Of a DNA stretch of 64,000 bases, positions 1-64,000 are shown in pieces. Location of the stretch: the NCBI GenBank assembly GCA_003056145.1, contig LSNL01000001.1, positions 73,351 through 137,350 on the forward strand, in the 5' to 3' direction. How positions within the stretch are numbered: the stretch's first letter is position 1; each line of letters begins with the position of its first letter. The position numbers and the translations under genes are program-made. The notes beneath the pieces are model-generated. The model saw only the letters and a list, made by a program, of their open reading frames with translations. It was not told where the DNA came from and ran no database searches. This stretch comes from Parcubacteria group bacterium M10-OD1-1. Its GTDB lineage: Bacteria; Patescibacteriota; Minisyncoccia; Moranbacterales; UBA2206.

Positions 1-365
1 ACCTAGGTTTAACTAGAAGTAAAAATTTTTGGCAAAGTCAAACTAAACAAGAAGTTGACTGGGTTTCTGGAGCGGCTTTATTGATTAGAAAAAATGATTT
101 TATTAAGGTGGGTGGATTTGATGAAAAATTTTTTATGTATTTTGAAGACTTGGATCTTTGTCGAAGAATAAAAAACCAAAAAAAACAAATTTTATTCTAT
201 CCCGATTTATTAATTAAACATGAGGGTGGAAAAAGTTATTCAAACCCGAAAAAACAAAAAAAAGATTTTTATCTTTCACAAGAATATTATTTTGAAAAAT
301 ACTCTAATAGCATTATTACTTCAATAATTAAAACAATTAGGCGAATGATAAACTTATTTAGTTAA
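1..365 (+). CDS. Glycosyltransferase family 2, C-terminal fragment (5' end outside window)
   Basis: Frame is open from nt 3 with no stop. Translation ...WVSGAALLIRKNDFIKVGGFDEKFFMYFEDLDLCRRIK matches the conserved C-terminal region of GT2 enzymes. Confidence 0.55.
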   Translation, partial: LGLTRSKNFWQSQTKQEVDWVSGAALLIRKNDFIKVGGFDEKFFMYFEDLDLCRRIKNQKKQILFYPDLLIKHEGGKSYSNPKKQKKDFYLSQEYYFEKYSNSIITSIIKTIRRMINLFS

Positions 366-380
366 AAAATAATTTTTAGT

Positions 381-1655
381 ATGTTGTTTAGATTTTTATT
401 ATTATTGGCGGTCTATTTGCCATTTCAAATTGCTCTAAACCCTATCAAAGGAATTGATATGGCTTCTTTAAGGGTCTTGATTTTGATTTTGTTTTTTTGC
501 TGGTTAGCTGAAGGATTGCGGAGAAAAAAAATTCAATTAAAAAAAGAAAAAATAACTTTTTTAATTATAATTTTTCTTTTCCTGAGCTTTTTTTCAATTT
601 TTTTTGCTAATAATTTTGATTGGTCAGGACGAAAAATTTTATATCTTTTTTCTATATTTCCTATTTATTTTGTTATGCAGGATGTTATTGTTAGTAAAAA
701 GCAAATGCAAAGAATTATTCAAAAGTTAGTCTTGGCGGGTAGTTTAATCTCTGTTTTAGGCATCTTTCAAGTGATTTGGCAATTCTTTATTCCAATTAAA
801 CAAGAATTTTATTTTTGGTCACATTATGTAACACCAATATTTTTAGGAAAAAACTTAGGATTAGCTGTTATGACTTATCCTAGTTGGCTAGTTAATATAG
901 CTGGAAAAACTTATTTTCGGGCGGTAGCTATTTTCCCTGATCCGCATATGTTTTCTTTCTTTTTAGGATTATTATTGCCGTTGGCTATAGCAGTTTGGCG
1001 AAAAGAAAAAAATAATAAGTGGTTATTAGCGTTTCTAAGTATTTTTTTGGCGGATATTTTAACTTTTTCACGAGGAGGTTATTTTGGTCTTTTAGCCGGT
1101 TTTTTGTTTTTTATAATTATTTTATTAAATAATAAAAAGAAAAAATATAAATTTTTAATAGTAGCTACTTTAATTTTAGCTTTTGGTTTAATAATTCCTA
1201 ATCCTATTACTACCCGTTTTTTATCTAGTTTTAATTTACAAGAAGGTTCCAACGCTGGACGAATAAAAATGTGGCAAGATGCTATTAAAATAATAAAAGA
1301 GAAGCCTTTCTATGGCGCAGGAATTGGTAATTTTCCTTTAACAGTAAATTCTTTAGCTACTTATCGGGAGCCTATTTATGCACACAATACTTATTTAGAT
1401 ATTTCGGTTGATTCAGGTATTTTAGCTGGTTTAGCTTGGTTATCAATTTTATTTTTAGCTTGGCTAAAATTTTTCCAAAAAAGAAAAGAAGATATTATTT
1501 ATTTAGGCTTAGCGGTTAGTATAGTTATTTTTTCAGTACATTCTTTTTTTGACACAGCTATTTATTCACCAGTTGTTCTAACTTTACTTTTAATGATTTT
1601 GAGTTTTAGCCTAATTAAGGTTAGAATTAAAAAAGAAGAAAATAGTTTAAAGTAA
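381..1655 (+). CDS. O-antigen ligase / Wzy_C family polytopic membrane protein
   Basis: 424 aa with >10 predicted TM helices. Contains SRGGYFGLLAGFLFF and AHNTYLDISVDSGILAGLAWL, the H..N / G..G signature of O-antigen ligase-like proteins. Confidence 0.55.
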   Translation: MLFRFLLLLAVYLPFQIALNPIKGIDMASLRVLILILFFCWLAEGLRRKKIQLKKEKITFLIIIFLFLSFFSIFFANNFDWSGRKILYLFSIFPIYFVMQDVIVSKKQMQRIIQKLVLAGSLISVLGIFQVIWQFFIPIKQEFYFWSHYVTPIFLGKNLGLAVMTYPSWLVNIAGKTYFRAVAIFPDPHMFSFFLGLLLPLAIAVWRKEKNNKWLLAFLSIFLADILTFSRGGYFGLLAGFLFFIIILLNNKKKKYKFLIVATLILAFGLIIPNPITTRFLSSFNLQEGSNAGRIKMWQDAIKIIKEKPFYGAGIGNFPLTVNSLATYREPIYAHNTYLDISVDSGILAGLAWLSILFLAWLKFFQKRKEDIIYLGLAVSIVIFSVHSFFDTAIYSPVVLTLLLMILSFSLIKVRIKKEENSLK

Positions 1656-1661
1656 TTTCTA

Positions 1662-2858
1662 ATGAAAAATAAATTTAAAAAAATATTTCTTTTAGAAAAT
1701 TTGGTTTATGGAGTAATTTTATTACTGCCTCTTTATCTAGTAAAAATAAAATTTTTATTTTGGCCATCTAATTGGTTAGAAATTTTAATCGGGCTTACTC
1801 TAATTGGGTGGTGGTTTAAAAAAAGAAAAAATTTTAATTTAAAGTTTTTTTTAAAAAACTATCAAAAATATATTATAGCTATTAGTTTAATAGCCGGAGG
1901 GTTTTTTCTTTCAGTTTGGGCGAGTAATGATGCAATAAAATCATTAGGAGCAATTAAAGGCTGGTTTTTAGCTCCTTTACTTTTTATTTTGATTGCTGGA
2001 GATATAATTGGTAAGAAAAAGATAAAAAATATTTTTCAGGCTTATTTTTTCTCAGCTTTTATCGTATCTATTATTGCTTTAGGTTATCTAATTTTACAAA
2101 AACTGACTTATGATAGACGCCTAGAAGCTTTTTTTAATTCTCCAAATTATTTAGCAATGTATTTAGCGCCAGCTCTAGCTGGAATAATAATTAAGCTAAT
2201 TTTAGAAACCAAAAGAAAGAATAAGTTAATGTCTATTTATTTAATTGTTCCTATTTTAGTAGCTTTTTATTGGACTTTTTCTTATTCGGCTTGGTTAGCT
2301 GTTGGACTAGCTATTTTAGCAGTTTTAACTTTAAAATTCAAACATAATAAAAAGAAAATTGTAGCTAGTATAATAATTATCTTAGCTGGTTTTTTATTGA
2401 TTTTTTCTAGTCAATTAAATAATAAAAAATTTATAGCTTTGGTTGATTTTAATAATCGATCATCAGTTGCTTCACGGGTTATTATTTGGCGAGTAACTTG
2501 GCGAGCTATTGAAGATCATTGGTTTTTAGGAATTGGAATGAATAATTTTCAAACAACTTATCTTAGCTATCAGAAAGAGTTTCCTCCTTATTTGGAATGG
2601 GCGGTTCCACACCCGCATAATCTTTACTTAGCTTTTTGGTTATCGGGAGGGATACTCAGTTTAATAGGTTTTTTTATGTTTTTATTTTTTTGGTTTCAAA
2701 ATATTTTTCAAAAATTAAAAAAGGATAACCAAATTTTATTTTGGATGACCCTTGGATTGATGCTGGTCATCTTATTTCATGGTTTTGTTGATACAACCTA
2801 TTTTAAAAATGATTTAGCTATTATTTTTTGGATGAACTTATTAGTTTGTATAAAATAA
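1662..2858 (+). CDS. O-antigen ligase / Wzy_C family membrane protein, paralog
   Basis: 398 aa polytopic protein. Motifs FSYSAWLAVGLAILA and PHPHNLYLAFWLSGGILSLIGF. Tandem paralog of the preceding gene. Confidence 0.55.
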   Translation: MKNKFKKIFLLENLVYGVILLLPLYLVKIKFLFWPSNWLEILIGLTLIGWWFKKRKNFNLKFFLKNYQKYIIAISLIAGGFFLSVWASNDAIKSLGAIKGWFLAPLLFILIAGDIIGKKKIKNIFQAYFFSAFIVSIIALGYLILQKLTYDRRLEAFFNSPNYLAMYLAPALAGIIIKLILETKRKNKLMSIYLIVPILVAFYWTFSYSAWLAVGLAILAVLTLKFKHNKKKIVASIIIILAGFLLIFSSQLNNKKFIALVDFNNRSSVASRVIIWRVTWRAIEDHWFLGIGMNNFQTTYLSYQKEFPPYLEWAVPHPHNLYLAFWLSGGILSLIGFFMFLFFWFQNIFQKLKKDNQILFWMTLGLMLVILFHGFVDTTYFKNDLAIIFWMNLLVCIK

Positions 2859-2921
2859 TAACCCACTAGCAGGTGGGTTATTACTCTTTTAAGACTGAGT
2901 AACTTAAATTTAATTTTTCGC

Positions 2922-3554
2922 TTAAAGTTGCTGAAAATACTTTTCCAAAATAAGCAAGGCTTTCTTAAAAGCTTTTCCTCTATGATTTATTCTAATCAAC
3001 TCACTTGCATCAAACTCAGCATTGGTTTTTTGATAATTGAGCTCTACTGGCAAAAATAGCGGAGCATAGCCGAAGCTCTTTGTTCCTCTTGGCTCTAAGG
3101 CAAGTCTCCCATGCCATTTCCCTTCTACTGTTTCGACAAACTTTGTTTTGGGATCAAAAATAGCTACTGAGCAATGATAATGACAACTTCTTTTTTCATC
3201 ATCAAGAAAATCCTTCATTTCCGCCAAAACTTTTTGATTGTTCGCTTCGTCTGTTTTTTCTTTAGAATATCTGGCTGAATATACTCCTGGTGCACCATTA
3301 AGCGCATCAATGCAAATTCCACTGTCATCAGCTAATGTTATCATATTTAAAGCTTCTCCGATTACAATCGCCTTAATTAACGCATTTCCTTCAAAGCTTT
3401 TTGCATTTTCTACGATTTCCAAATCTGGAATTTGATCGCGAAATTCAGATAGAAACCTAATATTAAAATCAGAGTCAGAAAAAATATCCGCAATTTCTCG
3501 CGCTTTACCTTTATTCTCAGTGGCAACTAAAATTTCTTTTTTTAACTTGGTCAT
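2922..3554 (-). CDS. rdgB: Non-canonical purine NTP pyrophosphatase (dITP/XTP), Ham1/RdgB family
   Basis: 210 aa. N-terminal ILVATENKGKAREI matches the Ham1 'ATxNxGKxxE' motif. Size and overall conservation fit RdgB. Confidence 0.7.
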   Translation of the reverse strand: MTKLKKEILVATENKGKAREIADIFSDSDFNIRFLSEFRDQIPDLEIVENAKSFEGNALIKAIVIGEALNMITLADDSGICIDALNGAPGVYSARYSKEKTDEANNQKVLAEMKDFLDDEKRSCHYHCSVAIFDPKTKFVETVEGKWHGRLALEPRGTKSFGYAPLFLPVELNYQKTNAEFDASELIRINHRGKAFKKALLILEKYFQQL

Positions 3555-3634
3555 AGCATTCTCAATATTTGTATATTTTAACTATAGTATAAAACAAAAA
3601 CAGCTCAGAAGGAAGCCGTTTTTAAAATTAACTG

Positions 3635-3706
3635 AGCGAGTAACGGGAATCGAACCCGTCTTTCTTCCTTGGCAAGGAGGTGTAATAGCCACTATACGAT
3701 ACTCGC
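3635..3706 (-). tRNA. tRNA-Gly (GCC)
   Basis: Reverse complement folds as a cloverleaf: acceptor GCGAGTA/TACTCGC, anticodon loop TTGCCAA (anticodon GCC), T-arm CGGGTTCGATTCCCG, discriminator U. Confidence 0.7.
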
Positions 3707-3757
3707 TGTTATTTAGTTTTTACAGACTAATCAAGAGAAAATTGAAAAAATAATAAT

Positions 3758-3832
<75 letters not shown>

Positions 3833-3856
3833 GTTTAAGTTGGGAGAGGAGAATGT

Positions 3857-3929
3857 GGATCCTATAGGACTCGAACCTATAACCTCCTCGGTGTAAACGA
3901 GATGCTCTAGCCAATTGAGCTAAGGATCC
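3857..3929 (-). tRNA. tRNA-Val (TAC)
   Basis: Reverse complement GGATCCTTAGCTCAATTGGCTAGAGC...TCTCGTTTACACCGAGG... has anticodon loop TTTACAC (TAC), T-arm GGTTCGAGTCC and acceptor GGATCCT/AGGATCC. Confidence 0.75.
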
Positions 3930-4013
3930 ATTGGTAGGCTTTTACAACTTATATTTTAACTAATAAATTAAAACCAATATTATGAAAACAAACGATACTC
4001 CTAGTTCTCTAAG

Positions 4014-4096
4014 TGCCTTCGGCGGGACTCGAACCCACATGGACAGAAGTCCCATGCACCTCAAGCATGTGTGTATACCAATTCCACCACGAAGGC
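4014..4096 (-). tRNA. tRNA-Leu (GAG), long variable arm
   Basis: 83 nt. Reverse complement GCCTTCGTGGTGGAATTGGTATACAC... has anticodon stem-loop CATGC-TTGAGGT-GCATG (GAG), variable arm GGACTTCTGTCC and T-arm GTGGGTTCGAGTCCCGC. Confidence 0.7.
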
Positions 4097-4142
4097 AAGC
4101 AAATAAAACTTATTAGATTCAATTTTTAATGGTTCTATTTTT

Positions 4143-4694
4143 TTACTTTGCTGTTTTAGCTTTATCTTCAACTATTTTTGTACTATTTTTCTTGATTTGA
4201 TTAACTTCTTCAGCTTTTTCATTTTGCTTTTCAGACATAGCCATTTCTTTATTTTCTTCAGTTTCTTCTTTTTGCGTCTCGCTAGGAATTATTTTCTCTG
4301 TTTCTTTAATTTCCGTTTCTTCTTTTGGGGTTATATCTTCAACAGTTGTAGTTTTATATTTCATCCGACTTTGTTTGGCAGTTAGACCTCGAACATAATA
4401 CAACTTAGATCTTCTAACCTTAGCTCGTTTAATAAATTCAATTTTTTCAACATTATGAGATAAAACAGGCACAATCATTTCAATTCCTACTCCATTAGAA
4501 ACCTTTCTAACCGTAATAGTATAGGAAGAGCTTTGTTTTCCTTTAATGGCAATAATTAAACCTTCAAAAATTTGAATTCTTTCTTTTTCTCCTTCTTTAA
4601 TCTTAAGATGTATTTTAACCACATCACCTGCTTGAAAATTTGGAAGAGTTTTTGATCGTAAACTAGCATTAAAATTAATTATTTTCTTATCCAT
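4143..4694 (-). CDS. rplS: 50S ribosomal protein L19 with Lys/Glu-rich C-terminal extension
   Basis: N-terminal 115 aa (…GDVVKIHLKIKEGEKERIQIFEGLIIAIKG…TVRKVSNGVGIEMIVPVLSHNVEKIEFIKRAKVRRSKLYYVR) matches bL19. An extra ~65 aa K/E/T-rich tail follows. Confidence 0.85.
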   Translation of the reverse strand: MDKKIINFNASLRSKTLPNFQAGDVVKIHLKIKEGEKERIQIFEGLIIAIKGKQSSSYTITVRKVSNGVGIEMIVPVLSHNVEKIEFIKRAKVRRSKLYYVRGLTAKQSRMKYKTTTVEDITPKEETEIKETEKIIPSETQKEETEENKEMAMSEKQNEKAEEVNQIKKNSTKIVEDKAKTAK

Positions 4695-4790
4695 AGTATT
4701 ATTATAACAATTATTATTCTAAATAAAAAATAATCTCAATAAATTGAGCGTCGGTACTTAGAAATTACTAATATTTTTAGCCTTTTTATA

Positions 4791-5741
4791 TTAGCCTTTT
4801 ATTTCTTTTTCGTCAAGACGATTTAAAAAATCCTTGAAATCTTTTGGCAATGGAGCATTAAATTGGTATTTTTTTCCTTGTAGTTCAAATTTTATTTCTT
4901 GAGCATGTAATAATTGCCTAGATACTTTATCAAATAAATTAGAACTGTTTCTTTTCAATTGATAGAGTTTATCTCCTACGATAGGATGCTTAATTGAAAA
5001 TAAATGGACTCTAATTTGGTGCATTCTCCCGGTTTTAGGCGTAACTTCTAAAAGAGAATAATTAGAAAAGTTTTGAAGTATTTGATATTGAGTGAGCGCT
5101 TTTCTGATTTTAGTTTTAGTTTTTTTTCCAGCAATAACTTGTTTTTTATAATTAGTAGAACGAGCAATTTCTTTATCAATAGAACCTTGTTTTTTTTCTG
5201 GAATACCAAAAACTACTGCCCAATATTTTTTTTCAATAGTTCTCTTTTTAAATTGCTCTTTGAGATTTAGAAAAGTTTTTTGTTTTTTGGCAATAATCAT
5301 AAGTCCACTAGTATCTTTATCTAGACGATGAACTATGCCTGGTCTATTTTGAGGATTATCCCCAACTAATTTTATTTCAGGAAATTTTATGATAAGACCG
5401 TTAACTAAAGTATCTTTTTCATTACGATTGCTAGGATGAACTTGTAGTCCAGCAGTCTTATTGATAATAGCAAAGTCTTCATTTTCAAAAATTACTTCAA
5501 TTTTGATTTTAAAATTAGGAAAGAGTTGGATGATTGGAGTTTGAATATTGAAACTGATAGTCTCCCCTGTTTTTAATGAATAACTAGGTTTAGTTTTTGA
5601 ATTATTAACTAAAATTGAGCCTTCTTTAATTTGTCTAATGATTTCTCCTCGTGTTACTTCTGTATTTAAAAAAAATTCCTTTTTTAGGAATTTATCAATT
5701 CTTTGCCCACTTTTTGGCTCGCTAATTACTACTTCCTCCAT
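4791..5741 (-). CDS. rluD: Pseudouridine synthase, RluA/RluD family, with N-terminal S4 domain
   Basis: Catalytic motif HRLDKDTSGLMIIAKK (HRLDxxTSG) and an S4-like N-terminus. 316 aa. Confidence 0.8.
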   Translation of the reverse strand: MEEVVISEPKSGQRIDKFLKKEFFLNTEVTRGEIIRQIKEGSILVNNSKTKPSYSLKTGETISFNIQTPIIQLFPNFKIKIEVIFENEDFAIINKTAGLQVHPSNRNEKDTLVNGLIIKFPEIKLVGDNPQNRPGIVHRLDKDTSGLMIIAKKQKTFLNLKEQFKKRTIEKKYWAVVFGIPEKKQGSIDKEIARSTNYKKQVIAGKKTKTKIRKALTQYQILQNFSNYSLLEVTPKTGRMHQIRVHLFSIKHPIVGDKLYQLKRNSSNLFDKVSRQLLHAQEIKFELQGKKYQFNAPLPKDFKDFLNRLDEKEIKG

Positions 5742-5758
5742 AAAGTTAAATTAAAAAG

Positions 5759-5841
5759 TGCCTTGGGCGAGACTCGAACTCGCACGGGACAAGCCCACTA
5801 GTTCCTAAGACTAGCGTGTATACCAATTCCACCACCAAGGC
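5759..5841 (-). tRNA. tRNA-Leu (TAG), long variable arm
   Basis: Reverse complement GCCTTGGTGGTGGAATTGGTATACACGCTAGTCTTAGGAACTAGTGGGCTTGTCCCGTGCGAGTTCGAGTCTCGCCCAAGGCA. Anticodon stem-loop CTAGT-CTTAGGA-ACTAG gives anticodon TAG. Confidence 0.7.
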
Positions 5842-5955
5842 GTAAAAAAATCAAAGCTGTTTATTTTTGTTTATTTTCAATACTACCAATCTTACCTTAG
5901 AATAAAAAAAATATCAACTACCAAACCATTTAAACAAAGAATTAAAGACAAAGCG

Positions 5956-6252
5956 TTAATCAGTCCAAATCATTTTTAAGCGTTTAACTTCATCAGCTAA
6001 AGGACCTTCATTTTGATATTCTCCTTGATGTCTAGTTTTATCTCCATAAGTCTCTTTGTTTACATCTAGATGAATAGAAATAATCATATCAGTGCCAGAG
6101 ATTTTTGCATAAATATGAAACCTTGGATAACCAGAAGCCGAAAAAGGTCGAATAAAACTCATCTCTTCACTATCGTTTCTTTGAAAGGTGTATCCAGCAT
6201 CACGCAACATATTAATTGGATTTTCACGAAGCCCTTTAATCTCAATTTTCAT
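5956..6252 (-). CDS. Hypothetical 98-aa protein
   Basis: Clean ORF between tRNA-Leu and folD with non-low-complexity composition (…GYPRFHIYAKISGTDMIISIHLDVNKETYGDKTRHQGEY…). No family recognised by eye. Confidence 0.3.
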   Translation of the reverse strand: MKIEIKGLRENPINMLRDAGYTFQRNDSEEMSFIRPFSASGYPRFHIYAKISGTDMIISIHLDVNKETYGDKTRHQGEYQNEGPLADEVKRLKMIWTD

Positions 6253-6256
6253 AAAA

Positions 6257-7105
6257 TTATTTTTTAGTTAGCAGTCTAGTTGCAATAAGTGTATTTTTCA
6301 TAAGCATTGCAATCGTCATAGGTCCAACTCCTCCAGGAACCGGAGTTATAGCTTTTGCAACTTTCGAAACTTTTTGGAAGTCAACATCTCCAACTAGTTT
6401 GCCATTTTCATCTCGGTTCATTCCAACATCAATAACTATCGCTCCTAATTTTACCATATCTCTAGTTATGAGTTTTGCTTTCCCAGTGGCGGAAATCAAG
6501 ATATCTGCTTTTAAACATTCTTCTTTTAGTTGTTTAGTTTTATTATTACAAAGTGTGACCGTTGCTTCTAAATTGGACAACATAATAGCTAGAGGTTTTC
6601 CAATAATATTACTACTTCCCACAATAACACAGGCTGAACCTGCAATTTTTACTCCGTATATTTTGAGTATTTCTAAAATTCCTAATGGAGTGCATGGATA
6701 AAAATCACTTTCTCCTATTATCACTTTGCCTATATTTCTTGGATGGAAACAATCAACATCTTTTTTTGGGTTAATTGATTCAATTATATTTTCCTCATTG
6801 ATGTGACTTGGTAGTGGTAATTGAATTAGTATTCCGTGAATTTTTTCATTATTATTTAATTTCTTAATTAAATTAAGAAGATCTGCTTCTGTTGTTTTCT
6901 CTGCTAAGCGATACATCGTAGAAATTATCCCTAATTCTTGACAGGATTGTTCTTTGTTTCGAACATAAATGTTAGAAGCTGGATCATTACCAACTAGAAT
7001 CACGGACAGGCTTGGTTGAATATTATCTTTTTTCATAGATAAAACTTCCCGAAGAAAATCCTTTTTGATATTTTGGGCTATTTTTTTTCCATCAATAATA
7101 TTCAT
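6257..7105 (-). CDS. folD: Bifunctional 5,10-methylene-THF dehydrogenase / methenyl-THF cyclohydrolase
   Basis: Conserved FolD blocks: VILVGNDPASNIYVRNKEQSC, HGILIQLPLP, GSACVIVGSSNIIGKPLAIML and PVPGGVGPMT. Confidence 0.9.
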   Translation of the reverse strand: MNIIDGKKIAQNIKKDFLREVLSMKKDNIQPSLSVILVGNDPASNIYVRNKEQSCQELGIISTMYRLAEKTTEADLLNLIKKLNNNEKIHGILIQLPLPSHINEENIIESINPKKDVDCFHPRNIGKVIIGESDFYPCTPLGILEILKIYGVKIAGSACVIVGSSNIIGKPLAIMLSNLEATVTLCNNKTKQLKEECLKADILISATGKAKLITRDMVKLGAIVIDVGMNRDENGKLVGDVDFQKVSKVAKAITPVPGGVGPMTIAMLMKNTLIATRLLTKK

Positions 7106-7353
7106 ATTTGAGAAAAGCTAAAAGGCTGGTTAATAGTTTTAAAGAGTCATTATATTACAGTATGTTATCTTTAAAAAATACATTTCATTCTTTAAAAAAA
7201 GTTACCTTATTTATTTACCTAAAACTTAATAGATATAATTTATGAGAGGTATAGTTATGGAAACTATACAATAATAGCATAAACCATTCTAGTAAATTTT
7301 TCCAATTAAAAAGAAAAATAGTGCTATTTTCTCTAAATAAAGTTAAACAGAAT

Positions 7354-8868
7354 TTATTTTACCCAATATTTTCCTTTTGTTTTTTTGTCATCTTCTTTCT
7401 TTTTTTCTTTTATTTTCTTTTTAGCAACTTCATCTAAGTCCTCTAAATTATTTTTATCTTGAAGTTCTTCAACACGTTTCAAGAGTTTTTCTTTACTATT
7501 TAACTTTGGTTCGTCGATTACTTCCGCAAGCAGTACATCTAAAATATTGCCAATTATTGGTCCAGGTTTTATAGCTAGTTCTTTTATTAGGTCGTTACCG
7601 TTTATTTTTAATTGTTTTACTGACAAAGGGTCTTTGGAAACTTTTTCTACCATATATTTAAAATGTCGGAGTTTATAGGGAATAGCTTTTGCCACTCCAC
7701 TCCCCAATCGATCCCCAATTCGGACATCAATCAAGTCATTGATATTATCCAATCCAACTTTAGTTATAACTTTTCTTACGCCTTTTTCTCCAACTTCTTC
7801 TACATTATAATAAAACATATGATTTTTAACCAAAAGAACTGTTTTGTCAGTTATTTTTTTCGGGAATTTCAGCCTTTCCATAATTGTTTTTGTTATTTTT
7901 GCACCGATATATTCATGACCATAAAATGTTGCAAACTCTCCTTTTCCTCTTTTAGCTTTTGGTTTTCCAATATCATGAAGAAATGCTGCTAAACGTACTT
8001 CTAGTTTTTCCGACGGACAAGTTTTAAGAGCTGCTAATAGATGTTTATAGACAGTATTGAAGGGACCATAATAATGATGTCGGTTTTGTGTCACGTCAAT
8101 AGTAGTGGAAATTTCTGGAATGATATTTTCCATAAGTCCAGTTTCAACTAAGAGCTTAATTCCCTCAGCTGGACGATTAGAAATAATGATTTTTTCTAGT
8201 TCATCTCGAATTCTTTCCGCAGATACATATTTTAATAAGTCCTTATGTTTTTTGATAGCGGTCAAAGTTTTTTCTTCAATTTTAAAATTAAGTTGAACAG
8301 AAAATCTAATAGCACGCAACATCCTTAAGGCATCTTCATTAAATCTTTCATCTGGATTTCCAACAGCTCTAATTAGTCGTTTAGCTAAATCTTTTTGACC
8401 ATCAAATAAATCGATTAGTGTGTAGTCATAAGACGCTTTTGCTTCAGCGGAAGGAATAATTTGCAAGGCTAAGGCATTAATTGTAAAATCTCGCCTAGAT
8501 AAATCTTCGGTTAAGGTTTGAGCAAATTTTATTTGGTCTGGGTGTCGTTTGTCGCTGTAGGTAGACTCAATTCTATAAGTCGTTACTTCAATAATATCGT
8601 ATTCTCGTTCAGCTAAACCTTTTTTTAAGAAAGGAATTACTTTTACTCCTACAGTCCCAAACTTATTTTCATAAAAACTGTTAGGAAATTTTTTTAAAAG
8701 TTCTTTTGGTTGAGCATTGGTTGTAATATCCCAATCATTTGGTTCACTTAAATTTGAATCTTTCATAACTAAAAATCGTACGCAACCACCTACTATATAG
8801 GCTTCAAATCCAGCTTTTTCGATTGTTTGGAGTACCTCAATTACTTGAGAAGGAATTTTTTGAATCAT
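7354..8868 (-). CDS. cca: CCA-adding enzyme / tRNA nucleotidyltransferase with HD domain and K/E/D-rich tail
   Basis: N-terminal GFEAYIVGGCVRFLVM (poly(A) polymerase/CCA head motif GGxVRD), then an HD motif LHDIGKP. Charged low-complexity C-terminus. Confidence 0.8.
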   Translation of the reverse strand: MIQKIPSQVIEVLQTIEKAGFEAYIVGGCVRFLVMKDSNLSEPNDWDITTNAQPKELLKKFPNSFYENKFGTVGVKVIPFLKKGLAEREYDIIEVTTYRIESTYSDKRHPDQIKFAQTLTEDLSRRDFTINALALQIIPSAEAKASYDYTLIDLFDGQKDLAKRLIRAVGNPDERFNEDALRMLRAIRFSVQLNFKIEEKTLTAIKKHKDLLKYVSAERIRDELEKIIISNRPAEGIKLLVETGLMENIIPEISTTIDVTQNRHHYYGPFNTVYKHLLAALKTCPSEKLEVRLAAFLHDIGKPKAKRGKGEFATFYGHEYIGAKITKTIMERLKFPKKITDKTVLLVKNHMFYYNVEEVGEKGVRKVITKVGLDNINDLIDVRIGDRLGSGVAKAIPYKLRHFKYMVEKVSKDPLSVKQLKINGNDLIKELAIKPGPIIGNILDVLLAEVIDEPKLNSKEKLLKRVEELQDKNNLEDLDEVAKKKIKEKKKEDDKKTKGKYWVK

Positions 8869-8879
8869 AATTAATGCGA

Positions 8880-8954
8880 TGGTGCTCTCGCCAAGAGTCG
8901 AACTTGGATCTAAGGCTTAGGAGTCCCTTGTTCTATCCGTTGAACTACGAGAGC
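8880..8954 (-). tRNA. tRNA-Arg (CCT), encoded CCA
   Basis: Reverse complement GCTCTCGTAGTTCAACGGATAGAAC-AGGGA-CTCCTAA-GCCTT...CCAAGTTCGACTCTTGG-CGAGAGC-ACCA. Anticodon CCT. Confidence 0.7.
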
Positions 8955-9494
8955 TTTATTATGGGTGATTGTTATGCAAGACTTAATAAATGTTAACATA
9001 AATAATCTAAAATTAAAAGAAAAATCATTAAAGTCCTGAAGATAAATTTATAATTATTATATAAATAAACCTACCGATATTGTTTATCTTTAAAGGAAAT
9101 TTTATTTTTTAATTCCTAATATTTTTTATAAAATAATTAATTTGTGAATAACTAAATCTATTTACTGTGAAAGTTAGTTTTCTTTTGAAAAAAGAAAACT
9201 AACTAATTTAATATAAAAAGGTCTCAGTTACATTATAAAAAATTAAAAGTAGCCTAATTTAAATAAATCTAGCTATAAAATTACATAATAAGTAAAGTTC
9301 AGTTTAAAAATAAGGTCTCTCCTTAAGTTGGACGTTTTGCTTAAATAATTTATTTTTAAATAAAAAATATATTTGATCAATAAAGCTTAGTATTAAGGTA
9401 AAATATTGGTTAAGTTTTTTTAAATATGTTGTAGATAGGCTTTTCATGAAAAGATTTTTGTGGTGAAATACTAACAATACTCGAACCTATTTTG

Positions 9495-9678
9495 AAAAAA
9501 ACAACTAACAAATCGGAACATGCCTCGGTGCACCTTCGCATTGTTTTGTCTGCGAACGAAGTTTGCCTTGGTAAGGATATTGTAATCCGAGCGCGAACTT
9601 ATTTCGAGAACAATAGCTAGGAAGCGGAACGCTTCGCGTACTTTTTCTCGCGCTCTGCGAGCGTGAAGTTTTAATTTG
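9495..9678 (-). ncRNA. Candidate structured ncRNA (unidentified), GC-rich island immediately 3' of tRNA-Ala
   Basis: ~185 nt at ~50% GC in a ~28% GC background. Nested perfect hairpins: cgctc-tgc-gagcg, gaagcg-gaa-cgcttc, ttcgca-N10-tgcgaa, and the self-complementary ggtgcacc. The minus-strand sense ends in a U-run. Family and strand unresolved. Confidence 0.35.
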
Positions 9679-9751
9679 TGGACCTGAGGAGATTCGAACT
9701 CCTGACCTCTTCCATGCCATGGAAGCGCTCTACCAACTAAGCTACAGGCCC
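9679..9751 (-). tRNA. tRNA-Ala (GGC)
   Basis: Reverse complement GGGCCTGTAGCTTAGTTGGTAGAGCG-CTTCC-ATGGCAT-GGAAG-AGGTC-AGGAGTTCGAATCTCCT-CAGGTCC-A. G3:U70 Ala identity pair present. Confidence 0.8.
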
Positions 9752-10035
9752 ATCTTCTTTAGCATAAAAAATATAATAACTTCAGTCAAGAGCCTAAAAG
9801 TATAAGAAAGTTAAGTAAATTATGATTTTTACTTTGAGCTAAAAAACTGTTTAAAAAGAAGCAATGTGATATAATGAAATTAGTTTAAAAAAGAATTTTT
9901 TTATTAAGTAGTAGCAGAAATTAAATAAATAATAGGTTATAAGTTACCGAATAGAGGAAGGTCCAGTCTATTGGAATAAGGACTAGTATTAGTAAAGAAT
10001 AGAAATAGACTAAAAAATTTAAACAGAAATATATA

Positions 10036-12066
10036 ATGAGTGTCTCTAATTTTTTAAATAAACTTAAAACTAAACCAGATATATGGTTCTTTTCGGTTTT
10101 TTTATTGACTTTTACTCTTAATATTAGAAAAGTATTATTTTACTTTCCTCAACAAGGAACATTTAATGAATATACTGGAATATATGTTTATATGTCAGAT
10201 ATATTCTTATTATTAACCATAGGTTTATGGTTAATATCATTATATTACAATAATATATTTAAATTGTCAAGGGATAAGCTGTGGATAACTTATTTTTTCT
10301 CTAAAAAATATCTAATAATCCCCTTAGCTCTAGTTATATGGTCATTTATATCTATTTTTTGGTCTAGCTATCAGTCCATAGCTTTTTTTAGATCAATAAA
10401 GCTATTGGAATTTTACTTACTTTACTTATATGTAATTTTTAGATTTAGTCCTTTTTTCTTTATTAAACAAGACTATGATAATAAAATAAAGGAAGGGGAA
10501 AAAATATTAGAAGTTAACCAATTGAATGTACTGAAAAATGTTCCACGTGGAACATTTTTTAATTTTAAATATAAAGAAATAATCCGATATTTCTTTCTGA
10601 CGATTGTTGGTATAAGTGTAATTCAATCAATTATTGCCATTAATCAGGTAATTATTCAAAAATCAGTGGGTTTAGGCGCTTTGAGAGAAAGTTTTATATC
10701 TCCTAGCTTACCAGGAGTAGCTAAAGTGATTTTAGGAGGAGATAAATATATTAGAGCTTATGGTTTAATGCCTCATCCTAATATTTTAGGTGGTTTTTTG
10801 TTGTTTTCAATAGTAATAAGTCTACTCTACTTAAAATTGTTCCACGTGGAACAATTCGCTTTTGTTGAAAAAGGCGGGATGGCTTCAAAAAAGGATGGAA
10901 GTAAAAGTAATAGACTTGTCGGATTGAAAATGTTCCACGTGGAACATTTTCAAAAGAAAAGTAGTTTTTTTAACTCAGTAATGTTCCACGTGGAACATTT
11001 TAAGAAAAAATATTTTTCACCGCCTTCGTCTCAAGAACAAATTGTTCCACGTGGAACAATTTTAAGTAAAATCTGGCATGTAGTTAGATGGCGAGGTATG
11101 ATGAAAGTATGTTTTTTAGATAGCTACATTTTTATTAAAAAGTTTGTTAAAAAAGATAAATGGCTTATTAAAGCCTTTATTTTAATTCAAGTCCTAGCTC
11201 TTTTTTTAAGTTTCTCCAAATCGGCAATTATAGGTTTAGTTATTTCTTTAATTTATATTGTATATAAATTAAATGTTCCACGTGGAACATTTATATTGCA
11301 ATGGAAAAAAATAAGATTAGTAACTAGCTTAAGATATTTTCGCATATCAATACTGATGATATTAGTGATATGTTCCTTTATAATAATATTTCTAAAGCCA
11401 GATTTTAATACTGTATTTTTTCAATCATTACGAGAACGTTTATTTTATCTAAATGTTTCACGTGGAACAATTTTAAGTAGTCCGATTTTGGGAATTGGAT
11501 CAGGACAATTTGTGATAAATATCCCTTATTTCTCCCAAAATGTTGTTTTGCCTTGGGAATATCAACCAGTGCATAATGTTTTTCTACTGGTTTGGAGCGA
11601 ATTAGGAATAATTGGAGTAGTTTTGTTTTCTTGGTTTATTTTAAAATTGTTCCACGTGGAACAATTTAATTTGCTTAAAAAAGATAACTTAACTTCAAAG
11701 AAAGATGAAAATAAAAATAAAAAGTTCCTCGGATTAAAAATGTTCCACGTGGAACATTTTGAGAAAAAAGAATCATTATTGCATGTAGTTAAAGAGACAA
11801 TTGTTCCACGTGGAACAAATGAACATTTTGAAAAAAATAGGAATAAAGAAATTAATAGTATAGCTAAAAGAAACAAGAAAGATAATATATTATACAATAA
11901 GAATAGATATTTGTCAATGAATTATCTTCTTATTTATTTTCAGGGAATATTATTGGGTTTCGTTTTTATTATGCTTTTTGACCATTATTTGTGGGATATT
12001 CAGCAAGGTAGCGTCTTGTTTTGGCTAGTTTGCGGATTTATTGTTGGAAATAAGAAAGTGTGTTAA
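10036..12066 (+). CDS. O-antigen-ligase-like membrane protein carrying ten in-frame palindromic insertions and an internal duplication
   Basis: 676-aa uninterrupted ORF. N-terminus is polytopic membrane. Ligase motifs appear twice (MPHPNILGGFLLFS…LYLKLFHVEQF and PVHNVFLLVWSELGIIGVV…FILKLFHVEQF). The C-terminus resembles the neighbouring ligase paralogs. Confidence 0.5.
   Translation: MSVSNFLNKLKTKPDIWFFSVFLLTFTLNIRKVLFYFPQQGTFNEYTGIYVYMSDIFLLLTIGLWLISLYYNNIFKLSRDKLWITYFFSKKYLIIPLALVIWSFISIFWSSYQSIAFFRSIKLLEFYLLYLYVIFRFSPFFFIKQDYDNKIKEGEKILEVNQLNVLKNVPRGTFFNFKYKEIIRYFFLTIVGISVIQSIIAINQVIIQKSVGLGALRESFISPSLPGVAKVILGGDKYIRAYGLMPHPNILGGFLLFSIVISLLYLKLFHVEQFAFVEKGGMASKKDGSKSNRLVGLKMFHVEHFQKKSSFFNSVMFHVEHFKKKYFSPPSSQEQIVPRGTILSKIWHVVRWRGMMKVCFLDSYIFIKKFVKKDKWLIKAFILIQVLALFLSFSKSAIIGLVISLIYIVYKLNVPRGTFILQWKKIRLVTSLRYFRISILMILVICSFIIIFLKPDFNTVFFQSLRERLFYLNVSRGTILSSPILGIGSGQFVINIPYFSQNVVLPWEYQPVHNVFLLVWSELGIIGVVLFSWFILKLFHVEQFNLLKKDNLTSKKDENKNKKFLGLKMFHVEHFEKKESLLHVVKETIVPRGTNEHFEKNRNKEINSIAKRNKKDNILYNKNRYLSMNYLLIYFQGILLGFVFIMLFDHYLWDIQQGSVLFWLVCGFIVGNKKVC
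10534..11818. repeat. Ten dispersed copies of a 16-bp perfect palindrome TGTTCCACGTGGAACA inside one gene, often extended to 18-26 bp by A/T runs
   Basis: Cores at 10539, 10838, 10931, 10982, 11043, 11274, 11454 (variant gtttcac), 11648, 11741 and 11802. Spacing is irregular (59-300 bp). The palindrome has no stop in any frame, giving the peptide motifs VPRGT / FHVE(H/Q)F / CSTWN. Confidence 0.9.
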
Positions 12067-12089
12067 TCTTAAATTAATCTTATTTTAAG

Positions 12090-12183
12090 TAAGACTAAGA
12101 CTAAGACTAAGACTAAGACTAAGACTAAGACTAAGACTAAGACTAAGACTAAGACTAAGACTAAGACTAAGACTAAGACTAGA
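12090..12183. repeat. Hexanucleotide microsatellite (TAAGAC)x15.5
   Basis: Perfect tandem repeat directly visible in the sequence, starting 24 bp after the stop of the palindrome-bearing gene and ~110 bp upstream of the next ORF. Confidence 0.95.
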
Positions 12184-12293
12184 TTTTAGATGTCTTAGTG
12201 AATAAAATTATTTGTTTTTAATTTTAAATATAATTATTTTTTAGAGAGCTATCATTTTTTTCAAGTTCTTTATAGAGATTACCATAATTCAGG

Positions 12294-13496
12294 ATGGATA
12301 GAGATTATTATCGAAATATTCCCCTTTTGTATATTTACAGTATATTTATTAAGCGGGTTTCGCAACCTATTATTATTTTATATTTTTTGCTTAATAGGTT
12401 GAGTTTTGCTCAAATAGGGATATTAGCTGCGACAACGCTTGTTGTTCAGATGACGACAGATATTTATGGAGGGATATTTGCAGATACTTATGGAAGAAAA
12501 GCTACACTTTTATTACATTCGGTTTTCGGGGCTATAACGATGTTATTTTATTTTATTGGAAATTCTTTTCCGTGGTTCTTTTTAGCAAGTATTATGTATG
12601 GAATTGCTGGGGCATTTATAACTGGGACAAGAAATTCCATTCTTTATGATACACTAATAAAACTTAATAGGGTGGTTGAATTTAAAAAATTCAATGGAAG
12701 AGTTTTGTTATATTCACATATAATCAATGCTTTAGTGCTTTTAATGATTCCTGTTATGTATACTTTTAACGTTAAATTGCCATTTCTTTTTGGTATTGGA
12801 TTTTTTCTGATTTCATTTATTCTGGCGCTTTTCTTTATTGAACCGCAGTTGGAAAAAAAATCAGAGAGGGCTTTACCAGTGTATGGTACTAAAATTATTG
12901 AAGCGTTAAGAGAAATTAAGCTAAATAAAAAATTGATAATTGCTATTCTTCTTTCTATGTTTACAGCTTCTTTTATTTTTATGGGAGTTGGATATATACA
13001 GCCTCTTTTGAAAATTTCTAAATTACAAGTTGTTTATTTTGGTGTTGTTTATGCATTAATGAGTGGATTAATGGGGATTGGTGGACTGATTACGCATAAA
13101 CTAGAAAAGTACTTTACTCAAGAAAGATTATTAATTTTGGGGCTCGGAGGTATTACTATAAGCTTTTTGGGATTTTCCTTTAGTGTAGGAGTAGGGATTA
13201 TCTTGGCTGTTTTAATATTGAAACTTTCTGAAGGTTTTAATCGGATTATATTAGAAGATGAGATTAATAAAAATATAGAGTCAAAGAATAGAACGACAAT
13301 TTTATCTGTGACTAGTTTATCCAAAACGCTGGCTACTAGTGGATTAATACTTATTTTTGGTTTTATTTCAGATTTAGTTGGTGTTCAGCATATGTTTAAC
13401 TATGCCTTAGGATTATTTTTTGTTATAATTATTGTAACTTGGATTCTTGTTAATAATATTAAACGAGCGAAAAGAAGAGAATATGGCGTAAATTGA
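12294..13496 (+). CDS. Major facilitator superfamily transporter
   Basis: ~11-12 TM segments. MFS motif A GGIFADTYGRKATLL lies between TM2 and TM3. The exact start is uncertain. Confidence 0.6.
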   Translation: MDRDYYRNIPLLYIYSIFIKRVSQPIIILYFLLNRLSFAQIGILAATTLVVQMTTDIYGGIFADTYGRKATLLLHSVFGAITMLFYFIGNSFPWFFLASIMYGIAGAFITGTRNSILYDTLIKLNRVVEFKKFNGRVLLYSHIINALVLLMIPVMYTFNVKLPFLFGIGFFLISFILALFFIEPQLEKKSERALPVYGTKIIEALREIKLNKKLIIAILLSMFTASFIFMGVGYIQPLLKISKLQVVYFGVVYALMSGLMGIGGLITHKLEKYFTQERLLILGLGGITISFLGFSFSVGVGIILAVLILKLSEGFNRIILEDEINKNIESKNRTTILSVTSLSKTLATSGLILIFGFISDLVGVQHMFNYALGLFFVIIIVTWILVNNIKRAKRREYGVN

Positions 13497-13510
13497 ATTA
13501 AAAATATTTT

Positions 13511-13900
13511 ATGAATATACCTATAAAAGCCGTAAAGGCGGTAATAATTAATAGCAAAAGGGAAATATTATTATTACGGAGAAATCTTAAAATACGTGAA
13601 CGATCCAGTTGGGATTTACCAGGAGGCTTGATTGAAAAAAATGAAGATGAAAAAAATGCGTTAAAGAGAGAGGTTATGGAAGAGTTAGGTGTGGAAATTA
13701 AAGTAATTAAAGTTGGAAAAACTTGGAATTTTTTTCGTTCGTTAGATGAAAAATGGGTAAGTGTTCAAAACTATAGTTGTAAAATTATTAACGGAACAAT
13801 ATTTTTGAGTGACGAACATATTGCTTATAAATGGGTTAATAAGAAGGAAGTTAGAAAATATCCAGTCAAAGACAAGAGTTTTTTTAATGCAATAGAATAA
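13511..13900 (+). CDS. NUDIX hydrolase
   Basis: Nudix box GGLIEKNEDEKNALKREVMEELGV (Gx5Ex7REUxEExGU). Confidence 0.7.
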   Translation: MNIPIKAVKAVIINSKREILLLRRNLKIRERSSWDLPGGLIEKNEDEKNALKREVMEELGVEIKVIKVGKTWNFFRSLDEKWVSVQNYSCKIINGTIFLSDEHIAYKWVNKKEVRKYPVKDKSFFNAIE

Positions 13901-13943
13901 ATGTTTTATAAAACTAAGCAAAGGCAGTAGGAATTTTATAAAT

Positions 13944-13976
13944 AAAAAACACTTCTGTGATTAAGAAGTGTTTTTT
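13944..13976. terminator. Bidirectional intrinsic terminator
   Basis: aaaaacacttc-tgtgatta-gaagtgttttt: perfect stem flanked by an A-run and a T-run, between the convergent NUDIX (+) and gyrA (-) genes. Confidence 0.65.
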
Positions 13977-14009
13977 GGTAATAAATTTAAAGTTGAACTA
14001 GTAAATAAA

Positions 14010-16466
14010 TTAAAGTGCTGTGCTGGCAGAAACCTTATCTCCTTTTTGTGGTTTCATAACGCGTACTCCTTGAGTTGCTCGACCGAGAACAGAGACACTT
14101 TTTAAGGGGATACGAATTATTTGCCCTTTTTCTGAGGTTAAAATTAAATCTTCTTCTAATTTGTCGATATTAATAATACTAGCACCAATTAATTTTCCAG
14201 TTCTGGCTGTTAAGGAGGCAGTTTTAATTCCGCTTCCTCCTCTTTTCTGAATTTTGTAAGCTTTTAAGTTAGTTCTTTTGCCATACCCATTCTCAGAAAT
14301 AACTAATAATTGATTGCCTTCTTGTTTTTTTAATACAACATCCATACTAATTACCTGATCATCTTTTTTTAATTTAATACTACGAACTCCAGCAGCTGAT
14401 CTCCCCATAGAGCGTACGTCACTTTCCTTAAAGCGAATAGCTTGACCATTTTTAGTAGAAATCATTACTTCATCAGTGCCAGTTGTTGTATTAACCCAAC
14501 GAAGAGCATCACCTTTTTCAATTTTAATGGCTATAAGTCCAGAACGACGAACATTATTAAATTCTTCAATGGTTGTTTTTTTAATAGTTCCCATTTCAGT
14601 GGTCATAATAAGATATTTACAAATATCCTTTTTATTAAAAGCAACAATGGCTGTTATATTTTCTTCTTGTGAGAGGGAAAGAAAATTAATAATAGATTGT
14701 CCTTTGGCGGTGCGAGATGATTCAGGTATTTCATAAGCCTTAGTCTGAAAAACTTTCCCTGTATTAGTAAAGAATAACATATTATCATGAGACATAACGC
14801 TTAAAACTTTTTGAATAACGTCACCCTCTCTAGTGGTGGCTCCAATAACACCTTTTCCTCCGCGTTTTTGAACTTTATAAACTGATGGATTCATTCTTTT
14901 AATGTAATCATCTTTAGAAATAGTAATGATAGCTTCTACATTAGGAATAAGATCTTCTTGTCTGAATTCTCCAATTCCAGATTTTATTACTTTAGTTTTT
15001 CTTTCATCTCCATACTTTTCTTTAATTCTTAAAAGTTCATCTTTAACAATTTTAAGAATTTTTGTTGGGCTTTTGAGAATTTCTTTTAATTGAGCGATTA
15101 GTTTTAGTTTTTCTTTTAATTCATCTTCTATTTTTTTTCTTTCTAATCCAGCTAATGTTTGCAAACGCATTTCTAAGATAGCTGAGGTTTGCGCTTCTGA
15201 TAATTTAAATTTTTTCATTAAATTAACATAAGCTACTTCTTTAGTAGGAGATTTTTTAATAGTTTCTATAACTTCATCAATATGATCTAAAGCTTTTTTT
15301 AATCCTTCTAAAATATGGGCTCTGTCTAAGGCTTTTTGTAAATCAAATTTAGTTCTTCTTGTGATGACAATTTTTCGATGAGCAATATATTCTTCTAAAA
15401 CTGATTTTAAATTCATTACTTGAGGTGCAATGCCATCGATTAAAGCTAACATATTAACTCCAAAATTCTTTTGCAAATCAGTTAAAGAATAAAGTTTATT
15501 AAGAACTTTTTGAGGATAAGCGTCTTTTTTAAGATCAATAACAACACGAACACCATCTTTATCAGACTCGTCTCGAAGATTTTTAATGCCAAAGATTTTT
15601 CCATTAATCACTAAATCAGCTAATTTCTCTAGTAGTGCAGCTTTATTAGTAGCGTAAGTCATTTCAGTAACTATTATTTGGAAGGTGCCAGTTTTAGTCT
15701 CAATGATATCGACTTTTCCTCGAGTAACAATTTTACCTCGTCCAGTTTTGTAGGCTTCTAAAATATCTTTTTTATTATAGATAATTCCTCCAGTTGGAAA
15801 ATCAGGTCCTTGAATAAATTTCATTAAGTCTTCAATAGTAGCTTGAGGATTATCAATAAGGTGATTAACTCCGTCAATAACTTCAGAAATATTATGAGGA
15901 GGAATATTAGTAGCCATTCCAACGGCAATACCCATAGAACCATTAAGCAGTAATTGAGGAAGTCCAGCCGGAAGAACGGTCGGTTCCTTATGTTGTCCGT
16001 CAAAGTTTGGAATAAAATCAACAGTATCTTTTTCAATATCTTGAAGCATCTCTTCGGCGATAGCAGAAAGCTTAGCTTCAGTATAACGGTAAGCAGCTGC
16101 ACTATCACCGTCCATAGACCCGAAGTTTCCTTGTCCTTTAACAAGCGGGTAACGAAGAGAAAAATATTGGGCCATTCTAACCATAGATTCATAAACAGCA
16201 CTATCTCCGTGAGGGTGGTATTTTCCAAGAACTTCACCAACTACGGTAGCAGATTTTCGAAATTTAGAATTAGCTCGTAGCCCAGAGCTCCACATAGAGT
16301 AAAGAATTCTTCGGTGGACTGGTTTTAACCCATCACGAACATCAGGAAGAGCTCGAGATACAATTACGCTCATAGCATAATCTAAATAAGATTGTTGTAT
16401 TTCAGCGGTAATTTCTTGACCTTGAATATGTTCTAACTCAAGCTTGTTTTCTGTTTTTCTAGTCAT
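14010..16466 (-). CDS. gyrA: DNA gyrase subunit A
   Basis: 818 aa. Active-site region [11 protein letters not shown] and GyrA-box QKRGGKG present. C-terminal beta-pinwheel repeats. Confidence 0.9.
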
Positions 16467-16506
16467 ATTTTTAATTTGAAATTTAAAGTTTTATTGTTTA
16501 ATTCTT

Positions 16507-16815
16507 TTATTGGGAATCTAAATTAGTGATTTTATCAGCATTAGATTGATTAGGTAAGGGCTTGCTTTTTAAACTTTGATTGATTTCTTGAGTAGTTTTT
16601 AAAATTGATTTTTTCTGTTGCTGGAATTCATTAATAATGGACTGTTGATTAGCAGAGGAAGGAATAACTTTTAATTGAGCTTTTTGATTAAGTAGAGAAA
16701 AAACCCAAATAAAAATAATAAAAAACATAGAAATTATAGTCGTTATCCAAACGTAACGCAAACGAATATTCTCCGGTTTTCTTCTGATTTCTTCAATTTT
16801 ATTATAAATGCCCAT
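16507..16815 (-). CDS. Hypothetical small single-pass membrane protein
   Basis: 102 aa with one TM segment (ITTIISMFFIIFIWVFSLL) and a Q/N-rich tail. Confidence 0.3.
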   Translation of the reverse strand: MGIYNKIEEIRRKPENIRLRYVWITTIISMFFIIFIWVFSLLNQKAQLKVIPSSANQQSIINEFQQQKKSILKTTQEINQSLKSKPLPNQSNADKITNLDSQ

Positions 16816-16891
16816 ATATAAAATATATTTCTTGGTGTAATATGCATTGCTAGAATAATTTTACAAAGAAATATAGTTTATAAAGTAGGAC

Positions 16892-17551
16892 TTATTCAAC
16901 GCTCATTAAAATAATTTCCATATTTTTATCAGCTAAATCTTTCTTTTTAAGATTAATTTTAGAAACTTTTTCGGTCGGACAATTACCAATTTCGTTACAA
17001 AAGGTTTTTTCGTCTTCGATATCTAAAGAAGTTTCTTTTAATTTGAAATGAATAGGGATAATAATCTTTGGTTCTATTTTTTTAATAATTTCAACTGCTT
17101 TTTTGCCATCAATAGTATATTTTCCTCCAATAGGGATCATCAAAATATCTACACCATTAATTTCTTCTAATTGTTTTTCGTTTAAATCATCACCCAAATC
17201 CCCTAGATGACAAATATGAATATCCTCTGATTCTAAAAGATAGATAGTATTTAACCCTCGTTCTTGTCCTTTTTTGTTGTCATGAAAAGAGCTAATTCCA
17301 ATAATATTGACATCCTTTATACTATATTCACCAGGAATATCAATAATACGAGGAGAACCTTTAATAGCGGAAATATTATTGTGATCAGAATGATCATGAG
17401 AAACTAAAACTAAATCTGCTTGTCCTTGAGGCGGTCTAAGCCCAATTGATTTACTAAAAGGATCCATAAAAATAACAATATCTTCTTTTCCACGCCCAGC
17501 GGGTTTAGTAGTTATTTTAAAACAGGAATGTCCGTAATATTGTATATTCAT
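16892..17551 (-). CDS. Metallo-beta-lactamase-fold metal-dependent hydrolase (UPF0173-like)
   Basis: N-terminal YYGHSCFKI and the HxHxDH motif LVSHDHSDH. Confidence 0.7.
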   Translation of the reverse strand: MNIQYYGHSCFKITTKPAGRGKEDIVIFMDPFSKSIGLRPPQGQADLVLVSHDHSDHNNISAIKGSPRIIDIPGEYSIKDVNIIGISSFHDNKKGQERGLNTIYLLESEDIHICHLGDLGDDLNEKQLEEINGVDILMIPIGGKYTIDGKKAVEIIKKIEPKIIIPIHFKLKETSLDIEDEKTFCNEIGNCPTEKVSKINLKKKDLADKNMEIILMSVE

Positions 17552-17679
17552 TTTTGTAAAAGCTAAATTAGTTAAGTTAATTGAAAATTTTTAGAAAGAT
17601 AAGATTATTGGAAATAAATTTCCAATAATCTTATCTTAGCACTAAGGAGAGAGGTTGTCGAGAAGAAGCGAGCTAAGAA

Positions 17680-18753
17680 TTAATTAGATTTCCCCATATA
17701 AACAACCTGAGTTGGGTAGGCAAATTTAATATCTTGTTCGCTAAAGGCTTCAAAGATCTTTAAATTTATTGCTTGTTGGATGTCCATATATTTATTATAG
17801 TCAGAGCTTAAAACAAAATAAACTATCTCAAAATTTAAGCTAAAATCGCCATAATCCTTAAAATGAGCTCGGTCAAATTTAGTATCAGAAAGTTCTTGAA
17901 TGATATTTTTTATAATTACAGGAATTTTTCTGAGCTTATCAGCACTGGTTTCATAAACTACTCCTAAAGAAAAGACTACTCTTCTTTGTTCCATTGAGCC
18001 ATAATTATTGATACGACTTTCGGTTAGTTCTCTATTAGAAACAACTAATTCTTGTCCTTGAAGAGTTTTTAAGCGAGTGCTTTTAATGCCAATTTTTTCT
18101 ACGGTTCCCATATCTGAGCCAACGATAATAAAGTCGCCACTTTTGAAAGGTTTATCAACGAAAATTGAGAAGGAAGCAAATATATCTCCTAAAATATTTT
18201 GAAGAGCTAAGGCAATAGCAACGCCTCCAACGCCTAAGCCAGCAATAAGGGAGGTAACATTAACCCCTAAGTTAGATAAAATAAGAATAAAACCTAAAGC
18301 CCAAAGAGAAATTTTTATTAATTGAGCGATTAATTTAATAGCGGCTTCTTTGTCGTTGTTATTTTCTTTAGGATTAAGAAGTTTCTTTTTAACAGCAAAA
18401 TCTATTATTTTCTGTAAAGATAAAATAACTTGAAGGGCTAGAGCAATAATCAAAAGTCCGAAAATAACCCTATGAATAAGAGGAGAAAGAGTTAAGATAC
18501 TAGAAGAAAGATAAATGGCAATAAAGAAAAAGAAAGAAGGCTTAACATTGCCTAAAATATGAACAATAAAATCATCTATATCAGTTTTTGTTTTCTTAGA
18601 TAGTTTTTCTAATTCTTTTAAGGTAGCCATTAGAACAAGCTTAAAGATAATCAGAAGAATAAAAAAGGTTAAAATAGCTATTAAATAGTCAGTTCCTTTA
18701 TTTCCCCAAATTTCAAAATGTTTAAGCAGTTGAAAGATTTTTAAAATAGACAT
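17680..18753 (-). CDS. Mechanosensitive ion channel, MscS family
   Basis: TM3/beta-domain region GVGGVAIALALQNILGDIFASFSIFVDKPFKSGDFIIV…GTVEKIGIKSTRLKT is typical of MscS. Confidence 0.8.
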   Translation of the reverse strand: MSILKIFQLLKHFEIWGNKGTDYLIAILTFFILLIIFKLVLMATLKELEKLSKKTKTDIDDFIVHILGNVKPSFFFFIAIYLSSSILTLSPLIHRVIFGLLIIALALQVILSLQKIIDFAVKKKLLNPKENNNDKEAAIKLIAQLIKISLWALGFILILSNLGVNVTSLIAGLGVGGVAIALALQNILGDIFASFSIFVDKPFKSGDFIIVGSDMGTVEKIGIKSTRLKTLQGQELVVSNRELTESRINNYGSMEQRRVVFSLGVVYETSADKLRKIPVIIKNIIQELSDTKFDRAHFKDYGDFSLNFEIVYFVLSSDYNKYMDIQQAINLKIFEAFSEQDIKFAYPTQVVYMGKSN

Positions 18754-18825
18754 TGATAAAAAGTTAATATTTAGTAAATTAAATCAGGATGAGCTATAAA
18801 AATATTTTAGCACAGAACAGAGGAC

Positions 18826-18854
18826 TTGCCAAAAAGATATGTTTGCTATATAAT
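18826..18854 (+). promoter_or_regulatory. Sigma70-like promoter upstream of rpsA with a ~190-nt leader
   Basis: TTGCCA, 17-bp spacer, TATAAT. A single DnaA-box-like TTATCCACA lies ~110 bp downstream in the leader. Confidence 0.5.
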
Positions 18855-19045
18855 GGTTATTGTAATGAGGCTAATTATTAAGAAAATTGAATAAAGGATG
18901 ATTTAATCCTATGTTGATAACTTCTTAATAATTCCCATACAGGGGATTTTTTAGGTTATAACCCTTTTATCCACAAGAAAAAGATACTAAAAGAAGCATT
19001 TTTAACTATTTAATACGATTTAATGCTGATCGTAAATAAAATTAT

Positions 19046-20296
19046 ATGACAAATATTTTAGACAAATTAGCAACAGAAGTTGATAAAATTACGGGAGAAA
19101 AAAAGACTAATTCTTTGGTAGTTAAGAAAAGTTCTTCTAGAAAAGAAGAGAATAATTCAGTAATGGAAGAATTAATGCAGGAAAAGGTTTTTCAGTTTCC
19201 TCAAATTGGAGATACAGTAGAAGGTGAAGTTATCGATGTTTCTTCTAATGAAATTTACTTAGATTTAACTCCTTTTGGAACAGGTGTTGTTTTGGGGAAA
19301 GAAATTAAAGATGGATTAGGTACTGGAAAATTAAAAATAGGTGATAAAGCTATTGCGACCATAACTGATTTAGAAAATGAGGATGGCTATATTGAACTTT
19401 CTATTAGAGAAGCTTCTTACGAAAAAGCTTGGGATAATATTGAAAGTAAAAAGGATACTCAAGATAAAGTAGAGATTAAAGTCCTTAGCGCTAATAAGGG
19501 AGGTCTATTAGTAGAAGTTAATGGTATTTCAGGATTTTTGCCTGTTTCTCAGCTTTCCAGTAAGAATTATCCAAGAGTAGAAGATGGAGATAAAAATAAA
19601 ATTCTCAATTTACTTAAAAAACTAGTTGGTCAAGAATTAGAAGTACGAATAATTGATGCTGATCGAGAAACAGAGAAATTGATCGTAAGTGAAAAAGCTG
19701 CTCAAAGCGAGAGAGATAAGGAAATCATTTCTTCTCTTAAAGTTGGCGATGTTATTGAGGGAGAAGCTAGTGGAGTGGTTGACTTTGGAGCTTTTGTAAA
19801 GTTCTCTTTAAATACAGAAGATGGAAAAGACGAAAGAAAACTAGAAGGATTGGTTCATATTTCAGAATTAGCTTGGCAGCTTATTGAAGATCCACGAAGC
19901 ATTATTAAGGTAGGTGATAAAGTTAAAGCTAAAATTATTGGTATTGATAATGATAAGATTTCTCTTTCTATTCGAGCACTTTTGACTGATCCATGGTCTA
20001 AGATTGATAAAAAATATAAAATAGGAGATATTGTTAAGGGAACAGTTAATAAAATCAATCATTTCGGAGCCTTCGTTTATTTAGATCAGGATATTCATGG
20101 CTTAGCTCATATCAGTGAAATGTCAGAGGCCTTTCCGGGGAAGAACTTAGAGGAAATTATAAAAATTGGAGAAATCTATAATTGGAGAATTCTTTCTATA
20201 GAAGCTAAGAACCATAGAATGGGATTAGTTTTAGCGACTAAGAAAGAAGAAACTCAAGCAGAAAATAAAGGAAAAACTACTCAAGAAGAAAAATAA
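19046..20296 (+). CDS. rpsA: 30S ribosomal protein S1 with multiple S1 domains
   Basis: Repeated S1 OB-fold motifs (GDTVEGEVIDV…, VGDVIEGEASGVVDFGAFVKF, IGDIVKGTVNKINHFGAFVYL). Confidence 0.8.
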   Translation: MTNILDKLATEVDKITGEKKTNSLVVKKSSSRKEENNSVMEELMQEKVFQFPQIGDTVEGEVIDVSSNEIYLDLTPFGTGVVLGKEIKDGLGTGKLKIGDKAIATITDLENEDGYIELSIREASYEKAWDNIESKKDTQDKVEIKVLSANKGGLLVEVNGISGFLPVSQLSSKNYPRVEDGDKNKILNLLKKLVGQELEVRIIDADRETEKLIVSEKAAQSERDKEIISSLKVGDVIEGEASGVVDFGAFVKFSLNTEDGKDERKLEGLVHISELAWQLIEDPRSIIKVGDKVKAKIIGIDNDKISLSIRALLTDPWSKIDKKYKIGDIVKGTVNKINHFGAFVYLDQDIHGLAHISEMSEAFPGKNLEEIIKIGEIYNWRILSIEAKNHRMGLVLATKKEETQAENKGKTTQEEK

Positions 20297-20371
20297 ATTG
20301 AGGAAAAAATAGAAAAAACAGACAAACTTAGCAATAAAGAAAAGGATGTTAGAATAAAATTTGGAAATTAA

Positions 20372-20398
20372 AAAGCTGAAAATGGAAAATTTTCAGCT
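20372..20398 (-). terminator. Hairpin terminator candidate for the minus-strand gene 20454-20786
   Basis: aagctgaaaat-ggaaa-attttcagctt. On the minus strand it is followed by T-rich sequence. Confidence 0.4.
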
Positions 20399-20453
20399 TA
20401 AGAAGTTTAAAAACAAATAAAATAAAAATAGGTTAAATTTTAAAAAGTTAAGT

Positions 20454-20786
20454 TTAATTAAAATTTTTAGCTTGTTTTTTAGAAATAACATTAGCAATAG
20501 ATTTGATAAGGAACTTGTCATAACCAGTTTTCTTGGAAAGATTAAGAATAGAGTTTTCGGAAATTCCTGTAAAACATTTTTCAATGTTCATAAGAGAGGT
20601 TATCTTTTGGGCTAATTCAGTATTGTCTTCAACTTCTTGCTTGGCTTTAGCTACAACTTTTTGTTGATTTTCAGTTAGGCTGGTAGCAAAAGTTTCTAGT
20701 TTCTTTTCTAATTGAGCTACTCGCTTTTCTGGTTCCGATAGTCCTCTAAGAGCATTGAGAGCTCCATTTTCAATTCCTTTTCCCAT
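20454..20786 (-). CDS. Hypothetical protein
   Basis: 110-aa ORF, coiled-coil-like N-terminus, no family recognised. Confidence 0.3.
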   Translation of the reverse strand: MGKGIENGALNALRGLSEPEKRVAQLEKKLETFATSLTENQQKVVAKAKQEVEDNTELAQKITSLMNIEKCFTGISENSILNLSKKTGYDKFLIKSIANVISKKQAKNFN

Positions 20787-20878
20787 AATTTTAAAATTAT
20801 TATTTTATACAGTATAACAGAAAAAATAAAAAAATAAAAGTTTGTAATTAAAACAGCAATAAATTAAAGGGAAATAAT

Positions 20879-21436
20879 ATGATTATTACAATTACTGGTG
20901 ATCCTGGTTCAGGAAAAAGTACAATCGGGAAAAAACTAGCTCAAAAATTAAATTATCAACATTATTATATTGGTCAAATCCGCCGAGATACAGCTAGGAA
21001 AATGGGAATGACCTTAGCTGAATATAATAAATATGGCGAAACTCATCCAGAAACAGACTCAAGAGTTGATGAATATCAAAAAAAATTAGGGCAAGAGAAG
21101 GATAATTTTGTTATTGAAGGAAGGACGAGTTGGTTTTTAATTCCCCAATCACTAAAATTATATATTGCAGTTAATTCTTTAGAGGGAGCCAAAAGGGTTT
21201 TTAAAGAATTACAACTAGATAATCAACGCAACGAAGATAATAATTTGAAAACAGTGGAAGCAGTTTTAATTAGTCATAAAAAGAGAGAAGAAAGCGATAA
21301 ACTACGTTATCAAAAATATTATCAAAAAGATTGCGCAGATAAAAATAATTTCGATTTAGTTATTGATACGACCGAGCTAACACCGGAAGAAGCTTTTGCA
21401 AAAGTTTGGGAATTTATAAAGAGACTAAAATTTTAG
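20879..21436 (+). CDS. Cytidylate-kinase-family P-loop kinase (archaeal-type CMP kinase-like)
   Basis: N-terminal MIITITGDPGSGKSTIGKKLAQKL P-loop. Size and layout fit COG1102-type (d)CMP kinases. Confidence 0.6.
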   Translation: MIITITGDPGSGKSTIGKKLAQKLNYQHYYIGQIRRDTARKMGMTLAEYNKYGETHPETDSRVDEYQKKLGQEKDNFVIEGRTSWFLIPQSLKLYIAVNSLEGAKRVFKELQLDNQRNEDNNLKTVEAVLISHKKREESDKLRYQKYYQKDCADKNNFDLVIDTTELTPEEAFAKVWEFIKRLKF

Positions 21437-21494
21437 GAGGAAACAAACTAAAGCTATTTTAGTTATAGAAATAATAGCTCAAAGCTGAATTCTT

Positions 21495-22478
21495 ATGAAT
21501 AAAATAATTAAAAAAGTTCAGAATTTTTCTTTTCAATATGACCTTTTTCGAGAAAAGGATAAAATTATTATAGCTGTTTCTGGTGGTCCTGATAGTGTTT
21601 GTCTTCTGGATATTTTTTTTCAACTTCAAAAAAAATATAAATTAGAATTGATAGTTGCTCATATCAATTATTCTTTGCGAGGAGAAGACAGTCAAAAGGA
21701 TGAGGCGTTAGTTGTTCAATTAGCTAAAAAATATCGGTTAAAAATTGAAATTTTACGCCCTTTGATTAAAAAAACGAGTCATTCAGAAAACTATTTACGA
21801 GAAATTCGTTATGATTTTTTTGAAAAAATAAGAAAAGAAAACAAGTTTAATAAAGTAGCAGTGGCTCATAATTTAGATGATCAAGCAGAAACTTTTTTGA
21901 TGCGGACTATTCGGGGAGCTGGGTTATTAGGTCTTTCAGCGATGCAATTTAAAAATAAATATTTAATCAGACCATTATTAGGTATAGAAAGAAAAGAAAT
22001 CGTAGAATATTTAAAAGAACATCATTTAAAATGGAGGATTGATAAAACAAACCTGGAGTCAGTTTTTTTGAGAAATAAAATTAGAAATAAATTGATACCT
22101 TTATTAGAAGAAAATTTTAATCCTCAGATTAAGAAAACAATTTTTCAAGCTACTAGATCTATTGCAGGAGATTATTCCTTCATAAACAAAAAAGCAGAAG
22201 AAGTTTTTCAAAAAAACCATTCTTTTGAAATTGAAAAATTAAGGAAATTGCCAGGGGCTTTGTTAAAAAGAATTATTTTAAAATTAATTGAAAAAGAAAA
22301 AGGTTCATTGCAAAATGTAGAATATGCCCAAATTGAAGAAATTATAAAAATTATTAAGAGTACTAAAAATAAATCTCAAGTTATGCTATTATTAGGTTTG
22401 AGAATCAGAAGAAAAAATGGTAAACTAACGATAGAAAAAATAAGAGCTAAAAAAGTTGATAAAAATAAGGAAAATTAA
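21495..22478 (+). CDS. tilS: tRNA(Ile)-lysidine synthetase
   Basis: PP-loop SGGPDS in IIIAVSGGPDSVCLL. Conserved tilS-ftsH neighbourhood. Confidence 0.8.
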   Translation: MNKIIKKVQNFSFQYDLFREKDKIIIAVSGGPDSVCLLDIFFQLQKKYKLELIVAHINYSLRGEDSQKDEALVVQLAKKYRLKIEILRPLIKKTSHSENYLREIRYDFFEKIRKENKFNKVAVAHNLDDQAETFLMRTIRGAGLLGLSAMQFKNKYLIRPLLGIERKEIVEYLKEHHLKWRIDKTNLESVFLRNKIRNKLIPLLEENFNPQIKKTIFQATRSIAGDYSFINKKAEEVFQKNHSFEIEKLRKLPGALLKRIILKLIEKEKGSLQNVEYAQIEEIIKIIKSTKNKSQVMLLLGLRIRRKNGKLTIEKIRAKKVDKNKEN

Positions 22479-22550
22479 CTTTAAAAAATCTAAATTTATA
22501 AATTAATTATTAGCTGTTTTGCGATTAAGTATAGAAGCTATGCTTAATTC

Positions 22551-24518
22551 GTGAATAGTATTCATTTCATGCAAAAATTATTCAAAAATATTACTGTTGT
22601 TATTGTAATCTTTCTTTTAATTTCAGGTTTATTTGTACTTTATGGAAAACCAGAAAAAGCTCCTAAAAAAGTTTCATTGTCTTTTTTAGTTCAGCAAGTT
22701 AATGACAATAAAGTTCAAGAGATTAAAGTAGATAATAATAACTTGAAAATTGTCTTAAAGAATGGAGTTAAAGAAAAATCAACTAAGGAAAAAAGTTCTG
22801 GAATAGTAGAAACTTTAAAAAATTATGGAGTAAATAGTCAAAAATTGCAAGCGGTTAATATTAATGTTCAAGGAGAATCAGGACTAAATTTTTGGTTAGG
22901 AACTATTTTACCATTTTTATTACCATTTCTATTAATAGGCGCTTTTATTTGGTTTATGATGAAACAGGCTCAACGAGGAAATAGCCAAGCTCTTTCTTTC
23001 GGGGCTTCACGAGCCAGAATGACTGATCCTAAAGATAAAAATAAAAAAGTTACTTTTAAAAATGTGGCAGGAGCTAAAGAAGCTAAAGAAGAATTAAACG
23101 AGATTGTAGAATTTTTAAAAAGTCCCAAGAAATTTTTAGATTTAGGAGCTAAAATTCCTAAAGGAGTTTTACTTTTAGGCTCTCCTGGGACTGGAAAAAC
23201 TTTAATTTCAAAAGCTGTAGCAGGAGAAGCTAATGTACCATTTTTTAATATTTCTGGTTCAGAATTTGTGGAAATGTTTGTTGGAGTGGGTGCTTCAAGA
23301 GTAAGAGATCTTTTCAAACAAGCTAAGAAAAACTCTCCAGCTATAATTTTTATTGATGAAATTGATGCTGTTGGAAGACATCGAGGTGCAGGTCTCGGAG
23401 GCGGACACGACGAGAGAGAGCAAACCCTTAATCAAATTCTTGTAGAAATGGACGGTTTTGATACTAAGACAAATGTAATCATTATCGCAGCAACTAATAG
23501 ACCAGATGTTTTAGATCCAGCTCTCCTTCGTCCAGGACGATTTGATAGAAGAGTAACAATGGACTTACCAGATATAGAAGAAAGAGAGGCGATTTTAAAA
23601 TTACACGCTCAGGGTAAACCTTTAACAGTGGAAGTTAAATTAAGAAAAATTGCTCAAAGAACTCCTGGATTTTCAGGAGCGGATTTAGCTAATTTGCTTA
23701 ATGAAGCGGCGATTTTATCAGCTAGGAGAAATAAAAAAGATATCTCCATGAATGAATTAACAGAATCTATTGAGAAAGTTATTCTAGGGCCAGAAAGAAA
23801 AAGTAGAATTATTGATAAGGAAGAACAAAATATTATTGCTTATCATGAAGCAGGACATGCTTTGTTGGCAGCTACTTTAAAAAATGCTGATCCAGTTCAA
23901 AAGGTTTCTATTATTTCTCGTGGTCATGCTGGAGGTTATACTTTCAGTGTTCCAACTAAAGATAAATCTTTACATTCAAGGGATTATTTTATTGATGAAC
24001 TGTCAGTTCTTTTGGGTGGATATGTTAGTGAACAATTAATTTTTGGAACGGTTACAACCGGAGCTTCAAATGATTTAGATAGAGCAACTACGATGGCCAG
24101 AAATTTAGTTACTCGTTATGGTATGAGTGAATTGGGTCCGAGAACTTTTGGACATAAAGCCGAAACTGTTTTTCTAGGAAAAGAAATTCAAGAAGAAAGG
24201 AATTACTCAGAAAAAACCGCTGAAGATATTGATAAACAAGTGACTAAGTTTATTCAAGGAGCTTATCAAACTACAGAAAATATTCTTAAAGAAAAAAAAG
24301 AAATTTTAGAAAAAATAACTCAAACTTTATTAGAAAAAGAAACCTTAGAACAAGAAGAATTTAATCAAATAGTAGGAATTATCAGTAAATCAGAAAAAGA
24401 AACTGTTTTAGAAAAAGCTACTAATGAAAAAACTTCTTCAACTGAAACAATTAAAGAAGCAGAAGAAACTAAAGAAACAGAAGAAAATACTGTTAGTGTC
24501 AAAACAAAAGCTGATTAA
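22551..24518 (+). CDS. ftsH: ATP-dependent zinc metalloprotease FtsH
   Basis: AAA Walker A GSPGTGKT, second region of homology, zinc motif HEAGHAL, N-terminal TM pair, acidic tail. Confidence 0.9.
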
Positions 24519-24543
24519 AAATGTTAATTAATATAATAAAAAT

Positions 24544-25521
24544 ATGAAAAAAAATCTTAAAGAAATCTCTTATTGGGAGATTTTCAAGAAAGCAGGAAAA
24601 CTAACTTGGGAAAACCATTATTTATGGTGGTTTGGTTTTCTTGTGGCTCTTTCAGCTGTTATCAATTTTAATTTTTATTCTCAGCATCAAGAAAAGATAG
24701 AATATTTATTAACTGGAGGGCATTCTCTTTTTTCCCGTCTTTCGGACGTAGGAGCGACTGGTCTAACTATTCTTTTAATAATTTTTTTGGTATTAGTTAT
24801 TCTGGGAATTATTGGTAGGGGAGCTTTAATTAGTTCGCTTAATAAACTTAATCAAGGAAAATTCTTTAATTTTAAATTAGGATTTAAAGAGGGTAAAAAG
24901 TATTTTTGGAAAATCTTTTGGATAGCATTTTTGGTTACTTTAAGTGTTTCGATAGTGATTATGATAATGATAATTCCAGTAGTATTATTATTTTTTAATC
25001 AGGCTTATTTAATGGGTAGTATAATGGCATTTTTAGCTTTTTCGGTTATTATTCTAGTATCAATTTTGGCTATTTTTATTAGAATTTATGGTTACTTATA
25101 TACTATTTTAGGGGAACTAAATTTTTGGGAAGCTATCAATAATGCTTATAATTTATTTAGAAAAAATCTAGCTGTTAGCTTAATAATGGGCTTATTATTT
25201 TTAGGAATTACTATTTTATGGATAATAGGTTTGATGTTATTTTTGGTTCCAATAGTTTTTATATTTTTTGGCTTTAGCTCGGTTCTATTCTTGATTATTG
25301 GGAAAATAGGAATGTGGATTTCTTTTCTAGTAGGAGGCGGTAGTTTAATAGCCATAATGTTATTTTTTAGGAGTCTTTATGCGGTTTTTGTTCAAACGGC
25401 TTGGATTTTATTGTTTCAGGAAATAGCTAAACCAGAAGAAGAGATAATGAATAATGAATTAGAAACGGAGTTCGGTTCTCTAGATAAATCTACAGCAGCA
25501 GTTACTTCAATGGAAAAATAA
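24544..25521 (+). CDS. Hypothetical polytopic membrane protein
   Basis: 325 aa with ~7 hydrophobic segments. No recognisable motif. Confidence 0.35.
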   Translation: MKKNLKEISYWEIFKKAGKLTWENHYLWWFGFLVALSAVINFNFYSQHQEKIEYLLTGGHSLFSRLSDVGATGLTILLIIFLVLVILGIIGRGALISSLNKLNQGKFFNFKLGFKEGKKYFWKIFWIAFLVTLSVSIVIMIMIIPVVLLFFNQAYLMGSIMAFLAFSVIILVSILAIFIRIYGYLYTILGELNFWEAINNAYNLFRKNLAVSLIMGLLFLGITILWIIGLMLFLVPIVFIFFGFSSVLFLIIGKIGMWISFLVGGGSLIAIMLFFRSLYAVFVQTAWILLFQEIAKPEEEIMNNELETEFGSLDKSTAAVTSMEK

Positions 25522-25716
25522 AGAATTATTAGTAGCTATTTATTCGCAAAAAACTGTTTCTGAAAAAGAAACAGTTTTTGTTTTAACAACTAAAATGTTC
25601 AAGTGAAAAGTGTTAAACCTTAAAAACAATTAATGAAATAAAATTATTTAAGCTTGTTCTAATTAATTTTAAGTAAAAACTTAAAATATAATCAGTAAGC
25701 TAGTTAGAGATATTAG

Positions 25717-25788
25717 TGGGACCAGCAGGATTCGAACCTGCGACCAAGCGATTATGAGTCGCCTGCTCTACCGCTGAGCTATGGTCCC
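25717..25788 (-). tRNA. tRNA with CAT anticodon (elongator Met or lysidine-modified Ile2)
   Basis: Reverse complement GGGACCATAGCTCAGCGGTAGAGCA-GGCGA-CTCATAA-TCGCT…GCAGGTTCGAATCCTGC-TGGTCCC-A. The G1-C72 pair and lack of GGG/CCC in the anticodon stem argue against an initiator. Confidence 0.7.
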
Positions 25789-25799
25789 TTATATTCTAG

Positions 25800-25873
25800 T
25801 GGGCGTATCCCGACTCGAACGGGAGACCTCTTCCATGTCAAGGAAACGCTCTAACCAACTGAGCTATACGCCC
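25800..25873 (-). tRNA. tRNA-Val (GAC)
   Basis: Reverse complement GGGCGTATAGCTCAGTTGGTTAGAGCG-TTTCC-TTGACAT-GGAAG…CCCGTTCGAGTCGGG-ATACGCCC-A. Confidence 0.75.
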
Positions 25874-25971
25874 GACAAAGGATAACTATCAAGGTAAACT
25901 AACCTATGGAATAAATATTCCAATATCTTTAATACTATTTGAAAAATAGGATTTGGTCAACACAAATTAAA

Positions 25972-26931
25972 TTAGGATAAGGACTGAGTTTTAGAATGAA
26001 AAGTTTTATGAATTTCTTTAAGGCGAAGATTAGTTAAATGAGTATAAATTTGAGTTGTAGTGATAGAGGAATGTCCTAGCATTTCTTGAACACTTCTAAT
26101 ATCAGCTCCATTAAGTAATAAATCAGTAGCAAAAGAATGACGCAAAGTGTGCGGATGAACATTTTTAATAACGCCAGCTTTAGCAGCATAGTATTTAACT
26201 ATTCGTTGAATTGAACGAGGAGATAGTCGTAAATTAGCTGAAGAATTATTTTTTGGAGAAAGTTTTTTTGAGGAGGCAAATTTTTTTAATCCTTTTGTAT
26301 CTCTAATGAAAAGGGCAGGGTCAAGATCATTTCTTTTTTGAAGATAATTTGTAACAGCTTGAGTGGCAGTTTGAGAAACAAAAACGACTCTAATTTTACT
26401 TCCCTTGCCACGAATACTCAACTCGCCATGGCATTTATCAATTTTATCTCTATTAATGCTAATTAATTCGGAAACCCGAAGCCCAGTAGAGAATAGTAAT
26501 TCTAAAATAGCTCTGTCTCGAAGACTTTTAAAACTAGATCCAGAAGCTGAATTTAATATTCTTTTAACTTCGGTGGTTTCTAAAAAATCAATAGCTCTTT
26601 CGGGGACTTTTCCAATTTCAACTTTTTCAGCGGGGAGAGTGGAAACATTTTGTTTAGCTAAATATTTTAAAAAACTACGAATAGCAATTATATAATAGGT
26701 TTGAGTACTCTTTTTTAAGTATTCCTTTCTTTGATTTTTCTGATGATTAAGATAAAGGCGAAAATTTCTTAATAAATTATCATTAATCTCTTTGGCTTGA
26801 GTAATTTTAGCCCAATTAAAAAATTTTTCTAAATAACGATTATAATTTTCAATAGTTTTTGGGGAATGACCTTTTTCAATTTCTAGATATTCTAAAAATT
26901 GTTTTTTAAATTGCTGAATGTTCATAGGCAA
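25972..26931 (-). CDS. Tyrosine site-specific recombinase, XerC/XerD family
   Basis: C-terminal catalytic box HTLRHSFATDLLLNGADIRSVQEMLGHSSITTTQIYTHL and Xer-like N-terminal core-binding domain. Carries a ~25-aa K/S-rich insertion. Confidence 0.8.
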   Translation of the reverse strand: MPMNIQQFKKQFLEYLEIEKGHSPKTIENYNRYLEKFFNWAKITQAKEINDNLLRNFRLYLNHQKNQRKEYLKKSTQTYYIIAIRSFLKYLAKQNVSTLPAEKVEIGKVPERAIDFLETTEVKRILNSASGSSFKSLRDRAILELLFSTGLRVSELISINRDKIDKCHGELSIRGKGSKIRVVFVSQTATQAVTNYLQKRNDLDPALFIRDTKGLKKFASSKKLSPKNNSSANLRLSPRSIQRIVKYYAAKAGVIKNVHPHTLRHSFATDLLLNGADIRSVQEMLGHSSITTTQIYTHLTNLRLKEIHKTFHSKTQSLS

Positions 26932-27028
26932 ATTATTTTTTATCCTAAACTAATTATTATTTTAGCATTTTTCTAAAAAACAAAAAAGTAGGTTATTTTT
27001 ATTTGTAATTAACAGGCTTCATTTCTTA

Positions 27029-27057
27029 TTGACAAAAAAACAGGTATCCTATATACT
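27029..27057 (+). promoter_or_regulatory. Sigma70-like promoter for the LysM-CHAP gene
   Basis: TTGACA, 17-bp spacer, TATACT, ~45 bp upstream of the start codon. Confidence 0.5.
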
Positions 27058-27103
27058 ACTTTTAGATAAAAATTAGAGTTTTGGACGATGAAATCATTGA
27101 GAT

Positions 27104-28321
27104 TTGATTTTTAAGAAAATGATTTTTTACGGCAAAACTAAAAGAAAGGCTAACACTATTAGTAAACTAGTAAACAAAGGTTTATTGAAGCGTGATAAGT
27201 TGATAAATCTTAAGCATAAGATTTATTACCAACAAAAAAGAATAGTAGAATTTATTAAAGAACATCGGACGATTAAAGTCTTGTTTGTTTTTAGGCATTA
27301 TTCGGCTTTAATTGTGGTTATTTCTAGTGCTCTTCTTGTTTCTGCTACTAACTTTACCGCCGGGCGACAGTCAAGTGGTTTTTTATTTGGCTATTTTGGA
27401 GCGACAGAAAATTACGAAAATCCTCTCAAAGATAGACTCTTTCTTCAGACAGTTAAAATTACTAATGTTGCTCTAGCTCCTTTAGCAGAGGCTAAAACTC
27501 TTCCTGATCCAGAAGATAATAATAAACAAGATAATCAACCAATGTTAATTCAGGGGCAAGCTTTAGTGGCAGGGACTAGCCCAATCAGAAGAGATCCCGA
27601 AGAAGATGGTGGTGTTATTATTCATAAAGTTAAAAAAGGAGAAACAATTAGTTCTATCGCAGCTAAATATCATATAACTATTAATACTATTCTTTGGGCT
27701 AATGAAATTGAGAATGTTGATTCTATTATGCCAGGAGATAAAATATTTATTTTACCAGTTTCTGGTTTGACTTATATTATAAAAAAGAATGATACAATTG
27801 ATAGTATTGCTAAAAAATATAAAGCTCAAAGGGATAAAATAATTACTTTTAATGATTTACCAGCTAATGGTAAAATAAAGGTAGGGGAAAAAATTGTTAT
27901 TCCTGATGGCAGGAAAGCTATTCCTCAACGTAATAAAGTTTCTTCCTTTGGAATTAGAACTAGAACGTATGAATCTTTCAATAGTCGAGGTAAGTTATTA
28001 AAAGGGAAAGCAGGAACTGGTCATCGTTTCCCGTATGGTTATTGTACTTGGTATGTAGCACAAAAAAAATATATTCCTTGGAGTGGTAATGCTGGAACTT
28101 GGTTATATCATGCTAGGTCTTATGGTTATGCGACTGGTAAAAAACCGAGAGTTGGTGCGATTATGGTTTCTTCTCAGTCTTGGTGGGGGCATGTAGCAGT
28201 AGTAGAAAGAGTTAGAGGTCATAAAGTAACTGTTTCGGAAATGAATTATCGTGGATGGGCCAAGAAAGATTATCGGACTTATGATGATAGATCTAGAATA
28301 GTTAAAGGTTATATTTATTAA
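27104..28321 (+). CDS. Peptidoglycan hydrolase: N-terminal TM, LysM repeats, C-terminal CHAP domain
   Basis: LysM-like repeats (IHKVKKGETISSIAAKY, YIIKKNDTIDSIAKKY). CHAP Cys/His region CTWYVAQKK…GAIMVSSQSWWGHVAVVERV. Confidence 0.7.
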   Translation: MIFKKMIFYGKTKRKANTISKLVNKGLLKRDKLINLKHKIYYQQKRIVEFIKEHRTIKVLFVFRHYSALIVVISSALLVSATNFTAGRQSSGFLFGYFGATENYENPLKDRLFLQTVKITNVALAPLAEAKTLPDPEDNNKQDNQPMLIQGQALVAGTSPIRRDPEEDGGVIIHKVKKGETISSIAAKYHITINTILWANEIENVDSIMPGDKIFILPVSGLTYIIKKNDTIDSIAKKYKAQRDKIITFNDLPANGKIKVGEKIVIPDGRKAIPQRNKVSSFGIRTRTYESFNSRGKLLKGKAGTGHRFPYGYCTWYVAQKKYIPWSGNAGTWLYHARSYGYATGKKPRVGAIMVSSQSWWGHVAVVERVRGHKVTVSEMNYRGWAKKDYRTYDDRSRIVKGYIY

Positions 28322-28342
28322 TATTTTTTAACCTGATCACTT

Positions 28343-28370
28343 AAAAACTCTGCTTAACAGCAGAGTTTTT
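28343..28370. terminator. Bidirectional intrinsic terminator
   Basis: aaaactctgct-taac-agcagagtttt with A-run and T-run flanks, between the convergent genes. Confidence 0.65.
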
Positions 28371-28400
28371 AAATTATTTAAGATAAGAATTAAAAAATGT

Positions 28401-30608
28401 TTATATTTTTTTTAGAGGAGCAATGGAAGCAGAGAGTTTTTTAAGACCGACTTGTGAAAAAGCAACAGTAATAATGTCTCCTTGCGAAGCTACAATCAAT
28501 CCATCTCCGAAATCTTGATGGTGGACTCGGTCACCATCTTTAAAATTAATTGTTTGAGTAGAATAAGAATTATTTTTATTGGAAGCTGGATAGAAAACTG
28601 GTTTTTTGGTTGGTGGGTTACAAAAAGAAAGAAGTTTTTTAGGAATATCTTCTAAGAACCTAGAAGAAGCATTGATTTGAGTAGAACCAAAAATGTTTCT
28701 TTCTTTTGCGAAGACTAAATAAACTTTTTCCTTAGCTCTAGTAATTCCAACATACATCAGTCTTCGTTCTTCTTCCATTTCAGTGGGACTAAGCATGCTA
28801 CGAGAATGAGGGAGAATTCCTTCTTCTAAACCAGCGATAAAAATATTTTTAAATTCCAATCCTTTAGCGCTGTGTAGAGTCATCATATGAACAGCTTCAC
28901 TAGCTTGGTCAACATTATCAACATCAGAAATAAGAGCTACTTCTTCTAAGAGTAAAGTTAATCCTTGAGGGCCAGTGTATTCATTATATTTTCTAGCTAC
29001 TGTTAGAAGCTCTCGGACATTTTCTAATCGCATTTCTCCTTCCTCGGCTCCGTCTAATAGATATTTTTCAAACCCAGACTTAGTAATTATAAATTCTATA
29101 AAATTAACTAAAGTAGCTTGAACAATTTTTTCTTGAGCGGAGTTAATAAACTCAGCAAATTTTTTAATAGTTGCAATTTTTTTAGTGTGTAATTGAGAAT
29201 CAGTATTTATTTTTAAACCACTTTGAATTAAATTTAGTTTTTTCTCTTGGGCGAAAATCAACCATTTTTGAAAACTAATTTTTCCAATCCCTCTTTTAGG
29301 GCAATTAATGGCTCGCTCTAAAGAAATTTCATCTTGAGGATTTTGGACTAATCTTAAATAAGCTAAGATATCTTTAATTTCTTTACGTTGATAAAATTTA
29401 ACTCCCCCAATAATTCTATAAGGCAGAGAATACTTTAGCATAGCCTCTTCAATTATTCTTGATTGAGCATTAGTACGATAAAGAATAACAAAATCAGCTA
29501 AAGAAACTTTCTTTTGTTTTTTTAAGCTAAGAATTTCTTTAACAATAAAATTAGCTTCCTCTTTTTCATCTCGAGCTTCAAAGACATCTATCAGTTCCCC
29601 TCCTTTATTATCAGTCCAAATTTTTTTATCTTTCCGATTAACATTTTTAGAAATAACTCCATAAGCGGCATCTAAAATATTTTGAGTAGAACGGTAATTT
29701 TGTTCTAATTTTATAATTTTTGCTTGAGGATAATCTTTTTCAAAATCCAAGATGTTTTGAATATTAGCTCCTCGCCAGGAATAAATTCCTTGCCAATCAT
29801 CACCGACTACGCAAATATTTTGATGTTGAGCTCCTAATAATTTAATTAGTAGATACTGGGCATAATTAGTATCCTGATATTCGTCAACCATAATATAATG
29901 AAAAAGATTTTGATATTTTTTAAGGACCTCAGGAAAAGTTTGAAATAATTTAACTGTTAACATTAAAAGGTCATCAAAGTCTAAAGCATTTTGCTTTTGT
30001 AAATTTTTTTGATAGAGAAGATAAATTTTAGCAATCATTTCTTCCCAGTAACCATTAGCTTGGCTAGTAAAAGTTTCTGTATTAGTTAGTTCATTCTTAG
30101 CCTTAGAAATTGCTCCTAACATAGTTTTAGGTTTGAATTGCTCGGGATTAATTTGTAATTCTTTAATAACTCTTTTAATTAAAACTAGTTGATCTTGATC
30201 ATCAAAAATGTTAAAAGATGATTGATAGCCTAGTTTTTTTACCTCTTGGCGTAAAATTTTAACACAAATAGAATGAAAAGTACCAATTAAGGGCAAAGTT
30301 TGAAAACTATTTTGAGTATTTTCTCCGTAATCAATACCAAATTCATCGAGCCTGACTTCACTAGCTGAAGTTGAATTATCTAAAAGACTAGCAATTCGCT
30401 CTTTCATTTCTTGGGCGGATTTATTAGTAAAAGTAACAGCTAGAATATTAGTTGGTTGGATATTTTTTTCTTTAATAAGATAAACGACTCGATAAGCAAG
30501 AGCTCTAGTTTTTCCAGAACCAGCACCAGCGATAATTAAGACTGGACCTTGAATGGTTGTAACTGCTTCTTTTTGAGAAGGATTAAGTTGGTTTAATAAT
30601 TCGCTCAT
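28401..30608 (-). CDS. pcrA: ATP-dependent DNA helicase, UvrD/PcrA family
   Basis: N-terminal LNPSQKEAVTTIQGPVLIIAGAGSGKTRAL (helicase motif I) and the full SF1 motif set. Confidence 0.85.
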   Translation of the reverse strand: MSELLNQLNPSQKEAVTTIQGPVLIIAGAGSGKTRALAYRVVYLIKEKNIQPTNILAVTFTNKSAQEMKERIASLLDNSTSASEVRLDEFGIDYGENTQNSFQTLPLIGTFHSICVKILRQEVKKLGYQSSFNIFDDQDQLVLIKRVIKELQINPEQFKPKTMLGAISKAKNELTNTETFTSQANGYWEEMIAKIYLLYQKNLQKQNALDFDDLLMLTVKLFQTFPEVLKKYQNLFHYIMVDEYQDTNYAQYLLIKLLGAQHQNICVVGDDWQGIYSWRGANIQNILDFEKDYPQAKIIKLEQNYRSTQNILDAAYGVISKNVNRKDKKIWTDNKGGELIDVFEARDEKEEANFIVKEILSLKKQKKVSLADFVILYRTNAQSRIIEEAMLKYSLPYRIIGGVKFYQRKEIKDILAYLRLVQNPQDEISLERAINCPKRGIGKISFQKWLIFAQEKKLNLIQSGLKINTDSQLHTKKIATIKKFAEFINSAQEKIVQATLVNFIEFIITKSGFEKYLLDGAEEGEMRLENVRELLTVARKYNEYTGPQGLTLLLEEVALISDVDNVDQASEAVHMMTLHSAKGLEFKNIFIAGLEEGILPHSRSMLSPTEMEEERRLMYVGITRAKEKVYLVFAKERNIFGSTQINASSRFLEDIPKKLLSFCNPPTKKPVFYPASNKNNSYSTQTINFKDGDRVHHQDFGDGLIVASQGDIITVAFSQVGLKKLSASIAPLKKI

Positions 30609-30699
30609 TATTTTAGTTTAGCACAACCATATTCTAGGAGCTAGCTAGCTAATGAAGAATTAACCATAATTTAAAATAAAAAACTTAAAGAATTCATAG

Positions 30700-32268
30700 C
30701 TAAAGTCTTACAATAAAATTAGCTGGTAAAGGAGCGTGGGGATCTATAATTGCTGGGTTGAGAGATTTTAATAAATTTAATCGAGAGGTTGTTTTAGCTA
30801 AAGAAATTAAAGTTTGATTAGGATGAGAAAGATTTATTCTTATTCTTTGTCCAGCTTTAATGGAAGAATTTTTTAAATGATTTTCGGCTATTATTTTTTT
30901 GTAGGGTAGTTTAAATTTTTTTCCAATTGCAAAAAGAGAGTCACCATTTTTAATTAAATAATTAACTATCTTTTTTCCTTGAGGAGGAATTTTTTTCTCT
31001 ACAAACTTAAGGCGATTAGTAGTTTTTAGATTATCTAAATCACCACTATTGATAATTTTAAAAACAGCATTAAATTTTCCAGGATAATTCAGGTTTTCTT
31101 TTATTCCAGTAGGATTAACTAATTTATCATAAAGATAAAGTTTAGTAGCATGATTGTTTAGTGGGATTTTTAATTTTTGACCAATCAATATAGAAGATGA
31201 AGATAATTCGTTAGCTTCTTTTAAAATAGCAGAATTAGAAATTTTAAATCTTTTAGCGATTTTTTCTAAAGTATCTTTCGGAACAACCGTATAAGGAAAA
31301 AAATCGGTGGTTTGTAATTGCTCTTTGGTTTCATTAGCTGAATTTTCTAAAAATTTTATGAAACCAGGGTAGGTTCTTTCTTTTTTGTTTCTTACTTTTG
31401 AAAAATACTTCCAAATAAAAGCTCCATTATAACCACTAAGAGCTAAATCCCAATCAAAACACTGGTTGTATAAATATTTTAAATTTTTAGCAGCGGCTTC
31501 AGCGCTTCTGATAGGGTCGTAGCGTTCATCAATGGTATTACTGACTAATAATTGGCAGATTTTATTAGTGGCGGTATTTTTCATAAATTGATAAGGACCT
31601 CTAGCTCCAGTAGGTGAGTGAGCATTAATAGTAAAGTGAGATTCAGGAATAGCCAAGTAAGCGAATTTTTCTGGAACACCTTCTCGGTGAAAACATTTTT
31701 TAATTTCTCCAATCCAGGGTTGCATATTATGAAAACCTCTTTCTAGATCAGGTCTTAATCTTCCTTCTTTTCCGTAATATTTTAGCCATTTATGTTCAAT
31801 TTTTTCTTTGATTTTTTCAGGACTTAAGGTTATAGGCTGAGGATTATCAAAAGAAAAAATTTCTTTAAGTGAAGGGGAATTAGCTTTATTTTCTTGATAT
31901 AGTTCTTCTCGTAATTCTTCAAGTGATTCAGCTACTAAGCTTTCGTTATCTTGATGGATTCTGGTTTGTTCTGAAGTAGGATTTTCTTGGTTAGAACTGT
32001 TTTCATTTTCTTGGGATGAAAAAAAATCTAAAGTTTTTTCTGTTATCTCTGGGATCATTGCTCCAGTTAAAGCTAAGGCTCCAAGCTTAAGAAATTTTCT
32101 TCGACTGAGGGCTTTATCATGAGTGTTTTTTTCTGGAAATGTTTTTTTAAATCTCCCTTTTTTAATAATTTTTTGATCATTTAGTAAAGCTGAGCTTTCT
32201 AATGAATCAGGAGGAGGAAATTTTTCAAAATTCATTTTTATTAAAAAAATTAAATAAGTTAGTTTCAA
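30700..32268 (-). CDS. Lytic transglycosylase (SLT domain) with LysM-like repeats
   Basis: SLT catalytic region …PESHFTINAHSPTGARGPYQFMKNTA… plus two LysM-like segments (YTVVPKDTLEKIAKRF, YLIKNGDSLFAIGKKF). Start codon uncertain. Confidence 0.55.
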   Translation of the reverse strand: MKLTYLIFLIKMNFEKFPPPDSLESSALLNDQKIIKKGRFKKTFPEKNTHDKALSRRKFLKLGALALTGAMIPEITEKTLDFFSSQENENSSNQENPTSEQTRIHQDNESLVAESLEELREELYQENKANSPSLKEIFSFDNPQPITLSPEKIKEKIEHKWLKYYGKEGRLRPDLERGFHNMQPWIGEIKKCFHREGVPEKFAYLAIPESHFTINAHSPTGARGPYQFMKNTATNKICQLLVSNTIDERYDPIRSAEAAAKNLKYLYNQCFDWDLALSGYNGAFIWKYFSKVRNKKERTYPGFIKFLENSANETKEQLQTTDFFPYTVVPKDTLEKIAKRFKISNSAILKEANELSSSSILIGQKLKIPLNNHATKLYLYDKLVNPTGIKENLNYPGKFNAVFKIINSGDLDNLKTTNRLKFVEKKIPPQGKKIVNYLIKNGDSLFAIGKKFKLPYKKIIAENHLKNSSIKAGQRIRINLSHPNQTLISLAKTTSRLNLLKSLNPAIIDPHAPLPANFIVRL

Positions 32269-32556
32269 TAAAGAAAATCAAAAATACGTTCTAAAAATTA
32301 GGAATAAATTTGAAAATCTTTCAATTTAATTTTATCGTAGCATTTTTTTAGAGAAATTATAAGAGGAAAAGTAAAAAAAACAGAAATATAAATTTTAATT
32401 TAAAAATTATTTAAAGCTGATATTAAAGGTGACTGGACAAAAACAAAATTTTATGTTAATTTTTAAAAGTAATTATTTAACTAGCAAATATTGGTTCAGG
32501 GGAATTTTTAAAATAACTAAGCATTTCCTTTGCGACGAGTATTTGGCCGAAAAAAT

Positions 32557-32826
32557 ATGGCTTTAACCAGCAAACAAAAAGAGAAAGTGACTAAAGAAGT
32601 AAAAAGGCATGAAAAAGATAATGGTTCTCCAGAATATCAGATTGCTCTTTTTTCAGAAAAAATTAAGAAATTAACTACTCATTTAAAAAAGAACAAAAAA
32701 GACTTTCATTCCAGAAGAGGATTACTAAAAATGGTCGCCAAAAGAAAGAAATTGATGAGTTATTTAAAGAAAACTAACGAAAAAGCTTATAAGGTTATTA
32801 TCAAAAAACTTAAATTAAAAGGATAA
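32557..32826 (+). CDS. rpsO: 30S ribosomal protein S15
   Basis: MALTSKQKEKV…GSPEYQIALFSEKIKKLTTHLKKNKKDFHSRRGLLKMVAKRKKLMSYL matches uS15. The ORF-track start at 32530 is probably too far upstream. Confidence 0.85.
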   Translation: MALTSKQKEKVTKEVKRHEKDNGSPEYQIALFSEKIKKLTTHLKKNKKDFHSRRGLLKMVAKRKKLMSYLKKTNEKAYKVIIKKLKLKG

Positions 32827-32841
32827 GCTAATAAAAAACAA

Positions 32842-32864
32842 AAACAGGTGAAAGCCTGTTTTTA
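32842..32864 (+). terminator. Intrinsic terminator after rpsO
   Basis: aaacagg-tgaaag-cctgttt followed by a T-run. Confidence 0.65.
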
Positions 32865-32873
32865 TCTAAAAAT

Positions 32874-33368
32874 ATGATATATAAAGAACAACGAGTAGGT
32901 GTTTTAGTAGATATACAAAATTTATATTATTCAGCTAAAGTACTTTATCAAAAAAAAGTTAATTTTGGGGCAGTTTTAAAAGCAGCTATTGAGGATAGAA
33001 AAATTATTAGATCCATTGCTTATGGGATAAAAACTCAAGAAGGACAAGAAGATAAATTTTTTGAAGCTTTAGAAAAACAAGGTTTTGAAGTTAAAACTAA
33101 AGATCTTCAAATTTTTCCTGGTGGAGCTAAAAAGGGTGATTGGGATGTTGGTATTGCGGTAGATGCTATCAAAATGTCTAAAAATTTAGATGTTATTGTT
33201 ATTGTTTCTGGCGATGGAGATTATATTCCATTAGTAAAATATATTCAAGGCACAACTGGCTGTCGAGTAGAAGGAGCGGCTTTTTTAGAATCAACAAGCG
33301 GTAAATTAGTAGAAGAGCTAGATAATTTTATTAATTTAAGTGCTAGTAAGAAAAAATTTCTTATCTAA
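32874..33368 (+). CDS. NYN-domain (LabA-like) protein
   Basis: VGVLVDIQNLYYSAK … DVIVIVSGDGDYIPLV are the hallmarks of PF01936 NYN/LabA. Confidence 0.65.
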   Translation: MIYKEQRVGVLVDIQNLYYSAKVLYQKKVNFGAVLKAAIEDRKIIRSIAYGIKTQEGQEDKFFEALEKQGFEVKTKDLQIFPGGAKKGDWDVGIAVDAIKMSKNLDVIVIVSGDGDYIPLVKYIQGTTGCRVEGAAFLESTSGKLVEELDNFINLSASKKKFLI

Positions 33369-33644
33369 ATTTTTTTAATTAACTTTACTTCAATAGTTTG
33401 AAAATGTTACAATAGTAAAGTTATTTAAAAATAAAAAATTTAATAGAACTTTAATGACAAATTAATTTTTTTAAAGAAGTTTTTATTTTTTTAGTGAAAA
33501 GAATATTTTTTAGAAAGAAACTAATGAAAGATTTGAAGGACGAAGTTTTAAATAATTAGTAGTAAAGGGAATTTAAGCTAATTTATTTTAAAAAGTTTTG
33601 TTAAGGCAGAGCATAAAAGCATGAAGACAACTAAAAATAAATTT

Positions 33645-33715
33645 GCGGGTGTCGTATAGTGGCAGTACAGGAGTCTCCAAAACTTCTAACGGGGGTTCGA
33701 TTCCCTCCACCCGTG
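33645..33715 (+). tRNA. tRNA-Trp (CCA)
   Basis: GCGGGTGTCGTATAGTGGCAGTAC-AGGAGT-CTCCAAA-ACTTC-TAACGGGGGTTCGATTCCCTCCACCCGTG. Anticodon CCA. Confidence 0.7.
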
Positions 33716-33862
33716 CATTAAAAAATAACCAAGAAAAGAGGCTCATTTAGGGCTATTCTTTGGTTCTAGTATTTTGATAGAAGATAGGACGTTAGAACTT
33801 TTTATAGTAATATAGAAATATAAAAAATGTTTTTTATATTATATTGAGAATGAATATTTAAA

Positions 33863-34792
33863 GTGATATTTATGTATTATATTTTACATCAACACTACGA
33901 GTCTGTTCTTAGGTTAGTAAAAATCGTCAACCCAAATAAACTAGATGAGTTTCATAGTATTTTTAACAGTAGTAGTTTTTTAAAATTAAATCCTCAATCA
34001 AAATTGAAATTTTTACAAAAATCATTACCAATTCCTGATAGTAAATATTTTACCCTAGAAAATTTTATTAAAGTTGTAGAACAAACCGTTGAAGAGATGG
34101 TACAACAAAATATATCTCATATTGATTTAAGAATTAGCTTGCACCTTGAAAGGTGGAAAGATATTTTTGATATTTGTCATGCTAGAAATATATACGATAA
34201 AGTACTTGCTAGACATATAGATAAAACTATTTTTTTTATAGCTGCCATAGATATGAAAAAATCAGAAGCAGAAATAGAGAAGAGCATAGGAGCGTTGTTT
34301 AAAAAAAAGACTCTTGAATCGATTGTTGGCATTGATATTACCATGTATAAAGAGGATGTTTATAAGTTTAATAAATACTATAAAACATTGCTTAGTTTGA
34401 GGAATGAACATAAAAAAAAGATTATTATGCATTTAGGGGAGTTTACTACAAATGATATTAATTTCGAAATCATACGTAAAATAAAGCCAGATAGAATAGC
34501 TCATGGAATAACATTATTGGATTCTCCAAAATTGTGTGAATTTATTAAACATAATAATATATGTTTAGATATGTGCCCAGTTAGTAATAAAGTACTAGGA
34601 GTCGTTGACTGGGAAAAGCATAATCCCATTAAAAAAGCTACTGATTTGGGTATATCTGTAACTATAAACACTGATGATCCAATAATGTTTGATACAAACA
34701 TCAATAAGGAAATTAAAACCGCCAATTTAAGTCAACAACAATTAAATTTATTAATAGAAAACAGTAAAAAATATTCAGCGGAAAATATTTGA
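33863..34792 (+). CDS. Adenosine/AMP-deaminase-family metal-dependent hydrolase
   Basis: Deaminase blocks HIDLRISLH, MHLGEF (like HAGE), DRIAHGITL (like RIGHG) and SVTINTDDPIMFDT (like SLNTDDP). Confidence 0.55.
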   Translation: MIFMYYILHQHYESVLRLVKIVNPNKLDEFHSIFNSSSFLKLNPQSKLKFLQKSLPIPDSKYFTLENFIKVVEQTVEEMVQQNISHIDLRISLHLERWKDIFDICHARNIYDKVLARHIDKTIFFIAAIDMKKSEAEIEKSIGALFKKKTLESIVGIDITMYKEDVYKFNKYYKTLLSLRNEHKKKIIMHLGEFTTNDINFEIIRKIKPDRIAHGITLLDSPKLCEFIKHNNICLDMCPVSNKVLGVVDWEKHNPIKKATDLGISVTINTDDPIMFDTNINKEIKTANLSQQQLNLLIENSKKYSAENI

Positions 34793-34893
34793 CAGTTAGT
34801 ATCTATTGTTATATTATTTATTGTTGCAAAGAGTTTTTTGCAACAATGTTAAATAGTACTTTAAAAACAATATTATATAAAGAGAGGTGCATT

Positions 34894-35304
34894 ATGAAAG
34901 AAAGAGTTAGGGCAATAATTAAAGAAGGTGAAAATATTCTCTTAATTCACAGAATAAAAAAAGGAAGAGGATATTGGGTTTTTCCTGGAGGGGGTACTAA
35001 AAAAACTGATATTGATCATAAGTCAGCATTGATTAGGGAATGCGATGAAGAACTTGGTGTTAGTGTTCGGGTTGGTGGTTTATTTATCACTTATGAATTT
35101 GGTGAAGCCGGTAAAGAACAGCACGAATATTTTTATTTTTGTGAAATTACTAGCGGTGAACTTGGAACTGGCTCTGGTCCAGAATTTCAAAAAGGAACAC
35201 ATTACGAAGGTGTGTATGCATTAGAATGGATACCACTGAAAGATTTTTTAACAAAAAACATTCAACCTGAAAAGGTAAAGAAAGAATTGCAAAAGGAGAC
35301 TTGA
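34894..35304 (+). CDS. NUDIX hydrolase (paralog A)
   Basis: MKERVRAIIKEGENILLIHR…GYWVFPGGGTKKTDIDHKSALIRECDEELGV Nudix box. The ORF track extends upstream to 34789, but the RBS-less leader suggests the ATG at 34894. Confidence 0.6.
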   Translation: MKERVRAIIKEGENILLIHRIKKGRGYWVFPGGGTKKTDIDHKSALIRECDEELGVSVRVGGLFITYEFGEAGKEQHEYFYFCEITSGELGTGSGPEFQKGTHYEGVYALEWIPLKDFLTKNIQPEKVKKELQKET

Positions 35305-35305
35305 A

Positions 35306-36463
35306 ATGCAAATTGCTATTAATGGTGTTGACGGGGTTGGTAAAAGCCAGCAAATAAAGCTTCTGCAACTCTATAATGCTGGAAGTTTTAATTTTACGGG
35401 TTCATTAACTAAATACTCTTCAATATGGCCCGAATTAAAAAGTCATGACATGTTCAACTGGTGGTTTAAGGAAGTAGAATTTGACGAGTTTCTGAATATT
35501 GTTTTCGAATCATTAAACACAAGACATTCAGAATTTGAAGATTCGGTTGTAATCCTGGATCGAGGAACGTTGATGTTTAAAGCGGTATGTGCAGCAACTA
35601 TGTCAGTAAGAATGGGACTTGAACTTCTTGATTCCATGAAAGAAATTGATTTGCGTTTTGCCAAAGGTCTCTTTTATGGTCTAGACGAAGAACATAATAT
35701 TCTTCTGGAACCAGATGTTAGATATCAAAGTTCTATAAAACCATATATTTCACTATTACAAAATGAATCAAATAATTTCACGGAGGAGGAAAATGAATTT
35801 TATCTCAGTTATCAGAATCTTCTTAAGGAAGCGATGGTAATTTACTTTAGAGATGAAGCAATTAACAGGATAACAGTAGATAGATCAATCTGTGAAATTC
35901 AAGACAAACTGAGATTATTGATCAATGAATTAGCGGATGTTTCATTGCCCGAAATATGCAGTGGTATAAAGCAAGTTATTGGCTTTGGAGGCTTGAGTGA
36001 ATGTGGAAAAAGTAGTTTTGCGCAACATTTTTACAAAAAGAAGGGATATTACAGGTTGAAACTTGGGTATTTCGTAGAGATTCTTAAACGGCGTTATGAG
36101 AAAGATACGCCAGAAAGTGTTGCGATGGAATTTCTGCATTTTTGTAAATCGCATTACTATATTGAAAATTTTACACTCGAGAGCCTGCATGAACCATATA
36201 CCCCAGCCTTTCTTAAATTGTTGTTTGGATCTAGGTTTAAAATTGCATATTTAGATGCTCCTTTCGATGTAAGATGTAAACGCGCTTCTATTGAGAAAGG
36301 AGTTTCATTGGTTGAAGCTGAAAAAGAAACAAGAAGGAAGGATCTTATAAAAGAAGGAAGGGGGGCGAAGATAGTCAGTGAAATAGCTGATATTAAGTTT
36401 AACAACTCCAATGGAAAACATTGTGAGAATATGCTAAAATTTGAAAAGGCAGTTATGCCTTGA
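35306..36463 (+). CDS. Two-domain P-loop nucleoside/nucleotide-kinase-like protein
   Basis: N-terminal INGVDGVGKS plus a DRG(T) motif (dTMP-kinase/dNK-like). Second P-loop GFGGLSECGKSS with YLDAPFDVRCKR (CMP/shikimate-kinase-like). Noticeably higher GC and different codon usage than the flanks. Confidence 0.4.
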   Translation: MQIAINGVDGVGKSQQIKLLQLYNAGSFNFTGSLTKYSSIWPELKSHDMFNWWFKEVEFDEFLNIVFESLNTRHSEFEDSVVILDRGTLMFKAVCAATMSVRMGLELLDSMKEIDLRFAKGLFYGLDEEHNILLEPDVRYQSSIKPYISLLQNESNNFTEEENEFYLSYQNLLKEAMVIYFRDEAINRITVDRSICEIQDKLRLLINELADVSLPEICSGIKQVIGFGGLSECGKSSFAQHFYKKKGYYRLKLGYFVEILKRRYEKDTPESVAMEFLHFCKSHYYIENFTLESLHEPYTPAFLKLLFGSRFKIAYLDAPFDVRCKRASIEKGVSLVEAEKETRRKDLIKEGRGAKIVSEIADIKFNNSNGKHCENMLKFEKAVMP

Positions 36464-36536
36464 GAAATTTTAGTACCAGGAGGAGATGCTGAAATGATCT
36501 CCTCCTATTTTTTTTAAAATTAAACTTATTAGAGTT

Positions 36537-36968
36537 ATGTTGCATAGAGTTCGTGCTATTATTTTAAAAAATAATCAGCTGCTAACAATTAAAAGAGTAA
36601 AAACAAATATTACATATTTTGTTTTTCCTGGAGGTGGTGTAGAATCGGGAGAAGGATTAGAGGAGGCCATTAAGAGAGAATGCGAAGAAGAGCTTGGTGT
36701 TAATATTGATATTGTTAAAAAATTTATTTCAAAGAGATTTGATATAGGTGAAATAGAACAGGTAGAACATTTTTATATATGTGAAATTGTTTCAGGTGAG
36801 CTTGGCACAGGAGATGGTCCAGAGTATAATAATAACTTGGGTTATGAAGGAACTCATAAAATAGAATGGCTCGACATTTTTGATTTGTTGAATTATGACT
36901 TAAGACCCAAAGAGATTGCTCTAAAATTAATAAATAATTTGAAGGATGATAAAAAATTTAAGAGTTAA
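36537..36968 (+). CDS. NUDIX hydrolase (paralog B)
   Basis: MLHRVRAIILKNNQLLTIKR…YFVFPGGGVESGEGLEEAIKRECEEELGV, co-linear with paralog A. Confidence 0.6.
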   Translation: MLHRVRAIILKNNQLLTIKRVKTNITYFVFPGGGVESGEGLEEAIKRECEEELGVNIDIVKKFISKRFDIGEIEQVEHFYICEIVSGELGTGDGPEYNNNLGYEGTHKIEWLDIFDLLNYDLRPKEIALKLINNLKDDKKFKS

Positions 36969-37989
36969 TAAAAATAGAAATAATACGAATGGAATATTTT
37001 CTATCAAAGATCAAAAATTTTTTTATAAAATTCTTTGTTTGGACGATTACGAGAAGGAATTGAAAGGGTATCAATTCATTAAAGAGGCGTATCCTGTGGC
37101 AAATTTAATATTTCATGGGTATATAAATAATAAAAAGAACGGACTTTTGATTTTTGAATACGAGAAAACTATTGAGAAAAATAGAGGATTATTAATTGAT
37201 ATTTTTTCAAGTAGAAAGAGTTATAGAGTAGATGTAGAAATTTTTGATAGCATATTAGATGTTTATAAAAAAGCATTTCAAAATAGTTTTAAACGAACTA
37301 GTTCAAAAACTTCCGACATATTTTTTAGAGACAGGATAAAAACAAGACTGAAAACTTATTATAAGAAATTTTTTTTCAAAGAAATATATAAATTAAAATT
37401 TAAGTTTAAAAAATGGGAAATTAGAAATATTGAATTTAAAAAAATAATTAGACTTTTAGAAAAGTTTTTAATTAACAAGAGAAACGAGTATTGTGTTTTA
37501 TCACAATGTGATCCAAATGATTTAAATATTGGAATAAAACCAATTATTCTCGACTATCTTGGCGGGGGATATAATCCCATAATGGCTGAATTCGCAATTC
37601 TTTTTTGGTATTGTATTGCTCAGGGAAATTATTTTTCAGTCGTTTATAATAAAAATGAATATACTAATCATTCAATTATTATTAAAAAGATTGATAAGGT
37701 AATTTTTGATAAAGGAAAATTAAATCATTTTCCCAATAAAAAAAGAATTATTTTTTTGATTAATTACATAGATAAAGTAATTGATCCATTGATAAAAAAA
37801 ATGCCAGACAATTATGATTGGTATGAAGATTTTAAAAATTATTTAGCTATGAGAATTATTTCTGTTTTTAATATTTCAAAAATGAAAGCTAAGGATAAAA
37901 ATTTATCCTTAGCTTATTTAGATATTTTTTATAATCAATTAAAAATAAATAAAACCTCTCAATTAATAGAGGTGATTAAAAATTTATGA
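36946..37989 (+). CDS. Hypothetical protein, possibly APH/choline-kinase-like phosphotransferase fold
   Basis: QCDPNDLNIG resembles the catalytic-loop HxDxxxxN, and ILDYLGGG resembles the DFG/'IDxE' metal-binding motif. Very AT-rich, K/N/I-rich. Weak call. Confidence 0.3.
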   Translation: MIKNLRVNKNRNNTNGIFSIKDQKFFYKILCLDDYEKELKGYQFIKEAYPVANLIFHGYINNKKNGLLIFEYEKTIEKNRGLLIDIFSSRKSYRVDVEIFDSILDVYKKAFQNSFKRTSSKTSDIFFRDRIKTRLKTYYKKFFFKEIYKLKFKFKKWEIRNIEFKKIIRLLEKFLINKRNEYCVLSQCDPNDLNIGIKPIILDYLGGGYNPIMAEFAILFWYCIAQGNYFSVVYNKNEYTNHSIIIKKIDKVIFDKGKLNHFPNKKRIIFLINYIDKVIDPLIKKMPDNYDWYEDFKNYLAMRIISVFNISKMKAKDKNLSLAYLDIFYNQLKINKTSQLIEVIKNL

Positions 37990-38693
37990 GCAGTCTAACA
38001 ATAGAAAAATACAGAGAAAAAGAAGGGGCTTTCTTTGATTATTTAAGCAAGAATTTAAAGGAAAATTTATTGTTTTATGCTGTAGCAGGAAGCGTGTCAC
38101 GAGGTGATATTATTCCTGGTTGGAGTGATATAGATGTACTAGTTGTTATTCAGGAATATAATAAAAAAAATACATCATTTATCAATAAGGCACTATTAAG
38201 GGATTCTTCAAATATTAAGATCGGCTTAACGTTATTTTCGTTTGACGACTTTACGAATATTAAATTATTCAAGGATCCTAAGACTTTATATTCAATTGAT
38301 TTAATTGATCAAGGAATTTGTAAACCCAAAATAATCGATAAAAAAACAATAAATAGCATAAATAAAATCAAGAAAATATCAGTTTGGTATAATAAGGATA
38401 GCTTAGCGAGTATTATTCATAGTTATAAGCATGCTTTGTTTCCAATTAATAAATATGATGAAAAAATAGTTTATAAAAAACTAGTGACTATATTAAAAAT
38501 TATTTTAAAACAAAAAGGTATAACAGCTCATAGTTATAGCGATGTTGTAAGCATATCCAAAAGTAAATTAAATGGTTTTGATATAAAATTAAAAACCCCA
38601 ATTTATATAATGAAAAATTTAAATACATCCTTAAGGCGTTATAATGATTATGTTAAGTTTCTTGCATGGCTAGAAGATTATCCAAAATTTTAA
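37986..38693 (+). CDS. Pol-beta-superfamily nucleotidyltransferase
   Basis: LFYAVAGSVSRGDIIPGWSDIDVLVV is the GS-x9-13-DxD motif of minimal / aminoglycoside-lincosamide-type nucleotidyltransferases. Confidence 0.5.
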   Translation: MSSLTIEKYREKEGAFFDYLSKNLKENLLFYAVAGSVSRGDIIPGWSDIDVLVVIQEYNKKNTSFINKALLRDSSNIKIGLTLFSFDDFTNIKLFKDPKTLYSIDLIDQGICKPKIIDKKTINSINKIKKISVWYNKDSLASIIHSYKHALFPINKYDEKIVYKKLVTILKIILKQKGITAHSYSDVVSISKSKLNGFDIKLKTPIYIMKNLNTSLRRYNDYVKFLAWLEDYPKF

Positions 38694-38706
38694 ATAGATA
38701 TATTGT

Positions 38707-39795
38707 ATGAATAAAAAAATAATTGTAAAGCTTCCCTACATAACACAGGAAATATTCATAGGTGAAAAAATGCTTGATTTTGTTGTTTCAAAAATTAAAA
38801 GTAGGAAATATGATAAGTATATTTTAATTGTTGATATAAATGCCAAAAAAGATAGGAGGAATTATTTTAACAGACTGATTAACGATTTAAATATAGTAGA
38901 CATTATAGTGCTACAGCCAACACCAAATTACAAGAGTTTTAAAGAGTGTGAAAAAGTTATAAAGAGACTGATAAAAGTTAAAGCCTCAAGAAAAAGTTGT
39001 TTAATATCAGTGGGCGGAGGTTATGTTTCTGATATAACCGGATATGTCGCTTCAAATTATATGCGGGGTATTGGTTTCGTCCAAATATCAACCACTTTAA
39101 TGAGTATGGTCGATGCAGTAATTGGTAAGGTGGCAATTAATTATGGAAATTATAAAAATTTACTTGGGTCATTTTACTCTCCAAAGTTTGTATTTAGTGA
39201 TTTAAATTTTTTATCGACATTAAGAAAAGAAGAAAAAGTTTTGGGGTTGTCGGAGGTTTGGAAACATGCGTTGATAAAGAGAGACGAGGATATTGTTAAA
39301 AAGATTGAAAGCTATTTGTTAAATTTTTCAGATAAACATTATTCGGAATTTATTCATTTTTCGATGAGGGTAAAAAAATCCTGCGTAGAGAACGATTATG
39401 ATGATAGAATTGGTAGTCATAAGGCTTTGAGTTTGGGACATACTTTTGCAAATTTTTTAGAAAGAAAATCCAAAATGAGGCATGGTGTTGCTGTGATGTA
39501 TGGAATTATTTTTGCTACAATATTATCAAAAAGATTGGGGAAATTATCTTTAGAAAACTATACTAGAATTATTAAAACTGCTAAGAGATTTGAAAAAAAT
39601 ATTGGCTTATTGAAAAGTATACAAAAGGATTTAAAAGTTAAAAAAGTTTTGGAAAGTTTTTTTTCTGATAAGATTAGTGAAAATAATTCTTTGAATTTTG
39701 TTTTACCTATTGATTCAGGATATTTAATATATAAAAACATACCAGAAAAAATAGCTACAGAAGCCTTAGAAATATTTAAGAAATTAGAACTCTAG
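38707..39795 (+). CDS. 3-dehydroquinate-synthase-like sugar-phosphate cyclase
   Basis: ISVGGGYVSDITGYVASNYMRGIGFVQISTTLMSMVDAVIGKVAINYGNYKNLLGSFYSPKFVF matches the DHQS NAD/substrate-binding core. LGHTF…RHGVAVMYG matches the metal-binding His motifs. Confidence 0.65.
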   Translation: MNKKIIVKLPYITQEIFIGEKMLDFVVSKIKSRKYDKYILIVDINAKKDRRNYFNRLINDLNIVDIIVLQPTPNYKSFKECEKVIKRLIKVKASRKSCLISVGGGYVSDITGYVASNYMRGIGFVQISTTLMSMVDAVIGKVAINYGNYKNLLGSFYSPKFVFSDLNFLSTLRKEEKVLGLSEVWKHALIKRDEDIVKKIESYLLNFSDKHYSEFIHFSMRVKKSCVENDYDDRIGSHKALSLGHTFANFLERKSKMRHGVAVMYGIIFATILSKRLGKLSLENYTRIIKTAKRFEKNIGLLKSIQKDLKVKKVLESFFSDKISENNSLNFVLPIDSGYLIYKNIPEKIATEALEIFKKLEL

Positions 39796-40088
39796 TATCT
39801 TTTGGTGCGGGAATATAAATATATTTAGTCTTCTTTTTAAATATAGTTCTAATATCCTTTGCTAGGGCGTGCATTAAAGAAACATTGGTTGATAAAGCTG
39901 GTATTTCTTATTTTACTAAGAAGCTTAAGATAATGGTTTTTGTAGCGAGGACAATCTTTTTGGCTGTTTCAATAAATAAAAAATAATTCTTTGAGTAAAA
40001 TTCTAAATGAGAGGAAAATAATTATTAATTTTTCATTGAACATAATTATTTGTCAATAAATTCAAAAAAAAGTTTGTATATAAATTTT

Positions 40089-40117
40089 TTGACAAAATAG
40101 AGAAAATAGGTTAAAAT
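40089..40117 (+). promoter_or_regulatory. Sigma70-like promoter for pnp with ~190-nt leader
   Basis: TTGACA, 17-bp spacer, TAAAAT. Confidence 0.5.
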
Positions 40118-40310
40118 TAGTAGTAAATAAAGTAAAAATAATAATTTAAATTAAAGTCTTTTTTAATAAAAAGAAAAATATCCTTAGTTCACCAAAAGAT
40201 AGGTGAAACCGCAATTAAACACTTAAAGAATTGAGTTTTTGATTGTAGTTTTTCCTTTAGAGTGAAGTAGGATTTCTTATTCTATTTTTGTAAAAAAGAT
40301 TAGCTATCTT

Positions 40311-42416
40311 ATGGAACAAAAAAAATGGTCCCTTCAAATCGGAGGGAGAATTTTAGAAATTGAAACTGGATTATTAGCTAACCAAGCTAGTGGATCAGTA
40401 ACTTGTCGTTACGGGGATACGGTTGTTTTAGCAACGGCGGTTATGAGTAAAAATGCCTCTCGGGTGAGTGGCTATTTTCCGTTAATGGTTGATTTTGAAG
40501 AACGTTACTATGCCGCTGGTAAAATCAAGGGTTCTAGATTTATTAAAAGAGAGGGTCGTCCTTCTGATACAGCTATTCTTTCTGGGCGAGCAGTTGATAG
40601 AACTATTAGACCACTTTTTAACTCTAGAATGAGAAATGATGTGCAAGTTATTTGCACGGTGCTTTCTTATGATGGAGAAAATGATCCAGATGTAATAGCA
40701 ATGATTGCGGCTTCTGTTGCATTATCTATTTCTAATATTCCTTGGGATGGTCCAATTGCAGCGGTAAGAGTAGGCAAAACAGGAGAAGAAATGATTTTAA
40801 ATCCAGTCAATGGTGAAGTAACAGATGGAGAGATAGATCTTTTAGTGGCTGGAACAAAAGATAAAATAAATATGATTGAGTGTGGAGCTAAAGAAGTGGC
40901 CGAAGGAGAAATATTTCAAGCTTTTGAATTTGCTCAAGAGGCGATTGCTAAAATTGCTATTTTTATTGAAGCTATACAAAAAGAAGTAGGCAAAGAAAAA
41001 ACTATTCCTATTTTAATTCAAGGAACACCAGAATTTGAAGAAAAAATTAAAGAAATTCTATTAGCGGAAGGATTAGCAGAGGCTTTGTATAATAAAGATA
41101 AGAATATTATTGAAGAAAAAACTAAACTTATCCAAGAAAAAGTTCAGCAATATATTGAAGAAAATTATTCAGAAGGAATAGAAAAATTAAAAGAAATTGC
41201 AGAATTAGTATCAGAAAAAGTAGCGGACAATATTGTACATAAAAACATTTTAGAAAAAGAGCAACGACCAGATGGAAGAAAATTAACTGAAATTAGAAAA
41301 ATTGATTGCCAAACTGGGATTCTTCCTAGAACTCACGGGACAGGCTTATTTACTAGAGGAGAAACACAAGCTTTAACAGTGGCTACTTTAGGTTCTCCGG
41401 GAGACGAACAAATTATTGATACTATGGAAGTGGATACTAAAAAAAGATATATTCATCATTATAATTTTCCTCCTTTTTCAGTTGGCGAAACTCGTCCAAT
41501 GAGAGGTCCAGGTAGACGGGAGATTGGACACGGAGCCTTAGCAGAAAAAGCTTTAATTCCAGTTTTACCATCTAAAGAAGAATTTCCTTATACGATGCTT
41601 TTAGTAAGTGAGGTACTTTCTTCTAATGGTTCTTCTTCAATGGCTTCTACTTGTGGTTCCACGCTTTCTTTAATGGACGCTGGTGTTCCAATTAAGCGTC
41701 CAGTGAGTGGTATTGCGATGGGAATAATTGTTAAAGATAAAAATAATTTTAAAATTTTAACTGATATTCAAGGGTTAGAAGATCATTATGGAGATATGGA
41801 CTTTAAAGCGGCTGGTACAGAAAAAGGGTTAACTGCTATTCAAATGGATGTTAAAGTAGAAGGTGTAACTTTACCTATGTTAGAAGCTGTCTTAAAACAA
41901 TCTCATGGTAATCGAATAGAAATTTTAGGTAAAATAGCAGAAGCGATTAGTGAGCCAAGAAAAGAAATGTCGCAATACGCACCAAGAATTATAACATTAC
42001 ATATCAATCCTGATAAAATTAGAAATGTTATCGGAGCGGGAGGAAAAATAATCAATGCTATTATTGACGAAACAGGAGTCCAAATTGATATTGAAGATGA
42101 TGGATCTATTTTCATTACTTCAGCCGATAAAACTTCTGCTCAAAAAGCGGTAGAATGGATTAATAATTTAACTCATGAAGTAAAAACTGGTGAAAATTTC
42201 AAAGCTAAAATTATAAAGATTATGAACTTTGGAGCTTTTGCTGAAATTTTACCAGGACAAGAAGGCCTAATTCATATTTCTGAGATTAGCGAAAAAAGAA
42301 TTGAGAAAGTAGAAGATGTTTTAAAGGTTGGAGATATAGTGCCAGTTAAAGTAAAAGAAATTGATCAACAAGGGAGAATAAGTTTATCTATGAAAGCAGT
42401 CAAAGAGGATAATTAG
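40311..42416 (+). CDS. pnp: Polynucleotide phosphorylase
   Basis: 701 aa with two RNase PH domains, KH (…IGAGGKIINAI…) and a C-terminal S1 domain (…FGAFAEILPGQEGLIHISEI…). Confidence 0.9.
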   Translation: MEQKKWSLQIGGRILEIETGLLANQASGSVTCRYGDTVVLATAVMSKNASRVSGYFPLMVDFEERYYAAGKIKGSRFIKREGRPSDTAILSGRAVDRTIRPLFNSRMRNDVQVICTVLSYDGENDPDVIAMIAASVALSISNIPWDGPIAAVRVGKTGEEMILNPVNGEVTDGEIDLLVAGTKDKINMIECGAKEVAEGEIFQAFEFAQEAIAKIAIFIEAIQKEVGKEKTIPILIQGTPEFEEKIKEILLAEGLAEALYNKDKNIIEEKTKLIQEKVQQYIEENYSEGIEKLKEIAELVSEKVADNIVHKNILEKEQRPDGRKLTEIRKIDCQTGILPRTHGTGLFTRGETQALTVATLGSPGDEQIIDTMEVDTKKRYIHHYNFPPFSVGETRPMRGPGRREIGHGALAEKALIPVLPSKEEFPYTMLLVSEVLSSNGSSSMASTCGSTLSLMDAGVPIKRPVSGIAMGIIVKDKNNFKILTDIQGLEDHYGDMDFKAAGTEKGLTAIQMDVKVEGVTLPMLEAVLKQSHGNRIEILGKIAEAISEPRKEMSQYAPRIITLHINPDKIRNVIGAGGKIINAIIDETGVQIDIEDDGSIFITSADKTSAQKAVEWINNLTHEVKTGENFKAKIIKIMNFGAFAEILPGQEGLIHISEISEKRIEKVEDVLKVGDIVPVKVKEIDQQGRISLSMKAVKEDN

Positions 42417-42468
42417 AAGACGGGTGGTCAAATTAGAATTTTTATTGTAAAATAGAAGTGCTTGATTA

Positions 42469-43542
42469 GTGCTTCTATTTTTAATTAAAATAAAAAATAA
42501 AAAAATGTTTTCAGATAATAAAACTACTTCTAATAATAATTTTAAATCCAAAAAAAAAATAAATTTAGTGCAAGATACTAAAATTCATACTATGGAAAAA
42601 GATTTATTTGAATCTAAAAATCCTACCAATACTTCTCAAACAGAATTAGAGGCAACCGTCAATAAACAAAAAAAAACAAACTTAGAATATGAAACTAATA
42701 ATTCGCAAGAAATCAGCCCTTTTCTAAAAGGAGAAGAGAAAATAATTGATAAAAATCAATTTTCAACAATTCCTGATCAACAAAATCAGCCAATGAAAAC
42801 CAAATCAGTTCTTAATAAAATTATAATTATTATAGTGATTAGTATTAGTATTATAGGTATTGGTGGAGGTAGTTTTTATTTTTGGAAAACTAGAATAAGT
42901 AATACTAAAAAGATTAAAAACGCTAATGATCAGCTTGGCAAATCTTTAGAAAATACACCAACTAATAATTTATCTGAGTTCTCAATAGATAAAGCTAATT
43001 ATTTAAGTTTGGATTTTAATAAAGATAATAAAGAGCAAATTTTAAGTATTCTTCAAAAATATGTAAAAAAGATTGCAACCTTAAAAACAATTGCTCCAGT
43101 AGAATTTATTCTAACTAACTCTCAGAATAATCCGATTTCTTTTCAAGATTTTGCTCAGAAAGTAAATTTAACATTGTCAAAAAATTTAATTGATCAATTA
43201 GGTACTAATTTTAGCTTGTTTATTTATAATGATAATGGGAATGTCAGACTTGGTTTAGCAATTGCTACTAATAATAGTCAAGAAGTGAAAAATCTTTTAT
43301 TAAAAGAAGAAGATAATCTTCCTCAAGAAATTCAATTTCTTTTCTTAGGCAAAGATACTAGCGGATTAAAAGAAGCTTCATTTAGTCTAGGAAAGTATCA
43401 AGGGTTAAATATTAGATATTATAATGTTGTTTCACCAGAAATTTTGTCAATAGATTATACTATTTATAAAAACCAATGGTTAGTTGGAACAACCAAGATG
43501 ACATTGAGGTCTATTGTTAACTATATTAGTAAGCAAGGATAG
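42469..43542 (+). CDS. Hypothetical membrane-anchored protein
   Basis: K/N-rich N-terminus, one TM (IIIIIVISISIIGIGGG), extracytoplasmic domain of unknown function. Confidence 0.35.
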   Translation: MLLFLIKIKNKKMFSDNKTTSNNNFKSKKKINLVQDTKIHTMEKDLFESKNPTNTSQTELEATVNKQKKTNLEYETNNSQEISPFLKGEEKIIDKNQFSTIPDQQNQPMKTKSVLNKIIIIIVISISIIGIGGGSFYFWKTRISNTKKIKNANDQLGKSLENTPTNNLSEFSIDKANYLSLDFNKDNKEQILSILQKYVKKIATLKTIAPVEFILTNSQNNPISFQDFAQKVNLTLSKNLIDQLGTNFSLFIYNDNGNVRLGLAIATNNSQEVKNLLLKEEDNLPQEIQFLFLGKDTSGLKEASFSLGKYQGLNIRYYNVVSPEILSIDYTIYKNQWLVGTTKMTLRSIVNYISKQG

Positions 43543-43744
43543 AGCGGATTGCAAGTAAGGAACTCAAAATATATATAATAACCTGTGGATAACTTATTAG
43601 TAGAGCTAAATTAGCCAGTCGATAAAGGATAAAAAAGTAAATTGTTTAAAACAATTGGAGAAAATTAAGGAAAAGTGACCAATTTTCTAAAAAAGTAATT
43701 AAATAGATATTACGCTTTATTTAAAGGATAATTTTAACAAGTGA

Positions 43745-43773
43745 TTGACTTTTGGTTATTTTCTTGCTATAAT
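43745..43773 (+). promoter_or_regulatory. Consensus sigma70 promoter driving a noncoding transcript
   Basis: TTGACT, 17-bp spacer, TATAAT. No ORF with an RBS for ~550 bp downstream. Confidence 0.6.
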
Positions 43774-43779
43774 AGAGTT

Positions 43780-44269
43780 AGTGAAAAGTAAAAGAACCTT
43801 AAAAATTATTGAAAATGTTACGGCAGAATAATTTTCAATCACAATTTCCCCCTATTTGTGGTTGAAAATTATTCTGCTGTCCAAGTGCTTTAGCCAACGC
43901 GCTAAAGTCGCTCCTATTCTAACTAGGAGACCCAAAATAAAAATAAAAAAACAATTCTTGCTTAAAAAGTGAGATTTGTAAAACTTTTTAAAACAAAAAT
44001 AAAAAATAAAAAGTCTGTTCTTTAAATTAAAGGTGAAAAATCACCAGAGGATGGTAGAAAATAAGACACGAAAGTTAGATAAGTGTCAAAGAGTCGTATA
44101 TAAAGTACGCGTGATTTACAACTATGTAAATGCCTTCACCCGGGCTATAATAGTTTTCGATTTACGTGTTAGTACGACAAACATCAGGGCGTTCCGCCAA
44201 TTTATTTCTATTGGGCGTCGAGCGCCCTGGTTTCAATATTATTTATAGACACCAGGCAGGTGTTTTTTT
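43780..44269 (+). ncRNA. Candidate structured ncRNA of unknown family (~480 nt, between promoter and terminator)
   Basis: Contains a 16-bp perfect inverted repeat hairpin (43823-43877), a gctttagc/gctaaag hairpin, and a GC-enriched 3' half with nested helices (cagggcg[cgccaa…ttgggcg]tcgagcgccctg). It ends at an intrinsic terminator at 44247-44269. Conserved RNase P and tmRNA motifs were not seen. Confidence 0.35.
44247..44269 (+). terminator. Intrinsic terminator
   Basis: agacacc-aggca-ggtgt followed by TTTTTTT. Confidence 0.5.
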
Positions 44270-44331
44270 GTTGCTTAATTTTTGAATAAGTTATATTTTA
44301 AATAAAAAAGAATAATTATTTATTAATCTTA

Positions 44332-44715
44332 ATGGTTACAAACAAAAGGAAGTTTGGTGATTTAGGGGAAAAAATTGCAATTAAATTCTTAAAAAATAAA
44401 AAATATAAGATCGTAGAAACTAATTTTAAAAATAAAACTGGTAGAATGTTGGGTGAAATAGATATTATTGCTCAAGATGTTCAAGCTAATGAGTTAGTTT
44501 TTGTGGAAGTTAAAACCAGAGAATATAATAAATTTAAAGATACTTTACCAGAGGAAAATATTACTTCTATGAAACTTAAAAAATTAGTCAGAGTTGCTAA
44601 TTTTTATTTACAAAATAAGAAATTAACTGCTGCTCAATATAGATTTGACGCTATTTCAGTTTGGTTAGATTTAAAGTCTAAAAAAGCTAAAGTCAAACAT
44701 ATTTGTAGCTTGTAA
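44332..44715 (+). CDS. YraN/UPF0102 family endonuclease-like protein
   Basis: FGDLGEKIAIKFLKNKKYKIVETNFK…GEIDIIAQD…LVFVEVKTR is the UPF0102 signature. Confidence 0.65.
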   Translation: MVTNKRKFGDLGEKIAIKFLKNKKYKIVETNFKNKTGRMLGEIDIIAQDVQANELVFVEVKTREYNKFKDTLPEENITSMKLKKLVRVANFYLQNKKLTAAQYRFDAISVWLDLKSKKAKVKHICSL

Positions 44716-44912
44716 GTTCTCTCAACCTAAGATCAAGAATAAAAACTAAATAGCGAAGATAGACAGGAGCCATTTTTTTTGATAAAATTGAAAGTAGGAG
44801 TAAAGAATAAAAAAGTAATAAACAAAGAGAGCGGACATAAAAAACCAAAAGCATAAATGATAAACGAAAACTAAAAATAAATAAGGATTAAATTTAATTA
44901 TTTTAAAAATAT

Positions 44913-45266
44913 ATGGCTATTGATAAACAAATTTTAGAAGAGCTAAAGAAGGCTTTATTAGAAGAAAAAGAGAAATTGGAAAAAAATATGAATAAAATTG
45001 CTAAACCAGTAGATGATAAAGAAGGCGATTATGAAACTTCTTTTGACGATATTGGAAACGATAAAGATGATAATGCTACGGAAGTTGACCAATACACTCA
45101 AAATTTATCAGTAGAGACAGCTTTAGAAAAAAGATTACAAAAAATAATAAAAGCTTTAGATAAAATAGATAAAGGGATTTATGGAGTCTGTATTAACTGC
45201 CAAAAAGAAATACCCATTGAGAGACTTAAGGCCAATCCGAGCTCACAAACTTGTAATAGATGCTAA
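44913..45266 (+). CDS. DksA/TraR-family C4 zinc-finger protein
   Basis: C-terminal CINCQKEIPIERLKANPSSQTCNRC (CxxC-x17-CxxC) after a coiled-coil N-terminus. Confidence 0.6.
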   Translation: MAIDKQILEELKKALLEEKEKLEKNMNKIAKPVDDKEGDYETSFDDIGNDKDDNATEVDQYTQNLSVETALEKRLQKIIKALDKIDKGIYGVCINCQKEIPIERLKANPSSQTCNRC

Positions 45267-45379
45267 TCTTGAATAATTAAAGAGTGAATATTTGAAGCTA
45301 CTTGATTTAAAATATAGGTAGTTATTTCTAAATAAAATAAAAACTTTAATTAAAGTTAATCTATCAGAATTGTTTCCAA

Positions 45380-45796
45380 ATGAATTATAAAAAAAACATT
45401 CTTATTTTTTTAATTTTAATTTTTTTAGATCAAATAAGTAAGCATCTTATCCGCTCTAACGGCGGATTTTATATTTGTAACTTTAATAGTGCTTTTGGAA
45501 TTTCTTTACCAACTTTTTTATTTTGGTTTCTTTGGATTGGAATGCTGATAATTTTTATTTGGGCAATTTATAAAAATTTTTTTTTAGTATCAACTTTTTA
45601 TTTAATTCTTATCTTAGCGGGGGCTATTTCTAACTTAATAGACCGTTTAGCTAGAGGTTGTGTAATTGATTTTATTGATTTAAAGTTTTGGCCAGTTTTT
45701 AATTTAGCAGATTTATTTATTTTTTTTGGTGCTATAATGATAATAGCAAGCTATCTTAAAAAAGAAAAAAAACCTTTTAATTTTTTCAAAAAATAA
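45380..45796 (+). CDS. lspA: Lipoprotein signal peptidase II
   Basis: NSAFGISLP (N-x-G-x-AFG) and NLIDRLARGCVIDFIDLKFWPVFNLADLFI conserved boxes. Four TM segments. Confidence 0.75.
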   Translation: MNYKKNILIFLILIFLDQISKHLIRSNGGFYICNFNSAFGISLPTFLFWFLWIGMLIIFIWAIYKNFFLVSTFYLILILAGAISNLIDRLARGCVIDFIDLKFWPVFNLADLFIFFGAIMIIASYLKKEKKPFNFFKK

Positions 45797-45799
45797 GTT

Positions 45800-47326
45800 A
45801 TGGCTTCAAAAGTTTTGTCAGCGGCTACAATTGGTTTGAAAAGCCAAATTGTAGAAGTAGAAGTAGATACTGTTTCTGCTGGATTACATCAATTTAATAT
45901 TGTTGGACTGCCAGATACAGCCGTTAAGGAGTCGCGGGATAGAATTGGTGCAGCTATTAGGAACACCGGTTTTAAACCTCCTCATCAGGCAGGAAGAGTA
46001 ACTATCAATTTAGCTCCAGCGGATCTTAAAAAAGAAGGTCCAATTTATGATTTACCAATGGCCTTAGGCTTTCTTTTAGCTACTCGTCAAACTAAATTTG
46101 ATTTTAAAGATAAATTTTTCCTTGGCGAATTATCTTTGGATGGAAAAGTTCGTCCAGTTAAGGGCGTTTTACCAGTGGCTATTTTAGCTAAAGAAAAGGG
46201 CATTAAGGAATTCTTTGTTCCTCAAGAGAATGCTCCAGAAGCTTCTGTTATTAGTGGGGTAAATATTTTTCCCGTAACATCTTTGAACGAAGTTCTAGAA
46301 CATCTTAAGGGAAATAAGACGATTACTCCTTTTCCAAAAACTAACACTGAAAGTCTTTTTTCTCACGAGCAATATGAAATGGATATGTCACATGTTAAAG
46401 GTCAAGAGCACGCTAAAAGAGCTTTAGAAATTGCTTCAGCTGGTGGGCATAATGTTATTTTAAATGGTCCTCCGGGATCAGGTAAAACTTTATTAGCTAA
46501 AACTATGCCTTCTATTCTTCCTCGATTAACTACGGAAGAAGCTTTAGAAATAACAAAAATTTTTTCTATTGCTGGTCAATTACCTAGAGGAGTACCTTTA
46601 ATTGCACAAAGACAATTTCGCTCACCACATCATAGTGCTAGCGCAGTCTCTTTAGTTGGCGGTGGAACTTTTCCTCGTCCAGGTGAAATTAGTTTAAGTC
46701 ATCGGGGGATTTTATTTTTAGATGAATTTCCAGAATTTTCTAGAACTGTTTTAGAAAATTTGCGTCAGCCATTAGAAGATGGAATAATAACTATTTCTCG
46801 TGCTCAAGGAACTTTAAAATTTCCAGCTCGTTTTACTCTAATTGCAGCGATGAATCCATGTCCCTGTGGCAATGCTACTGATCCAGAAAAAGTTTGTTCT
46901 TGCTCACCTTCAACAGTCATTAGATATCAAAAAAAAATTTCAGGACCTATTATGGACAGAATAGATTTACATATAGAAGTTCCAAGGATTAAGTTTGAAA
47001 AATTAGCCGAGTCAAGTTCTAGTGAAAGTTCTAAAATAATTAGGGAAAGAGTGGAAAAAGCTCGGGTTATCCAACGCCAAAGATTTGCTCAATTAAAAAT
47101 AATCACTAATAGTGAAATGAACGGCGAACAAATTAAAATTTTTTGCCAATTAGATTCTTTGGGTTTAGATTTAATGCGTAAAGCAGTAGCTAATCTCTAT
47201 TTGAGTGCTAGAGCTTATTATCGTATAATAAAAGTAGCAAGGACAGTGGCTGATTTAGCAGGATCGGAAAAAATAAAAATGGAACATATTGCCGAAGCTA
47301 TTCAGTACAGATTTAAAACAGATTAA
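45800..47326 (+). CDS. Mg-chelatase-like AAA+ ATPase, YifB/ComM family
   Basis: N-terminal Lon-like domain (SAATIGLKSQIVEVEVD), Walker A GPPGSGKT, Walker B LFLDEFPEF, Zn-ribbon CPCG…C and a C-terminal ChlI-like domain. Confidence 0.85.
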   Translation: MASKVLSAATIGLKSQIVEVEVDTVSAGLHQFNIVGLPDTAVKESRDRIGAAIRNTGFKPPHQAGRVTINLAPADLKKEGPIYDLPMALGFLLATRQTKFDFKDKFFLGELSLDGKVRPVKGVLPVAILAKEKGIKEFFVPQENAPEASVISGVNIFPVTSLNEVLEHLKGNKTITPFPKTNTESLFSHEQYEMDMSHVKGQEHAKRALEIASAGGHNVILNGPPGSGKTLLAKTMPSILPRLTTEEALEITKIFSIAGQLPRGVPLIAQRQFRSPHHSASAVSLVGGGTFPRPGEISLSHRGILFLDEFPEFSRTVLENLRQPLEDGIITISRAQGTLKFPARFTLIAAMNPCPCGNATDPEKVCSCSPSTVIRYQKKISGPIMDRIDLHIEVPRIKFEKLAESSSSESSKIIRERVEKARVIQRQRFAQLKIITNSEMNGEQIKIFCQLDSLGLDLMRKAVANLYLSARAYYRIIKVARTVADLAGSEKIKMEHIAEAIQYRFKTD

Positions 47327-47386
47327 GTTTGTAAAATATAGCTCAGATTAATAAATTTTCTTAATAGAATATTTCTAAAAGTTCTA

Positions 47387-48379
47387 ATGTCTTTTTTAAA
47401 GAAGAAAAATTTTTTTATTAGCGGTTTAGTGTTAATGGTTTTCTTTTTGATAACTTTTAAAGCATTCGCTTTTTTTTCTCAAAGTGAAACTATTTTGAGT
47501 TTTAATAATAGTTTGAAAAATATAACTATCAATGATAATGGACTTTTTTTTCAGGAAAAAACTAAGGCTAATTCAGTGGCAGAATTATTGCAAGAAAAAA
47601 ATATTATACTTACTCAATATGATAAAATTTTCCCCGCTCAAAATAGTCCACTTTATCCAGGAGAGTATATTGAAATAAAAAAGGCAGTTAGCATAAAAAT
47701 ATTAGTGGATAAAAAAGTAGATAGTTGTTATGTTACTGCTAAAACAGTTCGGCAAGCTTTAGAAGAACGAGGGATAGAATTAACACAATTAGATCAGGTG
47801 CAACCGAAACGAAGTTTTTTAATTCAGAATAAGATGAAGATAATTGTTACTCGGGTTAAAATTCAAGAAATAACGAAAAAAGAACCAGTTCAGTTTAAGA
47901 TAATTGTTAAAAAAAATTCTCAAATAGGTTGGCGAAAGAAAAAGATTAAAATTTTTGGAGAAAAAGGAAGTCAAAAAATCAAATACAGGATTACTTATAA
48001 AAATGGAAAAATAATTTCTCAGGTCGTACTAGAGAAAAAAATCATTAAAAAACCAATCTCACAGATTGAGCTTCAGGGAACTTATTTAAAATTAGGTAAA
48101 ATTAATAGCGGTCAAGGTTCTTGGTATAGACAAACAGCTAAATTGAAAAATAAATTTCCTTCAGTAGTGAATAATTTTGCGGCTAGCACAACTATTCCAA
48201 AAGGAGGCTATGCGAAAGTTACTAATATTAGCAATGGTAAATCAGTCATTGTTCAAATAAATGATTATGGACCCAAGGCTAGAGGACGCATAATAGATTT
48301 AGATAAAGTAGCTTTTCAAAAGATAGCTTCAGTCGGGAGGGGCGTGATAAATGTAAAAGTAAGAAGAATATTAAATTAA
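47387..48379 (+). CDS. Cell-wall-associated protein with C-terminal RlpA-like double-psi beta-barrel (3D) domain
   Basis: Signal/TM, DUF348/G5-like middle region, C-terminal GSWYRQTAK…TTIPKGGYAKVTNISNGKSVIVQINDYGP…RIIDL typical of RlpA/3D domains. Confidence 0.5.
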   Translation: MSFLKKKNFFISGLVLMVFFLITFKAFAFFSQSETILSFNNSLKNITINDNGLFFQEKTKANSVAELLQEKNIILTQYDKIFPAQNSPLYPGEYIEIKKAVSIKILVDKKVDSCYVTAKTVRQALEERGIELTQLDQVQPKRSFLIQNKMKIIVTRVKIQEITKKEPVQFKIIVKKNSQIGWRKKKIKIFGEKGSQKIKYRITYKNGKIISQVVLEKKIIKKPISQIELQGTYLKLGKINSGQGSWYRQTAKLKNKFPSVVNNFAASTTIPKGGYAKVTNISNGKSVIVQINDYGPKARGRIIDLDKVAFQKIASVGRGVINVKVRRILN

Positions 48380-48382
48380 AAA

Positions 48383-49183
48383 ATGAAATTAAAAAAATCT
48401 TTGGGGCAAAATTTTTTACAAGATCAGACTATTTTAAATAAAATAGTTAGTTCAGCTAGATTAGAAAAAAATGATTTAGTAATAGAAATCGGTCCTGGGG
48501 CAGGAGCTTTAACGGAAAAATTAGTTGCACAAGTTAAAAAAATATTAGCAATTGAAATTGATGAAAGACTGGTTGAATTATTAACTAAAAATTTTTTTAA
48601 TAATCCTAAAGTTAAAATTATTCAACAGGATATTTTACAAGGAAATTTAAATAAATTATTGCTTAATTTTACTAATTCTTCTATCCAAACAATTCAATAT
48701 AAAGTAGTAGCTAATATTCCTTATTATATTACCTCGCCAATTATTAGATTATTACTAGAAGCCGAAAATCCTCCTCAAGAAATAATTTTAATGGTTCAAA
48801 AAGAAGTTGCTCAAAGAATTTGTAGCCAAGCTGGTCAAATGAGTCTTTTATCGGTGGCGGTGCAATATTATGCTGAAGTGGAATTACTTTTTGAAGTAGC
48901 TAAAGAATCATTTCAGCCAATACCAAAGGTAGACAGTGCCGTAATTAGAATAATACCTAAGGAAAAAGAACTTTCTTCTGTTGAGCGTAAGGAATTTTTT
49001 AAAATTGTTAGAGCCGGATTTTGTGCTAAAAGAAAAACATTAATCAATAATCTAAGCAATAGTTTACATCTTGATAAAAATAAAATAGCTGAAAAATTTA
49101 AAAAGATTAATCTTAATTTTCAAGTTAGAGCGCAAGAGTTAAGCGTAGAAGATTGGGAAAAATTGAGAAAACTTTTTAATTAG
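48383..49183 (+). CDS. rsmA: 16S rRNA (adenine1518/1519-N6)-dimethyltransferase
   Basis: LGQNFLQD start motif, SAM-binding VIEIGPGAGALT and NIPYYITSPI. Confidence 0.85.
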   Translation: MKLKKSLGQNFLQDQTILNKIVSSARLEKNDLVIEIGPGAGALTEKLVAQVKKILAIEIDERLVELLTKNFFNNPKVKIIQQDILQGNLNKLLLNFTNSSIQTIQYKVVANIPYYITSPIIRLLLEAENPPQEIILMVQKEVAQRICSQAGQMSLLSVAVQYYAEVELLFEVAKESFQPIPKVDSAVIRIIPKEKELSSVERKEFFKIVRAGFCAKRKTLINNLSNSLHLDKNKIAEKFKKINLNFQVRAQELSVEDWEKLRKLFN

Positions 49184-50802
49184 AAGAAAGAAACTTTAAC
49201 TAAAATAAATCCGTAAAAAAATACTAAAGCTAATACCCAATAAAGAAGTTGGGACGATTTTACTTTTTGGTTGATGACAATTAAAAAGGTTATTATTCCA
49301 AAAAAGAGAGCAACTGAAAATAGTCGTAATTCGTTAAGAAAAAAAATAGAAGCCAAATAAGAAATAAAAATTCCAGAAGCGATTATTAAACGACTATTTT
49401 TTTCTCCGAAAATAACAGGAAGAGTCCAAATTTTATGTTTTCGATCGCCAGCGATATCTTTTAAATCTTTAATAGGCAGAGAAATTGTATAACTAAGAAT
49501 TAAAAGAGCAGGAATTCTCCAAGAGAGCGTCGCAATAGATTGATGAGAAGCCATCAAAATATAGCCTATAAATAAAATTATTACTGAAGCTAAAGAACTA
49601 ATAAAAGTGGCTAAAAATGGGAAGCGTTTTAATCTAAAGGGAGGGGCGGAATAAAACCAGGCTAAAATTTGATAAATTATAATCAGTACGGCAAAATGAA
49701 CGCTAATAGTAATAGCTCCTAATAAAGCTAATAAAAAATAGATTACTCCTAAATCTCGGTATTCTTCTACGGTAAAAATCTTTTGAGGTAATGGTCGTTG
49801 AGAATTAGATATTTGGTCAATTGGTAAATCATAAATGTCATTAATAATAACAGAAGCTTCCCAAGAGAACCAAATACTGAGCATCAAAATTAAAATACTT
49901 AAAAAAGAGAATAAATTAAGATTAAAGTTTTGTGGATAAGCTAAAATGCCTAAGCCTAAGCCTATAAAAAATAAGCCAAAATGATAAATCAATTGAGGTA
50001 AACGCAGATTTTTAATAAAAGCGAGAAATTTTATTGGACTAACTAACCAAAAAAACCAGGTCAACAAAATAACTAGAAAAGGAAAGTAAACAAAATCTAA
50101 TTGATAGGCGAAAGCATATCTAACGCTAGGAAAATTAACTCCAAAGACATTATTGGCAGCTCCAAAAAATTGAGCAATTTGAAAAGATTGAATTTGTAAG
50201 ATTTTAGTCGAATGAAAAATAAAGTCATAACCATAAACAAAAAAAGAAGGGAAAGCTCCCATAAAAAAAAGAATAGAATAAACAATTAAAGCTCCTAAGA
50301 TAGATTTAAAATAACTTTTTTCTTTTAGCCAAATTAGTCCAGCGGAAATTAAAACAGCTAAAATAAAAGTTATTTTAGTCCCAAAATAAACAATGCCTGA
50401 AGGCAAATGTCCAAAAATACTCCAATATTGTTGCCATAAAAGATGAGGATTACTTAGCAAATAGAAACTCCAGTAAACTTCCCCGTGGTTTTTTAGCATA
50501 TCAATTATTGGTGGAAAGAGTGTGAGAGCTAAAGCAAAAATAAGTAGCCCAGATAATTTTTGCGGACGAAGTTTAAAAAGAAAACTGAAAAATAACCAAA
50601 TAAGAAGAAAAGCTAAAGCGAAAAAATAAAAATTATGAATATACTCAATAATTGATTCAAACCAAAAAATTGGCTGGGAGACAGCTATAAACTGTTCAAT
50701 GAAACAGCGTAAAAAAATAATAGCTAAAAATCCTAATGTCCAAGCTAGTAAGCTGACTCTTTTTTTAACCAAAGTATCAATAATTTTTTCTAACTTAAGC
50801 AT
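49180..50802 (-). CDS. Membrane-domain fusion to UbiA-family prenyl/phosphoribosyl-transferase
   Basis: C-terminal ~250 aa carry both Asp-rich motifs (INDIYDLPID; KDLKDIAGDRKHKIWTLPVIFG) and YSAPPFRLKRFPF typical of UbiA/DPPR-like enzymes. Preceded by a ~290-aa polytopic N-terminal domain. Confidence 0.5.
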   Translation of the reverse strand: MLKLEKIIDTLVKKRVSLLAWTLGFLAIIFLRCFIEQFIAVSQPIFWFESIIEYIHNFYFFALAFLLIWLFFSFLFKLRPQKLSGLLIFALALTLFPPIIDMLKNHGEVYWSFYLLSNPHLLWQQYWSIFGHLPSGIVYFGTKITFILAVLISAGLIWLKEKSYFKSILGALIVYSILFFMGAFPSFFVYGYDFIFHSTKILQIQSFQIAQFFGAANNVFGVNFPSVRYAFAYQLDFVYFPFLVILLTWFFWLVSPIKFLAFIKNLRLPQLIYHFGLFFIGLGLGILAYPQNFNLNLFSFLSILILMLSIWFSWEASVIINDIYDLPIDQISNSQRPLPQKIFTVEEYRDLGVIYFLLALLGAITISVHFAVLIIIYQILAWFYSAPPFRLKRFPFLATFISSLASVIILFIGYILMASHQSIATLSWRIPALLILSYTISLPIKDLKDIAGDRKHKIWTLPVIFGEKNSRLIIASGIFISYLASIFFLNELRLFSVALFFGIITFLIVINQKVKSSQLLYWVLALVFFYGFILVKVSFF

Positions 50803-50920
50803 ATTTTAAATTTAGCAGTATTCAACTTTTTGAGCAAATAAAAAGCAAGATTAGTCGGGATATTAAAAAAGAAAAGTTATCAACAATCAATTCTTTTAAT
50901 GAGTAACATTTTTATTTTTT

Positions 50921-51970
50921 TTGTGGTATAATTTTATTGCAATGAAAACTAAAAAAGTAAACTTATCAATTTTAATTTTAAGTAGCTTGATTATTTTGAG
51001 TTTTGCTTTTTTCGTGGTGGCGAAAGAGAACAATCAAACTAATAATAATATTTTTTTAGATTCTGATCAAGATGGATTGACTAATCAAGAAGAAAAATTA
51101 TATGGAACTGATCCTTATAATCCAGACACTGATGGTGATGGATATTCTGATGGAGCCGAAGTTAAAGCGGGTTATAATCCTTTAAAACCAGCTCCTGGAG
51201 ATAAGCTTCTAAATAATCAGAAAAAATGGGCTGAAAAAAATTTAGTTAAAAATAAGTCTGGTCAAAATAATTTAACTAGTGAAGTAGCTCAAAAAATTGC
51301 TAATCTTTCTAATCAATCTAAGGCTGGTAACCAAGAAGTTACTTTAGCACAAATTCAGAAAATAGTGGATAGCTCTTTAGCTATTAATGATAAGAAATCT
51401 ATTGATCTTCCAACAATTCCACTTTCAGAAATTAAAATTAAGAAACAAGACTATAAAAATCTTAGTTCAAGTAAGGCACAGAAAAAAAGAAAAGAAGATT
51501 TTACTAATTATGTAGCAGCGGTATTTTATATTTTAACGAGTAATTCTCCTCAACCAATAACTTCTTTTACTGATATTTCTTCTGTTATTAATCAAAGTGT
51601 CCAACAAATTATAATGGCTTTAAGTTCTGGTGATCAGAACAGTCTTAATAATATTAGTAAAAGTGGTCAAAAAATTCTTAGTCAATTAAAGGAAGTTGAG
51701 GTGCCAAAAGAAATGGTAAATACTCATATTAAAGCTTTAGAATATGCTACTTACTCAGAACAATTAAAGGGTTTAATTAAAAATAATTCTCAAGATCCAA
51801 TAATGGGGATAGCTAACTATGCTAAAATCGGTTCTTTTGTGAATAATTTAATTAGTTTTTCTGATGATATCCAAAATAAGTTTAAAAAATATAATATGGA
51901 CTATAGTGATATTCAAAATAAGATGAAGAAATATGGCGTTGACATTAAATATAATAAGACAAATAAATAA
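50921..51970 (+). CDS. Secreted protein with thrombospondin-type-3-like Ca-binding Asp repeats
   Basis: Signal/TM anchor, then DSDQDGLTNQEE…DPYNPDTDGDGYSDGAEV (DxDxDG repeats). Rest is Q/N/S-rich. Confidence 0.4.
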   Translation: MWYNFIAMKTKKVNLSILILSSLIILSFAFFVVAKENNQTNNNIFLDSDQDGLTNQEEKLYGTDPYNPDTDGDGYSDGAEVKAGYNPLKPAPGDKLLNNQKKWAEKNLVKNKSGQNNLTSEVAQKIANLSNQSKAGNQEVTLAQIQKIVDSSLAINDKKSIDLPTIPLSEIKIKKQDYKNLSSSKAQKKRKEDFTNYVAAVFYILTSNSPQPITSFTDISSVINQSVQQIIMALSSGDQNSLNNISKSGQKILSQLKEVEVPKEMVNTHIKALEYATYSEQLKGLIKNNSQDPIMGIANYAKIGSFVNNLISFSDDIQNKFKKYNMDYSDIQNKMKKYGVDIKYNKTNK

Positions 51971-51996
51971 TTTTATTGAGGAATTAACTTTTTAGT

Positions 51997-53034
51997 ATGC
52001 TAAGAAACAAAAACAATTTTTTCAAGAAAGCTATTCTAGTAGTTATTTTATTTTCTTTCTCGCTTTCTTTCTATCCACAAAAAGCTCAAGCAGCTCTTTG
52101 GCCAGCTATGGACCCGGGTATAAAAGTCGGTTTAGATAAAGTAATTGATTTTATTAAGGGTGCAATGTTAGGAATGCTTAAAAAACAAGCGGCCAAAACC
52201 TTAAATCAACAAGTAGATTCTTTAATGAGTGGAGGTAATGATTCGGCGGGTTTTATTACTGATTGGAAACAGTACTTGATTAACGAACCAAAAAATAAAA
52301 GTAAAAAATATATGAATGACTATTTAAGTCAAATGACTCAAGGGAGAGGTTCATCATCTAGCTATGTATCGGAAGGTTTCTCGCATAATAGTAGTTATGC
52401 AGGAGAGCTAACTAATAATGCTAGAAGGGTTATTGATAATTCTTCTAATTCGGCTCCACCAAAAGTGACTTATGAAGGCAATCCATCGCAAATGTTTGAA
52501 GCTAATAATTTTAAGACTATGGGAACTTATCTTTCTGGGGTTAATAATCCCTGGTCGTTTGATAATGCTGTCCAAGAAGAATACCAAAGAAAATTAAGAG
52601 AAGAAAGAATGGTTCAGGAGAATAAAGCGGTAGCTTATCAGGGATTTTTAGGTAAAGGAGATAAAAGTGGAACTATCACTAATCCGGGTTCTTTAATAAA
52701 AACTAATGTAGCTAATGTTCAAAATATTGGTAACGAGATAATTGCTTCAGCTACTCATCCAGCTGAAATAATTGGTTCTTTCGTTTCTTCTTTAATAACT
52801 AAAGCATTTAAACAAGGAGTGAAGAAAGTAGAGAATAAATCTCAGAGAAAAATGAATTCTAATTTACAAATGAATAAAATAATGGATCAAGTTATCAATA
52901 AAAATGGTCCAGCAGCTAGATTTTCTAATAATAACAGCTGGAATAACCCAGATACAACAAGTAATACTAACGCTTGGAAAAATCCAGATACAACAAGTAA
53001 TACTAACGCTTGGAAAAATCCAGATGCTAAATAG
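51997..53034 (+). CDS. Secreted hypothetical protein with C-terminal 12-aa tandem repeats
   Basis: Signal peptide (…SFYPQKAQA). C-terminus NPDTTSNTNAWK x2.3 encoded by a 36-bp tandem repeat. Confidence 0.4.
   Translation: MLRNKNNFFKKAILVVILFSFSLSFYPQKAQAALWPAMDPGIKVGLDKVIDFIKGAMLGMLKKQAAKTLNQQVDSLMSGGNDSAGFITDWKQYLINEPKNKSKKYMNDYLSQMTQGRGSSSSYVSEGFSHNSSYAGELTNNARRVIDNSSNSAPPKVTYEGNPSQMFEANNFKTMGTYLSGVNNPWSFDNAVQEEYQRKLREERMVQENKAVAYQGFLGKGDKSGTITNPGSLIKTNVANVQNIGNEIIASATHPAEIIGSFVSSLITKAFKQGVKKVENKSQRKMNSNLQMNKIMDQVINKNGPAARFSNNNSWNNPDTTSNTNAWKNPDTTSNTNAWKNPDAK
52948..53030. repeat. 36-bp tandem repeat x2.3 inside a CDS, plus adjacent 12-mer (aaattaaagacc)x2.5 at 53042-53076
   Basis: ccagatacaacaagtaatactaacgcttggaaaaat repeated with period 36. 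Confidence 0.85.
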
Positions 53035-53080
53035 TTAGGAAAAATTAAAGACCAAATTAAAGACCAAAATAAAGAGTTAA

Positions 53081-54877
53081 ATGAATAAAATAATCTATCA
53101 TAAAAATGTACAACGATTTTTAGCGATTTTTTTCGTGTCTATCTTGATATTTTCTTCTTCTAACAAAATATTTTCTTTTAAAGCTGATTTTATTCCTGTC
53201 GCTCACGCAGCAGCAGTAAATCAATCAGCCTCTCAAAGAAAGGCTAGTTTAAATAATTCTTGTAGTGCTTTGAATTGGACTTCTGGCAATGCTTTAAATT
53301 GTGCTCTATTAAAAATCTTATATTTAGATGGAAAAATTATTCAAGCTTCTGCTACTCTTTTTGAATGGGTTATTGAACCAAAGACGATGATGACTATAAT
53401 TGATAACCCAATTATTTATTCTACATGGGCTTTAGTAAGAGACACCTTGAATATTTTATTTATTTTAGTCTTGCTTTTTTCGGCTTTTGCTACGGTGTTT
53501 CAAGTGGATAAATATAGTTATAAAAAAATACTTTTAACTCTAGTCATTATGGCTCTTTTGGTTAATTTTAGTTTTCCGATTTCTAGATTTATAATTGATG
53601 TTGCTAATTCTATGATGTATTATTTAATCAATAATTTAGGGGGTGGGGCTGGATCTTTTGCTCAAATTGCGAATTCTGGAGGATTGCTTAATATTATCCA
53701 TCCAGCAGATATGCCAGATTTAACTAATCTAATTAGTGCTATCATATTTGGCTTTATCTTTGCTATTACTTTAATGATTATCGCTGTTCTTTTTTTAATT
53801 AGAAGTATAGCTTTGGCAATTTTGATTATTTTTTCTTCAGTAGCTTTTATTGGAGCAATTGCTCCTTTTTCGGCTTCTTACGCTGATAAATGGTGGGATA
53901 AGCTTTTTGAATATGCTTTTTTCGGACCAATCATGATTTTTATGATTTATGTTTCTGTGGAGTTTATGAATAAAATAAGCACTTCTGCTAATGGGACAAT
54001 GAAGGCGATCGCTGCTAATCAAAGCTTAGATTCAAGCTTTGTATCTTCTATTGCATTTTTTATGATTCCGTTAGTAATACTCTGGATTGGAATTGGTATG
54101 GCTCAATCATTTAATATTGCTGGAGCTAAAAAGGTTACCGATAAAGCTCATAAATATGCTAGAGTAGCCTTAAATGCTCCGTGGCAAGCAACAGGAATTC
54201 CTGGAGGATTTAAAAAAGCCAAAGACCATTATATTCGTAAAGGAGCTCCTGGATTTTTGGGTAAAATTCCTGGATTACGTGGAGATGAAAAAACTAAATC
54301 AACTGAAGCTTGGATAGCAGGAAAATTAGGTGTTACCGGTTCTCAGGAGCAAGACATTAAGAAGCGAGCGTCTGAAATGGATAAAAGTAACGAGTCCGTA
54401 GAAAGTTTAAGAGAGCAAGCTAGGAGTGGTAATATAGCGGCAATCTATCGATTGTCCGAAATGGGAATAATTGAAAAAGAAGAGTTTACGATTGCTATGA
54501 ATAAAACTAGAGATCAAAAAGTTAGAGAAATGCTTGAAAATACAACTAGAAAGAAAAGAGCTGATGTGGTGGTTGATTCCAAAATTCAACAAGCTGAGCA
54601 AAGAGCAGGGCATAATTTAACAGAAGCAGAAAGAATCAATATCGCTCAAAATGAGATTGGTAAGCTTTCTACTGATCAGTGGAAGAATCAAAATATGGAG
54701 AAATTACTCGGTTACGATAGGGAAAGTCAATCTTATTCAATAGATGCAAATACTATTGCTAGACGACAAGCAACTGAAAATTATTATCAAAACAGTAATG
54801 CACAACGACGGCAAACAATGGTTAGAGATATGAATGGAAACAATTATGCTGCTTCGTCAGGAGTGGGGATTATTTAA
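53081..54877 (+). CDS. VirB6/TrbL-like polytopic membrane protein (type IV secretion-like)
   Basis: Signal peptide, ~6 TM helices in the middle, hydrophilic C-terminal third. Architecture and placement upstream of VirB3/VirB4-like genes fit VirB6/TrbL. No strong sequence motif. Confidence 0.4.
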   Translation: MNKIIYHKNVQRFLAIFFVSILIFSSSNKIFSFKADFIPVAHAAAVNQSASQRKASLNNSCSALNWTSGNALNCALLKILYLDGKIIQASATLFEWVIEPKTMMTIIDNPIIYSTWALVRDTLNILFILVLLFSAFATVFQVDKYSYKKILLTLVIMALLVNFSFPISRFIIDVANSMMYYLINNLGGGAGSFAQIANSGGLLNIIHPADMPDLTNLISAIIFGFIFAITLMIIAVLFLIRSIALAILIIFSSVAFIGAIAPFSASYADKWWDKLFEYAFFGPIMIFMIYVSVEFMNKISTSANGTMKAIAANQSLDSSFVSSIAFFMIPLVILWIGIGMAQSFNIAGAKKVTDKAHKYARVALNAPWQATGIPGGFKKAKDHYIRKGAPGFLGKIPGLRGDEKTKSTEAWIAGKLGVTGSQEQDIKKRASEMDKSNESVESLREQARSGNIAAIYRLSEMGIIEKEEFTIAMNKTRDQKVREMLENTTRKKRADVVVDSKIQQAEQRAGHNLTEAERINIAQNEIGKLSTDQWKNQNMEKLLGYDRESQSYSIDANTIARRQATENYYQNSNAQRRQTMVRDMNGNNYAASSGVGII

Positions 54878-54894
54878 TTTTTAATTTTGTTAAA

Positions 54895-56427
54895 ATGAAA
54901 AAGATTAGTTTCACAAAATTAGACCAAGAAATACAAATTAAAAGGTGTACTATACCTCAACATGTTTCAGTTACAAAAAATCCTGATGATGAAAATTATA
55001 GCCAAATTGTAGAAAGACAGAATAAATTTTTGACGTTGACTATTCCGATAAGAAATAAATTATCAGCTCCTGAAACAGGAGAAACAATCCAAAGAATTGG
55101 TAAAACTTTTTCTTTAGATCTTTTACAAATAGCGGTTATTGCTAGAATGGTAAGAAGTTTCTATTTTGGTGAGATAAAATTAGAAGATTTTCCAAATTTA
55201 TTAGCTAAAGAATTCAAGATGGATCTTATCCAAGCTAAGAAAATTTCTCAAATAGTAATAAATAAAATAATTAATGACCAAACGCAAGAGGAAGAATACC
55301 AGTCTAGCTTAGAAAAAATTACTCTTCAAGAAGCACTAAAAAAATATCCTAAATTGGCAGATCAATTAATTACTAAAAATCATATTGAATTAGATAATTA
55401 TCCAGCACCAGTTCGTCCGTCGTTGAAAAATTGGTTAGCTGATTATACTTTCACGATAGGACATAATTCGCCAACAGCTATGGATAGAGGAATATATTTA
55501 TTTCAGAATAAGAATACTAAATCTTTATTGGCCAAAGAAAGACAAAAATTAGCTTACCTTTTTAAATCTTATGACGAGAAAGCATTTATTACCGTAGATA
55601 CTAATAATAATCAAATTGTTTTTCCTCAAAAGAATATTTTATCGAGAGGAGATAAAAAAGAAAATAATGAGAAAGCAGAAAGAGAAACGGGAGGAAAAGA
55701 AACAAAATGGTCAGTTAATTCTCAAGAAAAAATAAAAAATTATATTGAGCCGAAAGATATTTTTCAAACTGAAAAAAATAAAAAAATTATAGAAGGAGAA
55801 AAGAAAATTATTCAAAAAACCCCAGAAGAAGAATTGGGAGTAAAAGAAAATCAGCTAGCCAATAGTCCACTAGTGGCTAAGTTATTAGCTTCTGATCATT
55901 CAGACTCTACCTTGCCTAAGCCTAATTTTGCAATCAGTAAAAATGCAAAGCTAACTACTCAATCTTCAGTTGGTTCGTCTTTGCCAGTTAAAAAATCAAT
56001 GGATTCTTTTAATAAATCTCTTAATCTAAGTAAAAAAACTTCAGCTAAAATAGTCTCTCCTGAAAATAATTTAGAAAAAACTATTAATTTTAGTCAAAAA
56101 CCAAATTTAAAAACAAATAAAAATAATTTATCAATTCCAAAAAAACCAATCAATGATTTGCCGGATCAGCAAATTTCTAAAATTGAATTTACCACTCATC
56201 AGAAAATGCCTTTTGAAGAGAAAGATGAAAATTCAGTTGTTAAAAATATTTCTCCAGAGCCAGTAGTTAAAAAAACTCCGCAACCAATGAGAATAGCTCC
56301 TAGAAATTTTAAAAATCAATTTACAGAAAAACCACAATCAATAGAAGCTAAAAATAATAAAATAATCAATAATAATTCTCCTGTTTCAGTTAACCCTAAA
56401 AATATCGTTAATCTTAAAGAAAAATAA
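54895..56427 (+). CDS. Hypothetical low-complexity K/N/S-rich protein
   Basis: 510-aa ORF, structured N-terminal ~200 aa and disordered C-terminal half. Confidence 0.35.
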   Translation: MKKISFTKLDQEIQIKRCTIPQHVSVTKNPDDENYSQIVERQNKFLTLTIPIRNKLSAPETGETIQRIGKTFSLDLLQIAVIARMVRSFYFGEIKLEDFPNLLAKEFKMDLIQAKKISQIVINKIINDQTQEEEYQSSLEKITLQEALKKYPKLADQLITKNHIELDNYPAPVRPSLKNWLADYTFTIGHNSPTAMDRGIYLFQNKNTKSLLAKERQKLAYLFKSYDEKAFITVDTNNNQIVFPQKNILSRGDKKENNEKAERETGGKETKWSVNSQEKIKNYIEPKDIFQTEKNKKIIEGEKKIIQKTPEEELGVKENQLANSPLVAKLLASDHSDSTLPKPNFAISKNAKLTTQSSVGSSLPVKKSMDSFNKSLNLSKKTSAKIVSPENNLEKTINFSQKPNLKTNKNNLSIPKKPINDLPDQQISKIEFTTHQKMPFEEKDENSVVKNISPEPVVKKTPQPMRIAPRNFKNQFTEKPQSIEAKNNKIINNNSPVSVNPKNIVNLKEK

Positions 56428-56446
56428 ATAATAAAATTAAATTAGT

Positions 56447-56851
56447 ATGCAATTTAATGTCCCACAATTTATTAGTATAGAAGATAAGATAGTTGGTCCT
56501 TTTACGGCTAAGCAATTAGGTTGGTTGGCTATTGGTGGAATCATCTTCTTAATACTATGGAGTATGTTGGATACTTCAAGTCTGATTATAACTGGCTTAA
56601 TTGATGCGGTTATTTTTGGAGCCTTAGCTTTTTATAAACCTTATAGTCAGCCGTTGAATAAATTTTTAATGTCATCAGTTCATTTTTTCTTTCGTCCTAA
56701 AATATATGTTTGGAAGAGAAACTATGATAATATAAGAGCGGTACCAAGAAATCATCTAACAAATAAAAAACCAAAGCCAATAAAAAAGAAAGTTTTAAAG
56801 AGTGACAAGATAAAAGAAATTTCTAAAAGATTAGACGGTATTAGAGAATAA
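56447..56851 (+). CDS. Small two-TM protein, VirB3/PrgI-like
   Basis: 134 aa with two TM helices immediately upstream of the VirB4-like ORFs, as for VirB3/PrgI in T4SS loci. Confidence 0.35.
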   Translation: MQFNVPQFISIEDKIVGPFTAKQLGWLAIGGIIFLILWSMLDTSSLIITGLIDAVIFGALAFYKPYSQPLNKFLMSSVHFFFRPKIYVWKRNYDNIRAVPRNHLTNKKPKPIKKKVLKSDKIKEISKRLDGIRE

Positions 56852-56973
56852 ACTAAAAAAAATAAATTAAATTTCAAATAGACTGAGAAACTTCAAAAAA
56901 GTTTTTGAATAGAGGTAACGTTGACTAAACAAAAATTGAAATTTAAGGAACTAAAAACTAAAAATAAATAGGT

Positions 56974-57663
56974 ATGGAAATATTACATTCAGATAAGCTA
57001 ACTAAAAAAACAGCGACTTCTCCGACACAAAAATATCTAGATGTAGCAGAGGTTAAGGAAGACATCGTAGTTTTAAAAAATGGTTCTTTGAGAGCTGTTT
57101 TAGCAGTTTCGGCTATTAATTTTGATCTTAAATCTACTGAAGAGCAAGAAGCTATTATTAACCAATATCAAAATTTTCTCAACTCTATTGATTTCCCAGT
57201 ACAAATTATCATTAGTTCTAGAAAATTAAATATGCAAAGTTATTTAGATTTTTTGAGTACTAAGGAAAGAAGACAAGATAATGAATTATTGAGATTACAA
57301 ATTACGGAATACAAAAGCTTTATTGATCAACTAGTAAAGGATTCTAATATAATGGAAAAAAATTTTTATATCGTTATTCCTTTTTCTCCAATGGAAAATA
57401 AGGAGAAAGGCTTTATTAGTAATTTATTTAATACTTTTAACTCAAGAAAAAATATTTTAGAAAAAAGAGAAAATTTTGAAACTTATAAAAGCCAATTATA
57501 CCAGAGAGTGGATCATATTATTTCGGCGTTAGCAGGTATCGGTTTGAGAATAATTCCGCTTAAAACGGAAGAATTAATTGAGCTTTTATTTAATTCTTAT
57601 AATCCAGAACTTTACAGAGCGACTACTCTTAAAGATGTAAGTAAATTAGAACTGATGAAATGA
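56974..57663 (+). CDS. VirB4-like N-terminal domain ORF (possibly the 5' part of a split virB4)
   Basis: 229 aa, ends with TGA 4 nt before the ATG of the VirB4 ATPase ORF in another frame. Combined length ~836 aa equals a typical VirB4. Confidence 0.4.
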   Translation: MEILHSDKLTKKTATSPTQKYLDVAEVKEDIVVLKNGSLRAVLAVSAINFDLKSTEEQEAIINQYQNFLNSIDFPVQIIISSRKLNMQSYLDFLSTKERRQDNELLRLQITEYKSFIDQLVKDSNIMEKNFYIVIPFSPMENKEKGFISNLFNTFNSRKNILEKRENFETYKSQLYQRVDHIISALAGIGLRIIPLKTEELIELLFNSYNPELYRATTLKDVSKLELMK

Positions 57664-57667
57664 AATT

Positions 57668-59491
57668 ATGTTAAATATATTTAAAAAAAATCAAAATCAA
57701 AAAAAATCTCAACCAGTTGACGAAGTTTTAGAGAGTGAAAGATACTATCAAGAAGGAGTGTCTAAGTTAAATGATTTAATTGCTCCAGCTGCGATAAAAA
57801 TCAATTCTCGCAATATTAGAGTAGGAGAAACGTTAGTACAAACAATTTTTGTAATTGCTTATCCTAGATTTCTACATAGTAATTGGTTCTCTCCAATTAT
57901 TAATATTGATATGCCTATTGATATTTCAATGTTTATCCATCCAGTAGATACTTATGACATTTTAAAGACTCTTAAGAAGAATGCTACTAGAGTGGAGTCA
58001 CAAATCCACATAGAACAACAAAAAGGAATGATTAATGATCCAGCTTTGGAAACAGCAGTACAAGATATTGATGAATTGAGAAGTAATCTTCAGCAAGGAA
58101 CCGAAAAGTTTTTCCGTTTTGGTTTATATATTACTGTTTATGGTGAAAATGAAAAAGATTTAAATGAAGCTACTCATTCTATAGAAGCTATTTTAGAAGC
58201 TCAATTAGTGTATGTTAAACCGGCTATTTTTAAATCCGAACAGGGTTTTAATTCTACTTTACCACTCGCTAACGATGAATTAGATATTGGGACTAGTATG
58301 AATAGTTCTCCTCTTTCTACTACTTTTCCTTTTGTTTCCTCTACTCTTTCTACTAATAAAGGTATTCTTTATGGTATTAACCGACATAATAATAGTTTAG
58401 TGATTTTCGATCGTTTTGAGATGGAGAATGCTAATATGGTAGTTTTTGCTAAATCAGGAGCTGGAAAAAGTTATACTGTTAAATTAGAAATTTTAAGGTC
58501 GCTAATGTTGGGAACTAATGTAGTAATTATTGATCCAGAAAATGAATACAAACATCTTTGTGAGACAGTTGGAGGAACTTTTATTAAAATATCGCTTAAC
58601 TCAAAAAATCATTTAAACCCTTTTGATTTACCAAAAATTAAAGATGATGAAGATCCAGAAGATGTTTTAAGAAATAATATCGCTAGTTTGCTGGGATTAT
58701 TACATAGTATGCTAGGAAATATTACTCCAGAAGAAGATTCTATTTTAGATAGAGCGGTGAGAGAAACTTACGCTATTCGGGATATAACCGCTCAAACTGA
58801 TTTTAACTCTATTTCTAGAGAAGCTTATCCGACGATGTCAGATTTATATCAGGTTTTGCAAAGTATGGAAGGAGGAGAGGATTTATCTATTCGGCTAGAA
58901 AAATATACGGAAGGGGTTTTTGCTGGTTTTTTAAATAACACAACTAATGTTAAAATTGATAATCAAATGGTAGTTTTTAATATTCGGGATATGGGAGAAG
59001 AGTTGCGTCCTATTGCAATGTACATTGTGATGCAATTTATTTGGAATGAGATGAGAACTAATTTAAAAAGAAGATTGGTGTTAGTAGATGAGGCGTGGGT
59101 GATGATGAAATATGATGACGCAGCTTCTTTTATGTTTGGAATTGCGAAACGATGTCGTAAATATTATACTGGATTAACGACAATTACTCAGGATGTAGGA
59201 GATTTTCTGTCTTCTCGTTACGGGAAAGCGATTGTAACGAACTCTTCTATTCAATTATTATTAAAACAATCCACCGCTGCGATTGATATGGTTAGTGAAA
59301 CATTTTATTTAACTGATCAAGAAAGATTTTTATTGTTAGAAAGTAATATCGGAGAAGGGATTTTTTTTGCCGGTACTAAACATGTGGCTATTAAAGTAGT
59401 TGCTTCCTATTCAGAAGACCAAATAATTACTACTGATCCAGCTCAGTTAATGAAAATTGATCAGGCTAAAAAAGAATTTAGTGAAGAATAA
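57668..59491 (+). CDS. virB4: Type IV secretion ATPase VirB4/TraC/TrsE family (ATPase domain)
   Basis: Walker A VVFAKSGAGKSYTVK, VIIDPENEY, Walker B RRLVLVDEAWVMM (DEAW) and the C-terminal VirB4 sensor region. Confidence 0.75.
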   Translation: MLNIFKKNQNQKKSQPVDEVLESERYYQEGVSKLNDLIAPAAIKINSRNIRVGETLVQTIFVIAYPRFLHSNWFSPIINIDMPIDISMFIHPVDTYDILKTLKKNATRVESQIHIEQQKGMINDPALETAVQDIDELRSNLQQGTEKFFRFGLYITVYGENEKDLNEATHSIEAILEAQLVYVKPAIFKSEQGFNSTLPLANDELDIGTSMNSSPLSTTFPFVSSTLSTNKGILYGINRHNNSLVIFDRFEMENANMVVFAKSGAGKSYTVKLEILRSLMLGTNVVIIDPENEYKHLCETVGGTFIKISLNSKNHLNPFDLPKIKDDEDPEDVLRNNIASLLGLLHSMLGNITPEEDSILDRAVRETYAIRDITAQTDFNSISREAYPTMSDLYQVLQSMEGGEDLSIRLEKYTEGVFAGFLNNTTNVKIDNQMVVFNIRDMGEELRPIAMYIVMQFIWNEMRTNLKRRLVLVDEAWVMMKYDDAASFMFGIAKRCRKYYTGLTTITQDVGDFLSSRYGKAIVTNSSIQLLLKQSTAAIDMVSETFYLTDQERFLLLESNIGEGIFFAGTKHVAIKVVASYSEDQIITTDPAQLMKIDQAKKEFSEE

Positions 59492-59500
59492 AATATAAAG

Positions 59501-60016
59501 ATGAATGAGCACCAACATAAAAAAAGATTAGAACAAGCTAGGCAAACAGGGAGAGCAAATAATTTAACAAAAAAAAATAGTTCTACTCAAAAAACTATTA
59601 AAGAATCTAAAGAGGTAATTAAAAATATTTCTAACCCAGTTAGTTTTTTCTCCCTATTTTTTCAAATGAGTATTTTTACTGACTGGATGTATGGAGTAGC
59701 TCTTTTAGCAGCGGTGTTAAAAGATATATTAGATTTATTAGAAGTAACGGGGATTTGGTATATAATAGTAATTGTTTTAACCTTTTGTGTTTCTATCTTT
59801 ATTGCATTGATGATGTTGCTAGGTAATTCGGTTAATGGAGTTGGTAAAGGACAACGAAAAATGATAAAAAGCTGGTTGGTATTATTGGCTGGAACAAGTG
59901 CAGAATTAATTTTTGGAATAGATCTACTGCCGATTGAAACTCTGACTGTGATAATTATTTATTTAATGCTCCTCTCGGCTAGAAAAACCCAACAGCAAAT
60001 TTTAAACGCTAAATAG
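59501..60016 (+). CDS. Hypothetical membrane protein (possible pilin/VirB2-like)
   Basis: 171 aa, charged N-terminus then 3 hydrophobic helices. Lies in the T4SS-like cluster. Weak. Confidence 0.3.
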   Translation: MNEHQHKKRLEQARQTGRANNLTKKNSSTQKTIKESKEVIKNISNPVSFFSLFFQMSIFTDWMYGVALLAAVLKDILDLLEVTGIWYIIVIVLTFCVSIFIALMMLLGNSVNGVGKGQRKMIKSWLVLLAGTSAELIFGIDLLPIETLTVIIIYLMLLSARKTQQQILNAK

Positions 60017-60085
60017 ATAAAGAACTGAAAATAAAATAAAATAAATTTAATGGTTAGAATTTTTTTAGAAAACTTAAGTTAAAAA

Positions 60086-60784
60086 ATGACTTATTATAGC
60101 TTTAAAAATAAAAAAATAAGAACGAAAAAAAGCCTTCTTTTAAACTATAAGGAATTTTTTCTAACATCTGCTATAATAATAGTGTGTTTAGTTCTTTCTA
60201 TTGTTTTTCCGACGACTGGTTTTTTTCAAGATTTAACGAGAGGATTTTTTTTCCTATTTTTAGCACCAATTTTGTATCTAAAATTTATTCTTAAGAAAAA
60301 AATTAAAACCTCAGGATTAAATTTGAAAAATAAAAAAGTGGGAATTATTTGGGGCTCAGCGATGCTAGTAATTTCATTGGTTAGTATTTTTACATTAATT
60401 AAATTAACTAATTTTTCTGCTAGTTATAGAATATCAGCTATTATAATAAATAATTTCTGGTTTTTTACTCTCTATATGTTTGTTTTAGCAAATTTTATTT
60501 TGTTTATTCAGGAATATTTTTTTCGCGGTTTTATTTTAAATACTTTTCGAGAGGAAACAGGAAAATGGTCAGTCGTTATTCAGGCGTTAATTTATTTAAT
60601 TGTGGTTATTATTCAGAAAGGATTTAATGCTAATCTTTGGCAGATGGTACCGATGTTGATTCTGGCTCTTACCGGCGGGATCACAGCTTATAAAAGTAAG
60701 TCTATGATTTATTCTTATATCAGTGGATTGTTATTCTTCATTATTTTAAACTCTTATTTAATTCATTTAATAAAAATAAAATAA
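60086..60784 (+). CDS. CPBP/Abi-family intramembrane protease-like protein
   Basis: Polytopic protein with QEYFFRGFILN (EExxxR-like motif 1 context) and a later HxxxN/H region. Moderate. Confidence 0.45.
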   Translation: MTYYSFKNKKIRTKKSLLLNYKEFFLTSAIIIVCLVLSIVFPTTGFFQDLTRGFFFLFLAPILYLKFILKKKIKTSGLNLKNKKVGIIWGSAMLVISLVSIFTLIKLTNFSASYRISAIIINNFWFFTLYMFVLANFILFIQEYFFRGFILNTFREETGKWSVVIQALIYLIVVIIQKGFNANLWQMVPMLILALTGGITAYKSKSMIYSYISGLLFFIILNSYLIHLIKIK

Positions 60785-60832
60785 ATTAAAACACTTTAAT
60801 AAAAAAATATTTTAATAAAAATAATTAAGAAT

Positions 60833-63442
60833 ATGAAAAAAAAGATAAAAAAAATTAATAGGACGGAGAGAATACTCATGGGAGTAATTAAAAGTTTTTT
60901 TATTTTCTTAATCTCTCTTTTTATGTTTAGTCCTTCAGTGCAAGCTTGGGATTTGACTAGCTTTGGTGGAGGAGATGTCAACGGAGTAATGGATTCAGCT
61001 ATGAATAACTTAGGAGTTAATAAGACAGAATTAAAATATGGTATTCAATCTTTCAATGTTTCTCGGAAAAAGAAAACACCACCTCAAGTAACACTGACTT
61101 TTAATCCTCGCAATCCATCTCCTGGACAAAAAATTACTGCGGTAGCTACAACGACTTACTTTCTTAATGAATCAAAAAATTTATACTTTACTTGGTTTTT
61201 AAAAACAAAAAATTGTCCTCGGACAAGTACTCCTGACTCTATAGAAAAAAAGCAATGTGATTTAAATAAAGATGGACGGGTAGATATTGCAGATTACAAA
61301 ATTAAAGCTACGAGAATTATTGTTAATAATGGTTTTGATTGGGAAGATGCTAATTATTCTAGAGATAATAGTAATGATAGCTATAAAGCTAATTTTGGAG
61401 GAGATGATCAAGGAGGAAAAACTTCTTATTGTTATATTCACGATACGAAAGGTGGCGATGAGTATCGGATTAAATGTGCTCACCTTTTTCCTCATGCGCC
61501 AGGAGAAGTAACAGGTGATGGTTCTTTTGGAATTAAAGAAGAAAAATTTTGGCATACTGATCCTAACAGTCCTGATACAGCTGGAACGGGAAATGTAGAC
61601 GAAGCTAATGTGGCTGGACTTGGAATAAAACAGTTTACTTGGAATTATGAAACTGGTGATGAAGTAGGGGTAGTAGTAGAAGGTGTTTCTATTGAATCTA
61701 CTCAAACAGCTGATGCTTCTTACCGAACTATGTGGGCAATGCCTAAAAGTATGTGCGATGTAAGTCCAATCATTAAAAATTTTCCTAAAAAAACTACTAA
61801 TACTATATCTCAATCAACTAATTCTCCTTCGGAAGGAGAAACAACTACAGTAACTCAGACGACTAATCAAACTATCCAGAGTAGAGCAGCTAATATTGCT
61901 AGTATAGAGACTGTGGTTACAACTACAACGACAGTAACCAATTCATTGACTGGTAATGTTATTTCTCAAAGTTCAACTTCAACCACACCTACTTATTCTG
62001 TTTCTAATATTTCAGATGATATATCAGTTAATAATATAAAAAGTGCTTCTGATTTAAATAACTGCTTATATGCTAATTTAGTCAGTCCAACAGCAGTAGG
62101 TAAAAATGGGAGAAAAATTAATGTTTCACTTTCTTATTCTCCAGAAACTCCAATGAATGATCCAAAAGTTAATTCTAACTCGGGAGATACGGTTATTGTG
62201 CAAGCTTCACTTGACGACATAAGCGATACCAGTTATCTAAATTATTTTTGGCAAGTTTATCAAAGCGATGAAGCTAATCCAGATAGTTGGGGAAAACCTT
62301 TGTTGAAATCTGCTTTGCCTGATTCTACTCAGACAACAGGTCTAGGTTTAGATTCTTTTGAGTTTAAACTAAATTTTCCTCATCCGAAAAAATATTTTCG
62401 GGTTAAGTTAACAGTAACTGAGCCAACATCAGGAGGAACTAGCAGAGAAGGACATACTGATATAATTATTCCTATTGCTTCAGTGAATAATAGAATGCAA
62501 GTTTTTTCGGCTAATGTTTCTAAATCATTGCAATTAAATATGCAAGGAACAGAACAATGTACTGCTGGTATAAACAAAGTTGTTTGTTCAGTTGCTAAGA
62601 ATGAAATCATTGGAATTAAAGTTGATGCTAATAATTTATCTAATTATGCTTGGTCAATTGATGGAAAACCTTTTACTTATCAAACTTGTTTTTTCCAGGG
62701 TTGTAATTTAAATCAAGAAACTAATGTAGCTTATTTCCCCGTTGTAAAAGAAGTAGGAGAAGAATTTAATATTTCTTTGGTAGCTACTAATCAAGTAAGT
62801 GGACAGAAAATAAATTTAATCCGAACATTTAAAGTGGCTGATCCCCAAATAAAAATTCTTTCTGCTGATACTAAAACTTGTAAACCAGTTTTACTTGGTC
62901 ACTACATTGATTTTAACGGTAAACAATGGCCAGATTATAGTCAAATAAATTTTTGGGCGTTATCCAGCAGTCCAATTAAATTAATGGCGTTAACCTCTGG
63001 AGCTTATATTCCACCAACTGATTATAACTGGGTTGTGGATGGTAATTCTATCAATCAAAATAATGTTGGAAAATATGGATTTAAATTAGATAAAAATGGT
63101 GTTTTAACTTTACCACCTAAACCAAGTAATCAAAGTTATAATGTAGGGGTAAGCGTTTTATATACGCAAAATAATTTAACGAAAAAAGCCTTAAATAAAT
63201 ATTGGGGAGTTTCTTATGATCAGTTTTATGAAAAGCCAATTGCAGATAATATTAATGTTATAATGCAAAAAATTAAACCAAAAGCAGTTGCTCAATCTTC
63301 CAGTAAAAAAATTATGGCGACTCTTTTTTCGGCAGTTCCAGCTTACATAGCTTTTATTCTAAGAATAATTTTGACCATATTTTTAATGTTAGTTACGGCC
63401 TCTTTAGTATTCTCATTATCTTCAAAAATAAAAAATGAATAA
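60833..63442 (+). CDS. Large (869 aa) surface protein with signal peptide and C-terminal TM anchor
   Basis: N-terminal signal (…SPSVQAWD), T/S/N-rich extracellular body, C-terminal hydrophobic anchor (VPAYIAFILRIILTIFLMLVTASLVF). Confidence 0.45.
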   Translation: MKKKIKKINRTERILMGVIKSFFIFLISLFMFSPSVQAWDLTSFGGGDVNGVMDSAMNNLGVNKTELKYGIQSFNVSRKKKTPPQVTLTFNPRNPSPGQKITAVATTTYFLNESKNLYFTWFLKTKNCPRTSTPDSIEKKQCDLNKDGRVDIADYKIKATRIIVNNGFDWEDANYSRDNSNDSYKANFGGDDQGGKTSYCYIHDTKGGDEYRIKCAHLFPHAPGEVTGDGSFGIKEEKFWHTDPNSPDTAGTGNVDEANVAGLGIKQFTWNYETGDEVGVVVEGVSIESTQTADASYRTMWAMPKSMCDVSPIIKNFPKKTTNTISQSTNSPSEGETTTVTQTTNQTIQSRAANIASIETVVTTTTTVTNSLTGNVISQSSTSTTPTYSVSNISDDISVNNIKSASDLNNCLYANLVSPTAVGKNGRKINVSLSYSPETPMNDPKVNSNSGDTVIVQASLDDISDTSYLNYFWQVYQSDEANPDSWGKPLLKSALPDSTQTTGLGLDSFEFKLNFPHPKKYFRVKLTVTEPTSGGTSREGHTDIIIPIASVNNRMQVFSANVSKSLQLNMQGTEQCTAGINKVVCSVAKNEIIGIKVDANNLSNYAWSIDGKPFTYQTCFFQGCNLNQETNVAYFPVVKEVGEEFNISLVATNQVSGQKINLIRTFKVADPQIKILSADTKTCKPVLLGHYIDFNGKQWPDYSQINFWALSSSPIKLMALTSGAYIPPTDYNWVVDGNSINQNNVGKYGFKLDKNGVLTLPPKPSNQSYNVGVSVLYTQNNLTKKALNKYWGVSYDQFYEKPIADNINVIMQKIKPKAVAQSSSKKIMATLFSAVPAYIAFILRIILTIFLMLVTASLVFSLSSKIKNE

Positions 63443-64000
63443 TTATAAAAAAATTTATTTGACTATTCTTTTGTTCTTAATCTCAGGAGTAGTTTTCAGT
63501 AAGGCTAATCCAGCTCAAGCTATTAGCTCAGTCGTGAATGATAATTGTTTCTGTGCTAGCCAGAATCCTTTGAAAATGTTTAGCGCTGTTGGAGATGCTA
63601 CCGCTGTTAATGACAGTAATGCTTGTAAAAAGACTTGTGTTCAATTAGGAGCAACTTATTATAGTTTTTCTAAGCTAACTAATATAAAATATCTTCCTGT
63701 TTCTAATAAAATAGAAAGTAAAAATTGTTATTGTGCTACTGGAAGCGTGATTCCTTTTAACTATCCTCAGACTGGTAAAACTACTAAGGCTAATAGTGAT
63801 AGTGAGTGTAATCAATCTTGCGCTAATCAAGGGGCAGACTATTATAGTTTTTCAAGTATTTATGATATTGGGTATACGGCGGTAACAAAATTTCCAACTA
63901 AGCAAAAAACCATTAATACTAATAGGTCTAATACAATTTTTCAATATCAACCAATGGAAACTATTCCTGGATTTGGTAAGCCGACTAATTTTCCAGCTTA
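63435..64000 (+). CDS. Secreted Cys-rich repeat protein (3' end outside window)
   Basis: ATG overlaps the previous stop (ATGAATAA). Signal peptide MNNYKKIYLTILLFLISGVVFSKANPAQA. Two ~55-aa repeats share the pattern C-x-C…C…C…GA-YYSFS. Frame is open to the window end. Confidence 0.45.
   Translation, partial: MNNYKKIYLTILLFLISGVVFSKANPAQAISSVVNDNCFCASQNPLKMFSAVGDATAVNDSNACKKTCVQLGATYYSFSKLTNIKYLPVSNKIESKNCYCATGSVIPFNYPQTGKTTKANSDSECNQSCANQGADYYSFSSIYDIGYTAVTKFPTKQKTINTNRSNTIFQYQPMETIPGFGKPTNFPA

Follow-up and report, generated by a model that had tools for sequence, protein, structure and literature searches.

A GC-rich block at the 3' end of a Parcubacteria tRNA-Ala gene is probably the decaying scar of a defence island

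Large serine recombinases are carried by elements such as Tn4451 (TnpX), Tn5397 (TndX) and SCCmec (Ccr), and these are not known to have a conserved 255-nt hairpin module or tRNA-like ends around their cargo. The 3' external transcribed spacers of tRNAs are a source of small RNAs, an example being 3'ETS-leuZ of E. coli. Islands that reside at tRNA and tmRNA genes, as outlined for Islander/TIGER (PMC4383910), regenerate the target gene and are marked by a displaced 3' fragment of it. Compact restriction-modification (R-M) and integrase units have been described in tRNA genes with tRNA-3'-like repeats, together with R-M units lying between long inverted repeats (Furuta et al. 2010, PMC2853133). 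Here, we analysed a stretch of 64,000 nt from Parcubacteria group bacterium M10-OD1-1 (the window; contig LSNL01000001.1, positions 73,351 to 137,350). It contains a GC-rich block that, as an earlier note on this DNA had it, lies on the 3' side of a tRNA-Ala(GGC) gene; the tRNA is on the minus strand, and the 3' position of the block refers to that strand. Besides the two genes for tRNA-Ala and tRNA-Arg, the neighbourhood has a Wzy_C-like gene and the gene for the CCA enzyme. The tRNA-Ala gene is intact according to ARAGORN, has the G3:U70 pair and does not encode CCA, and its 3' end abuts the remnant array described below.

The GC content is 44.6% at 9495-9678, compared with 19.1% in the remainder of the spacer (8955-9473) and 29.7% in the whole window. 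The jump noted previously is real, but the value of about 50% given for it is slightly high for the full interval and holds only for the sub-block 9565-9665 (50.5%). The region of homology begins approximately 20-40 nt to the left of the earlier start coordinate, at ~9455-9474. The note had also seen no credible ORF and dismissed a 71-aa minus-strand ORF overlapping the tRNA. Both statements agree with our results: six-frame translations have no Pfam or PHROGs match, and the 71-aa ORF (9505-9720) starts inside tRNA-Ala and is spurious. It is the only ORF of at least 60 aa between the repeats. We considered a relic of a protein gene and rejected it; two minus frames are open, but they have no start codon and no Pfam or PHROGs match. 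The claimed hairpins and palindrome were all found in the sequence, namely GAAGCG-GAA-CGCTTC at 9621-9635, TCGCGCTC-TGC-GAGCGTGA, and the self-complementary GGATATTGTAATCC (9575-9588) and GGTGCACC (9527-9534). The AT-rich remainder of the spacer contains a perfect 15-bp palindrome (9172-9204), and a homology search with this remainder returned low-complexity matches only; the remainder is either an older decayed insert or a lineage-specific spacer. The features of the locus are collected in Table 1.

Table 1. Coordinates of features between tRNA-Arg and tRNA-Ala in the window (E, module of ~255 nt; see text)
Feature	Position	Strand	Basis or remark
tRNA-Ala(GGC)	9678..9751	-	ARAGORN; Rfam tRNA 67.5 bits at 9679-9751
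Junction of tRNA 3' end and copy B, GAAGTTTTAATTT (tRNA strand AAATTAAAACTTC)	9665..9677	.	Alignment
Copy B, partial E (~1-105 of ~255), L091/L176a-like variant	9565..9665	+	nhmmer, alignments
Invariant palindromic block TAGGAAGCGGAACGCTTCGCGT, hairpin 2	9618..9639	.	Stem 9621-9626 pairs with 9630-9635
Hairpin 3, TCGCGCTC-TGC-GAGCGTGA	9648..9666	.	Sequence varies among family copies, hairpin is retained
tRNA-3'-end-like outer terminus of copy B	9569..9599	-	Reads AGTTCGCGCTCGGATTACAATATCCTTACCA: GTTCG, ~20 nt, CCA
Copy A, more decayed tandem partial E (~20-100)	9474..9557	+	nhmmer, blastn, alignment
Seven-U run in copy A, on the tRNA strand	9494..9500	-	Matches conserved A/T run of E (GAACTTTTTTTGAAG)
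AT-rich remainder of the tRNA-Ala/tRNA-Arg spacer	8955..9473	.	19% GC, no ORF, no recognisable homologue

A 19-mer from the TAGGAAGCGGAACGCTTCGCGT block was scanned against metagenomes. The scan yielded 13 low-GC contigs containing a discrete module of ~255 nt, which was named E. An attempt to enlarge the family was made by way of a spurious ORF and a protein database, which gave only 8 matches and four useful contexts. A family HMM (nhmmer) matched positions 9575-9662 of the window over HMM positions 12-103 (E-value 1.4e-15, 56.4 bits), and the profile found a single locus within the 64 kb. Since the block is homologous to sequences elsewhere at this significance, it is not a chance GC-rich spacer. 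We assign next to no probability to a fortuitous spacer or to a decayed tRNA-Val(CAC)/tRNA-Ala(CGC) pair. Six relatives do have Val(CAC) and Ala(CGC) genes between tRNA-Ala(GGC) and tRNA-Arg, and the block (~185 nt) is about the size of two tRNAs. However, no tRNA-like match appeared at permissive thresholds (relaxed ARAGORN gave junk only), the block does not resemble the Val(CAC) and Ala(CGC) genes of those relatives, and within the reach of these tools the homology to E refutes both ideas.

The window holds a fragment and not a full E, because the match does not extend beyond HMM position 103 and only 13 nt separate its end from the tRNA. This fragment, copy B, is 86% identical to the E of L091 over 100 nt and 78.6% identical to that of L176 over 112 nt (L numbers denote contigs or loci in the comparison). 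It keeps the TAGGAAGCGGAACGCTTCGCGT block perfectly and has an intact hairpin 3 with a sequence of its own and a 3-nt loop. Its terminus AGTTCGCGCTCGGATTACAATATCCTTACCA corresponds to AGTTCGGATTTCGTCCAAAAGGTACCGCCA of the E consensus. The inner 150 nt of E are missing, and with them the long hairpin (E ~130-253) as well as the -35 box from which the HTH gene would be transcribed. Copy A was recovered by searching the spacer with nhmmer, which placed HMM positions 23-82 at 9474-9532 (E-value 3.8e-4) and a match to L176a at 9455-9533 (E-value 4.6e-5). In blastn, copy A and L176a are 81.6% identical over 38 nt, with AACTAACAAATCGGAA common to both. Copy A has a variant hairpin 2 (9520-9541) that includes GGTGCACC, an equivalent of hairpin 3 (TTCGCA...TGCGAA, 9535-9556) and a GC content of 40% versus 50.5% in copy B. 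In a plain self-alignment of the block the internal duplication is weakly significant (8/500 shuffles), and it becomes convincing only after comparison with L176a and L176b. The HTH_3 gene, the defence cargo and the large serine recombinase that accompany E elsewhere are all absent beside the window copies, and tblastn detected no recombinase remnant in the 64-kb window.

To compare synteny, we used 80 loci around the CCA enzyme together with the loci of the two closest relatives. None of them contains anything similar to the block, and on this comparison the block would be an insertion and not a conserved element. The tRNA-Ala/tRNA-Arg spacer of the window is 723 nt long. In the closest relative (CCA enzyme 70% identical) it measures 66 nt, and in most relatives keeping the tRNA-Ala/tRNA-Arg/CCA-enzyme synteny 11-82 nt. 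A conserved block found in this spacer in L039 and L025 is unrelated to the element. We also considered a phage or plasmid origin and rejected it, as blastn gave no match in phage or plasmid collections; among viral contigs the only match was one that appears to be due to chance.

Module E behaves as a discrete unit, with 82-100% identity between contigs whose flanks are unrelated. The E of L174 is 87% identical, while its L19 is only 48% identical to that of the window; E is thus conserved far better than host genes, which argues for horizontal movement. Among 12 distinct copies the TAGGAAGCGGAACGCTTCGCGT block (22 nt) does not vary, whether in its 6 pairs, its loop or the bases on either side. 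Hairpin 3 shows changes on both sides in 6 of 7 pairs over 12 copies, with a covariation score of 0.19 versus 0.088 in shuffles (0/500). The outer ~30 nt of E resemble a tRNA 3' end (GTTCG ... CCA) and lie at a pseudo-palindromic AATT junction. Back-to-back or tandem arrangements of E occur in L176, L097b and L159, and solo and truncated copies occur elsewhere. Partial units like those of the window were found outside the full E copies of L097b and L159, so the outer ~105 nt may be a self-standing unit. The E family appears to be undescribed so far: no counterpart was found in Rfam or in the searchable literature, and a look through the literature on 6S RNA, structured RNAs, MITEs and serine-recombinase islands in CPR bacteria turned up nothing specific, only general reports of R-M-bearing islands in Patescibacteria.

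In the islands that carry it in Patescibacteria, E has a recurrent position. The order is tRNA-Ser, a large serine recombinase gene, a hairpin-rich spacer of ~260 nt (O), E, an HTH_3 gene, and a cargo of variable R-M or other defence genes. The recombinase has the Pfam domains Resolvase, Recombinase and Zn_ribbon_recom. Its gene adjoins O-E in six contigs (L149, L107, L118, L150, L177, L181), and its 3' end overlaps tRNA-Ser in four (L149, L179, L180, L181); in L097 and L138 the tRNA-Ser lies directly against E. The HTH_3 gene and the R-M or other defence cargo lie directly inside E in L097, L091, L175, L176, L177 and L181, and inverted pairs of E bracket the cargo in L097, L094 and L175. Homologues of the recombinase number in the thousands, and their named hosts are mostly Parcubacteria, Patescibacteria, Paceibacterota, Minisyncoccia or Giovannonibacteria. 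Many copies of E and many contig breaks at E were seen in the other contigs. Long contigs stop 250-385 nt upstream of the recombinase gene, i.e., inside O/E, as expected for a repeat. None of the contigs found shows an island in full, with its two ends and a matching empty site, which leaves the att sites and mobilisation by the recombinase putative. No target-site duplication could be defined for E.

These islands share several properties with the systems described above. Like the Islander islands as outlined in PMC4383910, the E family is found at tRNA genes with the recombinase at the tRNA-proximal edge; as in those islands and the R-M and integrase units, its cargo is R-M or defence genes and its distal end is tRNA-3'-like. 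The window presents an intact tRNA followed by element-derived DNA in which degenerate tRNA-3'-like fragments lie in the same orientation. In contrast to the islands outlined there, the E family carries a large serine recombinase instead of the usual tyrosine integrase and has a conserved structured module of ~255 nt as an inverted repeat around its cargo, and the window has no integrase or cargo and a tRNA-Ala in place of tRNA-Ser. The cargo between inverted copies of E in L097, L094 and L175 recalls the R-M units flanked by inverted repeats (PMC2853133) and MITE or IS-end cassettes mobilised in trans. The paired copies are imperfectly identical, no transposase lies between them, and the solo and truncated copies elsewhere are MITE-like. 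Unlike the short terminal inverted repeats of MITEs or mobile insertion cassettes, however, the E repeats are ~255 nt long with conserved internal hairpins, the associated recombinase is encoded outside the inverted pair, and multiple copies were not seen within the 64 kb of this genome. With Tn4451, Tn5397 and SCCmec the E islands share a Resolvase-Recombinase-Zn-ribbon recombinase at the edge of a cargo-bearing element, a likeness judged from Pfam domains, and junctions that are pseudo-palindromic around a short AT core.

We then considered whether the block acts as an RNA. The headline of the earlier note, an unidentified structured RNA, is not established, as the block matches no Rfam family and is absent from syntenic relatives. 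At the gathering threshold, the covariance models of Rfam 15 detect nothing but tRNAs in the window, so that 6S, SRP RNA, tmRNA, RNase P, riboswitches, ribozymes and omega/HEARO RNAs are all without a match; at E<=10 nothing meaningful was found over 9300-9900, full-length E copies likewise have no match, and ARAGORN found no tmRNA in the window. A functional structured RNA would be a small RNA transcribed from the block or from E, either as a tRNA-Ala 3' trailer released by RNase Z or as a + strand RNA ending at the 9648-9666 hairpin and UUUUAAUUU. We regard this as quite improbable. A GC island in an AT-rich genome is a classic signature of structured RNA, and the block folds modestly better than shuffles on the + strand (-56.1 kcal/mol, z = -2.1; minus strand z = -0.8), where several G.U pairs would be A/C mismatches on the opposite strand. 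Full-length E reaches z = -3.8 on one strand and contains the covarying hairpin 3, and minus-strand transcription from a promoter-like site just upstream of tRNA-Ala would run into the block. Yet the favoured strand is + in the window copy and the equivalent of the window's minus strand in full-length E, so the strand evidence for any RNA is contradictory. Moreover, the window copy lacks the inner 60% of E, the most conserved hairpin (hairpin 2) is invariant and not covarying, which is more like a protein-binding DNA palindrome, and no convincing + strand promoter was found.

Further RNA readings were weighed. The possibility of a leader or attenuator, raised in the note, has no support, since the antisense tRNA separates the block from the next + strand gene, and that gene has a promoter-like site of its own on the far side of the tRNA. 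The block may be co-transcribed with tRNA-Ala. Like 3'ETS-leuZ, the block is hairpin-rich and lies directly 3' of a tRNA gene without an encoded CCA, and for that reason it would probably be transcribed with the tRNA and cleaved off; unlike 3'ETS-leuZ, it is foreign mobile-element DNA that relatives do not have. By analogy with the bridge RNAs of IS110 and the omega RNAs of TnpB/IscB, E and O might be the source of a structured non-coding RNA that acts together with the large serine recombinase and might specify or regulate recombination at tRNA-like sites. The tRNA-like 3' end and the invariant block would then be the functional core, and tRNA-Ala joined to the outer part of E would be a natural chimera. 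We consider this reading highly improbable.

The hairpins could alternatively have been exapted as an insulator or terminator. GC-rich hairpins with U-runs would halt transcription between the tRNA-Ala unit and the unit of the spacer, tRNA-Arg and the CCA enzyme: on the + strand they would prevent antisense read-through into tRNA-Ala, and the tRNA-Ala transcript, on the minus strand, would stop at the U7 run. Where an island is intact, two inward-facing copies of E would shield a toxic R-M operon from outside transcription. Three terminator-like sites (hairpin and U-run) lie in the block on the + strand, and the 1.4-kb region has 5 versus 0.3 expected. A site of this kind is flagged at hairpin 2 and its U-rich tail in each of the two E copies of L097, the covariation of hairpin 3 implies that its structure matters, tRNA-Arg has its own promoter-like site, which makes a stop after tRNA-Ala plausible, and the GC content of copy B is still 50%. 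On the other hand, this evidence consists of consensus matches, and no + strand unit ends at the three sites; more than 2 kb upstream there is no + strand gene whose transcript needs stopping. The tail of hairpin 2 is poor as a U-tract, that of hairpin 3 is absent in most copies, and the typical terminators of this genome are long AT-rich stems. Relatives do with AT-rich spacers of 11-82 nt. The tRNA strand offers only the U7 run, with no tight hairpin, which is possibly a stop for read-through from tRNA-Ala. Overall, we judge the insulator reading unlikely.

The boundary with the tRNA was analysed by alignment. One junction form recurs where the tRNA 3' end meets copy B, between the units of L097b and L159 (GAAGTTTCAATTGG), and where copy A meets copy B (GAAGTTTGCCTTGG, 9558-9571). 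The 3' half of tRNA-Ala with its trailer aligns to the outer end of the L097b E with its flank at a score of 39 (shuffles 16.7 +/- 3.2, 0/1000), while equally high scores were reached by 17/1000 shuffles for the E end of L107 and 12/1000 for the end of copy B. Segments of the form GTTCG...CCA, in the orientation of tRNA-Ala, terminate both copies B and A. These segments are degenerate and have their origin in the E consensus, not in tRNA-Ala itself, and no exact direct repeats (att-like) of the tRNA-Ala 3' end were found in the spacer. The target observed for the island family is tRNA-Ser and not tRNA-Ala. The remnant half-sites, each a tRNA-like end with an AATT junction, might still serve as a secondary attachment site for new islands or for cargo exchange. 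Both window junctions match GAAGTTTCAATTGG beside full E copies, and the arrangements in L176, L097b and L159 show that E ends tend to gain further copies. Against such a live landing pad, the window has no recombinase, its sites are degenerate relative to the consensus, and the only other assembly is 99.98% identical, which provides no polymorphic occupied and empty alleles; we consider it very improbable.

Taken together, the block is probably a decaying scar of a defence island moved by a serine recombinase and once inserted at tRNA-Ala. Of the options listed in the earlier note, the one that has held up is the relic of an element that had integrated with the tRNA 3' end as its attachment site, as the block is homologous to the end module of tRNA-sited serine-recombinase islands. 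One or more islands of the E family would have integrated at the 3' end of tRNA-Ala(GGC), the AATT junction at the outer end of E being the type of site expected for a serine recombinase dimer and the outer part of E being like the displaced tRNA 3' fragment by which the distal end of a tRNA-integrated island is recognised. Either internal deletion or recombination among copies of E may then have left the far-end fragments alone: the outer ~105 nt of E, twice in tandem, running from the tRNA 3' end in the orientation of tRNA-Ala. The recombinase, O, the inner half of E, the regulator and the cargo would have been lost from the window, and the fragments, presumably without present function, would be drifting toward the AT-rich composition of the genome (copy B 50%, copy A 40% and the rest 19% GC). 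The intact TAGGAAGCGGAACGCTTCGCGT block and hairpin 3 of copy B, and its 50% GC in a 19% GC spacer, are compatible with either recent arrival or continued selection.

Clean integration followed by excision is not expected to produce tandem units of ~110 nt.

For the window, this analysis removes one candidate novel structured RNA and accounts for a GC-rich island in a 19% GC spacer as foreign, decaying DNA derived from a mobile element. The window copy itself is ordinary, consisting only of partial tandem copies, but the fragment led to a conserved module of ~255 nt that brackets R-M and defence cassettes in Patescibacteria and adjoins a very widespread large serine recombinase abutting tRNA-Ser genes. 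Assemblies break systematically at E. If confirmed, E would serve as a practical marker with which defence islands in CPR genomes could be found and delimited, and the E islands would provide a tractable system for the exchange of defence genes among tiny genomes.

The tRNA-Ala(GGC) gene lies on the minus strand, so the block at 9495-9678 directly follows its 3' end on the tRNA's own strand. GC content over the whole AT-rich window is 29.7%, and homologues of the neighbouring genes place the window in Candidatus Moraniibacteriota (Patescibacteria/CPR). The jump to about 50% GC described in the earlier note holds for 9565-9665 (50.5%) and not for the whole block (44.6%); the remaining tRNA-Ala/tRNA-Arg spacer has 19.1%. 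Both the hairpins and the palindrome GGTGCACC stand where that note had placed them, and its view that the block holds no credible ORF was borne out, six-frame translations giving no match to Pfam or PHROGs. The plus strand of the block folds at -56.1 kcal/mol (z = -2.1 against shuffles, a modest excess) and the tRNA strand at -47.2 kcal/mol (z = -0.8). Three sites on the plus strand combine a hairpin with a U-run, as an exapted terminator or insulator would, but there is no upstream plus-strand gene that needs termination and relatives manage without such a block, so that we consider this role unlikely.

One scan of metagenome contigs with a 19-mer from the block (GGAAGCGGAACGCTTCGCG, 9620-9638) returned 86 stretches, 80 of which were examined. 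Most matches were chance occurrences in high-GC DNA, and similarity to the block was extended in 13 contigs, all of low GC (31-42%). These contigs share a discrete unit some 255 nt long, the module E, that is 82-100% identical across contigs with unrelated flanks. An HMM built from ten full copies of E matched the window at 9575-9662 (HMM positions 12-103, E=1.4e-15). This homology excludes decayed tRNA genes and a spacer that is GC-rich by chance. In contig L174, E has about 87% identity, while the L19 ribosomal proteins of that host and of the window share only 48%. This conservation, far above that of L19, argues that E moves horizontally between hosts.

The order tRNA-Ala(GGC), tRNA-Arg(CCT), CCA-adding enzyme is kept in many Moranbacteria-like genomes, where the two tRNA genes are mostly 11-82 nt apart; in other such genomes the spacer holds tRNA-Val(CAC) and tRNA-Ala(CGC), or other sequence. 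The spacer in the window measures 723 nt. In the closest relative from a collection of 5.8 billion proteins, the CCA enzyme is only 70% identical; its synteny with the window is extended, yet its spacer is 66 nt. Another assembly of this organism agrees with the window at 99.98% identity. The block was absent from 80 CCA-enzyme loci (blastn, nhmmer) and from the loci of the closest relatives (blastn), and the E HMM found no match in the 80 loci. The earlier note had asked whether the block is conserved around this tRNA or inserted; given the long spacer and the lack of the block in relatives, it is, by sequence comparison, a lineage-specific insertion.

Other features were seen in these neighbourhoods. 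Two more distant relatives have in common a ~90-nt block in the tRNA-Ala(GGC)/tRNA-Arg(CCT) spacer (L039 5655-5854, L025 202-376; pattern TTTTTTGTCAAATCCT.CGT.ACT...GTAC...TTTTCCTTG); it is not related to E, and Rfam gave no match for it. In the relatives L003 (5207-5307) and L021 (4587-4644 and 4720-4985), spacers between clustered tRNA genes hold tRNA-like fragments (GCTTGTAGCTCAGT...) as well as repeats of the motif CCCCGCAC, which may be what is left of tRNA genes or of other inserts. One Patescibacteria MAG carries a group I intron (Rfam RF00028, 90.3 bits) downstream of its gene for the CCA enzyme (L008 7935-8150, plus strand). A FolD gene stands between the CCA enzyme and a 98-aa gene in the window but not at that place in L082, the closest relative with synteny, which is a second way in which this neighbourhood is lineage-specific.

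In all 12 of 12 distinct E copies the palindromic TAGGAAGCGGAACGCTTCGCGT block (hairpin 2) is invariant in its six base pairs, loop and flanking bases, and it looks like a protein-binding DNA site. In the next hairpin (hairpin 3), six of seven pairs have changed on both sides with pairing kept (12 copies), and the covariation score is 0.19 against 0.088 in shuffles (0/500), which indicates that structure is what matters there, at the RNA or single-stranded DNA level. Full-length E folds with z = -3.8 on the strand equivalent to window minus against -2.7 on the other, and the window fragment folds better on the strand opposite to that favoured by full-length E; the two thus disagree on the strand from which an RNA would come. 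Rfam at the gathering threshold reported tRNAs only in the whole window, gave no meaningful match in 9300-9900 at E<=10, and matched none of the E modules from other contigs. The block that the earlier note headlined as a structured RNA matches no Rfam family, is truncated relative to full E and is absent from relatives. A functional small RNA, either a tRNA trailer or an independent sRNA, is improbable for a copy without a match to any RNA family, without the inner 60% of E and without a counterpart in relatives.

The outer end of E reads AGTTCGGATTTCGTCCAAAAGGTACCGCCA on the strand equivalent to window minus and aligns with the part of tRNA-Ala from the T-loop to the 3' end; the flanks align too. 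For one copy (L097b), the E end plus flank scored 39 against tRNA-Ala, shuffles scoring 16.7 +/- 3.2 (0/1000 as high); for the E end of L107 alone, 17/1000 shuffles were as high. Outside E, the junctions form pseudo-palindromes around AATT, which read CAATTG or, at contacts of E with tRNA-Ser, CAAATTTG.

On its inner side E is followed by a promoter-like site, with the -35 box still within the last bases of E. Downstream of it come an HTH_3 (Cro/C1-type) gene and then variable defence cargo: Dcm, an HpaII-type endonuclease and a helicase in L097; two N6/N4 methyltransferases and a 700-aa protein in L094; a McrB-like AAA_5 gene in L175; MmeI/Eco57I-type genes in L176; RadC and a D12 methyltransferase in L177; and a LexA-Dcm fusion with an endonuclease in L091. 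On the outer side, six contigs (L149, L107, L118, L150, L177, L181) have a ~260-nt hairpin-rich spacer, O, and beyond it a divergently oriented gene for a large serine recombinase (domains Resolvase, Recombinase, Zn_ribbon_recom). The 3' end of this gene overlaps a tRNA-Ser gene in L149, L179, L180 and L181, and L181 carries the entire order of host tRNAs, tRNA-Ser, recombinase, O, E and HTH on a single contig. A second E, inverted and non-identical, closes the cargo in L097, L094 and L175; two copies stand back to back in L176, and tRNA-Ser lies directly against E in L097 and L138. Homologues of the recombinase number thousands, the named ones mostly from Parcubacteria, Patescibacteria, Paceibacterota, Minisyncoccia or Giovannonibacteria.

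The long recombinase-bearing contigs (13-110 kb; L178, L179, L180, L181) stop 250-750 nt upstream of the gene start, inside O/E, and many E copies among the metagenome matches sit at the ends of contigs. In assemblies E acts as a repeat at which contigs break, and ends 250-385 nt upstream of the recombinase gene are what this would lead one to expect. Inverted copies of part of O bracket the recombinase gene in L178 (~100-375 and ~1790-1944) and likewise in L179 and L180, one upstream and the other at the gene's 3' end (beside tRNA-Ser in L179 and L180), an arrangement that points to duplication of the att region in inverted form.

Alignment with the L091 and L176 variants revealed two tandem partial E copies in the window, in the same orientation.

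Positions of E copies, the adjoining tRNA gene and other features in the window
Feature	Position	Strand	E positions	Remarks
tRNA-Ala(GGC)	9678-9751	minus		ARAGORN and Rfam
Copy B	9565-9665		about 1-105	invariant block intact, own hairpin 3
Copy A	about 9474-9557		about 20-100	more diverged than copy B
Junction tRNA/B	9665-9677
Junction B/A	9558-9571
Inverted repeat	9172-9204			perfect, 15 bp
FolD gene	6257-7105	minus
Wzy_C/O-antigen-ligase-like ORF	10036-12066	plus

Copy A has AACTAACAAATCGGAA in common with copy L176a, and its variant hairpin includes the GGTGCACC palindrome. The tRNA-strand end of each copy is a tRNA-like GTTCG...CCA segment, and one junction form recurs at tRNA/B, at B/A and outside E in L097b and L159. 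GC declines away from tRNA-Ala, from 50.5% in copy B to 40% in copy A and 19% beyond. The window has neither the inner 150 nt of E nor O, recombinase, HTH gene or cargo, and a tblastn search with the recombinase as query gave no matches in it. That the block is a still-active secondary attachment site is improbable.

Two further repeats were noted in the window. The inverted repeat AGTTAGTTTTCTTTT GAA AAAAGAAAACTAACT, flagged as terminator-like, lies in the part of the spacer that has 19% GC and no other features. The palindrome GTTCCACGTGGAAC occurs 10 times (0 expected by chance) in the Wzy_C/O-antigen-ligase-like ORF and nowhere else in the 64 kb; in frame its copies encode MFHVEHF or VPRGT motifs, as if a palindromic repeat had spread by insertion within this one gene.

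The block is probably the scar of one or more E-family islands that once stood at the 3' end of tRNA-Ala, now decaying. Such an island would run tRNA, recombinase, O, E, HTH-cargo and inverted E, with the tRNA-like terminus of the far-end E pointing the same way as the target tRNA. One or more islands would have integrated at the 3' end of tRNA-Ala, the rest being removed by deletion or by recombination between E copies, and the leftover E fragments would now be decaying; we infer that they have no present function. The reading as a scar follows from the orientation of the window copies, which matches the far-end E, whose terminus lies where islands integrated at tRNA genes have their displaced 3' fragment (PMC4383910). 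A relic of an element integrated at the tRNA 3' end, one option in the earlier note, is thus favoured by the homology to E and the lack of cargo and recombinase. Counting against the scar, the target seen for the E family is tRNA-Ser rather than tRNA-Ala, tandem units of ~110 nt are unlike the expected product of clean integration and excision, and no complete E-family island with an empty site was recovered among the contigs compared. The good preservation of copy B fits recent arrival or continued selection alike.

The known elements nearest in kind are genomic islands integrated at tRNA genes, the compact mobile R-M systems described by Furuta et al. (PMC2853133), and elements that large serine recombinases mobilise. 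In Patescibacteria, islands with R-M systems have been reported in general terms (PMC12455944). We found no description in the literature of the E module, its inverted pairs or the link to a tRNA-Ser-abutting serine recombinase, and the family appears to be undescribed so far. As a probable mobile-element scar beside a tRNA gene, the window copy is ordinary in kind, and the main interest lies in the E-module family that it uncovered.

Follow-up and report, generated by a model that had tools for sequence, protein, structure and literature searches.

A candidate parS centromere array threaded in-frame through an O-antigen-ligase-like gene near the replication origin of Moranbacteria

In this study, we analysed a 64,000-nucleotide stretch of the genome of the uncultured Parcubacteria group bacterium M10-OD1-1 (the window) and found that ten copies of a 16-bp palindrome are very probably parS sites, forming an origin-proximal centromere array of the Moranbacteria chromosome that is threaded in-frame through a gene for a Wzy_C/O-antigen-ligase-like protein. 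As the array runs in-frame through one conserved gene, the same DNA would both encode a protein and act as a centromere. parS itself is known, and it is the conserved in-gene coding setting that is unusual; every sampled relative among these ultra-small bacteria shares the arrangement. ParB binding, clamp loading and a role of the array in segregation are predictions from sequence.

The palindrome TGTTCCACGTGGAACA occurs nine times exactly and once, at 11454, with a single mismatch (TGTTTCACGTGGAACA; this copy has a TGTTTCAC half-site), as an earlier, sequence-only reading of this DNA had counted, and the 64 kb contain no further match at two or fewer mismatches. All ten sites (10539-11817) fall within the single forward-strand ORF 10036-12066 (Table 1). 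Shuffled sequence is expected to give 0.01 matches, and none of 100 shuffles reached ten; outside the gene, the remaining ~83 kb of the 84.6 kb read on the source contig contain no copy. Both flank subtypes described earlier are present (A..T at five sites and T..A at four), and one site has A..A. Inspection of the sequence also bears out that TGTTCCACGTGGAACA lacks a stop codon whatever the frame and that the ORF is unbroken. An assembly artefact or frameshift behind this continuity, a concern raised by the sequence-only reading, was rejected, as Logan contigs of two independent samples (SRR6439370 and SRR14803398) encode the same protein. The three peptide phases that had been proposed need some correction for this window: five sites are read in the sense frame as FHVE and five as V[PS]RGT, two phases only, whereas CSTWN is confined to an antisense ORF (11562-11897) that is spurious; in orthologues, however, sites read in this phase do occur in the sense frame.

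Table 1. Coordinates of the host gene, the candidate parS sites and the internal cassettes in the window
Feature	Position	Strand	Description
Host gene	10036..12066	+	Wzy_C / O-antigen-ligase-like polytopic membrane protein, 676 aa; Pfam PF04932
Candidate parS site 1	10539..10554	.	exact; (N)VPRGT, ~aa 169, low-confidence loop
Candidate parS site 2	10838..10853	.	exact; (L)FHVEQ, ~aa 269, transmembrane helix end; slot in 57/122 aligned homologues
Candidate parS site 3	10931..10946	.	exact; MFHVEH, ~aa 300, pLDDT<50 loop 284-358
Candidate parS site 4	10982..10997	.	exact; MFHVEH, ~aa 317, pLDDT<50 loop
Candidate parS site 5	11043..11058	.	exact; IVPRGT, ~aa 337, pLDDT<50 loop; slot common to 37 homologues
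Candidate parS site 6	11274..11289	.	exact; NVPRGT, ~aa 414, loop following helix 395-413; slot common to 53 homologues
Candidate parS site 7	11454..11469	.	TGTTTCACGTGGAACA; NVSRGT, ~aa 474, within conserved Wzy_C core helix
Candidate parS site 8	11648..11663	.	exact; LFHVEQ, ~aa 539, transmembrane helix end; slot common to 37 homologues
Candidate parS site 9	11741..11756	.	exact; MFHVEH, ~aa 570, pLDDT<50 loop 559-595
Candidate parS site 10	11802..11817	.	exact; IVPRGT, ~aa 590, pLDDT<50 loop; slot common to ~51 homologues
Multi-site cassette copy A	10831..11059	+	four sites; lysine-rich linker directly after transmembrane helix; repeat families D2, D4, D5
Multi-site cassette copy B	11641..11818	+	three sites; 78-86% identity to copy A over 43-80-nt repeat segments

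The 16-bp inverted repeats match the parS consensus TGTTNCACGTGAAACA, and nine of them are identical to parS2 and parS3 of P. aeruginosa, experimentally defined sites that read exactly TGTTCCACGTGGAACA (PMC4368675). The same 16-mer is the parS of P. putida, and the M. xanthus consensus differs at the last base alone (PMC7022226). A scan of genomes for close pairs of the 16-mer (blocks of at most 8 kb), in which the taxonomic spread of dense arrays is a sample of at least 120 loci, found a Spo0J-like ParB encoded in 49 of 120 such blocks from many phyla among the matches listed, compared with the ~0.2% of blocks expected by chance. Also among the matches listed, a 14-site array occupies 1.7 kb beside parB in an Acidobacteriaceae MAG (L131). 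One viral or plasmid-like contig likewise pairs the 16-mer with a Spo0J homologue. The flanks of the Moranbacteria sites are kept as well (A at -2 in 93%, W at -1 and +1, T at +2 in 91%), which gives the 20-bp extended consensus A-W-TGTTCCACGTGGAACA-W-T (20-mer form, AWTGTTCCACGTGGAACAWT); over 467 unique sites, conservation fades 3-4 bp past the 16-mer on each side and then falls to background. The other-phyla sites among the matches listed have the same but weaker flank preference, including those in genomes with a GC content of at least 55%. The identity of the palindrome with parS had gone unrecognised in the sequence-only reading.

The host gene is of the O-antigen-ligase-like kind that had been suggested: its product matches Wzy_C (PF04932) with a score of 54 bits (cut-off, 31.7; E=2e-14), and PF04932 is annotated on all homologues. 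The AlphaFold2 model (pTM 0.75) has a confident helical core, and its sole PDB fold match, the WaaL ligase 7TPG, is weak (probability 0.99 but E=0.28, TM 0.24/0.38). The earlier placement of the sites in loops of a membrane protein was mostly right, and these loops are poorly structured: in the model, loops with pLDDT below 50 contain six of the ten sites, helix ends another three and the conserved core the remaining one. To judge from the model, the low-confidence loops that hold most sites are likely disordered, and the lysine-rich, site-bearing loops are probably cytoplasmic. Two parS-free paralogues at 381-2858 show mostly gaps where the host gene has its site slots, and the orthologues are syntenic, lying between cca and gyrA. 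The protein appears to tolerate the sites because they sit in loops and at helix ends, take a stop-free form of parS (C5/G12) and have a free position 5. The C5/G12 form is stop-free in all frames, whereas the canonical TGTTTCACGTGAAACA has a TGA in one; position 5 (an N in the parS consensus) would be free to follow the needs of the protein, and the conserved intradomain site takes TCA (Ser).

Sites are present in all 80 orthologous metagenomic loci (1-17 each), with 580 exact copies of TGTTYCACGTGRAACA within the genes versus none in 801 kb of flanks (~10 kb per side); tolerance of one mismatch adds merely 5 matches outside the genes. Ascertainment bias from shared parS words was controlled both by selecting these loci with the parS-independent peptides FDHY[LFI]WDI and FNEY.. 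and by masking the parS words of the query; of the 120 best homologues of the masked query, 118 still carried sites (median 5). The slots keep their positions in orthologues at 30-56% protein identity. The most conserved is that of site 7, which is found in 83 of 122 homologues and belongs to the family consensus YLNVSRGT. Altogether, the dual-coding arrangement spans well over a hundred distinct orthologue clusters. All three reading frames are in use among the homologues (387, 219 and 156 words). Of 212 VPRGT words, 210 are written as GTTCCACGTGGAACA, where codon usage would predict 0.0015; parS likewise encodes 170 of 178 FHVE words and 143 of 147 STWN words, with expectations over the codon tests of 0.0015 to 0.02. 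Given the use of three frames and the near absence of synonymous variation, we ascribe the conservation to selection on the DNA, and the exact 16-mer is, by this codon comparison, under strong purifying selection. Selection at the protein level for a peptide motif (FHVEHF or VPRGT) could be read into the recurrence of these words at conserved slots and into the presence of one in the family consensus, but three frames of the same DNA yield three unrelated peptides and the conserved flanks follow the DNA palindrome whatever the frame. The codon test rejects this explanation, to which we give almost no credence.

The array is also close to the presumed origin of replication. On the source contig, PBP1A, DciA, dnaN and dnaA are followed, beyond a spacer, by rpmH, rnpA, yidC, jag and further genes; the cumulative GC skew has its minimum at dnaN/dnaA, and the clustered sites are 15.2-16.7 kb away from the dnaA-rpmH spacer. 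A left extension of 20.6 kb, which passed from the left-most window protein to PBP1A and reached dnaA, brought the total read to 84.6 kb; GC skew in the window alone is confounded by gene strand, and becomes informative once this extension is added. As a cluster of consensus DnaA boxes was found neither in the window nor in the dnaA spacers, we locate oriC from gene order and GC skew alone. The host gene is 1.8 kb from dnaA in one relative (L201) and ~52 kb from it on contig Ga0172380_10000027, and it is origin-proximal in all three genomes where the distance is measurable.

No ParB, ParA or DnaA was detected in the window by Pfam searches of all ORFs of at least 100 aa or by tblastn with Spo0J. 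Searches for ParB and ParA were likewise negative in the 20.6 kb to the left, in two further PBP1A contexts and in 86 related Moranbacteria loci (~1 Mb; tblastn with Spo0J and Soj, and HMM, E up to 10); the ParB HMM was built from 53 ParBs. The open literature that we searched contained nothing relevant on parS or ParB in Patescibacteria/CPR. With ParB and ParA found neither in 84.6 kb of the contig nor in ~1 Mb of relatives, the reader of the sites is a predicted protein; on the same grounds it might, with low probability, be a non-canonical one.

Under the parS reading, each 16-bp inverted repeat would be a recognition site for ParB dimers, which would then form CTP-dependent clamps and slide outward. 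Ten sites within 1.3 kb may confer a high rate of ParB loading and build one partition complex ~15 kb from oriC. This complex could load SMC, undergo segregation by ParA (provided that the genome encodes it), or both. A bolder version, which we consider unlikely, is that of an obligate "coding centromere", in which transertion of the polytopic host protein would tether the parS complex, and the origin region with it, to the membrane; such a tether might serve for anchoring or segregation in ultra-small CPR cells that possibly lack ParA-type motors.

The gene also carries the internal duplication that had been noted earlier, with 81% matching between 10883-10959 and 11693-11769 and 78% between 10980-11059 and 11739-11818. 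In an orthologue (L003), a 114-nt cassette with three sites is present in three copies. Three-site cassettes have been copied between loops, which appears to be how new sites arise, and the longer cassettes are intragenic and species-specific only. The sequence-only reading had seen in such features either a selfish element or an engineered hotspot. A miniature selfish palindrome (of the REP, MITE or Rickettsia palindromic element type) that colonised the loops in-frame would agree with in-frame sites that are mostly insertions relative to the paralogues, with 114-180-nt cassettes copied within the gene and with copy numbers of 1-17 among orthologues. However, the copies are confined to one origin-proximal gene, and the abundance elsewhere that would mark an ordinary REP/MITE-like repeat was seen neither over the 84.6 kb of contig nor in the flanks of the 80 relatives' loci. 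Moreover, conservation across species covers just ~20 bp, neither an element body nor target-site duplications are present, the slots are kept at the protein divergence given above and the sequence is that of a functional host site, parS; we therefore regard a selfish origin as extremely improbable. A hotspot of intragenic recombination, through which a surface-polysaccharide enzyme would vary in length or antigenicity, could draw on the repeated cassettes, on the differences in site number between species and on the many metagenomic contigs that end inside the gene. Yet independent samples give the same protein, the variable lysine-rich loops, being probably cytoplasmic, would not be exposed epitopes, and a recombination substrate would not need strong purifying selection on the 16-mer. 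With the conserved slots, the origin-proximal position and the identity with parS also against it, this explanation seems very unlikely.

A role in regulation comes nearer to the parS reading, in that a regulator, ParB-like or another dimeric DNA-binding protein, might use the sites as operators to control the ligase gene or genes beside it (linking envelope synthesis with the cell cycle, for example), and the sites would then not be a segregation centromere. Genes near ParB complexes can be silenced in some species (review PMC7022226), the sites sit in a surface-polysaccharide gene, and the searches described above found no ParA or ParB nearby. Nevertheless, ten to seventeen high-affinity sites along a gene body are not the architecture of an operator, the array is origin-proximal wherever its distance could be measured, and the 16-mer with its flanks matches sites of other phyla, many of them beside parB. 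We consider an operator array quite unlikely, and favour an origin-proximal parS array.

If this reading is correct, the array provides a first tangible way into chromosome segregation for Moranbacteria, a branch of the Candidate Phyla Radiation, and an extreme natural case of dual coding, in which up to 17 copies of a predicted 16-20 bp protein-binding site are accommodated in three frames of one membrane-protein gene. It raises the questions of how the host gene could be transcribed and translated alongside ParB clamps, why the array resides in this particular gene and whether the stop-free C5/G12 form of parS predominates owing to coding constraint. In practice, fragmented CPR MAGs could be searched for the motif to find their origin region, and the motif may account for the many metagenomic contigs that end in the host gene.

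Among known systems, parS1-4 of P. aeruginosa resemble the Moranbacteria array in the identical 16-mer (parS2/parS3) and in the clustering of several sites near oriC (PMC4368675). ParB binding is experimental in P. aeruginosa (PMC4368675) and a prediction in Moranbacteria. P. aeruginosa has four origin-proximal sites, of which at least one (parS3) is intergenic, in contrast to ten in one ORF here. A precedent for a centromere site within a coding gene, with parS read in-frame as protein, is B. subtilis, in which a parS site reportedly described by Lin and Grossman in 1998 lies within the coding sequence of spo0J (parB). Spo0J contains NVPRET, which would correspond to GTTCCACGTGAAACA. B. subtilis has one site per gene and about ten scattered origin-proximally, whereas in Moranbacteria one gene holds the array; we know of no dedicated single host gene and no lineage-wide in-gene array in B. 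subtilis.

Plasmid centromere arrays are non-coding tandem repeats beside a par operon. Those such as F sopC are alike in that dense ParB-family sites act as one centromere, and ParB-centromere binding has been studied (PMC3597684). Chromosomal examples include the 22 parS sites of M. xanthus (TGTTCCACGTGGAACG; PMC7022226) and the parS cluster of Streptomyces coelicolor (cited in PMC7022226). Both of these, like the L131 array, have many parS near oriC or parAB, and the density in L131 is comparable, but no long ORF spans the L131 array, unlike the Moranbacteria gene. As far as we know, the arrays of M. xanthus and Streptomyces extend beyond a single ORF, and for none of the three are sites reported that run through one conserved ORF in three frames. 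Rickettsia palindromic elements are selfish sequences of ~100-150 bp that are dispersed in many genes and have no known host function. They are similar in placing palindromic DNA in-frame in coding genes, where it is tolerated in surface loops; however, they occupy many genes, whereas the Moranbacteria unit would be a host centromere site of 16-20 bp that is repeated within one gene.

The palindrome TGTTCCACGTGGAACA is present as nine exact copies and one copy with a single mismatch (TGTTTCACGTGGAACA), and all ten (10/10) lie within one ORF encoding a Wzy_C/O-antigen-ligase family protein (the host gene; see the table). A mismatch-tolerant scan found no further match with up to two mismatches elsewhere in the 64-kb window, confirming the sequence-only reading on this point. 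The shuffled-sequence expectation for the 16-mer is 0.01, and ten copies were reached in 0 of 100 shuffles. Because an identical protein is translated from independently assembled Logan contigs of two sequencing runs, an assembly artefact is ruled out as the source of the unbroken frame. The intragenic duplication was likewise recovered, as segments of ~77-80 nt with 78-81% identity. Among the phase-dependent peptides proposed earlier, FHVE and V[PS]RGT (five times each) do occur in the sense frame, but CSTWN appears here solely in a spurious antisense ORF. That ORF also includes VPRGT and has comparable counterparts at orthologous loci; it arises because the palindromes lack stop codons, and is very probably no gene. 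A perfect hexanucleotide microsatellite, (TAAGAC)x15.3, begins 24 bp 3' of the host-gene stop codon. As the independent Logan contigs stop ~50 bp beyond this codon, at or just inside the repeat, the microsatellite probably breaks short-read assemblies, and its length may be variable.

Features in window coordinates (negative values lie in the left extension)
Feature	Coordinates	Strand	Remarks
dnaA-rpmH spacer	-4905 to -4612		likely oriC region
Wzy_C paralogue	381-1655		424 aa, 0 parS sites
Wzy_C paralogue	1662-2858		398 aa, 0 parS sites
tRNA-Arg/tRNA-Ala gap	8955-9677		~720 bp without ORF
GC-rich end of this gap	9500-9677		final 180 nt
Host gene	10036-12066	+	676 aa
Palindrome array	10539-11817		ten copies
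One-mismatch copy	11454
Cassette copy A	10831-11059
Cassette copy B	11641-11818
Antisense ORF	11562-11897	-	111 aa
TAAGAC microsatellite	12090-12181
Small ORF after gyrA	16507-16815	-	96-123 aa across loci, no Pfam match
PrgI and TraG/VirB4-like genes	~56447-59491

The 16-mer is exactly the perfect palindrome of the parS2/parS3 centromere of Pseudomonas aeruginosa (PMC4368675, Table 1); it also equals parS of P. putida and, except for the last base, the parS present in 22 copies in Myxococcus xanthus (review PMC7022226). It agrees with the general chromosomal parS consensus TGTTNCACGTGAAACA. Scanning 185,579 species genomes for 16-mer pairs 22-50 bp apart gave at least 120 matches and, among the matches listed, the pairs are spread over many phyla. 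Among these, 49 of 120 pair-bearing blocks, each of at most 8 kb, carry a Spo0J-like ParB gene (tblastn E 1e-13 to 1e-77), for which the chance expectation is a few per thousand. The 16-mer and ParB also occur together in 1 of 16 viral or plasmid-like contigs.

The arrangement is widely conserved among relatives. The 120 best homologues belong to Candidatus Moranbacteria and other Patescibacteria (32-58% identity), and 118 of them contain 1-13 parS-encoded peptide words. An unmasked search preselects by shared 5-mers, and it was repeated with all parS words removed from the query: 118 of the 120 best homologues still contained at least one word and 112 at least two, with a median of five. A metagenome scan seeded solely with the non-parS peptides FDHY[LFI]WDI and FNEY[TSA][GSA]x[YF][LVI]Y yielded 80 orthologous loci, every one of which has 1-17 exact copies of TGTTYCACGTGRAACA; in total, 580 copies lie in 154 kb of gene sequence versus none in 801 kb of flanks, and allowing one mismatch adds merely five matches outside the genes. 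Synteny is conserved as well, in the order cca (-), host gene (+), further genes, gyrA (-), a small ORF, Lactamase_B_3, S1, cmk, tilS and ftsH. Alignment of the homologues resolves ~14 recurrent parS slots of constant phase, among which NVSRGT is the strongest (83 of 122 homologues). The window's two tandem Wzy_C paralogues serve as natural parS-free comparators and have mostly gaps at these slots; both close a polysaccharide cluster (Polysacc_synt and two GT2 genes) directly after rpmH-rnpA-yidC-jag. The small ORF between gyrA and the Lactamase_B_3 gene is kept in all relatives examined, including the loci L003, L005 and L006. A parS look-alike with two mismatches, TGTTCCACATGGAATA, recurs at the same gyrA position in many relatives (for example L005 14998, L165 16428 and L201 14401) and most likely represents conserved codons, not a parS site. 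One locus from a MAG labelled Bdellovibrionales (L083, contig end, GC 0.34) has eight sites at 724-2262 in a 513-aa ORF 28% identical to the host protein; this points either to mis-binning of Patescibacteria DNA or to another lineage that has a coding centromere.

Selection acts on the DNA of the sites. All three frames are in use across homologues (V[PS]R[GE]T 387, FHV[EK] 219, STWN 156). In orthologous genes, VPRGT is parS-encoded (GTTCCACGTGGAACA) in 210 of 212 cases, FHVE in 170 of 178 and STWN in 143 of 147, compared with fractions of 0.0015, ~0.02 and ~0.008 expected from local codon usage; the Arg codon within sites is CGT, although AGA is the favoured one. This three-frame use and the codon test rule out a peptide repeat. 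The conserved unit is longer than the 16-mer, being the 20-bp palindrome AWTGTTCCACGTGGAACAWT, with flanks A(-2) 93%, W(-1), W(+1) and T(+2) 91% (467 unique sites from the 80 loci and the window). The same A-W/W-T preference, though weaker, is seen at sites of other phyla, including genomes with GC of at least 55%, in a comparison set where parB is present at 49 of the 120 listed loci. This shared preference ties the host-gene sites to ordinary parS behaviour, and suggests that ParB may generally prefer particular flanks beyond the 16-mer; we know of no statement of such a preference. The 467 sites comprise 419 of the C5/G12 form, 30 with T5, 10 with A12 and 8 with both. C5/G12 is the sole parS form that has no stop codon in any frame, TGTTTCACGTGAAACA giving TGA in one, and we infer that this property explains its dominance in these AT-rich genomes.

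The array also lies near the likely origin. The 20.6 kb to the left of the window were read from LSNQ01000012.1 (GCA_003056095.1), joined via exact protein matches to give 84.6 kb of contiguous sequence, in which the ten host-gene sites are the only ones even at up to two mismatches. The order in the extension is RuvB, RuvC, RimK-like genes and PBP1A (+), DciA, dnaN and dnaA (-), then rpmH, rnpA, yidC and jag (+), followed by polysaccharide genes up to the window start. From the dnaA-rpmH spacer and the cumulative GC-skew minimum at dnaN/dnaA, the parS cluster is placed 15.2-16.7 kb from the likely oriC; gene order and skew alone locate this origin, since no consensus DnaA-box cluster was found in the window and dnaA spacers. 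In the relative L201, dnaN and dnaA are followed by two small ORFs, the orthologue (nine sites) and gyrA, and on contig Ga0172380_10000027 the orthologue lies ~52 kb from dnaA. Elsewhere in the window, the end of the tRNA-Arg/tRNA-Ala gap is markedly GC-rich for the genome, with a U-run closing its minus strand; no Rfam family matched it at E up to 0.1, its predicted fold does not surpass those of shuffles (z = -0.96), and it could be a small RNA not described before. PrgI-family and TraG/VirB4-like ATPase genes, surrounded by large ORFs without Pfam match, indicate a putative type IV secretion or conjugation-like cluster, such as has been described for Patescibacteria.

An AlphaFold2 model of the host protein (pTM 0.75) combines a confidently predicted helical core with three long stretches of low confidence; its sole PDB fold match, a weak one, is the WaaL O-antigen ligase. 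Six sites fall in loops with pLDDT<50 (about aa 169, 300, 317, 337, 570 and 590), which are probably cytoplasmic because they are lysine-rich (positive-inside rule). Three more are at transmembrane-helix ends (about aa 269, 414 and 539), and one (about aa 474), a TGTTTCAC variant coding Ser, lies within a conserved helix and belongs to the family consensus YLNVSRGT. Through copying from loop to loop, three-site cassettes are present as two copies in the host gene and as three 114-nt copies with 83-86% identity in the orthologue L003, making cassette copying a plausible route to more sites per gene. Start-to-start spacing of adjacent sites in the 80 loci is non-uniform, with peaks at 37, 40-41, 47, 49-50, 59 and 110 bp in counts that ignore kinship; inheritance of cassettes or helical phasing may account for the peaks.

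These data bear on the two explanations offered by the sequence-only reading. A selfish element colonizing the gene is rejected: in the 84.6 kb read and the flanks of relatives the motif is restricted to one gene, no element body surrounds it, its slots are conserved and it serves the host as a functional site. Antigenic variation through a recombination hotspot is unlikely, given that samples agree in the protein, that the variable loops probably face the cytoplasm and that strict purifying selection acts on the core 16-mer. A third explanation, an operator array with a purely regulatory role, has a small probability and fits the array architecture poorly.

Binding of ParB to the host-gene sites is instead the preferred reading, drawn from the exact parS match, including flank preferences, and from how unlikely it is that some unrelated protein acquired an identical 16-20 bp specificity. 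No dnaA, parA or parB was found within the 64-kb window, and an HMM from 53 ParBs (E up to 10) detected no ParB/ParA in the window, the left extension or ~1 Mb of Moranbacteria loci. Each site would nucleate ParB dimers, which would shut into CTP-dependent clamps and then slide; a dense array near oriC could thereby raise the loading rate and form a single partition complex serving ParA-driven segregation and/or SMC loading. A small, gene-dense genome may house such an array in the permissive loops of a membrane-protein gene near the origin, where the stop-free variant, together with the degeneracy of parS position 5, would let protein and DNA constraints coexist.

Searches of the open literature turned up no study of parS or ParB in Patescibacteria/CPR. 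parS within coding sequence is already known, since in Bacillus subtilis it likewise lies inside a gene, spo0J. Multi-site parS arrays near oriC are also known, M. xanthus and Streptomyces having similar ones (PMC7022226). What we have not found described is a whole centromere array that a single conserved ORF carries in-frame and exclusively, using all three phases, across a class-level CPR lineage. Dense arrays outside Patescibacteria were mostly outside long ORFs in the sample examined, among the matches listed. One non-coding array, at L131, a locus of an Acidobacteriaceae MAG (CAWCRD010000006.1), has 14 copies of the 16-mer in 1.7 kb (1027-2761) and exceeds in density every parS array we know from the literature. 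It resembles the host-gene array in density, but no long ORF spans it, and it lies ~1 kb upstream of a parB homologue.

Follow-up and report, generated by a model that had tools for sequence, protein, structure and literature searches.

A hexanucleotide microsatellite built from TAAGAC units lies within a 227-bp spacer that separates a Wzy_C/O-antigen-ligase-like gene from an MFS transporter gene (Table 1). The surrounding window, which is the whole 64-kb stretch of DNA analysed here, has a G+C content of about 30% and encodes bacterial PNPase, FtsH and UvrD together with a LysM-SLT protein. Its GyrA shares 79-83% identity with proteins annotated as Candidatus Moranbacteria, Pacebacteria and Parcubacteria, and on these sequence comparisons the host, which is uncultured, can be placed as a Candidatus Moranbacteria-like CPR/Patescibacteria bacterium. 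The first-pass annotation had located the repeat between a palindrome-laden gene and an MFS transporter, and the gene map agrees with this: the array begins 24 nt past the Wzy_C stop codon (TAA, 12064-66), and 112 nt separate its end from the MFS start codon (ATG, 12294). That start codon is backed by an N-terminus, M-x-x-x-YYRNIPLLY, which is conserved in homologs. A search of the MFS_1 protein against NCBIfam gave no subfamily match above cutoff. The NUDIX gene begins 14 nt past the MFS gene and is followed by a convergent gyrA; the MFS and NUDIX genes are probably co-transcribed. No ORF of at least 40 aa overlaps the array on either strand, no regulator gene adjoining the array was seen among its neighbours in the window, and Rfam finds only tRNAs in the window.

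Table 1. Features at and around the TAAGAC array. Positions refer to the window, except in the last row, which refers to the contig of a relative.
Feature	Position	Strand	Basis or remark
Wzy_C (O-antigen ligase/polymerase-like) membrane protein, 676 aa	10036..12066	+	Pfam PF04932, E=2e-14
Two degenerate inverted unit copies in the left flank, AATCTTA at 12065-71 and 12076-82 (complement of TAAGATT)	12065..12082	+	Sequence
(TAAGAC)x15.3 hexanucleotide microsatellite	12090..12181	.	Perfect, 92 nt, intergenic (TRF, sequence, census)
GTCTTAGT, inverted unit copy, 10 nt past the array	12192..12199	+	Sequence and hairpin fold
TATAAT, lone perfect -10 hexamer between the array and the MFS gene	12229..12234	+	Own scan, below tool-scan threshold
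MFS_1 transporter, 400 aa	12294..13496	+	Pfam PF07690, E=3e-22
NUDIX (MutT-like) hydrolase, 129 aa	13511..13900	+	Domain and gene-order comparison (L135, L133, L137)
Heptamer repeats in L137	5902-5938 and 2943-2972		

The Wzy_C gene that precedes the array is one of three Wzy_C-family paralogs in the window (10036..12066 and 381-2858), two of which stand in tandem. All 10 copies of a 14-nt palindrome, GTTCCACGTGGAAC, that occur in the window lie inside this gene (10540-11816; 0 expected), where they are in frame and encode FHVE(Q/H)F or VPRGT. They look as if palindromes had been inserted in frame, in the manner of Rickettsia palindromic elements, and several of them score as terminator-like hairpins. 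The encoded protein measures 676 aa here, as against 541 and 758 aa in relatives. The 3' part of the gene also carries an antisense 12/12 sigma-70 consensus (TTGACA-17-TATAAT) on the minus strand at 11889-11917, a match of which about 0.2 per window would arise by chance on a rough estimate. The gene had been described as hypervariable, but Wzy variants in the strains available differ by just 1-2 amino acids in 676, which speaks against that description. Between the window and the assembly GCA_003056095.1 (L001), five of the seven SNPs in 9234-16496 fall in the Wzy gene and none in the MFS or NUDIX genes; one of the SNPs is H304Q, which lies inside a palindrome-encoded motif.

TRF reports the microsatellite as one perfect period-6 array (100% matches, score 184), and the raw sequence agrees over the full length. 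The repeat had been given as a perfect 93-bp (TAAGAC)x15 tract ending at 12183. Its perfection holds, with 15.3 copies, whereas the end had been set 2 nt too far, because 15 full units are followed by T and A and then by a mismatching G. Searching the 64-kb window with TAAGACTAAGAC at no more than one mismatch returns 14 matches, all within the array, where shuffles lead one to expect 0.41; the same search finds no other TAAGAC tract in the window. A census of perfect repeats identifies the array as the sole multi-base simple repeat of the window, accompanied by just five A/T homopolymers of 9-10 nt, and these A/T runs apart, the 64 kb hold no second contingency-type simple-sequence repeat (SSR) locus. 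Genomes that rely on contingency loci have several SSR loci, typically at surface-structure genes, and the window differs from them in this respect. In its length and perfection, the array is the kind of slippage-prone tract found at SSR contingency loci. Two NCBI assemblies contain it, as do the Logan assemblies of five independent runs, and its existence is no assembly artefact.

Gene order in relatives indicates how the spacer arose. In L135 (GCA_031291955.1), the series FtsH-TilS-Cmk-S1-lactamase_B-x-gyrA is followed directly by a convergent Wzy_C gene, with the gene for the CCA-adding enzyme further on. The window has the same order, except that the MFS and NUDIX genes stand between Wzy and gyrA, and two further relatives carry other accessory genes at this place. 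Because Wzy and gyrA are either adjacent or split by other genes in relatives, the MFS-NUDIX pair is best read as a lineage-specific insertion. The array would thus sit at the upstream junction of this insertion, and the spacer appears to be young, lineage-specific DNA. Homologs of the MFS protein come mostly from DPANN archaea and other CPR bacteria and are found in unrelated gene contexts, including those of 59-71% identity, so that the transporter was presumably acquired horizontally. The many homologs labelled DPANN archaea suggest that the transfer crossed domains. The regions upstream of the homologs contain no SSR and no DNA that can be aligned with the array spacer, and the exact right flank of the array has 0 matches in JGI metagenomes, where the species is absent.

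Two observations concern the upstream regions of genes in these other genomes. MFS homologs of 68-71% identity in L127 (1355-1430), L128 (2933-3010) and L129 have a conserved box, GTTAAGCGACATATTACTCGCCC, in common upstream; after it, about 30 nt before the ATG, comes an archaeal TATA-like motif, TTTATATA. L137 (Logan ERR14788458), a relative whose GyrA is 82% identical, has a heptamer repeat, AAAGCTA x5.3 (5902-5938), immediately ahead of a + strand lactamase_B gene. The complement of this unit (x4.3, 2943-2972) immediately precedes an S1-domain gene on the - strand, in the same orientation relative to the gene.

A comparison of copy number across strains had been proposed, and the assemblies provide one. 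In the run SRR32234002 (L002), the tract reads AAG, 4 x TAAGAC, TAAAAC, TAAGAC, 2 x TAAAAC, TAAGAC, TAG, which amounts to nine units, three of which carry a G>A interruption; the window has no fewer than 15, all perfect. The two tracts thus differ by three substitutions and six units of length, compared with one SNP in the remaining 2.16 kb (2,160 nt). The nine-unit allele is considered real because an interrupted tract can be resolved at k=31. Exactly one k-mer (31 nt) separates the start of its contig from the first variant base, which points to a branch in the assembly graph and hence, by this reasoning, to a second allele in SRR32234002. Copy number therefore varies among very close strains, as counted in assemblies rather than reads, and the tract appears to be hypermutable, with length and sequence changing far faster than the flanks.

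Other assemblies require more care, as de Bruijn assembly shortens any perfect array that exceeds k, leaving the smallest in-phase length of at least k. GCA_003056095.1 has identical flanks and just 5.3 units (32 nt). This five-copy array was rejected as a second allele, as 32 nt is the collapse length for k=27-32, and it probably reflects a collapse of k-mers. The rejection also rests on L140, a Logan contig (k=31) that encodes the Wzy variant of GCA_003056095.1 and breaks inside the array. L140 is one of four Logan contigs built at k=31 (SRR6439370, SRR6439371, SRR14803397 and SRR14803398), all of which end after exactly 30 nt of array; this is the outcome of a k-mer cycle, so the array must exceed 36 nt in those four samples. 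The same logic applies to the window, whose 92 nt fit a collapse at k=87-92 and are therefore strictly a lower bound.

The array had also been assigned to the promoter/5' region of the MFS gene, but an overlap with a promoter is not borne out. It lies between no -35/-10 pair, and a scan of the + strand from the Wzy stop to the MFS ATG gives no sigma-70 match of at least 9/12, a result to be read in the light of how poorly CPR promoters are known. Canonical 11/12 sigma-70 promoters are present before other genes of the same genome. A looser scan yields only two pairs of 7-8/12, whose -35 is drawn from the last repeat unit or from the array edge. The lone perfect -10 hexamer listed in Table 1 lies 48 bp downstream of the array and has a poor -35 (ATTATT/TTATTT, 2/6); it is a candidate MFS promoter, which would put the array at about -55 to -150. 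No consensus promoter was found just upstream of the array. No terminator-like hairpin was found between Wzy and MFS, and read-through from Wzy may therefore transcribe the array.

The predicted RNA fold of 12050-12300 has a minimum free energy no better than shuffles (z=0.28), and it is in this fold that the two AATCTTA copies of the left flank pair with array units. Downstream, GTCTTAGT can pair with ACTAAGAC of any unit to give an 8-bp stem and is the sole complementary segment, and the corresponding DNA hairpin is weak (-5 kcal/mol, z=-1.6, matched by 14/200 shuffles). A terminator or attenuator hairpin formed by the array and GTCTTAGT was considered and rejected, because the stem is 8 bp long, is not significant and is not followed by a T-run. 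The idea that the MFS mRNA is special for missing a Shine-Dalgarno sequence was likewise rejected, as nearly all genes here lack one: in the 30 nt before each start across the whole window, a Shine-Dalgarno-like motif precedes almost no gene, and the upstream regions are just A/T-rich.

These results bear on the suggestion that the array mediates phase variation by slippage. The tract is real and mutable, as the nine-unit allele attests, but translational ON/OFF switching is excluded because the array lies in no ORF and its 6-nt unit would keep the frame. An ON/OFF switch would need a repeat that either lies in an ORF and has a unit that is no multiple of 3, or falls across the interval between a -35 and a -10; the array does neither. 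Because it lies outside every ORF and upstream of the MFS core promoter region, we infer that it is no ON/OFF switch. Transcription could still be affected, since CPR promoters are poorly known, and a graded effect of distance or leader length on the MFS and NUDIX genes is possible.

The repeat had further been called rare. This is true of the 64-kb window, where it is unique, but in other genomes, arrays of four or more TAAGAC units are present at over 120 sites. When 185,579 species-representative genomes were scanned for (TAAGAC)x4, at least 120 stretches came to light, in many phyla. The 129 arrays among the matches listed are 5.8 units long at the median and reach 17.7 at most, and 63% of the TAAGAC arrays lie outside any 100-codon open frame. 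The arrays among the matches listed range from 4 to 18 copies and share no common flanks, and many grade into TAAGAT or TGAGAC-like hexamers; the 15 copies found here stand at the long end of that range. Because more than 120 unrelated arrays exist and their flanks are not shared, TAAGAC is best regarded as a recurrent microsatellite that arises independently.

Two of these arrays belong to another CPR genome, Candidatus Magasanikbacteria MJ-time_bin-2094, which has 8 copies in L011 (3578-3667) and 8.5 copies in L091 (3670-3761). Both occupy short spacers between co-directional genes, with the first unit placed within the upstream stop codon. In L011, the array gives way to inverted units, GTCTTGATCTTAATCTTAATCTT, immediately ahead of the next ATG, and a long hairpin is possible there. 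The arrays resemble the one described here in their unit, their short spacers and their occurrence in a CPR genome. They differ in that their flanks have no homology to those of the present array, they begin inside the upstream stop codon, and one has inverted units. Their position before genes is a weak hint of a recurrent or preferred location. A literature search returned nothing relevant on the TAAGAC repeat sequence or on the assembly and run accessions, and no paper linking simple-sequence repeats or phase variation to Patescibacteria.

The reading that best accommodates these findings, to which we give a probability of about 0.58, is that the array is a slippage-prone intergenic microsatellite, most likely with little or no selected function and at most a role in graded tuning. 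Units of 6 bp would be gained and lost through slipped-strand mispairing during replication, and substitutions would build up in the array much faster than in its flanks. The length polymorphism would then most likely be a by-product of this mutability. Any effect would act in cis and by degrees on the transcription that enters MFS-NUDIX: array length would alter the distance to the MFS start from upstream DNA, or from Wzy read-through, and, should the spacer be transcribed, also how long the intercistronic RNA is. The array has the properties of a neutral microsatellite or VNTR, as it is non-coding and polymorphic, lacks conserved flanking signals and is built from a unit that arises independently elsewhere. 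Neutral VNTR/MLVA markers are intergenic tandem repeats with strain-dependent copy number and no demonstrated phenotype; classical VNTRs mostly have longer units (9-100 bp) and imperfect copies. The array is like them in its intergenic position, in a copy number that differs between close strains and in its usability as a strain marker, and it is unlike most of them in being a perfect hexamer. Two features count against a neutral reading. Long neutral tracts usually decay, and the uninterrupted 92 nt suggest either recent expansion or selection for purity. A site just before a gene and after a surface-polysaccharide gene is also typical of contingency loci, and the array occupies such a site.

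A second reading, possible but distinctly less probable, is that the array is a contingency or 'volume-control' locus, in which its length would set the expression of the MFS and NUDIX genes heritably and reversibly, so that cells with differing transporter levels are maintained. Known volume-control examples are hmw1A (ATCTTTC)n, uspA2 (AGAT)n and nadA (TAAA)n. In Neisseria meningitidis nadA, Moraxella catarrhalis uspA2 (AGAT)n and Mycoplasma gallisepticum vlhA (GAA)n, the SSRs lie outside the -35/-10 spacer and tune transcription; these tracts adjoin mapped promoters and known regulator sites, and their hosts are host-adapted pathogens with many SSR loci. The TAAGAC array is like them in lying outside a -35/-10 spacer, but it is the single SSR locus in 64 kb, has only a candidate promoter and has no adjacent regulator. 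In Haemophilus influenzae hmw1A/hmw2A, the (ATCTTTC)n tract is an intergenic SSR whose lengthening gradually lowers expression; it is transcribed in the 5' UTR and forms a long hairpin, made of 10 repeats and a G-rich arm, that RNase III cuts, so that intergenic SSRs can act through the 5' UTR (PMC12721329). Like the hmw tract, the TAAGAC array precedes a gene, has a multi-base unit that causes no frameshift and consists of tens of nucleotides of perfect repeat whose length varies. Compared with hmw, the array lacks a complementary arm longer than 8 bp, and the gene downstream encodes a transporter and not an adhesin.

Several observations favour such a locus. The tract is perfect, long and different between strains that are about 99.9% identical, and 112 bp without a terminator separate it from the MFS ATG downstream. 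Its distance from the lone good -10 hexamer falls in the range of about -55 to -150, from which upstream tracts are known to modulate promoters. The Magasanikbacteria arrays, too, directly precede genes. Against it stand the lack of any promoter element overlapping the array, the lack of a long complementary arm (the spacer holds no long stable hairpin of the hmw type, the sole arm being the non-significant one of 8 bp), the status of the array as the only SSR in 64 kb and the nature of the target, which is a generic MFS/NUDIX pair and no surface antigen. The more specific claim that the array works as a contingency or rheostat locus, tuning a transporter shared with DPANN archaea in an ultrasmall CPR (Moranbacteria-like) episymbiont, is rather unlikely. 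If it were true, it would be the first such case in Patescibacteria as far as the literature search shows, and hexamer arrays before CPR genes, also those of Magasanikbacteria, would represent a recurrent regulatory device. Tuning of the MFS/NUDIX pair would further mean that genome-reduced CPR bacteria, which have few regulators, share the slippage-based stochastic regulation of host-adapted pathogens.

A third reading takes up the location of the array, at the left junction of an insertion missing from relatives: it would be a scar or by-product of the MFS+NUDIX insertion, for example through slippage seeded at a recombination junction, with no present function. The degenerate inverted unit copies in the flanks and the occurrence of MFS homologs in unrelated contexts and DPANN archaea, which points to horizontal transfer, agree with such an origin. 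The other junction, in the NUDIX-gyrA spacer, does not, as it has no recombinase, direct repeats or matching array, and the upstream region has no homology to other MFS loci. This origin is improbable as a separate account, and it overlaps the reading as a slippage-prone microsatellite without excluding it.

A regular tract placed upstream of a gene is also what one would expect of sites for a DNA- or RNA-binding protein, one per 6- or 12-nt unit, with occupancy scaling with copy number. This is very unlikely, given that no neighbouring gene encodes a regulator, the window contains the motif only in this array and TAAGAC arrays are found in unrelated phyla that have no common regulator. Least credible of all is that the array or its length is an artefact of assembly or sequencing: lengths in de Bruijn assemblies are unreliable, as the exact collapse length in GCA_003056095.1, the break in L140 and the equally good fit of the window's 92 nt to a collapse indicate, but recovery of the tract in two NCBI assemblies and five independent runs, together with an interrupted allele that is resolvable at k=31, confines the doubt to exact copy number and not to existence.

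If the array does nothing but mutate, it still allows strains of this Moranbacteria-like population to be told apart conveniently, and it warns that short-read assemblies misreport its length.

Two further observations were made elsewhere in the window. An A10 homopolymer at 42550-42559 lies near the 5' end of the ORF 42469..43542, which has a GTG start, and is possibly a frameshift-prone tract or a sign that the start codon was miscalled. At 57668-59491, a TraG/VirB4-like P-loop ATPase is encoded among large ORFs that have no Pfam match (53081..54877, 54895..56427 and 60833..63442), and the cluster around it may be type IV secretion or conjugation-like.

Follow-up and report, generated by a model that had tools for sequence, protein, structure and literature searches.

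The present analysis supports a lineage-specific insertion of 6.2 kb between an NYN-domain gene and pnp in a Moranbacteria genome, missing at this site in every relative examined. The analysed stretch of 64,000 nt (hereafter, the window) carries at ~33645-39878 a block composed of tRNA-Trp and a seven-gene operon, which interrupts the ancestral NYN-pnp spacer. In our judgment, with moderate confidence, the block is probably a tRNA-linked island, now immobile, carrying a cassette for nucleotide- or cyclitol-derived small-molecule chemistry.

In E. coli and most other bacteria, rpsO and pnp are neighbors in one operon. In this Moranbacteria/Patescibacteria host with a tiny genome, they lie 7.5 kb apart, separated by a hairpin, an NYN gene, tRNA-Trp(CCA), and seven co-directional genes; the coordinates and gene content of this separation, reported in a preliminary description, were confirmed. 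The left ancestral neighbor, rpsO (32557-32826, + strand; ORF from TTG 32530), encodes ribosomal protein S15, annotated with 89 aa in the source record, and matched Pfam Ribosomal_S15 (PF00312, E=2e-31) and, with 110.7 bits, TIGR00952 (cut-off 63.65). It is followed by a GC-poor terminator-like hairpin with a 13-pair stem (32836-32867; consensus scan, putative role), the NYN-domain gene (32874-33368, + strand; PF01936, E=8e-34), and a non-coding spacer (33369-33644) that contains no ORF of at least 50 aa and shows no alignable homology to the spacers of relatives. The right ancestral neighbor, pnp (40311-42416, + strand; polynucleotide phosphorylase), scored 929 bits against TIGR03591, and its product has 81% identity with Moranbacteria MAG proteins.

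In Patescibacteria, 15 loci from genomes and most of 80 loci from metagenomes have the NYN gene between rpsO and pnp, whereas rpsO immediately precedes pnp in the non-Patescibacteria matches. Judging from these gene orders, rpsO-NYN-pnp is the conserved ancestral order across Patescibacteria, and the earlier inclusion of the NYN gene in the insertion was rejected. The spacing comparison with relatives that had been proposed resulted in an NYN-pnp gap of 6,942 nt here, far exceeding the 120-1,974 nt of 43 metagenome loci and the ~40-2,350 nt of 15 genome loci. Relatives with the same content between rpsO and pnp were not found: neither tRNA-Trp nor one of the seven genes stood in the NYN-pnp gap of any of the 58 related loci, which comprise all those retaining NYN and pnp down to ~50% PNPase identity. 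The spacers of relatives contained a HEPN/MNT plus an IS200-like gene, an HD protein, a response regulator, or a DUF5684 protein, and the synteny flanking pnp was disrupted in four loci (L003, L004, L011, and L012). The right junction of the window arrangement recurs in two independent assemblies (L082 and L083), and the left junction in another (L184, GCA_006243085.1).

As in the E. coli-type rpsO-pnp operon, a hairpin follows rpsO, and pnp is preceded by a structured leader and a proximal promoter of its own; the region differs by the NYN nuclease-domain gene, permanently placed between both genes in Patescibacteria, and, in this genome, additionally by the 6.2-kb block. The pnp promoter proposed at 40089 was recovered in a consensus scan as a TTGACA-17-TAAAAT site (40089-40117), which together with a ~190-nt leader harboring a conserved hairpin forms a predicted regulatory stretch at 40089-40310 (+ strand). 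This stretch is homologous to the pnp-proximal spacers of relatives without the island. Promoter and leader are thus ancestral rather than a consequence of the insertion, and pnp, which retains them, would have been left undisturbed.

The seven genes run from 33863 to 39795 on the + strand in the order ADA-like, Nudix, tandem NMP-kinase, Nudix, APH-fold kinase, Pol-beta nucleotidyltransferase, and DHQS-like cyclase. The first (33872-34792) encodes an adenosine/AMP-deaminase-like amidohydrolase of 306 aa, which scored 94.9 bits against PF00962 (cut-off 27) and 104 bits against TIGR01430, under the cut-off of 216; its translation shows the motifs HQH, HLGE, AHG, and NTDDP, and it matches ADA, AMP-deaminase, and ADAL-type proteins. 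Nudix hydrolase 1 (34894-35304, 136 aa; PF00293, E=2e-13) and the MutT-type Nudix hydrolase 2 (36537-36968, 143 aa; PF00293, E=4e-15; best PDB matches CTP pyrophosphohydrolase and MutT) are both closest to MutT or CTP-pyrophosphatase-type NTPases. Between them lies unk385 (35306-36463), a tandem dTMP-kinase-like and adenylate-kinase-like P-loop kinase without a Pfam family; its AlphaFold model (pLDDT 92.9) matched dTMP, adenylate, and CMP kinases in Foldseek, and among its 58 homologues all those with a taxon name belong to Patescibacteria. The next protein, unk347 (36946-37989), also without a Pfam family, is a small-molecule kinase of the APH/eukaryotic-like-kinase fold with invariant residues D189, N194, and D203, the model of which (pLDDT 94.5) matched, in Foldseek, APH(9), APH(3'), APH(4), MTR kinase, and amicoumacin kinase. 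A Pol-beta-type nucleotidyltransferase of 235 aa (37986-38693; PF01909, E=2e-5) and a DHQS-like sugar-phosphate-cyclase homologue (38707-39795; PF01761 and PF24621) complete the operon.

The cyclase homologue resembles AroB (3-dehydroquinate synthase) in its fold, its two domains, and its Gly-rich NAD motif, and it retains the AroB-type E/H/H residues and several Lys/Asn/Arg residues, which we take as metal ligands and substrate contacts. It differs from AroB by a TIGR01357 score of 253 bits, under the equivalog cut-off of 305, and by its genomic setting, which is an operon of nucleotide enzymes and not a group of shikimate genes. A bit-score gap separates its clade from AroB (at least 192 versus at most 156), and throughout the clade HK.LS.GHT.AN..E (more fully, HK.LSLGHT.AN.LE) replaces R..LN.GHT.GH..E and DKI replaces DKK, at conserved motifs that presumably form the active site. 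By sequence, the protein belongs to a distinct clade and is not canonical AroB.

The cassette order recurs in unrelated neighborhoods of other Patescibacteria (L085-L092 and L176-L178), and the nucleotide homology between copies begins at the first gene and stops at the last. Moreover, the genes are fused in several combinations: Nudix 1 with unk385 (P0015), unk385 with the nucleotidyltransferase (P0057, P0058, and L175), Nudix 2 with unk347 (P0113), and a Nudix with the DHQS-like protein. The seven genes are one conserved cassette, and the fusions, along with the folds from high-confidence models, argue for functional coupling of its enzymes. The core consists of two MutT-type Nudix pyrophosphatases, the tandem NMP-kinase, the APH-fold kinase, and the Pol-beta nucleotidyltransferase. 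The adenosine/AMP-deaminase-like enzyme, the divergent DHQS-like cyclase, and the HAD phosphatase and NodU/TobZ-type carbamoyltransferase that accompany some copies are optional modules; each is missing from some copies and, being dispensable there, may not define the core chemistry.

The cassette logic is similar to that of validamycin/acarbose-type C7-cyclitol/aminocyclitol pathways, which employ a cyclase, kinase, nucleotidyltransferase, and phosphatase, and to TobZ-type carbamoylation (see also PMC4426668), since a DHQS-family sugar-phosphate cyclase occurs with a kinase, a nucleotidyltransferase, and a HAD phosphatase, and some copies add the carbamoyltransferase. However, the kinase and nucleotidyltransferase belong to the APH-fold and Pol-beta families rather than being ROK and GlgC-like; the cassette has no aminotransferase, glycosyltransferase, or pseudoglycosyltransferase; it includes two Nudix enzymes, the tandem NMP-kinase, and the ADA-like enzyme; and its cyclase is dispensable in some copies. 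As in aminoglycoside APH and ANT pairs, an APH-fold kinase adjoins a small Pol-beta nucleotidyltransferase with a helical C-terminal part, although the Foldseek TM-scores are only ~0.4-0.5 at 7-14% identity, no Pfam APH match was obtained, and the genes are always among Nudix and NMP-kinase genes, fused in some genomes.

We favor a role of the cargo in the metabolism of a small molecule derived from nucleotides or cyclitols. An operon for nucleotide salvage and pool sanitation is possible, although we regard it as doubtful; here, the APH-fold and NMP kinases would phosphorylate scavenged (modified) nucleosides, the two MutT-type Nudix enzymes would hydrolyze aberrant NTPs, and the ADA-like enzyme would deaminate adenine nucleotides such as N6-methyl-AMP. 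Such an operon would fit an organism unable to make nucleotides de novo, as nucleotide biosynthesis is missing in Patescibacteria (PMC12455944), and an MTH1-plus-deaminase route handles N6-methyl-adenine nucleotides (PMC7152754); the nearest matches of both Nudix proteins, the dTMP-kinase and adenylate-kinase tandem of unk385, and the deaminase matches of the ADA-like protein also agree with it. It leaves unexplained, however, the Pol-beta nucleotidyltransferase, a core member fused to a kinase, as well as the cyclase, phosphatase, and carbamoyltransferase, and the distribution of the cassette in Patescibacteria is patchy, not universal.

The left end of the block (attL side) is tRNA-Trp(CCA) (33645-33716, + strand; ARAGORN; Rfam RF00005, 57.6 bits), and a direct repeat of its 3' end, predicted at ~39.8-40.3 kb, is present near 39.87 kb. 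The 11-nt sequence CGTGCATTAAA spans the last 5 nt of the tRNA and 6 nt downstream (33712-33722, + strand) and recurs at 39868-39878, starting 73 nt past the last cassette gene, within an attR-like remnant (39838-39878, + strand) that represents a degraded, incomplete copy of the tRNA 3' end. The repeat is short, covering 5 nt of the tRNA, but these are its only copies in the 64 kb, with 0.02 expected by chance, and the 11-mer test gave p ~0.006 (9/1500 shuffles, 0/239 real windows). In the sister contig L176, tRNA-Trp likewise lies directly upstream of the cassette, the proteins of which have 60-87% identity (mostly 79-87%) with those of the window, and the right flank harbors a better partial tRNA copy, CCACCCGTGC, at the far cassette end. 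The window remnant is homologous to L176 6872-6975, where the copy reads TCCTTCACCACCCGTGCA. This copy has a 10-mer in common with its own tRNA, and its score was reached by 0/3000 shuffles and 0/485 controls, although the match is weak under composition-blind scoring (p ~0.04). The cassette leader (33717-33871, + strand) contains a terminator-like hairpin past the tRNA (33740-33754) and, in the alignment with L176, conserved blocks. No tRNA or tRNA remnant was found near the other cassette copies examined; thus, the tRNA link is confined to the lineage of the window and L176.

Like tRNA-integrated genomic islands, of which tRNA-Trp examples of the tyrosine-integrase type exist (CGI48 of Shewanella, PMC8978831), the block has an intact tRNA, a partial 3'-end direct repeat at the opposite end, and accessory cargo that is missing at the site in relatives and occurs elsewhere in other contexts. 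It differs by its size of only 6.2 kb, a window repeat decayed to 11 nt, a host-like composition, and the lack of an integrase or excisionase; no integrase, transposase, other mobility gene, or conserved element ends were found in the block. The block looks like a degraded tRNA-linked island, old and now immobile. The integration next to a tRNA proposed in the preliminary description thus stands in part: the physical tie to tRNA-Trp and its 3'-end repeat is present, but no relative carries the tRNA here, so that an 'empty' attB was not seen and, at this position, integration beside a tRNA already in place is unproven.

The same absences, of a mobility gene in the block and of tRNA-Trp in relatives, would agree with an intragenomic rearrangement, in which a segment with tRNA-Trp beside the operon was translocated to a rearrangement-prone NYN-pnp spacer and the repeat is a by-product or chance. 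The unrelated small genes in the spacers of relatives, indicative of a hot spot, the broken synteny flanking pnp, and a cassette composition equal to that of the host are also in its favor. We consider it unlikely, however, as a tRNA-end copy exactly at the far cassette end in two lineages is what site-specific integration, and not random translocation, leaves behind. In addition, the occurrence of the cassette in unrelated contexts, with GC 0.04-0.11 below the flanks in 4/5 of the other copies measured, indicates that it does transfer between genomes.

The heterogeneous composition described earlier was confirmed in part. In the window, unk385 ranks first for GC3 (0.288, z=+3.1) and for atypical codon use (z=-2.9), and the lowest GC belongs to unk347 (0.220, z=-2.8). 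At the 1-kb scale, however, the 'GC-rich' stretch (0.346-0.349) is within the window range (0.227-0.366), and the GC3 of unk347 is ordinary (0.181, z=-0.4), which places its AT-richness at the amino-acid level. Except for unk385, the window cassette is host-like in composition, which in this genome offers no evidence for a foreign origin. These two deviant genes would suggest a mosaic, in which the GC-richer 34894-36463 and the AT-rich 36946-38693 entered this genome as separate acquisitions from different donors. This is very improbable, because the pattern of GC-rich Nudix 1 and unk385 and AT-rich unk347 and nucleotidyltransferase recurs in 5/5 other copies measured, independently of host GC (cassette GC 0.29-0.37, flank GC 0.30-0.44), and the genes abut or overlap and, in some genomes, are fused. 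The mosaic island was, therefore, rejected in favor of one conserved cassette, and any compositional mosaicism predates the cassette spread.

Although genome reduction characterizes Patescibacteria and chimeras occur among MAGs, an ancestral region differentially lost in relatives, or a binning or assembly chimera, is hardly credible: with tRNA and cassette missing from 58/58 loci, differential loss would require dozens of precise, independent events; the cassette has different neighborhoods elsewhere; and assemblies built independently from other samples reproduce both junctions with 100% or near-100% identity.

We infer, from the intact tRNA at one end and the decayed partial 3'-end repeat at the other, that the island arose by integrase-mediated integration. 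Its integrase would have been lost subsequently, which would leave the block now fixed. The Patescibacteria-specific cassette has passed between genomes as one unit. The cargo looks like an uncharacterized pathway found only in Patescibacteria; its enzymes would phosphorylate, nucleotidylate, and hydrolyze a nucleotide- or cyclitol-derived small molecule, and may thereby make or recycle an NDP-linked or phosphorylated metabolite.

The gene content of the locus was established from the ORF list, a tRNA scan and domain searches. These confirmed the preliminary description in that rpsO (32557-32826) and pnp (40311-42416) stand apart, separated by a hairpin (32836-32867), an NYN-domain gene (32874-33368), a tRNA-Trp(CCA) gene (33645-33716) and seven further genes, all on the plus strand. 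The first of the seven is an adenosine/AMP-deaminase-like (ADA-like) amidohydrolase (33872-34792), followed by Nudix hydrolase 1 (34894-35304), unk385 (35306-36463; 385 aa), Nudix hydrolase 2 (36537-36968), unk347 (36946-37989; 347 aa), a Pol-beta-type nucleotidyltransferase (NTase; 37986-38693) and, as the last, a 3-dehydroquinate-synthase-like (DHQS-like) protein (38707-39795); unk385 and unk347 have no Pfam match. This cassette is tightly packed, with four junctions overlapping or at most 13 nt apart, and a 515-nt non-coding stretch with a TTGACA-17-TAAAAT site at 40089 precedes pnp. An Rfam scan of 31.5-43 kb returned the tRNA and sub-threshold noise only. The window has a GC content of about 29%; against proteins of Candidatus Moraniibacteriota and Patescibacteria MAGs, its PNPase reaches no more than 81% identity.

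For the comparison of gene order, the window proteins and tRNAs were mapped onto two sets of 80 loci each, one taken from genomes around pnp homologues and the other from metagenomes around NYN homologues. The Patescibacteria order is rpsO-NYN-pnp (Moranbacteria, Portnoy-, Azam- and Spechtbacteria, and unclassified MAGs; L001-L025 and L095-L174), whereas in the non-Patescibacteria matches pnp directly follows rpsO, with no NYN gene between them. Because this order is kept across Patescibacteria, the NYN gene is ancestral and lies outside any insertion, and its earlier assignment to the inserted block had to be abandoned. The NYN gene, which encodes a LabA-like nuclease domain, seems to be an insert in the rpsO-pnp operon that the whole phylum shares, and its place between rpsO and pnp suggests a link to RNA turnover. 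Our literature searches returned no description of rpsO-NYN-pnp in CPR, nor of the cassette.

The gap between NYN and pnp spans 6,942 nt in the window. Across 43 metagenome loci it ranges from 120 to 1,974 nt and across 15 genome loci from about 40 to 2,350 nt, and the relatives closest to the window (NYN 84-88% and PNPase 78-81% identical) have gaps of 235-931 nt. None of the 58 relatives having both NYN and pnp carried a tRNA-Trp or any cassette gene in this gap. The spacing check thus supports the proposed lineage-specific insertion, placing it between NYN and pnp. Two contigs from other sequencing runs (L082 and L083) were 100% identical across the cassette-pnp junction, and an independent NCBI assembly (L184, GCA_006243085.1) extended from NYN through the tRNA-Trp and across the leader of the cassette, differing at two positions. 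Since these three reproduce both junctions, the arrangement is no assembly artefact.

The longer NYN-pnp gaps of relatives hold unrelated small accessory genes: a HEPN/MNT pair with an IS200-like Y1 transposase (L002, 8414-9760), an MNT gene with an Asn-synthase fragment (L121, 10596-12142), an HD-domain protein (L111, 1168-2005), a response regulator (L123, 1328-1685) and a DUF5684 protein (L103, 1729-2203). Because the accessory genes differ from one relative to another, the spacer is a recurrent landing site for such genes. In one relative (L126, 10891-11937), a six-tRNA array (Lys, Gln, Leu, Met, Ala, Ser) directly follows NYN and replaces pnp; tRNA genes are therefore able to relocate into the NYN neighbourhood. 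The pnp-proximal 230 nt, comprising the promoter and a leader hairpin, share homology with the corresponding stretch of relatives that lack the insertion, so the pnp promoter is ancestral. Hence, the promoter described at 40089 is present, but it is not a product of the insertion. Within 40089-40310, the pnp -35 element TTGACAAAA and the leader hairpin, with the consensus AAGCCACAATTAAGAACTTAAA...TTTGAGTTTT..ATTGTAGTTTT, are kept among Moranbacteria. The hairpin had no Rfam match and is reminiscent of the leader through which E. coli pnp is autoregulated.

The tRNA-Trp, ending at 33716, lies directly before the first cassette gene, and a direct repeat of its 3' end had been predicted at the far end of the island. 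Such a repeat was found at 39868. The 11-mer CGTGCATTAAA occurs exactly twice in the 64 kb, with 0.02 occurrences expected by chance; the left copy (33712-33722) overlaps the last 5 nt of the tRNA-Trp, and the right copy (39868-39878) lies 73 nt past the DHQS-like stop codon. An information-weighted test of the 11-mer against the 515-nt spacer gave 9 of 1500 shuffles and 0 of 239 real windows (p about 0.006). Taken alone, the repeat in the window is suggestive of an island origin.

A second lineage was provided by a sister contig from SRR13727534 (L176), in which the cassette proteins are 60-87% identical to those of the window, most of them 79-87%. Its tRNA-Trp also lies directly upstream of the ADA-like gene, and its 3' flank shares homology with window 39810-39915. 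The far-end sequence, TCCTTCACCACCCGTGCA, can be recognised as copied from the T-arm and acceptor 3' end belonging to the contig's own tRNA, TCCCTCCACCCGTGC, and the score of the GC-rich 10-mer common to both, CCACCCGTGC, was reached by 0 of 3000 shuffles and 0 of 485 controls. The L176 contig is the decisive addition to the 11-mer of the window. The repeats are short and decayed, and composition-blind scoring gave a p of about 0.04. Aligning the tRNA locally to the flanks without regard to composition was uninformative, as AT-rich matches dominate the null, and this approach was replaced by information-weighted exact matches; a generic repeat search returned AT-rich chance repeats only. An inverted repeat of 9-15 nt (GTTAGAACT near 33790 and AGTTCTAA(C/T) near 39844) was rejected as the element ends, since the T-loop of the tRNA repeat, in decayed form, better accounts for its right copy. 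In two lineages, the cassette therefore has an intact tRNA-Trp at one end and, at the other, a partial and decaying repeat of the tRNA 3' end, the classical footprint of integrase-mediated tRNA-gene insertion.

Several observations speak against a textbook island. Domain searches detected no integrase or other mobility gene in the block, all seven genes being enzymes. A tyrosine recombinase gene at 25972-26931 on the minus strand (Phage_int_SAM_1 and Phage_integrase domains), adjoining tRNA-Met and tRNA-Val at 25716-25873, was considered as the island integrase and rejected because it is syntenic, at 57-70% identity, in many relatives; its synteny makes it most likely a housekeeping Xer-type enzyme. 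Beside the cassette copies other than those of the window and L176, no tRNA or tRNA-Trp remnant was found, and no relative offered an empty target, that is, a tRNA-Trp in the NYN-pnp spacer. The association of the insertion with the tRNA stood, but residence of that tRNA at the site in relatives was not seen. In viral contigs, the tRNA-Trp 3' end was encountered only as part of full tRNA-Trp genes in phage tRNA arrays, and no attP was detected. Two of these phage contigs, both with large tRNA arrays (L186, 2595-2667; L187, 8196-8268), carry a tRNA-Trp whose last 21 nt equal those of the window's gene, while the rest differs.

A predicted attB junction would read tRNA-Trp...CCACCCGTGCATTAAA joined to GAAACATTGGTTG, and a predicted attP junction ...CTAGGGCGTGCATTAAA joined to AAATAACCAAG. 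One contig, found in four samples (L084), is identical to window 36788-39897 and ends at the repeat start + 29. An assembly graph with k=31, which we take to be the setting used for Logan, would break at exactly this point if, in a second molecule, the repeat were preceded by other sequence on its left. The break at 39897 is compatible with, without proving, an alternative junction at the repeat and a possible island-free allele; a hidden variant at 39898 would explain it equally well. Five Logan contigs (L180-L183 and L185) end inside the tRNA-Trp at window 33681, and L083 begins at 33659. Two histories are possible: the tRNA-Trp may have relocated to the site ahead of the island, or tRNA and island may have come or moved together as a single block. 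Our verdict is that the block is probably a degraded tRNA-associated island with a relic attR, carrying an uncharacterised cassette as its cargo.

The cassette recurs beyond this locus. Homologues of unk385 fall into 58 clusters and those of unk347 into 86, and all taxon-named ones belong to Patescibacteria. Across copies, the order is ADA-like, Nudix, unk385, Nudix, unk347, NTase, carbamoyltransferase, HAD phosphatase and DHQS-like, of which the first and the last three are optional: some copies add the NodU/TobZ-type carbamoyltransferase and the HAD phosphatase, and some are devoid of the cyclase or the deaminase. The neighbourhoods are unrelated, with radical-SAM/SPASM genes, a position between YqeY and YbeY/FtsA/FtsZ, a restriction-modification pair, histidine kinases and, once, an IS110-family transposase fragment (L177, 1-462, upstream of the copy). 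Nucleotide homology between copies (68-79%) runs from the first gene to the last only; the search for shared element ends accordingly failed, except in L176. Two lineages have a frameshift that divides the DHQS-like gene (L177, 6466-7537, 157 + 202 aa; L085, 7356-8461, 258 + 110 aa), which suggests either decay of the module or assembly errors.

The uneven composition of the block had been read as a mosaic of acquired segments. However, the same heterogeneity recurs in all five other copies measured (L085, L087, L088, L090 and L092): Nudix1 and unk385 are the GC-richest cassette genes in five of five, and the AT-richest ones include unk347 and the NTase in five of five. In every copy measured, as in window 34894-36463, Nudix1 and unk385 clearly exceed the other cassette genes in both GC and GC3. 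The pattern persists at flank GC from 0.30 to 0.44, and the whole cassette lies 0.04-0.11 below its flanks in four of the five copies, all with flank GC of 0.37-0.44. The heterogeneity is a property of one conserved cassette, and the mosaic reading was not sustained. An older composite origin or a gene-specific constraint are candidate causes of the Nudix1/unk385 excess. As for GC deviation within the window, unk385 is the sole synonymous-site outlier (GC3 z=+3.1, codon-use z=-2.9). Taken together, the cassette genes are compositionally like the host. The other six genes lie within 1.5 sd in GC3; unk347 has a GC of 0.220 but a GC3 z of only -0.4, so its low GC arises at the amino-acid level. 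Composition gives no evidence for a foreign origin of the island in this genome.

The two families without a Pfam model were assigned from predicted structures. The unk347 model (pLDDT 94.5) is an APH/eukaryotic-like-kinase-fold small-molecule kinase, matching APH(9), APH(3'), APH(4) and MTR kinase with a Foldseek probability of 1.00 but no Pfam APH model; D189, N194 and D203 are invariant, in keeping with a bilobal kinase fold with the catalytic D....N and the metal-binding D. The unk385 model (pLDDT 92.9) is a tandem of dTMP-kinase-like and adenylate-kinase-like domains with both P-loops intact. A PDB sequence search with unk347 and the NTase gave nothing significant. Nudix2 resembles small MutT/CTP-pyrophosphatase-type NTPases, and Nudix1 matches the same MutT and pyrimidine-NTPase models more weakly. 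The ADA-like protein passes PF00962 (94.9 bits against a gathering threshold of 27) but fails TIGR01430 (104 bits against 216), and its translation holds the HxH, HxxE, H and DD motifs.

The DHQS-like protein scored 253.2 bits with TIGR01357, below the equivalog cut-off of 305. Its clade comprises about 50 clusters, with taxon names of Patescibacteria and Parcubacteria only, and is set off from canonical AroB by bit score (at least 192 vs at most 156). All 10 aligned members show HK.LSLGHT.AN.LE for the R..LN.GHT.GH..E of AroB and DKI for DKK, whereas Bacillus-type AroB in the same alignment keeps the canonical motif for substrate binding and catalysis. GGG..D..G, presumably the NAD motif, and E183, H245 and H259, which we take, by comparison with the A. 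nidulans and E. coli enzymes, to be the metal ligands, are invariant. Because of the sub-threshold score and altered motifs, the protein is predicted to be a neofunctionalised sugar-phosphate-cyclase homologue and not AroB.

Fusions of Nudix-unk385, unk385-NTase, Nudix-unk347, Nudix-DHQS and HTH-unk347 tie the cassette components into one pathway. PADLOC identified no defence system, with generic domain matches only (the ADA domain of CARF-ADA, Nudix PDC-S07 and weak Pol-beta cyclase matches). Among viral contigs, the only relative is distant, high in GC and prophage-adjacent (L175, IMG/VR UViG_2863349733_000003): at 9971-12966, a 632-aa unk385-NTase fusion, 28% identical in its unk385 part, is followed by an APH-like gene, with phage capsid genes on one side of the pair and a short-chain dehydrogenase on the other. 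The kinase-NTase-kinase trio is therefore not confined to Patescibacteria.

Our best inference is that the cassette carries out a self-contained phosphorylation, nucleotidylation and pyrophosphohydrolysis of a nucleotide- or cyclitol-derived small molecule. This logic resembles the cyclase-kinase-NTase-phosphatase steps of C7-cyclitol pathways, although the cassette enzymes come from unrelated families. The chief competing function is an operon for nucleotide salvage and sanitation. It would account for the Nudix, NMP-kinase and deaminase genes and fits the organism's dependence on scavenged nucleotides; however, it leaves the NTase, cyclase and carbamoyltransferase unexplained. Beyond the small-molecule reading, we tentatively raise, as a rather doubtful extension, a Patescibacteria-specific pathway not yet described, in which a neofunctionalised DHQS-family cyclase and nucleotide enzymes (two Nudix hydrolases, the tandem NMP-kinase, the APH-fold kinase, the Pol-beta NTase, the deaminase and sometimes a carbamoyltransferase/phosphatase) would make a cyclitol- or nucleoside-derived metabolite, spreading as a small island that is able to attach at tRNA-Trp and may still be polymorphic in nature. 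Such a secondary-metabolite-like capability would, if true, be rare among ultra-small symbionts.

Established ideas are not overturned by this locus. It provides evidence that the rpsO-pnp operon takes the form rpsO-NYN-pnp throughout the phylum, and it is a clean case, among Patescibacteria, of a relic island linked to a tRNA gene. The cassette itself is well delimited and recurrent, with 5-9 genes; among them are two families that no Pfam model covers and a DHQS-family enzyme whose active site is altered. The product of the cassette is biochemically testable. With their minimal genomes, Patescibacteria presumably rely on hosts for nucleotides and for most metabolites; mobile accessory operons in them indicate functions that are selected in a host-dependent lifestyle.
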